Under the pieces are notes generated by a model, which saw only the letters and a list, made by a program, of their open reading frames with translations, was not told the DNA's origin and did not search any database. A program made the translations under genes and the position numbers. A stretch of DNA of 64,000 bases, taken from contig NIVC01001670.1 in the NCBI GenBank assembly GCA_002269645.1, positions 1 to 64,000 on the forward strand, in the 5' to 3' direction. This stretch comes from Macrostomum lignano. Lineage: Eukaryota. This document shows, one piece after another, positions 1 to 64,000 of this stretch (position 1 is the stretch's first letter; each line of letters opens with the position of its first letter).

Positions 1-139
1 ACTTTGACAATAGCGCTTGATTCTCGCCAAGCTTGAGTAGTCCAGGAGAAGTTTGTCCTGATGGGAGCTGACTGCGACGACAGCTCAGCCGCAGCTATTG
101 CGCGGCGTATCTGAAGGCTGCGTACGGCTCTGTTCAGTC

Positions 140-325
140 CAAAGACTGGGGGTCACCACACACACCCTCAATTACCCCAGCTAATGCTGCACCCATTTTA
201 CAGCTGGGTGAACTGAAGAAATGCCAGAGTTGAGTGTCTTGCTCCAGGACACAAATTTTTCCAGTGGAATCGAACCCCCGACTTTGCAGTCGTGAGTCCA
301 ACGCTCTACAACCCCTCCCATAGCC
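140..325 (-). mobile_element. tRNA-derived SINE with CORE-like central domain
   Basis: Minus strand reads TAGAGCGTTGGACTCACGACTGCAAAGTCGGGGGTTCGATTCCA (tRNA-like head with B box GGTTCGATTCC at 266-276), then GTGTCCTGGAGCAAGACACTCAACTC...CACCCAGCTGTAAAATGGGTGC, resembling SINE central domains. No complete cloverleaf is evident. Confidence 0.65.
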
Positions 326-1010
326 ATATGGGACTCTCCTTTTTCCAGCTCTGCGCACAGTGGTCCTGTCATGAAAAAAACTGAGTTTTAGGCTCCCCGA
401 AGCATTGAAAGATGTTTATATCTTTAACCTTGCTTTTTCCAACCAGCTTTGTGAGCCTGTAATGGAGAGGAAAATGCCGCAATCCTTAAGCCTCGGACGC
501 ACTTAAAAATCCTACAAATACGAGCGTAAAGAGGATGCCGAGCCGGAACCTGAATTAAATGACTGACCCAGTCCGCCCAGACAGAATGAAATGCCTATTT
601 AGACTTTCCTTCTTTTCTTTCACAAAAGATAAGCCGCATTCTTGTTGACAGCTGTTTTAAAATTGCTTCTTTCAGGCCGGCCTCGAATTCTAGCTTGCCG
701 AGCTCGGGGGGGGATTCGCCGTATTTAGTGCGAGAGGGAGGCTTCTTCGATTCTGATCGGGGCTGCTTCTGCAAGCAGATCTGCTGCAGATCGGCATCGC
801 ATCGCCCAGCCTCGTATCCGGGATGATTGACCGCCGCTTCTGGGCGCACTGGGCTCGCATGGTGAACGACCCGGAAATATCGCAGCAGCGGCGAATTTTA
901 TAAAGCCGGCTGCGACTGCACTTGCTGGCACTTGGGCGGTGCACTTGGCAGCGTTGTGTTCTGGGCCAGTCTTTACGCTTGAATTCCAGCTTGTTCACTT
1001 GCATGAATGA

Positions 1011-1720
1011 CCCTCTGATCTGCTCAAGTACACGGACACCCCTCTGATCTGCTCAAGTACACGGACACCCCTCTGATCTGCTCAAGTACACGGACACCCC
1101 TCTGATCTGCTCAAGTACACGGACACCCCTCTGATCTGTTCAAGTACACGGACACCCCTCTGATCTGCTCAAGTACACGGACACCCCTCTGATCTGCTCA
1201 AGTACACGGACACCCCTCTGATCTGTTCAAGTACACGGACACCCCTCTGATCTGCTCAAGTACACGGACACCCCTCTGATCTGTTCAAGTACACGGACAC
1301 CCCTCTGATCTGCTCAAGTACACGGACACCCCTCTGATCTGCTCAAGTACACGGACACCCCTCTGATCTGCTCAAGTACACGGACACCCCTCTGATCTGT
1401 TCAAGTACACGGACACCCCTCTGATCTGCTCAAGTACACGGACACCCCTCTGATCTGCTCAAGTACACGGACACCCCTCTGATCTGTTCAAGTACACGGA
1501 CACCCCTCTGATCTGCTCAAGTACACGGACACCCTCTGATCTGCTCAAGTACACGGACACCCTTTGATCTGCTCAAGTACACGGACACCCCTCTGATCTG
1601 CTCAAGTACACGGACACCCCTCTGATCTGCTCAAGTACACGGACACCCCTCTGATCTGCTCAAGTACACGGACACCCCTCTGATCTGTTCAAGTACACGG
1701 ACACCCCTCTGATCTGTTCA
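1011..1720. repeat. 29-bp minisatellite (CCCTCTGATCTGCTCAAGTACACGGACAC), about 24 copies
   Basis: Direct periodicity. Confidence 0.95.
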
Positions 1721-1749
1721 GACACTCCTCTGGGATGAATCTGACAAGC

Positions 1750-1985
1750 ACACAGACACCCTGATCAGGCCATCACGCAGACACCCTGATCAGGCCATCA
1801 CACAGACACCCTGATCAGGCCATCACATAGACACCCTGATCAGGCCATCACACAGACACCCTGATCAGGCCATCACACAGACACTCTGATCAGGCCATCA
1901 CACAGACACCCTGATCAGGCCATCACACAGACACCCTGATCAGGCCGTCACACAGACACCCTGATCAGGCCATCACACAGACACC
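1750..1985. repeat. 25-bp minisatellite (CAGACACCCTGATCAGGCCATCACA), about 9 copies
   Basis: Direct periodicity; shares the GACACCC..TGATC core with the adjacent 29-mer. Confidence 0.9.
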
Positions 1986-3314
1986 TCCTTGAGCCTCAGA
2001 ATCACGGTGCACTAATTATGTCCAGCCGGTTCTTGTTCTTTGCTATTCCGCCCAAAGCAACGGGCATCGCCCCTTTTTACGCGCCCGTTGCAGCCGCCTC
2101 GGGATGGCCGGCCGGGCGCGCGGTTTCAGGCTCTGTTCTCTTGTCAGACGCAGCCGAGTGAAAAGCCCCCCTCCCCAGCAACAAGGCAGTCGCCGCTCAT
2201 TTTCATCAGCTCTTGGCGGGATCAGCGACTCAGCGGATGAGGAGATGGGTTCGCAAAAGAGTTGCCCGCGGGATGAAACGGCGGGCTGAGTGGCTCCTTC
2301 TGCCCCCCCCCACCCGCAGCTGCTCAGGCTTTCATCTCTCTGAACCGGACAGCAGCTCTGGACCTCCTGCAGTGCACTTTCTAGCAGCAGCTCTGCGACG
2401 CAAACACTCCGCGGGCAAAGTTTGCAATCTGGTGCAAAAATCAGCGATCTTGTCGGTTTAGGGGAGGCAGTTGGAGAAAGCCTTGCTTGCGCCAAGGTTT
2501 GGGCTGAGCATTGAGCTGAGTTTATCCAGCTGCTCTGCTCGACGCTGTCCGGCACAGCGGCTAGCGAATGGTGTCGATTGAGCTCTGAGGGGGGGGGGAC
2601 AATTCAGATCATTAGAATGAATGTCTTGAACTTTGATATGATGAGGCCTTTAAAAATAGGAGCTTGTCCGGTCGATGGGATCGCACTAGCCCTGCCAGTT
2701 TCCCAGATCTCAGCCAGTCCGCTGTTCTCGCCTCCGGGATCTTCTCTCGGCCTCTGGAGCAGCCCCAGGCCATAAATAAATCGATGAGTTTATGCTGGAA
2801 TTAGTTGCTAATTGCCCAGCCGGCCAGCGCCTGCCTGCCTGCCTGCCTAATCTGTGCGCTCGCCTCACTGACTGCCGGCCTCCCAGCGGTCCCCGCATTG
2901 GCTGGCTGGCTGGCTCGCTCTGCCATGCCCAACCCCCCGTCGCAGCCGCATTCATACTTCACATCTCCGCCCAGCCCGCCCAGCCCAGTTTGCATTGCCA
3001 TTGACGCCCGAGCGGCCGAACGCAGCCCAGCCCGGCCAGCTCAAGCACTGGGACCATTCCGGCTGACCAGGCGGCCACGGCATGAACGCGCCCAGCACCT
3101 TCATTCAGCTCCGTCGGGTCGTTGCCAGCGCGCCATATCAGGCGAGTAACCCCTGCTGCTAAAGCCGCTAAATGAGCCATCTTGTCTATATTTCTGTCCT
3201 TGACGGGTCCACTGCCAGCTGTTGGCCATTGCTCCAGTCTCTGCTCTGGCAAAATCAGTGACAGGAGTTGCGCTCACTCGATCTCTTGACGGTCTTTATT
3301 GTTTCGTCTCCAAA

Positions 3315-3450
3315 GCCAGCCAATCAGACAAAGTCGTCAGCGCCCCACCCCAACTCCGCAAACCCCACCGAGTCGCCAGCCAATCAGAGAAAGTCGTCAG
3401 CGCCCCACCCCAACTCCGCAAACCCCACCGAGCCGCCAGCCAATCAGGAG
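3315..3450 (+). promoter_or_regulatory. 60-bp tandem repeat carrying three CCAAT boxes (AGCCAATCAG), putative promoter
   Basis: CCAAT at 3320, 3380 and 3440, 80-200 bp upstream of ATG 3520. Confidence 0.4.
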
Positions 3451-3519
3451 ACCCCTGAGGCGCCAAGTCGCCCATCCGCCGTCTCTACAAAGGTCGGCTC
3501 AGGTCGGCGCCGCTGGCAA

Positions 3520-3624
3520 ATGAACTTCTCTAGGTCGATGCTGGCCTACGGAAAAACGCCGAAGCGGTCGGGCAGCGGCTACGGCAGGCCCAAGCGGCAG
3601 CTGCCGACCTCCACGTCCTACTAT
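3520..3624 (+). CDS. Candidate first coding exon (MNFSRSMLAYGKTPKRSGSGYGRPKRQLPTSTSYY), phase-0 donor; possibly a distal alternative start of the channel gene
   Basis: ATG 3520, 105 nt, consensus donor TAT|GTAAGT; the splice partner is not determined. Confidence 0.3.
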
Positions 3625-4727
3625 GTAAGTGGCTGCTGACGCTAGCCCGCCTGTCTGCTGGTGGCATGGAACCCGTCCAGCCTACTAGCCCCAGTAGATG
3701 AGCAGTTAGTCTTCAGAAAGTTTTTTTCTAGCCTTAGAAACTGCAATGCGCCGTGAGATCCAGCCCGACTAACAAGGGCAAAAGTTGCCGGCTTTTGCTA
3801 TCGAACTAGTTTTATATTTTTATTTTGCATGCCTTTTCGCTTGTTCGTCAATAGCGATTAACAGTACTTAGTGCACTTCTAACTGGAGGAGTACTTCAAG
3901 GGCTTGTCTTGCGAAGGCACAGACGGTTGACAAGCCCTGACGATAAGAAACTCGGGCCGTTGTACACCCTCCTGTGTGAGCTGTCAGGTCAGCCTTCCCC
4001 TACATCTGTAGTAGGGGATAAGACTGTCTCGAGTCCTTTTTCCCTCTCAGCCAGCCATTGATAAATATCTGAGCACTCCAAAGCAAAGTAGTAGCAGAGC
4101 TCATTACAACTGAGTTCGCTTGGCCAATTTCTAGACTTTGATGTTGCGAATGGCGGCTCAGGCCTGGAGATTCTGGGAGACCGAGCAAGCAACAGAAATG
4201 GATTTCAGATCTCAATCAGCATCGCCCTCCTCCTCCTCCCGGATCCCCACCTGCCTCCAGTGGCAGTTGTGTGCAGGGCCTCAGGTGAGGGAGCGAAAAC
4301 CTCCATGAGCCAACAGGTTTACCCACTCCCCCGAGACAGAAGAACACGACTTATCCATCACCTGGACAGGTGCTTTCAGCCCCGGCTTCGGTTCCGAATC
4401 AAATGCAATTCTTTGGTCACGGCGCCCTGATGCGCTTTACCTTGAGATGCCCGGGGGAGACTCTGCTGCTAACCGTCTCATATTTTTATATGGGACTGAC
4501 ACGAATCAGTGCGCGCGAGGCTGGGGGGTCAACCAGACCGGGCGGGGGGGGGGGGCTGCGTCCTCGCTCTTCCCGGGAGCTTCTGAAGCTTCTCGGGATC
4601 TGCCCAGGCAACCCTTCCTGACTTGAACAACTTTCCGAGCTTTTTGGATACCCCTCACTGAATTAAGGCACCCCACGGAGCCTATGGACATCCCTCACCT
4701 TAGTCCATTCCACATCTCACCTCCTCC

Positions 4728-5190
4728 TCACCTTGGACAGCATTCCCTACCTCACCTTGGACAGCATTCCCCACCTCACCTTGGACAGCATTCCCCACCT
4801 CACCTTGGACAGCACTCCCCACCTCACCTTGGACAGCATTCCCCACCTCACCTTGGACAGCATTCCCCACCTCACCTTGGACAGCATTCCCCACCTCACC
4901 TTGGACAGCACTCCCCAACTCACCTTGGACAGCATTCCCCACCTCACCTTGGACAGCATTCCCCACCTCACCTTGGACAGCATTCCCCACCTCACCTTGG
5001 ACAGCATTCCCCACCTCACCTTGGACAGCATTCCCCACCTCACCTTGGACAGCATTCCCCACCTCACCTTGGACAGCATTCCCCACCTCACCTTGGACAG
5101 CATTCCCCACCTCACCTTGGACAGCATTCCCCACCTCACCTTGGACAGCATTCCCCACCTCACCTTGGACAGCATTCCCCACCTCACATT
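4728..5190. repeat. 24-bp minisatellite (CACCTCACCTTGGACAGCATTCCC), about 20 copies, nested in a duplicated unit
   Basis: Direct periodicity; flanks duplicated at 5242-5412. Confidence 0.95.
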
Positions 5191-6084
5191 GGACAGCCCT
5201 TTGGACATCCTCCCTGTCTATAGACACCCCTTAGAACCTTTGGATAACCCTCACTGAATTTAGGCACCCCACGGAGCCTATGGACATCCCTCACCTTGGT
5301 CCATTCCACACCTCACCTCCTCCTCACCTTGGACAGGACAGCATTCCCCTCCTCACCTTGGACAGCCCTTGGACATCCTCCTCCCTGTCTATAGACACCC
5401 CTTAGAACCTTTGGATACCCGCGCTGTCTCTAGACGACTCTCCAAGCCTTTGGACGCCCCTCGGTGTATTTAAACACGGACCCAGGCCTCTGGCCACCTT
5501 TCCCAGCTTTACAATACCTCTGAGTACTTGGACAGCCTCACCAGACTTCAGATATTCCTGTGGACACCCTCCCCAGCTCTGCAATCCCTCTCTGCTCCGC
5601 TCCCGTCAGCTCCAGCTGCTCGCCCCGGCAATCCTCGCTGTCCCGTTTATGCTTCCGGCCTCGCCCAGGAAATAAAAAATGCAAATCGCGTAGCAACTGG
5701 TCCCATGCCAAATCCGCGCCCCGAGTGACAGCCTCGAATCGGGCCTGGTCTCTCTAAACCCCCCGCCGAACTGGCGTAGATGACCCCCCCCCCCTAAATA
5801 GGCGCCGCAGCGGAAGTGCCGATCCAGTAGGGAGGAGACTGCCGCTGACATCCGCTTGGGATTTGAGATTAAATCCCAAACTGTTATGATTGCGATTAAT
5901 CGGACTTCCCAAGTAAGATGTTTCCTGCCTGGGCGCTCCACTCCCTCCACATGGGAAACTGCCAGTCTTGTAGCTGCTTTCTAATATGAAATTTGAAATT
6001 TCATTTTGTCTTCTGTGCCTGCGTGTGCGCCTCTTCATCTCCCTTATCTCCTCTATCTGCATCTACCTTCCCCGTCTCTTCTCT

Positions 6085-6240
6085 CTGTCTCTGCATCTAC
6101 CCTTCTGTCTCCCCTCTGCATCTACCCTTCTGTCTCCCCTCTGCATCTACCCTTCTGTCTCCCCTCTGCATCTACCCTTCTGTCTCCCCTCTGCATCTAC
6201 CCTTCTGTCTCCCCTCTGCATCTACCCTTCTGTCTCCCTC
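6085..6240. repeat. 25-bp minisatellite (CTGCATCTACCCTTCTGTCTCCCCT)
   Basis: Direct periodicity. Confidence 0.9.
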
Positions 6241-6869
6241 TCTACATCTACCTCAATGTGTTTCGTTCACTTCCTCTCCCCTCTCCCAGTTCGAGTCGGC
6301 AATCCATTCTAGCCTGCCACGCTACAGCGGCTGCACTGCGGGCTGATGCGAATGCGTGTATTTATCCAGACACAGCCCAGCCCCAACTCTCTGTCTGTTT
6401 GCAGTTCAAGCCAGTGCAATATTGAATCTGATTACATTAAGCGCCCGCATCGCCACGCGGTGATAAATGGCGCTCACAGGGAGCGGCGCCCCATCCTCTG
6501 GCTATGGCTCCCCATCCGGCTGCCCGTGTGCGGATATAATTAAGGGCTCCTTGTCTGGTTTGCAGCGCTGATTGCCTCTGCTTTCACAGGCCTGCTTTAA
6601 ACTATAAAGTTTATTTTTATGAAGTAGCCTTCCGATGCGCCGAAATACCAGGCACATGAGTCTGCATCGCAGTGGCAAAGGATGAGTCACACCCACCTTG
6701 TGCCAGATTATGAGTTTAATTACGTGACAAGCCCTTCGGCACAGTGATTACCTGGGGGATCCCCGATCTCTTCTTTTCTCAATGTGAATGCAGGTTTTAT
6801 GTAATCGCATTTTGTCATTGTGTCCGACTGATCAGTGACCTCCACTTTGGCGCTCTGTCTGCTACAATT

Positions 6870-7800
6870 CTCTCTCCCTCTTTCGCTCTCGCTCTCTCTC
6901 CCTCTCTCGCTCACGCTCTCTCGCTCTCCCTCTCTCGCTCTCGCTCTCTCACTCTCACTCTCTCGCTCTCACCTTTTCGCTCTCACTCTCTCGCTCTCAC
7001 TCTCTCGCTCTCACTCTCTCACTCTCACCTTTTCGCTCTCCTCTCTCGCTCTCACTCTCTCGCTCTCACTCTCTCGCTCTCACTCTCTCGCTCTCACTCT
7101 CTCGCTCTCACTCTCTCGCTCTCACTCTCTCGCTCTCACTCTCTCACTCTCACCTTTTCGCTCTCACTCTCTCGCTCTCACTCTCTCACTCTCACCTTTT
7201 CGCTCTCACTCTCTCGCTCTCAACTCTCGCTCTCACTCTCTCGCTCTCCCTCTCTCGCTCTCGCTCTCTCACTCTCACTCTCTCGCTCTCACCTTTTCGC
7301 TCTCACTCTCTCGCTCTCACTCTCTCGCTCTCACTCTCTCGCTCTCACTCTCTCACTCTCACCTTTTCGCTTTCACTCTCTCGCTCTCACTCTCTCGCTC
7401 TCACTCTCCCGCTCTCACTCTCTTGCTCTCACTCTCTCACTCTCACCTTTTCGCTCTCACTCTCTCGCTCTCACTCTCTCGCTCTCCCTCTCTCGCTCTC
7501 GCTCTCTCACTCTCACTCTCTCGCTCTCACCTTTTCGCTCTCACTCTCTCGCTCTCACTCTCTCGCTCTCACTCTCTCGCTCTCACTCTCTCACTCTCAC
7601 CTTTTCGCTCTCACTCTCTCGCTCTCACTCTCTCGCTCTCACTCTCCCGCTCTCACTCTCTCGCTCTCACTCTCTCACTCTCACCTTTTCGCTCTCACTC
7701 TCTCGCTCTCACTCTCTCGCTCTCACTCTCCCGCTCTCACTCTCTCGCTCTCACTCTCTCACTCTCACTCTCTCGCTCTCACTCTCTCGCTCTCACTCTT
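6870..7800. repeat. CT-rich satellite of about 14 bp (CTCTCACTCTCTCG)
   Basis: Direct periodicity. Confidence 0.9.
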
Positions 7801-8800
7801 ACTTCCTCTCCGTCTCTACAGCTCTCCCTCACTTGGAATTTCGCATCTCCATAAAAAAGTCCCTCTCTTCAACGAATCACCGTTGCCAAGCACAGGTCAA
7901 TCCCAGCAGTGGCAACGATGAGAGAGCGCTCGATCGAGTTGAGATCACGGCCGCCTTGAGTCCGGGGGTTGGCTTCTCCATCCCCGAGAGCAGGCCTGAG
8001 AAGTGCGGCCGGGCGTGACAAATCTAAGTTGCTGGGGATGGAGAGATGGCCATGCCAGAAGCTGGAAGGCCCCACTAGCAGTCAGCACAGCTCTTCAAGT
8101 TATCCAGCAATTTTGTCCGGAAAAAAATGGACGCATGCTCACGCAATACTACTCATGTCCGCTGTGGCGAGTCAGTTAGGGTTCTCAGGATACCGGAGAG
8201 AAATTAAGGGGTCGAGAGGCTCTCCGAAATTTCTTTTCTATCAATCGAACTATGAGGACATTGTAATTTATTATACCCAATCTATTATACTCAATCTCAT
8301 ATGAAATTCCCTCATATTTGTGATTTCAGATCATCTCAAAATGTATAGACACAAACTCAAATCATTTCATTTTCTTGTGAACATGGTATTGAAGATATTT
8401 ACGCAGCTTGTCTGCCCAAGTAAACCACAGGCCGCATTCTGCTGTAGCCAAAATAAACTCACACACAATCAACAGTCCTGCTTGTTCTAGACTGACGGCC
8501 TTCTCTCTTTATTCGAAACTCGAAAGCATTCAGTCTGCTTCTCATATATGTATAATTTCTCATACGAGCGTATATGTTAGTTCTCATTGCTTTTATCTTC
8601 TGGAGCTTTTGCTTTCGTTTCTGGACAAAATAATCCATCCAGACTCCGCCAGCTCCCTCATCGCCTATTCATCCATTCTGTGCTCAGCCCTATCCATCAT
8701 CCTGAGAGGGACTCTGCTTGGGATGCTTCTGCTTTGGGAAGTTGCCTGTTTTGAATGTCAAAAATACAAGTTCAGATACAGATACTGTCATATCTACTTT

Positions 8801-9143
8801 CAGTCAGTCAGTCAGTCAGTCAGTCAGTCAGTCAGTCAGTCAGTCAGTCAGTCAGTCAATCAGTCAGTCAGTCAGTCAGTCAGTCAGTCAGTCAGTCAGT
8901 CAGTCAGTCAGTCAGTCAGTCAGTCAGTCAGTCAGTCAGTCAGTCAGTCAGTCAGTCAGTCAGTCAGTCAGTCAGTCAGTCAGTCAGTCAGTCAGTCAGT
9001 CAGTCAGTCAGTCAGTCAGTCAGTCAGTCAGTCAGTCAGTCAGTCAGTCAGTCAGTCAGTCAGTCAGTCAGTCAGTCAGTCAGTCAGTCAGTCAGTCAGT
9101 CAGTCAGTCAGTCAGTCAGTCAGTCAGTCAGTCAGTCAGTCAG
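8801..9143. repeat. (CAGT)n microsatellite
   Basis: About 85 nearly perfect units. Confidence 0.97.
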
Positions 9144-9789
9144 AAGGTCACCGGCACCACTCTAATTAATAACCCGAGCAGCTGCCCGTTCCGGATGAGC
9201 TCCGGTGAGTTCCCCCCTCCCCTCCCCAACCCTAAGCGGAAGAAGATGGGAGGCAGCCTTGAATTGCTCAATTTTTTCTCCCAATGCCCCAGCTGTGACA
9301 GCGCGCTGCGCCTCACTCCAGGCTGGGCATCCCGGATCAGCATCGCCAGCTAAGCGCGGCAAGCAGAGCATAAATCACGCCAGAATCCCGGGAAAAGCCG
9401 GTGTGTTTGTCAACCACGTGGGGTCGGCAACGCCGACTTGGCGCAAAGTTTTCGGCGCAGGCTGGCCGCGCGCTCTTCATGCAGTTTAATAATTTATTGC
9501 CGGGCCTCCATTTATGAGCATTCGGTCATCGCACCCTTCAGGGTCCTCTGGCGGCCGATGGGAGCAGAGCTGCCAGACCACCCGCTGGCTCGCCACTCAG
9601 TTCCACCTCCCACGCCACAGCCGGCGATTGGCTGCCTGGAGTCGATCATTGATGCTGGGAGCAGGGGGGGGGCTGAGCCATCCCCATCCCAGCTCAAGGA
9701 TGTCAAAAAGAATCGAGAGACCCAAGCAGCTCATTAGCCTCAGAGCTGCGGCCAGTCTTCTCCTCCTGGCCTCCCCGAACTGCGCAGCC

Positions 9790-9852
9790 ATGCAGCACCG
9801 GCCACGGCTTGTGCAAATTGGCAGGCAGAACAGCTCCATGACCTTCATCACG
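9790..9852 (+). CDS. Candidate alternative first coding exon (MQHRPRLVQIGRQNSSMTFIT), phase-0 donor
   Basis: ATG 9790, 63 nt, donor ACG|GTGAGG; the link to the channel gene is inferred only from phase. Confidence 0.25.
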
Positions 9853-9927
9853 GTGAGGCCCGCGGGGCGGTGGGAGGCTGAGCTGACGTCAAATTTGTAC
9901 TGTTGGATTGGACTGAGAAGTCGAGAC

Positions 9928-10040
9928 TCTTGAGCGGGACTGAATTCGGGACTCTTGAGCGGGATTAAATTCGGGACTCCTGAGCGGGACTGATTTCGAG
10001 ACTCTTGAGCGGGACTGAATTCGGGACTCTTGAGCGGGGT
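9928..10040. repeat. 25-bp repeat (GAGCGGGACTGAATTCGGGACTCTT), 4-5 copies
   Basis: Direct periodicity. Confidence 0.8.
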
Positions 10041-10302
10041 TAAGCTACTGAGAATTGAACTCGGGAATCGGGACTTCGAATTCGGATAAAATGCGTGAGT
10101 AAAGTCGCAGCAATCTGAGCATCAATTAATATTTACTGGTACTCTGGATAAAGTTGGGGAACACTCACAGACTCACTCAGGCAGAGATGCCCACGGGGAT
10201 TTCGCACATGTAGGGGAGTCCGTTGTACTTTTCCTCAGCTCGTAGTTTGCTGTGAGGATGGAACAGTAATTTTCAGGGGACAGTATGGACAGTAGCCCCG
10301 GG

Positions 10303-11710
10303 AACCAATCTTTTTGGCGCCCCGGGAACTCATCTCCTTGGCGCCCTGGGAACTCATCTTGGTGGGGCCCTGGGAACTCATCTCCTTGGCGCCCCGGGAA
10401 CTCATCTCCTTGGCGCCCAGGGAACTCATCTCCTTGGCGCCCCGGGAACTCATCTCCTTGGCGCCCCGGGAACTCATCTCCTTGGCGCCCCAGGGAACTC
10501 ATCTCGTTGGCGCCCAGGGAACTCATCTCCTTGGCGCCCCGGGAACTCATCTCCTTGGCGCCCCGGGAACTCATCTCCTTGGCGCCCAGGGAACTCATCT
10601 TCTTGGCGCCCCGGGAACTCATCTCCTTGGCGCCCCAGCAACTTATCTCCTTGGCGCACCGGGAACTCATCTTGGTGGGGCCCTGGGAACTTATCTCCTT
10701 GGCGCCCCGGGAACTCATCTCCTTGGCGCCCAGGGAACTCATCTCCTTGACGCCCAGGGAACTCATCTCCTTGGCGCCCCGGGAACTCATCTCCTTGGCG
10801 CCCCGGGAACTCATCTCGTTGGCGCCCAGGGAACTTATCTTCTTGGCGCCCAGGGAACTCATCTCCTTGGCGCCCCGGGAACTCATCTCCTTGGCGCCCC
10901 AGCAACTTATCTCCTTGGCGCCCCGGGAACTCATCTTGGTGGGGCCCTGGGAACTCATCTCCTTGGCGCCCCGGGAACTCATCTCCTTGGCGCCCAGGGA
11001 ACTCATCTTCTTGGCGCCCCGGGAACTCATCTCCTTGGCGCCCCGGGAACTCATCTCCTTGGCGCCCCGAGAACTCATCTCCTTGGCGCCCCAGCAACTT
11101 ATCTCCTTGGCGCCCCGGGAACTCATCTTGGTGGGGCCCTGGGAACTTATCTCCTTGGCGCCCAGGGAACTCATCTCCTTGGCGCCCAGGGAACTCATCT
11201 CCTTGGCGCCCAGGGAACTCATCTCCTTGGCGCCCAGGGAACTCATCTCCTTGGCGCCCAGGGAACTCATCTTCTTGGCGCCCAGGGAACTCATCTTCTT
11301 GGCGCCCCGGGAACTCATCTCCTTGGCGCCCCGGGAACTGGCGCCCCGGGAACTCATCTCGTTGGCGCCCAGGGAACTCATCTCCTTGGCGCCCCGGGAA
11401 CTCATCTCCTTGGCGCCCCGGGAACTCATCTCCTTGGCGCCCCGGGAACTCATCTTCTTGGCGCCCCGGGAACTCATCTCCTTGGCGCCCCGGGAACTCA
11501 TCTCCTTGGCGCCCCAGCAACTTATCTCCTTGGCGCCCCGGGAACTCATCTCCTTGGCGCCCCGGGAACTCATCTCCTTGGCGCCCCAGCAACTTATCTC
11601 CTTGGCGCCCCGGGAACTCATCTTGGTGGGGCCCTGGGAACTTTTCTCCTTGGCGCCCCGGCAACTCATCTTCTTGGTACCCTAGTAACTAATCTCCTTG
11701 GCGCCCCGGG
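10303..11710. repeat. 24-bp minisatellite (GGCGCCCCGGGAACTCATCTCCTT), more than 50 copies
   Basis: Direct periodicity; source of the 400-530 aa spurious ORFs. Confidence 0.95.
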
Positions 11711-12934
11711 AATTAATCTTGGCACCTTGTCCTTAGCTTTTGGCGCATTTGAAAGTCCAAAAAGATGTTTTAGGCAGTGGAATTCTCCTGAGCACTGGGG
11801 AACAAGCGAGGAGTCGCGGCGAACTTCCAGATTTGCCCTAGCAAAAATTCTTTGTTCCCGCAATAAAAAGAACTCCCAGTGCTTGAGAACTGTTTGCCTA
11901 GAAACAAGCGACTGAAGCGTCTAATGAAAACTAATTTTCAATCATTAGGGAAAAGTTGGCCCACAGCTTGAACGGGAAGAGCGGGAAGGATTAGGATTAG
12001 CAGTGCGTGGGTGAGCCTGGGCTGCCGCAGCTACCACGGTGTCCCCGTCAGTCCAGCTTCCTTCCTGGCACCGATGCAGTCCGGCCTCATGCATAATTAC
12101 AGTTCAGCATTCCCGCCCAGCCTTGGACTCTCGCAGCCCTTGTCTACTTCTCCCCGTTGCTAAGCTCAAACTGTGTTTTCCCTGCCGTGATCCGGGAGTA
12201 CTGCAGTAATTGCTGCCAGTTTGGCAGGCCCAGCCTGTATGCGCGGCAGATGGCCTTCAAATTGGATCGCCAACCCATGGATGAGCGGCGGTATCTCAGC
12301 CGCTCTCCTGAGCTAAATTAATTTGGCCCGCCAAAGCAGATTTGCATAAATGCTCAGCCGCTGCAGGGGCTCTGTCTGACCCGGCGGTTTGGCTTTCCCA
12401 GCCCTTGTAGCTTCGATGCCAAAAGATGAAGGAATTGGTGAGCAACAGAGGAGAATAGGTGGGGGGGGGGAGAATAATCCTCTCAGGCTTTTCTGAACTA
12501 CCGATATGTAGAGTAGCAAACTTATCTTGAAGGCAATGCATACGAGAGAAAAGGGTCTGATCGATTCTTTTACAGCTCGGTATGAAATGCACTTTATCGA
12601 TTGAAATTCGAATATATCTATTCGAAGTAACAAATATGGTCAAATATAGAATTTCCCCGCGGGATAAATTGCTGTGGCCCGGCCCTGCCCGCATCACTGC
12701 AGGCAGCTGTGCCGAATCCCCGCATTTGCTTGCCGCCAGGTCGGGGCTGCCAGCTGGGCCTCATCAGCTCAGCTCGGCTGTTGTTTTCCCCCTCGCCTCT
12801 CGCCCGAACTGGCGCGCCGGGCGGCTGCTCAAAGCGAGCCGAAATGCGGGAAACGAGCTGGAGTGGGACTGGGAGACCTTTGAGAGCTCTGCCTGCTGCC
12901 GCCCTCAGCAGCGCGGCATCTCCGCCTCTCACTT

Positions 12935-13510
12935 TGTCTCCCTTCCCCTCTGTGTCTCCCTTCCCCTCTCTGTGTCTCCCTTCCCCTCTCTGTGTCTCCC
13001 TTCCCCTCTCTGTGTCTCCCTTCCCCTCTCTGTGTCTCCCTTCCCCTCTCTGTGTCTCCCTTCCCCTCTCTGTGTCTCCCTTCCCCTCTCTGTGTCTCCC
13101 TTCCCCTCTCTGTGTCTCCCTTCCCCTCTCTGTGTCTCCCTTCCCCTCTCTGTGTCTCCCTTCCCCCCTCTGTGTCTTCCTTCCCCTCTCTGTGTCTCCC
13201 TTCCCCTCTCTGTGTCTCCCTTCCCCTCTCTGTGTCTCCCTTCCCCTCTCTGTGTCTCCCTTCCCCTCTCTGTGTTTCACTTCCCCTCTCTGTGTCTCCC
13301 TTCCCCTCTCTGTGTCTCCCTTCCCCTCTCTGTATCTCCCTTCCCCTCTCTGTGTCTCCCTTCCCCTCTCTGTGTCTCCCTTCTCCTCTCTGTGTCTCCC
13401 TTCCCCTCTCTGTGTCTCCCTTCCCCTCTCTGTGTCTCCCTTCCCCTCTCTGTGTCTCCCTTCCCCTCTCTGTGTCTCCCTTCCCCTCTCTGCGTCTTCC
13501 TTCCCCTCTC
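12935..13510. repeat. 20-bp pyrimidine-rich minisatellite (TTCCCCTCTCTGTGTCTCCC)
   Basis: Direct periodicity. Confidence 0.95.
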
Positions 13511-14207
13511 TCTATCTCCTTTTACCGCTGTCTATCTCTGGACTCCCCTTCAATAATAATAATACTAATTCCAGAAGCAATAAATTATAATTATAATAAG
13601 TCCCTGGCGCAACGTCTTTTGCCAACAATCTCCCATCCACTCCCTCCCTTTCTCTCTGCCTCCCTCTCTATTTCACAGCATCCCGTTCCCAAGGCTGTCG
13701 TCCCTCTTCAATACACTGCAGATTAATTTAAACAGACAGGCGCCTGTGGCGGAGGAGGGACAGAGGTCAAAATCTCAGGATGCAGGCCTCCTCGCTGTGT
13801 ATCCCAAGTGCCTACAAAAGTTACTAATAAATAACGCTAAGGTGTTGCTGGCAACCCGCCGTCCCTACTCGGTCAGCCCACGGGCCTAATTGGCTTCACC
13901 TTTAGTCATCCATGCCGCGGATATGCGGATCTTCCGCCCCTTGCTCTCCGGCCCCCCGCACCGGACCCAGCAATAGAGCAATATTAGTGCGGAAAGTGCA
14001 ATTACAGACAGACTTTTGCTGTCCTTCCGCCCCCCCCCCCCCAGCATAAAACTGATTCCCCTCCCTCAGTATTGCGCGCACTCTGCGCACTCCGCGCAGC
14101 CCCGCTGGCATTTGGCTGCCGCCCCCGCCGGCCAAAGTGCGCCGTCCGCTGCCGCCCGCCGTCTGCTGCTGCTGCTGCTGCTTTCTACTCTCCCCTTCCT
14201 CTCGCAA

Positions 14208-32074
<17,867 letters not shown>

Positions 32075-32099
32075 CGACCTGCGGCTGCTGGTGGCGGCC

Positions 32100-32850
32100 C
32101 GACTGCACTGCCCACTGCCCACTGCCCCGATTGCACTGCCCCACTGCCCCGATTGCACTGCCCCACTGCCCCGATTGCACTGCCCCGATTGCACTGCCCC
32201 ACTGCCCCGATTGCACTGCCCCACTGCCCCGATTGCACTGCCCACTGCCCCGATTGCACTGCCCCACTGCTTCGATTGCACTGCCCCACTGCCCCGATTG
32301 CACTGCCCCACTGCCCCGATTGCACTGCCCCGATTGCACTGCTTACTGCCCCGATTGCACTGCCCACTACCCCGATTGCACTGCCCACTGCCCCGATTGC
32401 ACTGCCCACTGCCCCGATTGCACTGCCCACTGCCCCGATTGCACTGCCCACTACCCCGATTGCACTGCCCTACTGCCTTGATTGCACTGCCTACTGCCCC
32501 GATTGCACTGCCCACTGCCCCGATTGCACTGCCTACTGCCCCGATTGCACTGCCCACTGCCCCGATTGCACTGCTCACTGTCCCGACTGCACTGCCTACT
32601 GCCCCGACTGCACTGCCCACTACCCCGATTGCACTGCCCTACTGCCTTGATTGCACTGCCTACTGCCCCGATTGCACTGCCCACTGCCCCGATTGCACTG
32701 CCTACTGCCCCGATTGCACTGCCCACTGCCCCGATTGCACTGCCTACTGCCCCGATTGCACTGCCCACTGCCCCGATTGCACTGCTCACTGTCCCGACTG
32801 CACTGCCCACTGCCCCGACTGCACTGCCCACTGCCCCGACTGCACTGCCC
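32100..32850. repeat. 21-22-bp repeat (CACTGCCCCGATTGCACTGCC) immediately 3' of the channel stop codon
   Basis: Direct periodicity. Confidence 0.9.
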
Positions 32851-35174
32851 GCCTTCAACCTACAAACCCGGAGACCGCTGCACCCGCTGCCCCAGCATGC
32901 CGCCTGGCTCAGCCGACTGCCAGCTTCAACGGGCGGCACAACACGGGAGCAGAAGCAGAAACTTAAACAAAACAGCGGCTTTAATCGCACGGTAGGCAGA
33001 ACTGACGTGCCGCTTGCTCTGCGGTTTGCATGCCGTTTCTCCGGTGTTGTTTCTCCTCTGCTTTATCAGCCTACTAATAGTAGAGATGACAGCTTCCTAA
33101 TGAAGAACCGGCCAACCCCCTGCTGCAGAACAAGATCCAGTTCTACCAGATGGTGGAAAGCCACGGCCGCGGCGCCAACCGCAAGAACTCAGTTGGAGCC
33201 GACCTGGCCCGGCGCCAGCATCACCAGCATCATCACCGGAGGAACCACAATCAGCTGACAGGTGGCGCCAGGTGACAGGCTGTTTGCTGTCCCTCGCCGC
33301 CTCTCTGTCCCCCCCCCTCCCCAAGCCGGTCCGCTCTTAGCCAGGACAATCAATGCGCCAAGTATAAATTATAGTTTCATATTTTTCTTTGCTGCTAATA
33401 AATACGAGCTACTTGTAATAATGATTCATCAACTTTCCTTTCGCCGTTACTGCACCAATTTCCCTGCAATCAATAACAGTCACGTGCAGCTCGCATGCAT
33501 CTGATGAGCAGTTTGAGTTCATCAGTTTTCTCCCGAACTCCCGAAGACTCCACAAGCCCCGAAAGGAACATCTTATTGCATTTTGCCCAGGTTTCGCTAT
33601 AATCACACCTGCAATCAGTTATAATTAATACTTCTCTTGCTGCTGTTGTTATACTTTGATGTCAATAGCGCGCCAAATTAAACTAATTCAAACGCAGCGA
33701 GGAGTTGTTGACCCCGCCGAGTCCCGGGCCTCTGCCTGTCCCGCGCTGTGGCAGCCCGTCACAGGCTCAATGAGTCAGCATTGTGTCAGATTGCAAATTT
33801 CCAAAAATATAAAGAGTAAATATTAATATCTTACTTTAACCCAGCAGTGATCTATCCGAATGAAACAGCAAGCCAACTCATTGATTTTAAATAATGAATT
33901 ATTAATTTCAAATAAATTGATTTATTTAGCAAAAACTTGACTGCCACATCCGTGAACTTGGTTGTAAAAACAAGCTCATTCTCTGACTACAAAAAACACA
34001 GTACGCCCGCATAAATAAATATAATTGATTTGTTTTATAGAAAAAACAAACGATAAGACTTGCGATAGTCTACTGAAAAAAGTAGACTGCCATGCGTGTG
34101 AACATTGGGTTTTTCACACGCTGGTCATTTTAAGAAGCTTATATATGGCACTGCAAAATCTACATGGGCTTCATTCACGCATAGTTCACAGACTCTCCGC
34201 AATGCTCACACAATCCCCGCAAAATTCACACACACCCTTCATCATTCACAACCTAGCATAACTCATTCACACACTCGAAGAAGTATCCAAAATCATTCAC
34301 GCAATCCTAGCATCGTTCACCCACTCGCAGCAGCATTCACACTCTCTCGCACACCGTGATGAAAGCTCATCGGACTCAAACACAGGCTGCGCCAATATCG
34401 ATCTTGAGCTCTGCTCAGCGAAAGGGATATCTGTTTGACCAGTGGCTGGGGCGACTGTAGCGGCTCTGATCCCAAATTCCTTTCCTCCTCCTCATCCTCC
34501 TCCTCCGCTGCATCCTCGTTTCCTGAGTCCTTCTAGGGGCAGAAATCGTCTCTCTCTCTCTCTCTTCCCTCCTTCGGATGCTTTTTTCACCCCGCACTTT
34601 CAGTCTGCACAGCACAGGCCGGCAGCCAAGCGTACGCACTGGGGGTTTCACTGCTCGGTTCGAGTGGCAGTAGAGTTGATCTCGTATTCAACTGGGGGAC
34701 AGCCGGTTAAAGCCACCACCCAGAGCAGCGAGCAATCCTCTAGCTCACAGTTGAGTGGAGGGGATTTCATCCCGCCGGAGGGAGGGACAGCGTCGAAGAA
34801 GGGAGAGTGGGGATTAATGCTAGAAAAGGGGGGGAAGAGAAGAGAGGAAGAGAGGCAGCAGAGAGCTAATAGAGATGAGGAATCCGATGGGAAGAGGGAG
34901 CGGAGCTCAGCCGACACCAGCCTCTCGAATCCGCAGCCCCCGTTGCTGAGTTGGGCAGGCAGCGAGGCGAGAAAGAATAAGAAATGCAGCGAGCCTCGAG
35001 GGCGCAGGGATGCGAGCCAAAAATCTACAAAGCGGCCAGGCGGGCAGCGGCTTGCCAGGCACTTGGGGCAGCAGCGACCACGCCCGCTAGCCCTGACTGG
35101 CTACGGTGCAAGCGGACTTGAGCACTGGCCCAGATTCTAATACTCAGAGCCACACCTGGACACTTGGGCGAGCA

Positions 35175-36822
35175 ATGCGGCCATCTGGCGAACTCGGCGG
35201 CATTGCAGCCGCCTTCTGGCCCCGGCGTCACGGGCGCCTTCGCTGGCGGCTGGTGCAGACTGGCGCGGCCGCCCTGCTGCTGTCCGCCCTGCTGCTCTAC
35301 CTGACCTCGTCGTCTACCGCCCGACATATGTCGGCCCTGTCAGTCTTGCCGACTGTCGGGCAGTCGTCTCAACGACGTCTCCTGCTGGAGGCAGCAGTGA
35401 TTAACGAATCGGTTAACAGCAACTTGTCCGAACGGCAGCTGCAGCTGAGCAAAAAATACTGGGCAAAGGTAGAGTAGAGTAGATTAGAATAGAGTAGAGT
35501 AGAGTAGAGTAGAGGAGAGTAGAGTAGAGTAGAGTAGAGTAGAGGAGAGTAGAGTAGAGTAGAGTAGAGGAGAGTAGAGTAGAGTAGAGTAGAGTAGATT
35601 AAAATAGAGTAGAGTAGAGTAGAGTAGAGCAGAGTAGAGTAGAGTAGAGTAGAGTAGAGTAGATTAAAATAGAGTAGAGTAGAGTAGAGTAGAGTAGAGT
35701 AGAGTAGAGTAGAGTAGAGTAGAGCAGAGTAGAGTAGAGTAGAGTAGAGTAGAGTAGATTAAAATAGAGTAGAGTAGAGTAGAGTAGAGTAGAGTAGAGT
35801 AGAGTAGAGTAGAGTAGAGTAGAGTAGAGTAGAGTAGAGCAGAGTAAGGTAGAGTAAGCTGAATTCATTTTCTGTTTGTTTTCCAGGTGCAGCTGCACTT
35901 TTCCAACGGCGGCGCCGACTCCCCACACTACCGGATGCTTGAGTCCCGATGCAGCGTCCCCGACAACGAGACCGAGCCGATCCAGGCGCTCCAGTTGCCC
36001 CCGACCGGCTTCTCCGACCACCCCTACCTGATCAACTCCGGCCCCTGCACCGGCCGCGTCTCCATCGTCCTCGCCGTTCACTCGGCCATCGGGCACTCGG
36101 ACCGGCGCCGTGTCATCCGCGAGACCTGGGGCAGCGTCCGCTACGTCCGCGGCCGCCGGCTGCTGCTCGTTTTCTTTCTCGGCCGGCCGGCCGGCGACGC
36201 CGAGCAGCGGCAGCAGGCCGCAGTGGCGGAGGAGGCGGCCCGCCACCAGGACATTGTGCAGCGCGACTTTGTTGACAGCTACAGGAACATGACCATCAAG
36301 CACCTGGGCATCTACGACTGGCTGTTCGAGTTCTGCAAGTCCGCCGACTGGCTCGTCAAGGTCGACGACGATGTGTTTGTCGACGTCTTCCACCTGGAGG
36401 CGTTTCTCAGCACCTACCGGCCGGGCGCTGGGCTCTGCTGCAAGGTGCAGAGCGGCAGGCCGGAGCGAGTCCCCAGCGACAAGTGGTTCGTCACCAGGCG
36501 GGAGTTCCCCGGCGACAAGTACCCGAAGTACTGCGAAGGCTACGCCTACATCATCAAGCCAACGCTCGCCCGGCTGCTCTACTGGTGCTCCGTGTTCTCC
36601 AGACGTCTGTGGATCGATGACGTCTACGTGCTGGGCATCCTGGTGCAGCGGCTGGGCCTCCGGCACCAGCCAGCCCTGCAGGGTCACCTGTGGGCCGACC
36701 TGCTGCCCAGCCACATGGGAAAGGCCATCGTTGATAACGTCTTCCTGGTGGACAGGCACAACGGACTCCAGGGCAGCACCTGGCGGAGACTGCACAGGGC
36801 TGCTGTGAAGTACTCCTACTGA
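35175..36822 (+). CDS. GT31-family beta-1,3-galactosyltransferase-like type II membrane protein, about 409 aa, 2 exons
   Basis: Exon 1 35175-35468 (MRPSG..., TM segment AAALLLSALLLYL); intron 35469-35886; exon 2 35887-36822 with GT31 motifs VFFLG, DIVQRDFVDSYRNMTIK, WLVKVDDDVFV (DxD), YPKYCEGYAYII, IDDVYVLG; AATAAA near 36926. Confidence 0.92.
35469..35855. repeat. (AGAGT)n pentanucleotide array filling the GT31 intron from the donor onward
   Basis: The donor AAG|GTAGAG is the first unit of the array. Confidence 0.95.
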
Positions 36823-37665
36823 CCTGCCTGCGCGCACACAGGCTGCTGTACGAGTGTTGATACGCGCATTAACAAACGTATTTATTTTTGTTAATATCGA
36901 TAAGAATATTGTTTACATGTTGCAAAATAAAATTGAGAAAATAACTTTAGATTTCTTTTTATTGATCGATCGGTTTTATTAATCCGAAATTGAATTATCA
37001 ATCACAATTTTCTGTCACTTTAGAGTCACGATTGCCTCCACCAAAAATGATGCCGACCGACTGATGCCACAGCAGCCCTAAAAGGAAGATTGTATAAATT
37101 ATCGAGTGAATTCAGTGCACTCAACCGGCGAGGGCCATTGCTTGCCCATTCCGCCGACTCCCCTGAGCAGGCGCACAAGCGCGCGGATACGTACGCAGGC
37201 ACACACTCACACAGGAGTGTACAGCGGCCCTAACTTTATTTATCGTTAGGCATGTACACTTCACTGCGCCTTGCGGGTTGGCCCTCAAGGGCGTTTAAAA
37301 TTGCACGAGCAGAGCCAAGCCGAGATTCCAATTCAGCCCCAAATTAATGCGACTGCACTTGGAATCGAGCCTGGGCCGCTGGAACATCAGAGCGCCGCGC
37401 TGGGCGTTAAAGATGGTTAATTATAATTATTATGGTTAATGAAGAACGGTATTGAACGAGAAGAGAAATAAGGGGATTGTAGATAAGATTAGATAAGCTA
37501 ACGAAGATAAGGTAAGGACCAGACCAGGGCATGGGGTTTCGGGTGGAGAGGCCAGCCCCCCATTTTAATAAGAGCAGGCTCTTTTTCAGCTGAGAATCTG
37601 GGACGCCCTGGGTGAAGCATGCACTGGTCAGTTGTTTCAAGTGAATGCTGACGCACCGCATTGAG

Positions 37666-37993
37666 CTACTGGAGAATGATAGCCTCTACCGTAGTGGCGT
37701 CCATTTGCAGAAGGTCGTCAAGGCTTTTTGGCGCCTCTGTGGTCTCCTGTTCGTGAGCTCGCATTTTCTGAACGAACGGCTTCAGCTTCTGGATGCACTG
37801 AGACACCCCCTTGGGGTCCGGCATCGGGCGGTCGGTGGGCGGAGAGCCCTGGGACGGCGAGGTCTCTAAAAGTTCAAGTAAAAAATGCAAGTAAACAATG
37901 ATTTGCAGTATCCTAATTAACATAATGAGCTCACTCACCGAGCACCAGGATCAGGGCGAACAGCAGAACAGTTGACAGGCAGAGAGTTCGCAT
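37666..37993 (-). CDS. Small secreted peptide, paralog 1 (84 aa: MRTLCLSTVLLFALILVLETSPSQGSPPTDRPMPDPKGVSQCIQKLKPFVQKMRAHEQETTEAPKSLDDLLQMDATTVEAIILQ)
   Basis: Exon 1 37993-37939 (hydrophobic signal peptide, donor G|GTGAGT, phase 1); 73-nt intron; exon 2 37865-37666. Confidence 0.75.
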
Positions 37994-38859
37994 TGTGGAA
38001 GCGTTGGCAGTGCGTGACTATGCGGCAAAACTAATTGAGTCGAGTCAGTTGAGTCTTATCTGCAATGCTCCGAGCACCTCATATTTATTTATTTCTGCAT
38101 CCGCGCCCACTCAAAGTCAAGTGCAGACTTCTTTAGCAGGCAATTAATTTTCCGGTTTCGATTGCTCTCAGTTTTCAGACAGCTGTTTCTACTGCGATCT
38201 TAGGATTTAAACGCCCACCAAACTTTGAGTTTCCGTGCTCAGGTGTGCCACAAAAAACCGAGAAACAAATCAAAGGAGAAAATGAATGCCCCCGAGCAAC
38301 AGATTACAGCGAAAGTGCTGATTACATGAGGATTTGGTGACAGATGAGGCTTCAACTGAGTCCTCGGTCCCAGATCGGATTTCGGTGTGAAAGCCACAGC
38401 TGGCGGGCCAGAAATTATAATGAAAAATATACTGTGCTACTCTATATGCCCTCAGAGTTAAGTAGTTCACGAACTCAAAGAGACTTAACTTCAGAGAACA
38501 CAAGTTTCCTTTTAACTTTATTGGGAATGGGAACAGCTCAATCGCTGTAAAAAATCCCAATATCTTTGCACCTTATAGACTTCAGAATTACAAATGGAAA
38601 AAGTTTTATTGGAAAGCGACACATTGCAGGTTGATATCAATCCGCATAGGAAAAATGCACCCAAACAGATGGGAACAATTGGTGTCGCTTTTGGCGATCT
38701 AAATGGGAATTTGGACAATCAAAACAAGACGCCACGGACATTCAAGCCAGGCCAAAGACTCGGGCTGCTTGGGAATACACAGCCATAGAATGTGGAACGG
38801 ACAATAAAAATGGGAAAGTGCCATTCAAAACGGGAATTCGCCCAATTTATAATTTGTTG

Positions 38860-39030
38860 ACAGCTGGCTTCGGTGCTTTCAACCTGCTGTGGGGCAGCGA
38901 ACCCGACCAGGGCCACGAAGGCGCCGCGGAGGCCCGTCGCCTCATTGACTGGTGTATCACCACCAGCTACCGGATCCTAAATAATGGGGAGCACACGTGC
39001 GTAGACCGGCGCTCGGGCCGCACCTCCATT
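38860..39030 (+). mobile_element. Relic of a non-LTR retrotransposon APE endonuclease
   Basis: Translation FNLLWGS...LIDWCITTSYRILNNGEHTCVDRRSGRTS resembles the LWG...L.DW...ILN.G..T...G..S segment of LINE endonucleases; GDLN near 38692; no RT domain seen. Confidence 0.55.
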
Positions 39031-39530
39031 ACATTTGCCAAATTCCAAGTTGGAAAATTATAATAAAATATGGTGCTTGTCAATTTAGCTTAGATCTACA
39101 AATACGTGCATCTATAGCACAGGTTAGATAATCCTAGATAATTGACTCCCTCGTTGATTCCAGGGAAATTGTATCGCTCACTGCTAGAGATTACTATCAG
39201 TGCAGTAGTCTGTACGGTACAGATATAACAATTATTAAGATTCACCAATAAACTCTGTAATCTCATCAGTCTGATTCAATGTTTTTTATAGTAGCTCGTA
39301 GATCATACTTGGATCGTCAGAAATTTTGAATTAAAATGCGTTTGCGCTACTGAACTGACGAGTAGTTTATCGTCAACGAGCATTTGCGCACTTGTAGGGA
39401 TTCTTTATCAAAATTGAGCGAAAAGCAATTCGAGAAGAAATTTGGCTTGAAATGTCTATTAACCACACTTAAATATGAACGTTCATTTATTCAGAATATC
39501 TCAGCCAGTCGGGCGAGCTCTGATGTCTTC

Positions 39531-40380
39531 TCATCTCTGATGAAAGAATCCAGCTCGAAGGTCTATCTGGAGGAACATGGCTACTTCAATGTCCGGCTCA
39601 GTTACTTTGGCGGAGGCGGTGAACTCCGACTCGCTGGTGGTGTTGAACAGTTCCGCTAGCAGACCCAGAAGCTGCTGCACCCTGTGGTGGCTCAGATTTG
39701 GCTGCTCCGATGCTGTTCGGACCGGATGGCGGCGTGGCTGCCGTCACGTCTGGAATTAAACCGGAACGGAGTTCAGGGACTGCCTGGCACTGAATACCGG
39801 TCTCTTCTACACTGCACTATCCAGTCTCTATCCAGTCTCTATCTAGCCTCTATCCAGTCTCTATCTAGCCTCTATCCAGTCTCTATCTAGCCTCTATCCA
39901 GTCTCTATCCATTCTCTATCTAGTCTCTATCTAGTCTCTATCCAGTCTCTATCCAGTCTCTATCCATTCTCTATCTAGTCTCTATCTAGTCTCTATCCAG
40001 TCTCTATCCAGACGCTATCCAGTCTCTATCCAGTCTCTATCCAGTCTCTATCCATTCTCTATCTAGCCTCTATCCAGTCTCTATCCAGTCTCTATCTAGC
40101 CTCTATTGCAGTCTATATCCATTCTCTATCCAGTCTCTATCCAGTCTCTATCTAGCCTCTATCCAGTCTCTATCCAGTCTCTATCCATTCTCTATCCAGT
40201 CTCTATCTAGCCTCTATCCAGTCTCTATCCAGTCTCTATCCAGTCTCTATCCAGTCTCTATCCAGTCTCTATCCAGTCTCTATCCAGTCTCTATCCGGTC
40301 TCTATCCAGTTCCGCATGTGAAACTCACCGATCAACATTGTCACAAAAAGGCAGACGAGAATGGCGGAGACGAGTCGCAT
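39531..40380 (-). pseudogene. Small secreted peptide, paralog 2; frameshifted relative to paralog 3 or using a shifted acceptor
   Basis: Exon 1 40380-40329 (MRLVSAILVCLFVTMLI, phase 1). The acceptor homologous to paralog 3 (ATTCCAG|AC, 39749) puts the conserved block EQPNL..VQQLLGLLAELFNTTSESE out of frame; AACAG|CA 37 nt downstream would restore it. The 3' UTR and AATAAA (39486-39491) are homologous to paralog 3. Confidence 0.6.
39815..40310. repeat. 11-bp intronic repeat (CTCTATCCAGT)
   Basis: Direct periodicity. Confidence 0.92.
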
Positions 40381-41360
40381 TGTTACGGTCAAAGTCTGCT
40401 TGGTAGAGAACAAGTGAGTCCTGGCTGCGTCAGTTCACCGATCGAGTCCCCAGTTCTGAGCAGTGTGCCAGAATTTATACCAAAAAGTGCCATAGACACC
40501 TGATAGCCCTTCAAATTTGAATTCTGTTTGAAAAAAGTTGCACTCGAATATGATTTAGAAAATGGCAAAATTCAGAACTCAAGTGTTCCATGCCTCAAGC
40601 ACCTGAATAGTTTCAGGTGCTTGAATAGTGAGTAAGTCTCTCAGCAGGCTCCCCCAGTGAGTGACGTGGCAGCTACTGATAAAGTTTCTCAGGCTGTTTG
40701 CAGCTGACAACAAATGCCTATCCGCAGTCGAAAAAATGTGCGAGACTTATGCAGGCATCCAGTCTTAAGAAAAGCATGTGATATTGCTATGCCCCGAAGG
40801 CTTAAGTCAAACGTTTTGGGGGAAGCAGGCAAGGAATTCAAGATGTTTCCAGAGCTGGATGACGGTGCAAAAAAGGGGTGACGAGGGCATCGTGGGATAA
40901 GCGAGTGGAACTATCCCGGAGGGAGGTGATTTTTACAGACGGATCAGGCAAAATGGAGTCAAGTGTCATCCGCAGTGAAGAGAGTGTACCGAGGACACAA
41001 GCAACAAAATACCGTGTCAGATATGATACAACCACATAGAGTCTCAGGCGCCTCTCTGGGCTAGGGCTGCACCGCTGACCAAACCCGGAGCGCCGAAATC
41101 AAGTGACTTTCATAGGTTTGATTCAGATCTTAATTTAAAATGAGTTTGTACTACTCAACTGACAAGTAGTTTATCGTAAAACTATATCGAAACCAGCAGT
41201 CGTGCACTTTCAGGATAAAAAAATGAACGAAAATCAATAGATTTGCTTGAAGTGTCTCTTAACCAGATTTTTTAATGAGAATTTATTTGTTCAGAATATT
41301 TCAGCCAGTCAGCGAGCGCTGATATCTGCTCATCTCAGACGGAGAATCCAGCTGGGAGGT

Positions 41361-42517
41361 CTATTGGAGGATAATTTTTGCTTGCGCCTGGTGCAGCTGA
41401 TTATCTGACTTGTCGACCGGCTTCAGAAGGGGGGCGACGGTTGTGGGCTCCGGCTCACTGGTGGTGACCCGGCCCAGCAATTTCTGCAGAATACCCAGCA
41501 GCTTCTGCAGATTGGGCTTCTCTTTTTGGTTCTTGTGATCCCGGTTTTTAAAAATGAACGGCGTGACGGTCGAAACGTCTGGAATGAGATCGATTTGGAG
41601 TTCACAGAGTTCGTTAAAGCTGAGCATTCCACAAGATCGGGTCTCTCTCTCCTCTACTGAATTGGAGCCTATCCTGCCTATATCCAGTTTCTATCTAGCC
41701 TATAATCCAGTTTCTATCTAGCCTATAATCCAGTTTCTATCTAGCCTATATCCAGTTTCTATCCTGCCTATATCCAGTTTCTATCCTGCCTATATCCAGT
41801 TTCTATCCTGCCTATATCCAGTTTCTATCCTGCCTATATCCAGTTTCTATCCTGCCTATATCCAGTTTCTATCTAGCCTACATCCAGTTTCTATCTAGCC
41901 TATATCCAGTTTCTATCTAGCCTACATCCAGTTTCTATCTAGCCTACATCCAGTTTCTATCCTGCCTATATCCAGTTTCTATCTAGCCTACATCCAGTTT
42001 CTATCTAGCCTATATCCAGTTTCTATCTAGCCTACATCCAGTCTTTATCCTGCTTATATCAAGTCTATCTAGTCTCTATCAAGTCTATATCTAGTCTCTA
42101 TCAAGTCTATATCTAGTCTCTATCAAGTCTATATCTAGTCTCTATCAAGTCTATATCTAGTCTCTATCAAGTCTATATCTAGTCTCTATCAAGTCTATAT
42201 CTAGTCTCTATCAAGTCTATATCTAGTCTCTATCAAGTCTATATCTAGTCTCTATCAAGTCTATATCTAGTCTCTATCAAGTCTATATCTAGTCTCTATC
42301 AAGTCTATATCTAGTCCCTAATTAGTCTGTATCTAGTCTCTTTCTATTCCTCATCTTCTCTTCTCTTATACTATTTCTCGCTCAATTCCGCCCCCTCCTG
42401 AGAGACAGGAGGCATCCACGGCTTTCTCCGAATGCTTTGATCGCCAGCCCCGAGCTGGAACTCACCGATCAGCAGAGCCACAAAAAGGCACACAACAATT
42501 GAGGAGGCAATTCGCAT
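41361..42517 (-). CDS. Small secreted peptide, paralog 3 (89 aa: MRIASSIVVCLFVALLIDVSTVTPFIFKNRDHKNQKEKPNLQKLLGILQKLLGRVTTSEPEPTTVAPLLKPVDKSDNQLHQAQAKIILQ)
   Basis: Exon 1 42517-42466 (signal peptide, G|GTGAGT); exon 2 41578-41361; AATAAA 41282-41287; TATATAAA-like box near 42601-42608 on the minus strand. Confidence 0.8.
41665..42340. repeat. Intronic arrays of about 20-22 bp (CCAGTTTCTATCTAGCCTATA; CTCTATCAAGTCTATATCTAGT)
   Basis: Direct periodicity. Confidence 0.9.
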
Positions 42518-42560
42518 TGTTCCTGTCAAAGCCTGCTTTAAGCTGAGCACAAATGAGTAT

Positions 42561-42573
42561 TGCTGACTCAGCT
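42561..42573. promoter_or_regulatory. MARE/AP-1-like element TGCTGACTCAGCT upstream of peptide paralog 3
   Basis: 12/13 match to the T-MARE TGCTGACTCAGCA, between the TATA-like box and the ATG; function untested. Confidence 0.25.
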
Positions 42574-43216
42574 CCCCTGTTCTCTTTCGGGGCATCAAAT
42601 TTATATAGTAAAAATTCAATGGCAAAAAGTCAGTCAGCTGCTCTTCAAGCCCAAATTAAGTGAATTCTGCGTCTTTTTTTCGCAGAATGCAAAACTTTAA
42701 GTGTCCTTTTTGAATCAGAAGTGTTTTGAAAAGTGGAAAATTTCTCTCAGTATTTCTAAAAAACACTTGCAGCTGCGGATAAAGTTTCAGCCTCTTTTTC
42801 TCCTTTTTCTTCCAAATATCTCGACAGCAGCGGGAAAGCAGATGTGCTCAAGATCTGCTGAGAGCTGAGGCGAGAAATTCCTGCCATCGCAACTCAACTC
42901 TCTGACCTCTCGGCAGCTGAAGGAAACTGATTAAACTTGTGCAAATTTACCTTATGAAGGTGGGACTGAATGCCTTTGAGTAAGCTTTGAGTAAACTTTT
43001 CATGACCCGAGTTCCACGCCAATTAGGGACCAACCCAAAATCAAATAAATCGTTTATTTTATTTTTTGTTTGTGGGGAGCCGCCATTGCAACCGGGGCGG
43101 CACAGAAGATAAATAGCGGAGGTGCTTCCCAGCACTCTACCGTCTATTCTCCCCGAGGAAAAAGAGAGCAATCACTGACAATAATACACTGAAGATACAC
43201 TCGTAGTTGCCAAGCT

Positions 43217-43972
43217 ATGAGGTGCGAATTAGCCGTCGCAATTCTGATCCTGAGCAGCCAGTTGGAGCCAGCCGAGGCCGTCTGTCCCGCGCCGTTCGCA
43301 ACCGAGGCGGGCAGGTGTGTATTCATAAGCCAACCGCAGGCCTACAGCTGGTGCGAGGCCAACCTGCAGTGCGAAGGCCTCGGAGGCGAGCTCATCAACT
43401 CGTACAGCTCGCTGAAGCTGCTGGCCGGCATGCCGAGCTTTCAATGCGCCGACACGAGCAGGAGCTGCGGTGTGTGGCTCGGGGTGACCGACCTGGCCGA
43501 GGAGAGGGGGGCCAACAGGTCCGGCTGGCAGCTGGGGAACAGGAACGGCGTTCTTCCCCTGAACGACTCCCTGTGATCCCCCGACATGCCCAGCAGCAAA
43601 AGCAGCAACCAGGACTGCCTGTCCACCTCCGGCTTCTCAACTGAACTCATCGATCTGAAGTGCTCAACTCTGCGCGGATTTGCCTGCGAGTTCGTGGGAG
43701 CCGCGGCCCGGAATTTGACGGTGAGAGCCACGTGGCGGCGGGTGCAGTTCAGGCGCTCGGACTTCAACCCCAGCTCTGAGTACTGCTATGCGGATGTGCA
43801 GCGAGTGCTCAGCCCGATTCACTGCCTGGCGGCCGCCACCAAAGCTGGCAAAAGCAAGGACCTGCTGTACAACAGCAAGCTGAGGACCTGCCGTCTGCTG
43901 CTGTTCTCTGACTCCCAGGTGCAGGAGCAGATCGAGACCAGCGCCGACTGGGTGAAGTTCAGCGCCTACTGA
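43217..43972 (+). pseudogene. Secreted C-type lectin domain + PAN/apple-like domain gene with an in-frame TGA (43574-43576)
   Basis: Single frame: signal peptide; CTLD motifs CPAPF...GRC, SWCEANLQCEGLGGEL, VWLGVTD, QDC, DLKCSTLRGFACE; C-terminal HCLAA..LLYNSKLRTCRLL. The TGA in DSL*SPDMP sits at the expected CTLD Trp. AATAAA near 44223. Confidence 0.8.
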
Positions 43973-44454
43973 CGCGCGAAAGGCCCCGATGCGAGTGGGT
44001 GTCCGGAATCAAATTTCACCAAAGCTCCGTTCTCTAAACGTTTCCCAAAGAGACAGCGTCTCAACCCCACTGCAATTAATAATTAAATACTCTGGAGCTT
44101 GCACCTGTCCGGTGCACAGGTTGTTGCACAAGTGTATCGATTTGTATTCTAACAAAATACAACTTGATTACTCCAGCCATGTGAACTCCAGGTCTCCATG
44201 GTCTCTCCAAGATAATCGCATCGAATAAAAAATAAACTGAACATCATTTTTTGTTCGGCCAGGCAAAGTCAATTGAAAAAAACAAAGCAACACTTTTTAT
44301 CATTCCTATGTTGCCACGCGTTAAAATTGCGAAGCAATTTGTTTTCAGCATGTTAAACGAAAGATACCACAGAAACTGCGTTATGCGGCAAAAGTGACCG
44401 CATATGATTTCTCTGTCAACAGCTTAGCCGCATCTCGCCTCTCCACCTGCCACT

Positions 44455-44825
44455 CCGCTGCCGCTCCGCCTGCCTCTTCACCTGCCGCTCCACCTGCCGC
44501 TCCGCCTGCCGCTCCGCCTGCCGCTCCGCCTGCCGCTCCGCCTGCCGCTCAGCTTGCCGCTCCGCCTGCCGCTCCGCCTGCCTCTCCACCTGCCGCTCCG
44601 CTTGCCGCTCCGCCTGCCGCTCCGCCTGCCGCTCAGCTTGCCGCTCCGCCTGCCGCTCCGCCTGCCGCTCCGCCTGCCTCTCCACCTGCCGCTCCGCCTG
44701 CCGCTCCGCCTGCCGCTCCGCCTGCCGCTCCGCCAGCCGCTCCGCCTGCCGCTCCGCCTGCCGCTCCGCCTGCCGCTCCGCCTGCCGCTCCGCCTGCCGC
44801 TCCGCCTGCCGCTCCGCCTGCCGCT
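44455..44825. repeat. 12-bp repeat (CCGCTCCGCCTG)
   Basis: Direct periodicity. Confidence 0.92.
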
Positions 44826-45252
44826 AGTAGCTGGTAGCTGGTAGCTGGTAGCTGATTAGCTGATAACTGGTAGCTGGTAGCTGGTAGCATATTTAAGGGA
44901 CGAGAGTCGCATTTTCGGGAAATAAATAATCGGTACACTCACATATAAAATGAAATTTGCCTTGTAAGGATTCCGGTGAAAGTCAAAACCAGTTAATTTT
45001 GCTAATCAAACGTCCATTTTTCAGTTTTATCATAATACTAGGTACATAATTAGTAATTTCTGACACACTTCCAGTTAAGATTTGAGGAGCCCCGAATAAA
45101 GTGAAGAAATTACGCTCGTGGAACCAGAATTTTATGCATAAATAGCCGATATTAATTTTATTAATGAATAAATATTTCCCAGCAAGAGTTTATAGCGTCA
45201 AGATTTCCGAGTCCGGTAAATGTCGGGCTGACCTGCCACCACCTGGCGCAGC

Positions 45253-45498
45253 TCACAGCACGACGGCTTTCGCCACCTTGCCAACCACCTTGAGAACGCG
45301 GACCACCTTTCTGAGTCGGATGCCCTTCTTGACGAGTCCCTCGTCGCGCTCCTCGGACAGGCCGGACTCGTCAATGTTGGACAGGGCCTCCAGCGCGGCC
45401 ACAGTCTCCGCCTCCTCATCGGTCAGGTGCTGCTGGCTGGGCACGGCAGCGGCCAGGACGGCGCACAGCAGGAGGCCGAGAGCGAGCTGCCACTTCAT
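45253..45498 (-). CDS. Antimicrobial/cytolytic peptide-like prepropeptide, 81 aa, single exon
   Basis: MKWQLALGLLLCAVLAAAVPS (signal), acidic propiece QQHLTDEEAETVAALEALSNIDESGLSEERDEGLVKK, cationic C-terminus GIRLRKVVRVLKVVGKVAKAVVL; AATAAA at 45157-45162 on the minus strand. Confidence 0.8.
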   Translation of the reverse strand: MKWQLALGLLLCAVLAAAVPSQQHLTDEEAETVAALEALSNIDESGLSEERDEGLVKKGIRLRKVVRVLKVVGKVAKAVVL

Positions 45499-46309
45499 GC
45501 TGATTGAAGTATTCCGGCTGTCTGTAGATGAGGCTTGGAGGAGTCTGCAATTGCTGGCTTGGCCCGCTAAGCAGTGCGGAGCAGCCGCGCATTTATGCAC
45601 TCAAAACGGACACGTTTTTCCGGTTCGAAGGATCGACGCGCACTGCTGAGTTGCGGGCCGCACGTGAGCAAAGAACGAAGCGCTCTGACCCGCCCAGGAC
45701 AAATATTTCAAACTACTGTATAGAATTTGCGCTTTTGCTCGAGGTCCGGCACAGAGTCCCCGTTGTTTGTTAAAGGCTGCCTGACAAGATGCCACAGTGT
45801 CCTTTGTGCGAACTGTCAATATTGACGACAATTTCAGGGTGCCCTTTGCTATTTATCATGTCTTACAGTGCATTTGCTCGCTTTGCTTAGATTAAGCAAT
45901 CCAAAGCAGCAGACACAAAAAGATGAGAAGTAATTTACATAGTCTGTAATCTCTAATGTTCCAAAATCCCCTGGGATTTTTTCGCCGGACTTTTGCATAA
46001 CCATCATCATCATAATCCTCAGCTTATTGAGCAGATCTCAGACTGTCACGTCAGCTTCTTGACGCCCACGAATGTTTTCTACTCACAGAATATTTAGAAT
46101 CTTCAAGACTGTTATGAAACTCACCACCCTCCGTTACAATTGGGAAGGTAAACATCCATGACATTTTTCAACCTGCGCCCCAATTTCTGCCGGGGAAAAC
46201 AAAGATTGACTGATCATTGACACTTTCAGCAAGTCATGGTTTCGAGAAGACCTGCTTCCAGACAGGTCCTGCTTGCTGAAAGGCGCAGACTTGGTCTTGA
46301 CTCGGACAT

Positions 46310-46500
46310 CCGATACAAGCTCTGATTCGGACACGGATACAAGCTCTGATTCGGACACGGATACAAGCTCTGATTCGGACACGGATACAAGCCCTGATTC
46401 GGACACCGATACAAGCTCTGATTCGGACACCGATACAAGCTCTGATTCGGACACCGATACAAGCTCTGACTCGGACACGGATACAAGCTCTGATTCGGAC
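46310..46500. repeat. 24-bp repeat (GATACAAGCTCTGATTCGGACACG)
   Basis: About 8 copies. Confidence 0.9.
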
Positions 46501-46760
46501 TGTTGAGAAGATTGCTTCATTAGTAAAGAACGAAATTCATAGAGCTCAGCTCAACAACATCCTGAGAAGGCAGTTCGAAAAATGCAACACCAGGGAAAAT
46601 GCGGCTTGCACAGGTAATAATTAATGCGAAATGCTGCGCATGCTGTCGTGTATTTTTAATAATTTTACGGTTAGCTCGTCAAAATTTGTGAATGCACAAA
46701 GTATTTTTTGGCCAGTAAATTTCAAATTATTCTACGAAATGCGCGTCTGAAGGCTTCCGA

Positions 46761-48944
46761 TCAGGTAGCCACTGCCGCCACCAGTCGCGTCTGCAGCAGG
46801 GCGGCGACGTGCATTGACAGCGGAACGACGTCCGGCGGGCTTCCACCGAGCAGCAGGTAGACGCGGCGCCGACGACGGTCGAAAGCGGCCACGCAGGCGA
46901 GGGCGTAGTCGGACACGGATTTTGCCGGCGGAGCCTGACAAGCCCAGCCGTCCGGGGCTGCGTCATCGAGGGAGGCGGTCTGCGAATTCCGGTGGAGAGT
47001 TAACGAATACCGACACTGAAATCCCGATCACCGACACTGAAATCCCGAATACCGACACTGAAATTCCGAATACCGACACTGAAATCCCGAATACCGACAC
47101 TGAAATTCCGAATACCGACACTGAAATCCCGATCACCGACACTGAAATCCCGAATACCGACACTGAAATCTCGACTACCGACACTGAAATCCCGAATACC
47201 GACACTGAAATCCCGAATACCGACACTGAAATTCCGAATACCGACACTGAAATCTCGACTACCGACACTGAAATCCCGAATACCGACACTGAAATCTCGA
47301 CTACCGACACTGAAATCCCGAATACCGGCACTGAAATCCCGACTACCGACACTGAAATCCCGAATACCAACACTGAAATCCCGAATACCGACACCTGGGA
47401 GGCACCTTTCCTCAGATTAAGGATCACCAGAATGCCATTGGGATCTTCCAGTAAGATTTTCGGGGTGGGGAATTCCACTGTTAGGGACAGAGCCTATATT
47501 TCTCATCCACTGAACCGGCAGTCACGTGACACACCTTAAATAGAATGACGGCGCCGGGCACCAGCTGGTCGGGGATCCTTAGAGGCAGGTAGCGCATTGG
47601 ATTCTCGACAGCGTCGCGAAAGGCTGCCCAATCTATGTTTGGCGGAGGCGGCGGCGGTGGACGCGGAGGTGGCGTCGTTAGGGGAGGCGCTTGTCTTGCT
47701 GGCTGGCGCCGCTGCTTCCGTGACGAAGGCGCAGCGGCCGCCGGCGCGTCGGCTTGCGAGCCGCCCTGGCAGATCCGCGCGTCGGCTTGCGAGCCGCTCT
47801 GGCAGATCCGCGCGTCGGCTTGCAAGCCGCCCTGGCAGATCCGCGCGTCGGCTTGCGAGCCGCTCTGGCAGATCCGCGCGTCGGCTTGCGAGCCGCTCTG
47901 GCAGATCCGCGCGTCGGCTTGCGAACCGCCCTGGCAGATTCGGGCCAGCTGCCGCTGCTGCTGTTCAAGCAGGGCGCCGAGGCGCTGGAACTGGCGCTCA
48001 TTGTCTGCCCGCATTGACTGCAGCAGGCCGAACAGCTGGGCCAGCTGACTGGCCTCGGCTGGGCTGGCGGGCGTGGCGATGGGAGCCGCGGCCACCGCCT
48101 CCCTGGCGGCCGACGCTCTGCGGAATGCCGACTTCCCAGCCTCCGTAGGAGCGGCAAGCGTGCGATTTGAACTATAATCAGCGTCCTTAGCAACCTCCTT
48201 AGCAACTTTCTTAGCCGCATCTGATTGATTGCACAGCCGGCCCGAGTCCCTGGCAACATTGCGCCGATCCGCAGGCTGACAGAAGGCCAGGCAGTCCGGG
48301 TGACTCAGCAGACTTTTGCCGGCCAGCGCTGCCGCGTTCGCCTCGTTGCATTCGAGCAGCGACGAGCAGCTGGACGCTTCGTTGTATTCCAGCTGGCGCC
48401 GCTTCTCGGCCGCCTCTCGGCGACGCTTTGGCGACGGCCCGGCAACGACGGCAACGCCGGCGGCGTCCACAGTGACGCAGCCGCGACGCTTGAAGCCGCG
48501 CCGCTGGTCGCCAAGCCGCTGAATTGCGGCGGCGTCGCCAAACGGCGCGTCGGCGTCGGCCTCGCGCGCCTCACCGTCAGAGTCGAACTCCAGCCGGCGC
48601 GGCGGCTGCCAGGCGACACCGACTGGAAGAGCCAACTTGCGCGGCGGCCGGCCGAGGCGGGGCAGCGACCCGACCTGCGGCGACGCTGCTGTTGTTGACG
48701 ACTCACCCATAGGCGACGATGCGTTTGCCACCGCTGCTGCCGTAGCCTTCCGCTTGACCCGGCGTCTTCGACGTCGACTACGCCGACGCGGCGACTCGTC
48801 GACGGCGGCGCTGCTCGTCGCGGCCGGCGTCGGCGCGGAAGTGACGGTGGCGGAGGACGGCGCGCCGACTTGGCGCCGCTCTATCGGAGCAGCTGTCGGC
48901 GGCTCGCTCTCGGAGTCGTCGCTGTCGGTGGCGACTTTCTGCGT
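46761..48944 (-). CDS. COIL: Coilin-like protein: central low-complexity region and C-terminal Tudor-like domain; 5' exon(s) probably in 48945-49325
   Basis: Exon 48944-47535 (acidic DSDDSESE, basic RRRSRRRRRRVKRK, ending YLPLRIPDQLVPGAVILFK) splices in phase 0 to exon 46979-46761 (TASLDD...SVSDYALACVAAFDRRRRRVYLLL...ALLQTRLV). This recalls the coilin C-terminus (PxVGxxIAFK...VSDY...LIDPRL). Assignment is from remembered motif similarity, not a search. Confidence 0.55.
47006..47395. repeat. 21-bp intronic repeat (ACCGACACTGAAATCCCGAAT)
   Basis: Direct periodicity. Confidence 0.93.
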
Positions 48945-49394
48945 CTGGAAAAAATGAGACGAATAGAAATGAAATGCGGAATAGAAGCGATAGATACTAC
49001 TACATTAGAGTTTCAGTAGTATACTTAAGAAATCAGTCGTAAAAAGATTTTTTTGCATAAATTAAGCAGCTATTTCATAAAGAATCCAGACAGTGTATTT
49101 GCACAGAGCCATGGTAGAAATAGAAAACAGTCAACCGCACAGATAAAAAGGTGTCAGACGTGGAGAATTCTTTAAAATTGATAGGCCACACAATATTATG
49201 AAAAGAACAAGTTGCGAGTTTGCAGTTTAAATAGCTACAAGAAAAATTTGGCAATGGCCCCAACCTCAACCTTGGCGCTCTCTGATTGGCTGCGGCCCGC
49301 ATTGATAAGTTCGTGCACCGGAATGCTAAGCAACAGAAACAAATAAACAAACAGAGTTCAATCAACCAAAAATTGACAGAACTTTAGCAGCACA

Positions 49395-51961
49395 TCAGAG
49401 CTCATCCCGCTCCCTGGCCAGAATCTCCATCATCTCCCTGACTGTCCGGTCGAACTGCAGGAAGTGCCGATCGATGTCGCGCAGCCGCTCAACCGGTTGG
49501 CCTTCGACTTCGGCCAAGTCCACCAAGGAGTCGCCGTTGGTGTCGAATGCCTTGAACACCTGTTGATGACCGGGCATGGATAAGATGGCGCTGAGCGATC
49601 CAGCCAGCCAGCCAGCTCGAGGGGCGCAAAGAAAGGGTGGGGGATGGGGTGGGGAGGGGGGCATGAAGGCTATGAGGGAGGGGGCATGAGGGAGGGGGCA
49701 TGAAAGAGGGGGGAATGAGGGAGGGGGCATGAAGGAGGGGGGAATGAGGGAGGGGGCATGAAGGAGGGGGAATGAGGGAGGGGGCATGAATGAAGGGGGG
49801 AATGAGGGAGGGGGCATGAAGGAGGGGTCATGAAGGAGAGGGGAATGAGGGAGGGGGACATGGGAGAGGGGCATGAGGGAGGGGCATGAGGGAGGGGCAT
49901 GAGGGAGGGGGCCATGAGGGAGGGGCATGAGGGAGGGGCATGAGGGAGGGGCCATGAGGGAGGGGCATGAGGGAGGGGCATGAGGGAGGGGGCCATGAGG
50001 GAGGGGCATGAGGGAGGGGCATGAGGGAGGGGCATGAGGGAGGGGGCCATGAGGGAGGGGGCTCTGTAGGGATGTGCAGCATGAAGGGGCGCCCACCGCA
50101 GGGAAACACCATCAGCAAACAACAAGAGCGCGCACACAAAACAACTTACAATGCTGAGCTCGTCAACAAACCGGTCACCGAAACGAGTCTTCAATTCGCC
50201 GTGCTCCTGAAAACAAACAGAACAAGGATTGACTCTTTAAGTACAATGAAGTTCCCACAGTTCCCCTCCATTCACAGTGCTACTCTATTCACACAGCCGC
50301 TCTCCATTCACAGTGCCACTCTATTCACACAGCTCCCCCTCAATTCACAGTGTCACTCTATTCACACAGCGGCTCTCCATTCACAGTGCCACTGTATTCA
50401 CACAGCCCCTCTCCATTCACAGTGCCACTCTATTCACACAGCTCCCCCTCCATTCACAGTGCCACTCTTTTCACAAAGTCCCTCTCCATTCACAGCGCCA
50501 CTCTATTCACACAGCCCCTCTCCATTCACAGTGCCACTCTGTTCACACAGCTCCCCCCTCCATTCACAGTGCCACTCTATTCACACAGTCCCTCTCCATT
50601 CACAGTGCCACTCTTTTCACACAGTCCCTCTCCATTCACAGTGCCACTCTATTCACACAGTCCCTCTCCATTCACAGTGCCACTCTTTTCACACAGTCCC
50701 TCTCCATTCACAGTGCCACTCTTTTCACACAGTCCCTCTCCATTCACAGTGCCACTCTATTCACACAGTCCCTCTCCATTCACAGTGCTACTCTTTTCAC
50801 ACAGTCCCTCTCCATTCACAGTGCCACTCTATTCACACAGCCCCTCTCCATTCACAGTGCCACTCTTTTCACACAGCTCCCCTCCATTCACAGTGCCACT
50901 CTATTCACACAGCTCCCCCTCAATTCACAGTGTCACTCTATTCACACAGCGGCTCTCCATTCACAGTGCCACTGTATTCACACAGCCCCTCTCCATTCAC
51001 AGTGCCACTCTATTCACACAGCCCCTCTCCATTCACAGTGCCACTCTTTTCACACAGCTCCCCTCCATTCACAGTGCCACTCTATTCACACAGTCCCTCT
51101 CCATTCACAGTGCCACTCTTTTCACACAGTCCCTCTCCATTCACAGTGCCACTCTATTCACACAGCCCCTCTCCATTCACAGTGCCACTCTATTCACACA
51201 GTCCCTCTCCATTCCCAGTGCCACTCTTTTCACACAGTCCCTCTCCATTCACAGTGCCACTCTTTTCACACAGTCCCTCTCCATTCACAGTGCCACTCTA
51301 TTCACACAGTCCCTCTCCATTCACAGTGCCACTCTTTTCACACAGTCCCTCTCCATTCACAGTGCCACTCTATTCACACAGTCCCTCTCCATTCACAGTG
51401 CTACTCTTTTCACACAGTCCCTCTCCATTCACAGTGCCACTCTATTCACACAGCCCCTCTCCATTCACAGTGCCACTCTTTTCACACAGCTCCCCTCCAT
51501 TCACAGTGCCACTCTATTCACACAGCTCTCACCGGCACGATGCGGTCAAGCAGGGCCGCAAAGTCCAGCGGACCGGCGGCCTGGCGCAGCGTCTCGGCGA
51601 ACAGGTCGGTGGGGGGCCGGTAGCCGAAGCCCTTGAAGCTGGCCGTGTCGATCAGCCAGGCCGGGTCCGGCCGCTCCTCGTTGCAGTTGTCGGTGGCGCG
51701 GACCAGCGCGGTGTCGAACCAGAGGTTGACGGCGATGTTGCGGCCGTAGGAGCGGACTTGGTGGATCCACTTGAACGGGATGTACAGGCAGTCGCCGGGA
51801 AACAGGTGGGCGATATAGAACTGAACGTCAGCCATGCCGGGGTAGGCGCGGAAGTCGACGGAGTCCACGTCCATGGAGGAGTAGGAGCCTTCCGGCCTGT
51901 CGATGGGCACCCGGTGGCCGTGCACTGCCGGGTCAACCTGTGGGGCGGGAGGGGCTGGGTG

Positions 51962-52030
<69 letters not shown>

Positions 52031-52057
52031 CACACACACACAGACAGACAGACAGAC

Positions 52058-52118
<61 letters not shown>

Positions 52119-52141
52119 CACACACAGACAGACAGACAGAC

Positions 52142-52206
<65 letters not shown>

Positions 52207-52211
52207 CACAC

Positions 52212-52294
<83 letters not shown>

Positions 52295-53599
52295 CACACA
52301 CAGACGGACAGACAGACTAAGACAGACACAGACAGACACAGACAGACAGACAGACAGACGGACAGACAGACAGACACACACACAGACAGACAGACGGACA
52401 CACAGACAGACAGACACACAGACAGACCATAACAAAAGTTTTGTTCCCGCGCAGCACGCAGTTAAGGTTGTCCACAGCGTCTGTGTGCACCACTGAGCTG
52501 GTGCCGCCGCTGCTGAACCAGACGATGGCTTCGACCAAGGCACCCGCCACATCGGGGCACTGCAGGCTCCAAGGCAGGGGAAAGTCGGGCGCCAGGAAGC
52601 GGGGCATGCTGGCCACCATGTAGTGGCCTGAGGTGTTGTAGGAGCGCACGAACTGATGGAATGGCGTATCGTAGGTTCGCTGCTGCCGGCTCTCCTTCTT
52701 GGTGGTCTCCACATGCACCTGCGAGCGATGGTAACTGACTGACTGACTGACTGACTGACTGACTGACTGACTGACTGACTGACTGACTGACTGACTGACT
52801 GACTGACTGACTGACTGACTGACTGACTGACTGACTGACTGACTGACTGACTGACTGACTGACTGACTGACTGACTGACTGACTGACTGACTGACTGACT
52901 GACTGACTGACTGACTGACTGACTGACTGACTGACTGACTGACCTGAGAGCTGTTGGGATCTAGCGGCAGTTGCAGGAAGTAGTCATCGTCCCACATGCG
53001 GAAGGCGCGGGTCTGTCTTGCTGCGCCGCGCATCAGCAGGGGCCGAAGCTGGCGCACCTGCTCCTGGTAAAACCGGCCGGGCGGCGGGAAGCCGTCAGCC
53101 AACTCGGGCACGGGCAGCTGGGGATGCCTTCAGGCGGAGTGGAGATGACTCGACCATGTGCTTTAATGCCCGACAGAGCCCCCTATGTGCCTTAATGTCC
53201 GATAGAGCCTCCTATGTACTTTAATGTGCGACAGAACTTCTATGTACTTTAATGTCCGGTAGAGCCCCTTATGTACTTTAATGTCGCATGGAGCCCCTCA
53301 TGTACTTTAATGTCCGATACAGCATTTATGTACTTCAATGTACCTGCTACTGCACACTTGTACTTGCATAGCCGCACACACACTTCCCCCGCTCACCTGG
53401 AAGTCCCAAACGGACGTTTATGGCCGATCCCGTACGCCTCCTCGCCGCCGTCCAGCAAGTCCAGCCAGTAGCAGCAGAAGCAACCGCAGCCGGCAAGCAG
53501 AAGCAACAAAGTTGTAACAATAATAAACGGCTTCAAACGCCCAGGTGGCGAGGTGCTCGCCAAGCCCGACGTCTCCGAGCTGCTCGTTGCGCCTGTCAT
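49395..53599 (-). CDS. JmjC/Cupin_8 2-oxoglutarate oxygenase-like protein with N-terminal hydrophobic segment, EF-hand and C-terminal RDEL, about 434 aa, 6 exons
   Basis: Exons 53599-53397, 53127-52944, 52718-52428, 51937-51533, 50206-50150 and 49559-49395 with consistent phases. Motifs: [29 protein letters not shown] (HxD), [17 protein letters not shown] (distal His), [12 protein letters not shown] (EF-hand loop), terminal RDEL. Confidence 0.88.
49660..50062. repeat. 13-14-bp G-rich repeat (GAGGGAGGGGCAT)
   Basis: Direct periodicity. Confidence 0.88.
50265..51527. repeat. 36-bp intronic minisatellite (CCCTCTCCATTCACAGTGCCACTCTATTCACACAGT)
   Basis: Fills the intron 50207-51532. Confidence 0.95.
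51960..52427. repeat. (GACA)n/(CA)n intronic microsatellite
   Basis: Direct periodicity up to the donor. Confidence 0.95.
52733..52943. repeat. (GACT)n microsatellite forming nearly an entire 225-nt intron
   Basis: Direct periodicity. Confidence 0.95.
53160..53340. repeat. Degenerate repeat of about 29 bp (TATGTACTTTAATGTCCGATAGAGCC)
   Basis: About 6 diverged copies. Confidence 0.7.
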
Positions 53600-54371
53600 G
53601 AAAGTACATTGAGTTTTTACACCCTTCTTGCATTTTTCCAGCTGATATCGAAAATTTTATGGTAATAACCTGACTTATCTACTTTTAGTAGGCTAATAAA
53701 TGAAAAATAAGAAATCTCGCATACTCTTGAAATTACCATTTTAAATAAACAAATTAATGCTAACAACCCTACTTTTCTGCTAATAGTAGCCTAAATAGTT
53801 TTTGGTGTTTGTTTCTCATTCGGCACCATTTTACTAACAGATGCTAATTTACAGCCCCGGCTAGCCCCACCAGGGATGACTAACAAGATCTATGGGGTGA
53901 AGTCAGCTATTTCACCTGGGTACTGCAGGGCTCAATGTGAGGTAGGCGCCCCAAAAAAACAAAAACTTTGCACACTTTCAGCAATGAATTTTTCAGAGCG
54001 AAACAAAAAAGAATCAATTTTGGTTAAATTTCTCATAATATATTGTGATTAAAAAATGGATATTTTGTTTATCTGGAACAGCTACGCTCGTAAATAAAAT
54101 TTTACGCATACGATTTCTAAAGAACATATGCTGATAAAATTACTTTACAATATAACAATTAGCTTAATAAATAATAATTAGACATAATAAAATCACAACA
54201 CCATACAGAGAGACAGCAGATGTGTGTGGGAGAAATGTTACAGAGGAGGGCCTACTAGCATATTTTAAAGCTTTATTTTGACCAACCAGATTTTATGGGA
54301 CTGCTCTGCTGCGGAGGAACGAGCCTCAACTGAGCATTGGCTCGCTATGCGCCTGTGCACTCCTCCAGCGT

Positions 54372-55110
54372 ATGTACATAGGGGGTAGAGATTTGACTTT
54401 CTCGGGAGCTTGTGTACATAGGGGGTAGGGACGTGGTTTTCTCGGGAGCGTGTGTACATAGGGGGTAGAGATTTGACTTTCTCGGGAGCTTGTGTACATA
54501 GGGGGTAGGGACGTGGTTTTCTCGGGAGCGTGTGTACATAGGGGGTAGAGATTTGACTTTCTCGGGAGCTTGTGTACACAGGGGGTAGAGAGTTGATTTT
54601 CTCGGGAGCTTGTGCACACAGGGGGTATGGATTTGGTTTTCTCGGGAGCTTGTGCACACAGGGGGTATGGATTTGGTTTTCTCGGGAGCTTGTGCACACA
54701 GGGGGTAGAGAGTTGATTTTCTCGGGAGCTTGTGCACATAGGGGGTAGAGAGTTGATTTTCTCGGGAGCTTGTGCACATAGGGGGTAGAGAGTTGATTTT
54801 CTCGGGAGCGTGTACACAGGGGGTATAGAGTTGATTTTCTCGGGAGCGTGTACACAGGGGGTATAGAGTTGATTTTCTCGGGAGCGTGTACACAGGGGGT
54901 ATAGAGTTGATTTTCTCGGGAGCGTGTACACAGGGGGTATAGAGTTGATTTTCTCGGGAGCTTGTGTACACAGGGGGTAGAGAGTTTACTTTCCCGGGAG
55001 CTTGTGTACAAAGGGGGTATGGACTTGGTTTTCTCGGAAGCTTGTGTACACAGGGGATAGAGAGCTGATTTTCTTGGGAGCTTGTGCACATAGGGGGTAG
55101 AGAGCTTGTG
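54372..55110. repeat. 40-bp minisatellite (TGTGTACATAGGGGGTAGAGATTTGACTTTCTCGGGAGCT) with variant blocks
   Basis: Direct periodicity; A/B alternation at the left end. Confidence 0.92.
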
Positions 55111-56233
55111 TACATAGGGGGAGGGAGTAGAAAGCTGACTTTCTCGACAGTTAGGGATGTAAAAGGATATCAGATCGCACAAACGAATATCCCAAAAAAA
55201 CGGCTGATAGGACAAAAATATAATTTTTGGAACAAGATGAACAAGAACAGCAGGGGAACAGGGTTGAGTATGCAAATTATTAATAAAGGAAAACAGTAGC
55301 AAAGCAGCATAATGAGGCGCGGTAAATTACACATAATGATAGACAAAAAGCAGAATTCGCGCCAATAAACAGCTGTCAAGCGACAGAAAAAAACGCAAAG
55401 CCAGGATTAAATAAGCGGCAACTATTTACTAATAGTAGCATAGAATAGAAATCGAACTAAGATCTGCGCAGCTCTCATTCTAAGCACAAATAATGAGTTT
55501 AATATTGACAACCCAGCCAATACAGAATAAACGAAGCGAACACAGACGGGGAGCAGTACAATTGGACACGAGAAAATTGGGCAGATATTCGAGCATGCAC
55601 AGATATACAGAATCTCGTCAGAAACAATTTAGTTGATATATTATTAAGAGGGGAAGTATATGGAATTGTTAAAGCTGTTTTAATTAATTCACAGGATGCC
55701 AGTGACAATGCAAAACTGCAATGCCCCCCAGGTCTCAGCTGTGGCGATGAGGCTGTAGTAATAGATAATGAAATACAGTAAGGATAATAACATAATAGCA
55801 GGATTAATCTGAGTGTAAAGTACACCACTTTGGATCAGTCAGGCAAATACTTAGTGAGAAAAATTAATAGTGCGATTAAGTAAATAATATTCATTGTCTA
55901 TATATGTATGTATATTTATGTATAATATATGCACAAAAACAACACTGAACAAAGACCTGGCTTAACAAAGACATAAGCCCAGTTATAAGCATTGGTGTCA
56001 CAGTACATTGTACACTTAAAGGAATTTAATTCAGGGCTTAAAAAAGTACACAGACAGTCAATTATTATATTGAGGAAAGGAACAGATACCGTTTGAAGAA
56101 CAATACAAGCACAGAGAGGCAGGCGAAGACCCCAAGCCGTGTCTCTGGCTAATGAAATTCATTCTACGTATGCAGCAGACCGAGGAGCCCCGCTCTCGCA
56201 GATGGCGGCAGTGGGCGGCTCAAATTCGCAGCT

Positions 56234-64000
<7,767 letters not shown>

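Follow-up and report, generated by a model that had tools for sequence, protein, structure and literature searches.

A putative orphan mini-cluster of small secretory-protein genes in the flatworm Macrostomum lignano

Introduction

Lineage-restricted families of secreted peptides that combine a conserved signal peptide and UTR with a hypervariable mature region include the conotoxin superfamilies, the frog-skin preprodermaseptins, and arminin and periculin of Hydra. The short antimicrobial peptides (AMPs) of scorpions that lack disulfide bridges (IsCT/BmKn2 type) are made from precursors in which the signal is followed by the mature peptide, G-K/R-R, and an acidic propeptide. Flatworms are reportedly endowed with neuropeptide and prohormone genes (npp/spp). 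In Macrostomum lignano at least 76 transcripts are limited to the prostate, most of them with products predicted to be secreted and 11 without an identifiable ORF (Weber et al. 2018, PMC5977470). Two other reports describe reproduction-related genes of Macrostomum as evolving fast (PMC7336406, PMC8662610).

The DNA analyzed here (the window) is a 64,000-nucleotide stretch which a preliminary description, made from the letters alone, had taken to come from a flatworm; the organism is indeed a flatworm, M. lignano. The window contains three neighboring genes, here called g1, g2, and g3. Taken as a whole, the locus is probably best explained as a mini-cluster of genes for small secretory proteins that is taxonomically restricted (orphan). 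It resembles the conotoxin, preprodermaseptin, arminin, and periculin families in being a small tandem cluster in which one exon is given over to the signal peptide and a phase-1 intron comes next.

Results

Architecture of the Cluster

Adjacent genes lie on the same strand at a spacing of ~2.1–2.4 kb (Table 1), and two more contigs of the assembly show the g1-g2-g3 order as well. All three start with ATGCGA (M-R). Exon 1 comprises 52–55 coding nt specifying MR and a hydrophobic signal-like stretch, ends at G|GTGAGT in phase 1, and is followed by a second exon, as the preliminary description had stated; the motifs CIQKLKPFVQKMR and NLQKLLGILQKLLGR, the spacers TTSEPEPTT and ETTEAP, and the ends EAIILQ* and AKIILQ* quoted there were also found in the sequence. 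When both strands of the 64 kb were scanned for an ATG with a hydrophobic ORF running into GTRAGT, only g1, g2, and g3 were returned, so that chance does not account for the cluster. Each gene would follow one plan, with a TATA-type promoter, a first exon presumably coding for little besides an ER signal peptide, the phase-1 intron, and the entire mature product in the second exon.

Table 1. Positions of the features of g1, g2, and g3 in the window.
Feature	Position	Strand	Details
g1, g2, g3 gene span	37666-42517	-	Macrostomum lignano, Mlig_3_7 contig NIVC01001670.1
g3 TATA box	42599..42607	-	TATATAAAT; 82-90 nt before the ATG of MRIASS; kept in two other genome copies
g3 upstream in-frame ATG	42584..42595	-	4 nt after the TATA box
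g3 exon 1, coding	42466..42517	-	52 nt; signal peptide, MRIASSIVVCLFVALLI + G of split codon
g3 phase-1 intron	41579..42465	-	887 nt; GTGAGT...TTCCAG
g3 intronic minisatellite	41669-42314		22 bp, 29 copies
g3 exon 2, coding incl. stop	41361..41578	-	DVSTVTPFIFKNRDHKNQKEKPNLQKLLGILQKLLGRVTTSEPEPTTVAPLLKPVDKSDNQLHQAQAKIILQ*; stop at 41361
g3 tandem duplication	41510-41469		2 x 21 nt
g3 3'UTR	41271..41360	-	poly(A) signals AATAAA (41287-41282), ATTAAA (41276-41271)
g2 TATA box	40473..40479	-	TATAAAT
g2 exon 1, coding	40329..40380	-	52 nt; MRLVSAILVCLFVTMLI + G
g2 phase-1 intron	39750..40328	-	579 nt
g2 intronic minisatellite	39817-40310	-	11 bp, 45 copies; unit AGACTGGATAG (minus strand)
g2 exon 2 through poly(A) signal	39486..39749	-	AATAAA (39491-39486)
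g2 stop read by phase-1 splice	39598		...DVTAATPPSGPNSIGAAKSEPPQGAAASGSASGTVQHHQRVGVHRLRQSN*, 67 aa
g2 candidate alternative acceptor	39712		gaacag|CA; exon from this position
g2 g3-homologous frame	39710-39534		SEQPNLSHHRVQQLLGLLAELF...AMFLQIDLRAGFFHQR; stop codon 39533-39531
g1 TATA-like A/T block (putative)	38081..38094	-	AAATAAATAAATAT; ~90-100 nt upstream of ATG
g1 exon 1, coding	37939..37993	-	55 nt; signal peptide, MRTLCLSTVLLFALILVL + G
g1 phase-1 intron	37866..37938	-	73 nt; GTGAGT...TTTTAG; no minisatellite
g1 exon 2, coding incl. stop	37666..37865	-	ETSPSQGSPPTDRPMPDPKGVSQCIQKLKPFVQKMRAHEQETTEAPKSLDDLLQMDATTVEAIILQ*; stop at 37666
g1 poly(A) signal variant	37564..37569	-	ATTAAA; ~100 nt after stop

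Gene g3 is intact and transcribed. Its spliced model was 100% identical to the protein P0004 over 89 aa, and P0005, 73% identical, represents a further g3 copy. The annotated protein Mlig028569g1 (115 aa) consists of the 89-aa model and a 26-aa N-terminal extension from the upstream ATG, which is probably an annotation artefact; in the other two g3 copies it is shifted out of frame by indels, and their annotated protein, of 81 aa, begins with MRIASS. Minisatellite sequence makes up most of the intron, whose length in those copies is 523 and 570 nt. The 7-residue internal repeat noticed previously is real and goes back to the 21-nt tandem duplication in exon 2. In the AlphaFold2 prediction one helix covers LQKLLGILQKLLGRV (pLDDT about 81) and the remainder is disordered.

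The spliced g1 product (84 aa) corresponded exactly to PAA65258.1, PAA66588.1, and PAA70239.1, and the full 328-nt gene showed no differences among three contigs. A helix over residues 36–57 was predicted by AlphaFold2 with moderate confidence, the protein being disordered elsewhere.

Transcription, Predicted Secretion, and Taxonomic Restriction

The GenBank annotation draws solely on RNA-seq and de novo transcripts (RPKM >= 0.5) plus TransDecoder ORFs; its v1 gene IDs are not the v3 IDs used for M. lignano in later papers. The g1 and g3 splice models coincide with transcript-derived GenBank CDSs (g3 apart from the N-terminal extension) and therefore have RNA support. Spliced transcripts, whose lack the preliminary description had named as evidence against itself, thus exist for both genes according to this RNA-seq-derived annotation.

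The products of g1–g3 look secreted, as had been proposed, judging from the N-terminal hydrophobic signal and from the name 'Secreted protein' that UniProt/UniRef assigns automatically to the g1 cluster. The proposed lineage specificity was borne out as well, M. lignano copies alone being matched. A word-indexed search of 5.8 billion proteins revealed no relatives beyond the species' own copies, full HMMER profile searching across 1.84 billion representative proteins found no homologue outside M. lignano, and in Pfam-A g1, g2, and g3 had no match at E <= 1 and none above the gathering threshold.

Relationships among the Three Genes

Comparison of the sequences demonstrates that g2 and g3 are paralogues. 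The proteins shared 44% identity over 73 aa (E 1e-14; z = 8.8–9.7 against shuffles), and DNA HSPs spanned exon 1 as well as exon 2 with the 3'UTR. Identity at the DNA level reached 77% in the signal exon and 72% in the 3'UTR vs 57%, with indels, in the mature-peptide exon, so the g3 3'UTR is better conserved than its coding exon. Exon 1 of g2 is identical across all genome copies. A minisatellite occupies only the g2 and g3 introns, the repeats of which are related, and nearly the whole g2 intron consists of it. The pair probably arose by tandem duplication of a ~2.1 kb unit in which the intronic minisatellite was already present.

The claim of a family of three holds for g2 and g3 but not, at the level of significant sequence similarity, for g1. 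Four of four tests of protein similarity to g2/g3 were insignificant, with blastp E about 0.1 and shuffling p 0.03–0.12, an hhalign probability of 0.65%, and a g2/g3 profile that failed to retrieve the g1 cluster. The shared architecture (MR start, signal exon, GTGAGT intron, strand, -IILQ stop) is suggestive of a common origin. We regard g1 as a transcribed neighbor of the same architecture, either a very diverged member or an unrelated gene. At somewhat less than an even chance, g1 has nothing to do with g2/g3, the exon structure and the IILQ end merely coinciding in neighboring genes for small secreted proteins; the combination of a signal exon with a phase-1 intron behind it is a common, generic arrangement in eukaryotes, and g1 has neither the intronic minisatellite nor 3'UTR similarity to g2/g3. 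Against coincidence stand the shared strand, start and spacing, a weak colinear DNA match in exon 1 (69% across 67 nt; E 0.007, with a very small search space), the same order of helix, TTE/P linker and ...I-I-L-Q stop, and the finding that no further exon of this kind occurs in the 64 kb.

Status of g2

The g2 peptide given in the preliminary description, VQQLLGLLAELF...AMFLQ, lies outside the phase-1 splice frame; between it and the g3-like beginning of exon 2 lie -1 and +2 indels, and its frame runs 11 codons beyond the LQ* end of the family. Thus g2 did not hold up as an intact member. The promoter is retained, as are the signal exon, the splice sites, and the 3'UTR, but exon 2 is frame-shifted relative to g3. 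No g2 protein in either frame is annotated in GenBank, UniProt or a 15-billion-protein collection, and transcript-based annotation skipped the gene in three of three contigs. The frame shift, the displaced stop, and the unannotated protein therefore point to a probable pseudogene or a re-framed gene, a young pseudogene being most likely and an alternative acceptor or a new frame less likely.

A functional g2 appears rather unlikely. It would require translation of exon 2 in the g3-like frame from an acceptor 37 nt downstream, or an overprinted product of the new phase-1 frame. The TATA box, the ORF of the signal exon, the GTGAGT donor, the TTCCAG acceptor, and AATAAA are conserved against g3, as are the first ~115 nt of the 3'UTR, beyond which the distal flanks are unalignable. 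The frame arrangement is unchanged in four genome copies, with no further indels or stops. The AG of the alternative acceptor, which would restore the g3-homologous frame, is present in 4/4 copies and opens a 77-aa product, and substitutions in that frame mostly exchange one hydrophobic residue for another (L/I, F/L, L/M, M/I). However, the tract of this acceptor is weak and C-rich, g2 has lost the family stop after LQ, the four copies show pN >= pS in either candidate frame, and the missing protein records and the omission from the annotation also tell against function.

Sequence Evolution

Between genome copies of g3 the overall dN/dS was 1.2–1.4, with 1.5–1.8 in the C-terminal and 0.67 in the N-terminal half; with about 28 substitutions behind them, these values do not significantly exceed 1. 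Fast evolution, ascribed earlier to all three genes, is hence seen in the C-terminal half of g3 but not in g1, which is identical in its three genome copies.

Discussion

The mature g3 polypeptide would be basic, ~72 aa long, and largely disordered, with one short Leu-rich amphipathic helix formed by the duplicated heptad LQKLLG[IR]. A Thr/Pro/Glu linker resembles, by its composition, a site of mucin-type O-glycosylation, and the hydrophobic C-terminus ends in -I-L-Q. The exon-1 signal would direct the product co-translationally to the ER and be removed. A specialised secretory cell might then release the unfolded and possibly O-glycosylated peptide, whose helix may serve to bind a partner or a membrane or to let the peptide self-associate. 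Its role outside the cell may lie in defence, gland secretion or reproduction.

That these are seminal-fluid proteins, made in prostate gland cells, transferred at mating like Mlig-pro and driven apart by sexual conflict, we consider improbable. The abundance of prostate-limited, mostly secreted products in this species would suit such a role, as would the fast evolution described for reproduction-related genes in the two reports cited above, the dN/dS at or above 1 in the C-terminal half of g3, and the secretion signal predicted from the hydrophobic N-terminus of g1–g3. Yet the three identical g1 copies are unlike what a fast arms race predicts, and among the forward primers that Brand 2020 compiled for all ISH-tested M. 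lignano transcripts (Additional file 16, including Mlig-pro1-76) none fell within the first ~135 nt of g1 or g3 mRNA in a k-mer check, an incomplete comparison covering forward primers and the sequence of one haplotype.

It is very unlikely that the gene products are precursors from which short, cationic alpha-helical AMPs with an amidated C-terminus are released, with g3 cut after G-R to yield ...LQKLLGILQKLL-amide: the g3 core has the duplicated LQKLLG heptad with its predicted helix, a net charge of +2 to +3, a moment of about 0.5, a following G-R and Thr/Glu/Pro-rich tail, and a fast-evolving mature region, but the supposed amidation donor is not conserved and no cleavage site precedes the helix, therefore the scorpion-type model drawn in the preliminary description is not supported. 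After the helix the window copy has G-R, P0005 (the closest copy) and the third copy have D-R, and g2 and g1 lack the pair. The g3 site is monobasic, neither P4 nor P6 being basic, and the 22 residues between signal and helix (VSTVTPFIFKNRDHKNQKEKPN) contain no dibasic or other cleavage site. The equivalent segment of g2, VQQLLGLLAELF, has a net charge of -1 and is not followed by G-R, while the g1 core carries a central proline and mature g1 is acidic (net -3). Across the cores the hydrophobic moment is moderate (0.49–0.61) and does not exceed that of shuffled controls, and neither Pfam nor profile searches revealed similarity to AMP families.

The preferred reading, an orphan mini-cluster, can be set against four known systems. 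With the IsCT/BmKn2 precursors the genes share a length of ~70–90 aa, a Leu/Lys-rich helix and, in one copy, Gly plus a basic residue after it; they differ in that the helix does not directly follow the signal peptide, G-R is unconserved, the site is no more than monobasic, the tail as a whole is not acidic, and there is no sequence homology. Flatworm npp/spp genes likewise encode short signal-bearing precursors that are often lineage-specific, but here no repeated or conserved peptide lies between dibasic sites, there is no conserved C-terminal Gly, and conservation is highest in the signal peptide and the helix instead of a short bioactive core. Mlig-pro1-76 (PMC5977470) come from the same species and are also small, mostly orphan (few BLAST hits) and in many cases equipped with signal peptides; g1 and g3 were set beside them by descriptions and by the primers of the ISH compendium, which gave no match. 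Unlike the conotoxin-type families, g1–g3 have no cysteine framework, conserved pro-region or processing sites, and only two members are provable here, one of them probably dead. They resemble those families in having no homologues outside the lineage, in the better conservation of the g2/g3 signal exon and UTR relative to the mature-peptide exon, and in a dN/dS of at least 1 in part of the g3 mature region.

Organization of the cluster and its surroundings

Three two-exon genes, g1, g2 and g3, were modeled on the minus strand (see the table below). Each starts with ATGCGA (M-R), continues with a hydrophobic stretch of 15-16 residues and closes exon 1 in phase 1 at G/GTGAGT. When the 64-kb window was scanned on both strands, no other ATG-initiated hydrophobic ORFs ending at GTRAGT came up; stretches of 20 kb from two other contigs likewise contained only these three signal-type exons, in the same order. 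Hence, the cluster is real rather than a product of chance. The preliminary description of these three genes proved largely correct and well above chance. Related minisatellites fill the introns of g2 (11-bp unit, 45 repeats) and g3 (22-bp unit, 29 repeats) and were found nowhere else in the window. The g3 intron length tracks the size of the array (887, 523 and 570 nt). A scan for bacterial promoters and terminators, irrelevant for a eukaryote, gave nothing above chance.

Features of the window; gene models come from scripted splicing
Feature	Strand	Position	Remarks
g1 exon 1, coding	-	37993-37939	55 nt
g1 intron	-	37938-37866	73 nt
g1 stop, end	-	37666	84-aa product
g2 exon 1, coding	-	40380-40329	52 nt
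g2 intron	-	40328-39750	579 nt
g3 exon 1, coding	-	42517-42466	52 nt
g3 intron	-	42465-41579	887 nt
g3 stop, end	-	41361	89-aa product
g1 TATA-like box	-	38094-38081	less canonical
g2 TATA box	-	40479-40473	
g3 TATA box	-	42607-42599	
g1 poly(A) signal	-	37569-37564	
g2 poly(A) signal	-	39491-39486	
g3 poly(A) signal	-	41287-41282	
Galactosyl_T ORF	+	35887-36822	Pfam E 1.3e-41
Neur_chan_LBD gene	+	27666-33275	L003 14719-20328, minus
ORF with channel-like segments	+	24292-25329	
Cupin/JmjC-type exons	-	51518-53111	Cupin_8 E 6e-14
Example micro-/minisatellite arrays		4684-5257, 6744-8018, 10173-11915, 12992-13726, 15599-16129, 18730-19816	
Further example arrays		21464-22189, 24907-26264, 50021-52063, 57283-58844, 59759-60987, 63494-63991	

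L003, the stretch covering the window copy of the cluster, equals window 47993-27666 exactly (contig NIVC01001670.1 of assembly GCA_002269645.1, Mlig_3_7). Directly downstream of g1 lies a single long ORF with a strong match to Galactosyl_T (GT31 beta-1,3-galactosyltransferase), missing from the GenBank gene calls for that contig stretch; since it shows no visible N-terminal membrane anchor, it may have a further exon upstream or be a pseudogene. An annotated multi-exon Cys-loop ligand-gated ion channel gene (Neur_chan_LBD) adjoins the cluster in all three genome copies, and a further ORF contains stretches resembling, by eye, channel transmembrane segments, maybe another exon or a second gene. 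Long microsatellite arrays of the (GTCT)n type break up the exons of a cupin/JmjC-type hydroxylase; the reading frame runs on through these arrays as CLSV repeats. Micro- and minisatellite arrays make up a very large share of the window and are the source of most long 'ORFs' in all six frames, a load that fits the 15% of simple/tandem repeats in M. lignano (PMC5730564).

Annotation and transcript support

Both g1 and g3 are already deposited as hypothetical proteins. The spliced product of g1 corresponds exactly to PAA65258.1, PAA66588.1 and PAA70239.1, and the annotated CDS is identical to our model; the GenBank title reads 'hypothetical protein BOX15_Mlig032925g1/g3 [Macrostomum lignano]' (UniRef A0A267EYK5), and older related UniRef models carry the name 'Secreted protein'. 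Two of the older g1 models, P0002 and P0003 (UniRef A0A1I8IBH3 and A0A1I8HVM3, with no GenBank accession), diverge past ...MDATT and may have been spliced at the GTAGAG that in the window comes after ACG; in GenBank, the Mlig_3_7 model continues unbroken to VEAIILQ and the stop. The annotated g3 protein (P0004, Mlig028569g1, 115 aa) is our 89-aa model extended by 26 residues from an in-frame ATG situated 4 nt past the TATA box. In the other two genome copies this upstream ATG is out of frame, and the annotated g3 copy P0005 (81 aa) begins with MRIASS; the extension is therefore probably an annotation artefact.

The Mlig_3_7 annotation rests solely on RNA-seq data and transcripts assembled de novo (StringTie/TACO, TransDecoder ORFs) at RPKM of at least 0.5, with non-coding and repeat-overlapping transcripts discarded (PMC5730564, PMC5816591). 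Since its models match ours, g1 and g3 are backed by spliced transcripts, as the preliminary description had supposed. Full-text literature searches returned no paper with the gene IDs, accessions or peptide strings of these genes. The gene IDs were also absent from the supplements of PMC5977470, PMC5816591, PMC7336406, PMC12896417 and PMC5730564, which is uninformative, because GenBank BOX15 IDs refer to v1 of the transcriptome and later papers are based on v3, which was re-clustered (PMC5816591). For every M. lignano transcript tested by ISH, Mlig-pro1-76 included, Additional file 16 of Brand et al. 2020 lists the primers; 7-mers tiled across the 5'-terminal ~135 nt of the g1 and g3 mRNAs of one haplotype gave, among the forward primers of that table, only chance matches to unrelated primers, so these two genes have probably never been tested by ISH. 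No single-cell atlas was found for this species.

Relationships and predicted protein properties

Judged by sequence, g2 and g3 are clearly paralogues: in the g3-like frame, g2 shows 44% identity to g3 over 73 aa (E 1e-14; z about 9 against shuffles), and the DNA similarity spans exon 1 and exon 2 with the 3'UTR. The proposed family of three holds for this pair, but g1 displayed no significant similarity to it in blastp (E about 0.1), in local and global alignments (p = 0.03-0.12 against shuffles) or in hhalign (probability 0.65%), and a g3/P0005/g2 profile run against 1.84 billion representatives retrieved P0005 alone and not g1. Low-stringency blastn gave a weak colinear exon-1 match for g1 (69% over 67 nt; E 0.007, with a very small search space). 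The gene shares adjacency, strand, the ATGCGA start, exon size and exon phase with the pair, and the order of helix, T/E/P linker and end is alike, with an identical -I-I-L-Q stop. Genes in which a phase-1 intron comes after a signal exon are common among eukaryotes, so this layout argues only weakly for membership. Altogether, we lean towards g1 as a very diverged member of the g2/g3 family; that it is unrelated is the less favored, still serious alternative.

Word-indexed searches with g1, g3 and the g3-like frame of g2 gave M. lignano copies only, a full HMMER profile search found nothing beyond the species' own copies, and no Pfam family matched the proteins. In outline, the notion of a secreted, lineage-specific family holds up.

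For mature g3, AlphaFold2 with a small alignment predicted one helix over LQKLLGILQKLLGRV (block pLDDT about 81), the rest being disordered (mean 62). The g1 model has the signal helix, a second helix spanning residues 36-57 and, towards the C-terminus, weak helices (mean pLDDT 62). Both models are thus of low confidence. At the DNA level, the g3 helix corresponds to a genuine tandem duplication of 2 x 21 nt. By their composition, the Thr/Pro/Glu linkers TTSEPEPTT, MPEPTTTP and ETTEAP resemble mucin-type O-glycosylation sites. The best-supported statement is that g1 and g3 encode small, probably secreted, largely disordered orphan proteins expressed from TATA-type promoters; defence, gland secretion, reproduction and signalling are candidate roles outside the cell.

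Reading frame and status of g2

The phase-1 splice of g2 yields a 67-aa product, MRLVSAILVCLFVTMLI-D-VTAATPPSGPNSIGAAKSEPPQGAAASGSASGTVQHHQRVGVHRLRQSN followed by a stop, and the peptide assigned to g2 previously (VQQLLGLLAELF...TTSESE...AMFLQ) belongs to a different frame. Relative to g3, g2 carries -1 and +2 indels past the conserved beginning of exon 2 and ahead of the helix, and a 1-nt insertion changes CCAATAG to CCAGATAG, so that the family stop is lost and the frame continues to ...FLQIDLRAGFFHQR and a stop. This arrangement is common to all four g2 copies in the assembly. Neither frame of the protein found a match in any source searched, and the gene lacks annotation in all three contigs. 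Among the four copies, pN is at least equal to pS under both frames and thus favors neither. We regard g2 as probably a pseudogene or non-coding. The retained TATA box, signal ORF, splice sites, AATAAA and 3'UTR (~72-82% identical to that of g3, with distal flanks unalignable) count against simple decay, and an alternative acceptor 37 nt downstream (gaacag/CA, exon start 39712), present in all copies with a weak pyrimidine tract, would bring back the g3-like frame, with a product of 77 aa. A functional g2, re-framed or alternatively spliced, nevertheless appears doubtful.

The first ~115 nt of the 3'UTR, up to the poly(A) signal, are ~82% identical between g2 and g3 (41211-41360 vs 39413-39562, minus strand), more so than the coding exon; a regulatory element or local gene conversion may lie behind this conservation. 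In contig NIVC01001256.1, exon 2 of g2 is duplicated (3650-5235 of the stretch L004), with the 11-bp intron minisatellite between the copies; this array thus appears to drive local rearrangement.

Divergence between the genome copies

Mlig_3_7 is redundant because of extra chromosome copies in the DV1 line (PMC5730564), and the g1-g3 locus occurs three times in it. The copies are 96-98% identical around g1 and 85-93% around g3 and g2, with noncoding identity of 85-89% in the g3/g2 segment. Over window ~38930-44480, divergence is several-fold higher than in the flanks (L003 3517-9061 vs 9374-15644); possible causes are haplotype divergence, relaxed constraint and mutation driven by repeats. Between g2 and g1, the other two copies carry ~3 kb (6368-9373 of stretch L002; L004 5726-9374) absent at window ~38620-38933, with an ORF containing a 2A-like DIETNPGP motif and then a Cys/His-rich zinc-finger-like segment, which suggests a non-LTR retroelement fragment.

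The g3 protein of the window differs by 27% from that of the two other copies, which are also set apart by a 7-codon indel. Its dN/dS is 1.2-1.4 overall, 0.67 in the half with the signal and helix, and 1.5-1.8 in the C-terminal half. These values point to relaxed or positive selection, which about 28 substitutions are too few to prove. The label 'fast-evolving' thus suits the C-terminal half of g3 with this caution but was not shown for g1, which, intron included, is identical at 328/328 positions in the three copies, its downstream flank differing by 1.1-1.8%.

A bolder reading, which we consider improbable, is that g3/g2 would be a hypervariable effector locus kept as diverged haplotypes, with the C-terminal half of a secreted peptide under positive or balancing selection and g2 re-framed (overprinted), not dead; the peptide, which bears a helix, would serve in host defence or as a mating allohormone. 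If true, this would be a first molecularly defined, rapidly diversifying effector-peptide family of a free-living flatworm.

The proposal of scorpion-type amidated antimicrobial peptide precursors was rejected as highly improbable: in both other copies, D-R takes the place of the G-R past the g3 helix, the putative site is monobasic with no basic residue at P4 or P6, the 22 residues from the signal exon to the helix hold no processing site, the g2 core is anionic and that of g1 has a central proline, mature net charges are inconsistent (g3 +4, its copy +5, g1 -3, g2 -4), and neither Pfam nor the profile search revealed similarity to AMP families. The hydrophobic moments of the cores (0.49-0.61) did not exceed those of shuffled controls.

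Significance and comparison with known families

In M. lignano, a transgenic model amenable to RNAi, a small, transcribed orphan cluster of probably secreted proteins offers a tractable case for the birth and decay of secreted effectors, given the clear duplication history, the diverging mature region and the possible re-framed copy. Macrostomum-specific genes constitute about 35-45% of the M. lignano set (PMC5816591), and almost none of them has a known function. The cluster is otherwise ordinary, and nothing points to a new mechanism; it is an undescribed representative of a familiar type, the orphan secreted-peptide cluster. Identity between g2 and g3 amounts to 77% in the signal exon and 72% in the 3'UTR vs 57%, with many indels, in the mature-peptide exon, and such stronger conservation of the signal exon and the 3'UTR than of the mature exon is typical of diversifying secreted-peptide families.

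Follow-up and report, generated by a model that had tools for sequence, protein, structure and literature searches.

A candidate host-defence prepropeptide gene from a Macrostomum-restricted family with near-invariant signals and hypervariable cationic tails

In anuran skin-peptide precursors of the dermaseptin/brevinin type, a highly conserved signal and acidic propiece lead through a dibasic site to one hypervariable peptide at the C-terminus, in many cases amidated via Gly; the genes form multigene families, and a common prepro scaffold serves peptide classes that differ greatly from each other. Arminins of Hydra start with an anionic N-terminal part, followed by the cationic C-terminal active peptide. 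Precursors of linear cytolytic peptides in spiders and scorpions (latarcins, cupiennins, NDBPs) likewise join a signal to an acidic propiece and a linear cationic peptide; in scorpion NDBPs the propiece is C-terminal. Alternating hydrophobic and cationic residues together with an amidated C-terminus characterize designed β-sheet-forming (X-Arg/Lys)n-NH2 antimicrobial peptides, e.g., of the (IRIK)2-NH2 type. In neuropeptide precursors, the mature peptide is more conserved than the rest and often present in several copies. Innate-immunity effector molecules are almost unknown in free-living flatworms. Antimicrobial peptides (AMPs) of Hydra derive from genus-restricted, paralogous, signal-bearing precursors with a bipartite negative/positive charge distribution (PMC10945409). 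The few flatworm AMPs reported come from in silico mining of a parasitic cestode, Mesocestoides corti, where mesco-1 to -3 were selected as proteins of <200 aa that bear a signal peptide and contain a 20-residue stretch with pI > 10; Mesco-2, a 40-mer whose helix is kinked and whose C-terminus carries a disulfide bridge, proved active (PMC11546468).

A first-pass annotation of a 64-kb stretch of flatworm DNA (hereafter the window, i.e., the whole stretch analyzed) had pointed at a candidate antimicrobial peptide precursor at 45253-45498. The ORF was confirmed and resides on the minus strand (45498..45253, 81 codons, ATG at 45498), with the 81-aa translation MKWQLALGLLLCAVLAAAVPSQQHLTDEEAETVAALEALSNIDESGLSEERDEGLVKKGIRLRKVVRVLKVVGKVAKAVVL. 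An 81-codon ORF by itself is not significant in the window; the gene is more than a chance ORF because of its homology, a conserved promoter module and codon-level constraint. Its GC content of 0.74/0.36/0.86 at the three codon positions is a coding-like signature. The flank immediately 3′ of the CDS is A+T-rich (31-35% GC), and the poly(A) signal, likewise noted in the first pass and found again here, is the sole AATAAA/ATTAAA in the 400 nt downstream of the stop. By these sequence features, which are listed in Table 1, the locus is a real Macrostomum flatworm gene, intact, confined to one exon and equipped with a promoter of its own. An antisense ORF of 161 aa (45164-45649, plus strand) was rejected, as it is without homology and the GC contents at its codon positions (0.48/0.62/0.68) are a mirror image of those of the gene on the minus strand. 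The locus sits between tandem-repeat arrays, and an adjoining C-type lectin ORF contains an in-frame stop. Elsewhere in the window, the best match of a galactosyltransferase exon (35863-36819) reaches merely 42-44%, M. lignano included, and one interspersed repeat shows 88% identity. Taken with the flanks described below, these comparisons assign the DNA to Macrostomum, and probably not to the annotated M. lignano assembly.

Table 1. Coordinates of gene features in the window.
Feature	Position	Strand	Remark
Upstream box GAAAAACGTG (ACGTG core)	45611..45620	-	5′ half of conserved promoter module
TATA-like element GCATAAAT	45591..45598	-	93 nt upstream of ATG
Predicted 5′ UTR, about 65 nt, placed from TATA-like position	45499..45565	-	boundary approximate
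Putative signal peptide, codons 1-18, MKWQLALGLLLCAVLAAA	45445..45498	-	translation; cleavage site predicted from AxA rule
Acidic propiece, codons 19-56, 38 aa, net -10, pI 4.05	45331..45444	-	paralogue alignment
Lys-Lys, predicted prohormone-convertase-type cleavage site	45325..45330	-	20-sequence alignment
Cationic tail, predicted mature peptide GIRLRKVVRVLKVVGKVAKAVVL, 23 aa	45256..45324	-	translation
Stop codon TGA	45253..45255	-	translation
Poly(A) signal AATAAA	45157..45162	-	90 nt after stop

The promoter module GAAAAACGTG-N12-GCATAAAT (45591-45620, minus strand) is present a single time in the whole window. Searched as GAAAMACGTG-N8-14-GCATAAAT, it yields one occurrence in the window versus none in 100 shuffles, and this pattern precedes 7/7 family genes in loci L001, L003, L004 and L005, an exact match being absent in locus L002. 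In seven paralogues, the module with its TATA-like element is positioned 81-118 nt 5′ of the ATG. Transcription would start ~25-30 nt 3′ of GCATAAAT, and the MKWQ start is the first ATG downstream of this element, with none in between. Several M. lignano gene models labeled “partial” carry 10-30 translated 5′ UTR codons ahead of MKWQ, which agrees with leaders no shorter than 50 nt.

The first-pass annotation had recognized no specific homolog, a statement that did not hold. The window protein has seven M. lignano protein matches (E 9e-15 to 5e-8), and its relatives among the M. lignano “hypothetical proteins” number >50 gene models in about 20 clusters. Profile searches against 1.84 billion representatives and 5.8 billion proteins returned 12 hits and 18 clusters, all from M. 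lignano plus one Logan contig; the proposed lineage specificity was thereby upheld, every relative found being Macrostomum. The tblastn search for paralogues that had also been suggested identified none elsewhere in the 64-kb window. Paralogous genes occur as tandem pairs spaced by about 2.8 kb; one contig holds six gene models. Family members include PAA68914.1/PAA62922.1 (P0027), PAA79923.1 (P0006), PAA90711.1 (P0004) and BOX15_Mlig010792, Mlig024774 and Mlig020420. As true homologues, the M. lignano paralogues have in common with the window gene the MKWQLALGLLLCA.LA.A signal, the ..ALEALSN.DES.. propiece, the KK site, a cationic tail, a single-exon CDS and the GAAAMACGTG-N-GCATAAAT promoter. 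The window CDS is 75-77% identical to paralogues at the nucleotide level, and its flanks share no alignable sequence with four M. lignano paralogue loci. The protein is identical to no deposited member, and its exact sequence is not on record in a 15-billion-protein collection. Pfam-A searches with the window protein and seven paralogues gave nothing meaningful (for the window protein, no family at E <= 10), and a PDB sequence search gave chance matches alone (E >= 0.39). A precomputed PF22991 match on paralogue P0001 was discarded as borderline and caused by internal duplication of the propiece helix. Literature searched for the genes and peptides of the family, for AMPs in Macrostomum and for Macrostomum neuropeptides contains no mention of the family; tissue data for family IDs were not found in the supplements of four M. 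lignano papers, the one match being an unrelated gene sharing a cluster number. Gene anatomy and family membership are direct outcomes of this analysis. By homology, the gene belongs to an unnamed Macrostomum MKWQLALGLLLC-type prepropeptide family, which is a large, genus-restricted, tandemly amplified and as yet undescribed family of predicted secreted precursors.

The layout of signal, acidic propiece and cationic peptide perceived in the first pass proved real and is conserved across this multigene family. For the signal, put at about 20 aa in the first pass, the (-3,-1) rule suggests cleavage after residue 18, possibly 21, close to that estimate; the n-region contains K2, followed by a hydrophobic core of 14 residues and A-A-A at positions -3 to -1. 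The family signal consensus MKWQLALGLLLCA.LA.A is present, and 16/18 residues are identical to four paralogue types, with dN/dS values of 0.07-0.12 at dS 0.43-0.91 (all dN/dS estimates reported here cover 15-40 codons each). By comparison, the propiece displays dN/dS values of 0.6-1.5 versus paralogues. It is Glu/Asp-rich as described, with 11 D/E among residues 19-56 and a net charge of -10 excluding KK, and it ends in SEERDEGLV-KK. Family propieces span 31-39 aa around a core ..(A)LEALSN.(D/E)ES.., which in the window copy reads AALEALSNIDES. Propiece and tail charges are complementary across the family (Spearman rho = -0.83, p = 3.6e-6, shared ancestry uncorrected).

Two release sites had been put forward for the cationic peptide, KK and EER, of which the former stood. 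Across the 20 aligned sequences K58 never varies and K57 is retained in at least 90%, and in paralogues the cationic peptide always starts straight after KK. These data support KK as a conserved processing site, where cleavage is predicted. EER, which would yield a 30-mer of 3269.128 Da, was rejected as main route: it lies seven residues ahead of the tail, the junction itself being KK, and its Arg is unconserved in paralogues, which read SEEA, SEDG, TDEK or SQEG. Residues 15-16 of the tail form an internal Gly-Lys that aligns with the terminal G-stop/GK of paralogues, and this dipeptide may serve as a secondary site of processing or amidation. The tail ends in ...KAVVL-stop, without C-terminal Gly, Gly-Lys or Gly-Lys-Arg; in this it differs from most members and resembles the P0027 subgroup (..KAVL).

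The C-terminal 23-mer has the composition originally reported, with seven K/R, no D/E and V/L/I in 12/16 non-basic positions, giving a charge of +7, pI 12, 61% hydrophobic residues, GRAVY 1.0 and a monoisotopic mass of 2499.694 Da. It opens with G-I-R-L-R..., fitting the family pattern x-[IVL]-R-[VIL]-R, cationic (or His-rich) and hydrophobic. Charge and hydrophobicity agree with the ranges for linear cationic α-helical AMPs (at least +2, about 40-60% hydrophobic), for a peptide whose release is predicted. The first-pass argument for an amphipathic helix was sustained in part. AlphaFold2, run with the 20-sequence family alignment, places helices at 4-18, 28-42 and 56-80, with a pLDDT of about 70 over residues 56-80 and a mean of 62.6, i.e., moderate confidence. 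The best 18-residue tail window reaches a muH (100°) of 0.54-0.55, compared with 0.47 for magainin 2 in the identical calculation, and six of the seven cationic residues fall inside a 140° arc. Over the whole 23-mer, however, muH is 0.29 and not above composition-matched shuffles (p = 0.20), and the strongest periodicity is found at 115-120°, i.e., i/i+3 spacing. Val, a poor helix former in water, makes up 35% of the tail. The amphipathic-helix argument is weaker than first implied.

Most paralogue tails cannot be aligned with that of the window copy, and its C-terminal 15 residues are conserved solely with the P0027 subgroup. The nearest tail is that of P0027 (..RKAIRVAGKVAKAVL), which differs at its N-terminus (WRRRRRFRW... 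versus GIRL... in the window protein). For the last 15 tail codons, comparison with M. lignano P0027 gives dN/dS 0.04 (Sd 9/12.7, Nd 3/32.3, Fisher p = 1.3e-4), and these codon alignments indicate purifying selection on both the signal and the C-terminal part of the tail. Family-wide, 20/21 tails are cationic or His-rich and 17/21 finish in G, GK, GKR or KKG. Tails range from 6 to 34 aa and fall into (RV)n-amide octamers, His-alternating, Pro/Arg-rich and 20-34-residue types; many predicted paralogue products are 6-10-residue amides, such as FVRVRVRLa, IFRVRVHIa, GFHVHFHa and FHLHLPa. The hydrophobic moment of the alternating products peaks at 170-180°. GFHVHFH-amide carries an N-terminal X-X-His motif of copper-binding type.

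We consider it probable, at moderate confidence, that the gene encodes a secreted prepropeptide whose released peptide serves as a host-defence (antimicrobial or cytolytic) effector. The conserved signal peptide would direct the precursor into the ER, and the acidic, partly helical propiece would neutralize the cationic C-terminal peptide in transport and storage. A subtilisin/kexin-type convertase would cut after Lys-Lys, with a carboxypeptidase trimming the lysines from the C-terminus of the freed propiece, and in most paralogues the C-terminal Gly would be converted to an amide. For the window copy, the predicted product is the 23-mer GIRLRKVVRVLKVVGKVAKAVVL (+7, 61% hydrophobic); a 14-mer amide of 1633.136 Da may arise if the internal Gly-Lys is also used. 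The freed peptide would most likely act as a host-defence effector on anionic membranes, where it may adopt a helical bound state. A broader interpretation, held tentatively and at somewhat below even odds, is that the family represents a Macrostomum “peptide library”, in which one prepro scaffold and one promoter would deliver host-defence peptides of several distinct chemistries: natural (Arg-Val)n-amide β-strand octamers, His-alternating peptides, Pro/Arg-rich peptides, and 20-34-residue peptides such as that of the window.

The small size of many paralogue products, just 6-10 residues and amidated, counts against an antimicrobial reading, as this format is more typical of signaling peptides than of AMPs. 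A signaling-peptide precursor (neuropeptide, hormone or pheromone), from which KK cleavage and amidation would yield small ligands for receptors and not membranes, would also account for the near-invariant dibasic site flanking the peptide, for the amidation-type G/GK/GKR/KKG end of 17/21 tails and for the conservation of the 15 C-terminal tail residues between the window gene and P0027. In Hydra, moreover, neuron-derived peptides are reported to be capable of acting as neuropeptide and antibacterial at once (PMC5614986). We nevertheless judge a signaling role unlikely, since conservation is inverted with respect to neuropeptide genes: the signal is near-invariant and the most conserved part, hypervariability affects length (6-34 aa), sequence and type of the mature region, and dozens of tandem paralogues each carry a single peptide copy. 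The window copy also lacks a terminal amidation signal, its product is a 23-mer of charge +7 and 61% hydrophobicity, and the Macrostomum neuropeptide literature contains no match. In addition, propiece charge scales with tail charge, which is sensible only if tail charge is a liability that needs masking. Genus restriction, tandem amplification, hypervariability of the secreted part and a promoter module common to members, which suggests a single dedicated secretory cell type, would also suit a reproductive or other gland secretion (seminal-fluid or prostate peptide, adhesive/release or rhabdite component), diversifying rapidly through mating interactions and not microbes in sexual or ecological conflict. 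Such an origin is similarly improbable in our assessment: cationic/hydrophobic or His-alternating chemistry, a charge-matched propiece and amidation are generic for membrane-active defence peptides and, to our knowledge, have not been described for flatworm seminal proteins. Reproduction-related genes of Macrostomum are reported to evolve rapidly and to be without detectable homologues (PMC7336406), in line with such an origin; six family IDs are absent from its 17 supplementary files, a weak argument given that transcript naming may differ.

A digestive or offensive cytolysin, secreted into gut or pharynx for nutrition or predation and lysing diatoms, bacteria or prey cells, would draw on molecular evidence identical to that for host defence, and the sequence holds nothing to tell it from an immune effector. 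A GRAVY of 1.0 together with a charge of +7 is in its favor, as poorly selective cytolytic peptides typically combine high hydrophobicity with such a positive charge; we rate this possibility lower still than the two preceding ones. Least probable of all is that the window copy descends from the family but has fallen silent or begun to decay, being neither expressed nor functional in this genome. Its exact protein is not on record, it is the lone copy in 64 kb amid tandem-repeat arrays, and the neighboring C-type lectin ORF is interrupted, but the ORF itself is unbroken, its promoter module fits the family pattern without deviation, first-ATG context and poly(A) signal are kept, and the substitution pattern points to purifying selection on signal and tail C-terminus.

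If the peptide-library reading is correct, free-living flatworms would have their first known antimicrobial-peptide system, convergent with those of frog skin and Hydra and present in an animal for which transgenesis and RNAi are established. The family would provide Macrostomum research with candidate immune or microbiome effectors, with a promoter of about 120 bp that is probably cell-type-specific, and, for structure-activity work, with very short cationic peptides in a natural size series from 8-10-mer amides to 34-mers. It would further add another independent case of a “conserved secretory cassette plus diversifying warhead”, alongside frogs, cone snails, spiders and Hydra. Should the peptides instead serve signaling or reproduction, the family would still stand as a secretory gene family that is restricted to its taxon, strongly amplified and hitherto undescribed.

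Compared with the systems outlined above, the family shows no homology to spider or scorpion cytolytic precursors. The E-E-R of the window propiece formally fits the spider quadruplet (xxER) motif as commonly defined, yet the arrangement that marks spider junctions, Arg at P1 with Glu at P2-P4, is not conserved in the family, most paralogues lacking the Arg, whereas KK is conserved. Predicted paralogue products FVRVRVRL-NH2, FVRVRARIRL-NH2 and IFRVRVHI-NH2 follow the same alternating, amidated design as the (IRIK)2-NH2 type; the window tail keeps the alternating motif at its N-terminus (I-R-L-R) and is longer, continuing with i/i+3 spacing. With the mesco peptides, the window gene shares a flatworm host and a small intron-less gene, and its protein (pI 12) satisfies all mesco selection criteria, although M. 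corti proteins were not recovered by the family profile and the two are not detectably related. Hydra AMP families resemble it in genus restriction, paralogy, signal and bipartite charge; homology to them was not detected by profile searches, and Hydra AMPs come with experimental activity and microbiome phenotypes. Anuran precursors exhibit the same gradient of constraint, but cleave at KR and not KK, belong to a different phylum and lack sequence homology to the family (no Pfam at E <= 10, no amphibian profile match), so that any likeness would be convergent. In its layout, the Macrostomum family is built like the precursor families of defence peptides, namely frog skin peptides and Hydra arminins.

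Sequence similarity assigns the window gene to an unnamed Macrostomum family, which appears to be undescribed so far. Among 5.8 billion proteins searched, the window protein matched seven (E 9e-15 to 5e-8), each annotated as a “hypothetical protein” of Macrostomum lignano, a flatworm. Two profile searches, an exhaustive HMMER reading of 1.84 billion cluster representatives and a word-indexed search with a profile of 19 sequences, together raised the family to ~20 clusters at 90% identity, equivalent to >50 gene models. The first-pass annotation, which had recognized no specific homolog, is superseded in this respect, and its suggestion of a lineage-specific peptide agrees with profile matches that are confined to Macrostomum, with none in other taxa, in collections with thin flatworm coverage. 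Apart from a 929-nt Logan contig (SRR31628392), all members are M. lignano sequences. The exact window protein has no record in the protein collections searched, and its CDS shares only 75–77% nucleotide identity with paralogue CDSs. Unlike the M. lignano genes arranged in tandem pairs ~2.8 kb apart (loci L001, L003, and L004), with six models on one 985-kb contig, no second copy exists in the 64-kb window. Translated 5'-UTR codons precede the MKWQ start in many M. lignano entries, which are “partial” models; as such models are apparently transcript-built, some paralogues are probably expressed. Several M. lignano models in UniProt fuse a family member with an unrelated neighbor gene or bear misleading names: P0025 (634 aa, “Sushi domain-containing”), P0014 (1047 aa, “Neur_chan_LBD”), P0003 (73 aa, “SERPIN domain-containing”), P0001, and P0102. 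In the latter two, the prepro region is internally duplicated.

The proposed ORF interval was correct, with the gene lying on the minus strand. Its hydrophobic N-terminus contains Lys2 and an A-A-A motif, and signal cleavage after residue 18 is predicted from the (-3,-1) rule. The anticipated acidic propiece is evident (net charge -10, pI 4.05, with Asp/Glu at 11 of its 38 positions), as are a 23-residue tail following Lys-Lys (seven Lys/Arg, eight Val, no acidic residue) and a downstream poly(A) signal. GC content is 0.74/0.36/0.86 by codon position, and 61–69% across the CDS compared with 31–35% in the 3' flank. ORFs of 81 codons are unremarkable within the window, and the case for a gene therefore stands on homology, promoter, and constraint. 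Alignment of upstream regions revealed a conserved module, GAAA(A/C)ACGTG followed after 11–12 nt by GCATAAAT, which precedes every one of the seven family genes in L001, L003, L004, and L005 (the Logan contig) as a single occurrence, 81–118 nt from the ATG. The pattern was absent from all 100 shuffled sequences, and the P0006 locus (L002) carries it merely in degenerate form. No ATG intervenes between a TATA-like element and the MKWQ codon, and beyond CDS and module the window does not align with the paralogue loci. Speculatively, the ACGTG core might bind a bZIP/bHLH-type factor.

Features of the window
Feature	Position	Strand	Remarks
Window gene ORF	ATG 45498; stop TGA 45255-45253	minus	81 residues, MKWQLALGLLLCAVLAAAVPSQQHLTDEEAETVAALEALSNIDESGLSEERDEGLVKKGIRLRKVVRVLKVVGKVAKAVVL
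Promoter module	45591-45620	minus	93 nt upstream of ATG; single occurrence in 64-kb window
Predicted transcription unit	45565 to 45140		single exon, ~420 nt; both ends predicted
Poly(A) signal AATAAA/ATTAAA	45162-45157		90 nt past stop; sole one within 400 nt downstream
C-type lectin ORF	43217-43700	plus	signal-like start (MRCELAVAILILSS...); Pfam Lectin_C 5.5e-5, 24.3 bits (cut-off 22.6); 1.6 kb from peptide gene
In-frame TGA of lectin ORF	43574-43576
Beta-1,3-galactosyltransferase exon	35863-36819	plus	Pfam Galactosyl_T 1.4e-41
Cupin_8 (JmjC-like) ORF	52320-53129	minus	3.5e-12; between long tandem arrays
288-aa ORF	22229-23092	plus	Pfam AvrPiz-t 1.6e-14; no stretch individually significant
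Interspersed repeat, ~200 nt	37145-37403		87-89% identical to L001 12720-12928 and L002 11438-11548
Tandem arrays (examples)	44437-44825, 46298-46500, 47004-47394, 15.6-16.2 kb, 18.7-19.9 kb, 25.4-26.2 kb, 51.9-52.9 kb, 63.5-64 kb		periods 7-33 nt

Constraint was estimated by Nei-Gojobori dN/dS between the window gene and five paralogues, with few codons behind every estimate. The 18 signal codons yield dN/dS of 0.07–0.12 at dS of 0.43–0.91, so that the near-identity of the signal reflects selection and not recency. The propiece is far more permissive (0.6–1.5) and retains its acidic composition, and the tails are mostly unalignable, precluding an estimate. Only the P0027/P0028 subgroup of M. 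lignano (WRRRRRFRWRKAIRVAGKVAKAVL) departs from this: its last 15 tail codons align with the window's RKVVRV[LKV]VGKVAKA[V]VL, with nine synonymous and three conservative non-synonymous differences (dN/dS 0.04, Fisher p = 1.3e-4). It follows that the tail is both translated and under constraint, and this extends to the seven residues after the internal Gly-Lys.

Across 20 sequences Lys58 is invariant and Lys57 at least 90% conserved, and tails begin directly after this pair; the release after KK put forward by the first-pass annotation is thus the predicted processing step. Its alternative, cleavage after EER, is unsupported because the Arg is not conserved (paralogues read SEEA, SEDG, SQEG, and TDEK). 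Immediately after Lys-Lys the tails diverge in length (6–34 residues) and type, comprising alternating hydrophobic/Arg amidation candidates (FVRVRVRL-G, FVRVRARIRL-G, IFRVRVHI-G), His-alternating peptides, a Pro/Arg-rich 33-mer (FLRVRLPRVRMPRVRLPRVRLPRLRVRFRWSKK), Trp/Arg/Tyr-rich 28–34-mers ending in GK or GKR, a 25-mer with two Cys, and one non-cationic decamer. The His-alternating mini-peptides belong to M. lignano paralogues P0031/P0033/P0105 (GFHVHFH-G) and P0108/P0109 (FHLHLP-GK); KK cleavage ahead of GFH would expose a predicted N-terminal X-X-His motif of the ATCUN type, which binds copper/nickel and occurs in some AMPs. P0019 (L005 541-813) carries a Pro/Arg-rich repetitive tail of PRVRx repeats (+14) behind the same promoter module as other family genes, and probably derives from another Macrostomum genome. 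C-terminal G, GK, GKR, or KKG is the usual substrate for amidation, and 17 of 21 tails end in this way. The window gene displays five of six family features, the missing one being the terminal Gly, which its nearest subgroup likewise lacks; in the window and P0027-group tails, the alignment places the internal Gly-Lys opposite the terminal Gly-stop of paralogues. Propiece and tail net charges are inversely correlated (Spearman rho -0.83, p = 3.6e-6, n = 21, a statistic that ignores phylogeny), which fits a neutralizing propiece.

AlphaFold2, using the 20-sequence alignment, yielded a mean pLDDT of 62.6, with helices at residues 4–18 (signal), 28–42 (propiece core), and 56–80 (KK and tail, pLDDT ~70). 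The tail's suggested compatibility with an amphipathic helix is only partly supported. At 100 degrees the 23-mer has a hydrophobic moment of 0.29, no higher than that of composition-matched shuffles (p = 0.20), with magainin 2 and LL-37 reaching 0.47 and 0.52 in the identical calculation. The moment peaks at 115–120 degrees, because basic residues occupy tail positions 3, 6, 9, 12, 16, and 19; 18-residue windows over residues 4–22 reach 0.54–0.55, and a single 140-degree arc holds six of the seven basic residues. Short paralogue peptides peak at 170–180 degrees, a strand-type amphipathicity whose alternation the window tail retains at its start alone (I-R-L-R). The helix label is acceptable as a description but did not gain statistical support; what is robust about the tail is its composition (+7, 61% hydrophobic, pI 12, GRAVY 1.0).

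The product is very probably a secreted prepropeptide cut at KK. For its most likely function we favor, with modest confidence, a membrane-active host-defense peptide released in this way, as suggested by the family pattern. The family unites a conserved secretory cassette, a dibasic site that is invariant or nearly so, an acidic propiece matched in charge, and a cationic or His-rich end-peptide that is hypervariable; amidation signals are frequent, the genes are amplified in tandem, and members are confined to one genus. Such a combination characterizes families of defense or offense peptides. A signaling-peptide precursor would account for the many paralogues whose predicted products are amidated peptides of 6–10 residues, yet is contradicted by the inverted conservation pattern. 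Other rival readings are a digestive cytolysin, a secretion of reproductive or other glands whose evolution is driven by conflict, and a silent copy. Searches of the literature and protein collections yielded no data on expression or activity.

Short-period tandem arrays are extraordinarily dense throughout the window, lie to either side of the peptide gene, and give rise to most long “ORFs”; one unit, translating as LSVC/QTDR, recurs at many places. The AvrPiz-t match is probably a repeat-driven artefact, because its ORF adjoins an array, and the ~200-nt repeat is probably a mobile element shared across the genus. The galactosyltransferase exon is only 42–44% identical to its best database match, M. 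lignano included. Family membership places the window in Macrostomum; this low identity, the missing record of the exact protein, and the 75–77% CDS identity suggest that it derives from an assembly for which no proteins are deposited, or possibly from a part of M. lignano that lacks annotation. The in-frame TGA implies that the lectin ORF is a pseudogene, contains a very short intron, or reflects an assembly error; a lectin beside an AMP-like gene hints only weakly at an immune context.

Among such defense-peptide families, the classic example is the anuran preproregion superfamily, and the window gene would work like frog-skin precursors by convergence. As judged by the lack of a Pfam family at E <= 10, of a PDB relative, and of any profile match beyond Macrostomum, it is not detectably related to any named AMP family. 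The window protein would be picked up by the mining criteria applied to the cestode AMPs mesco-1 to -3 (PMC11546468), yet is no detectable relative of theirs. Hydra AMPs have been described by a similar set of traits (PMC10945409), and the window gene would resemble their precursors in mode of action, again by convergence.
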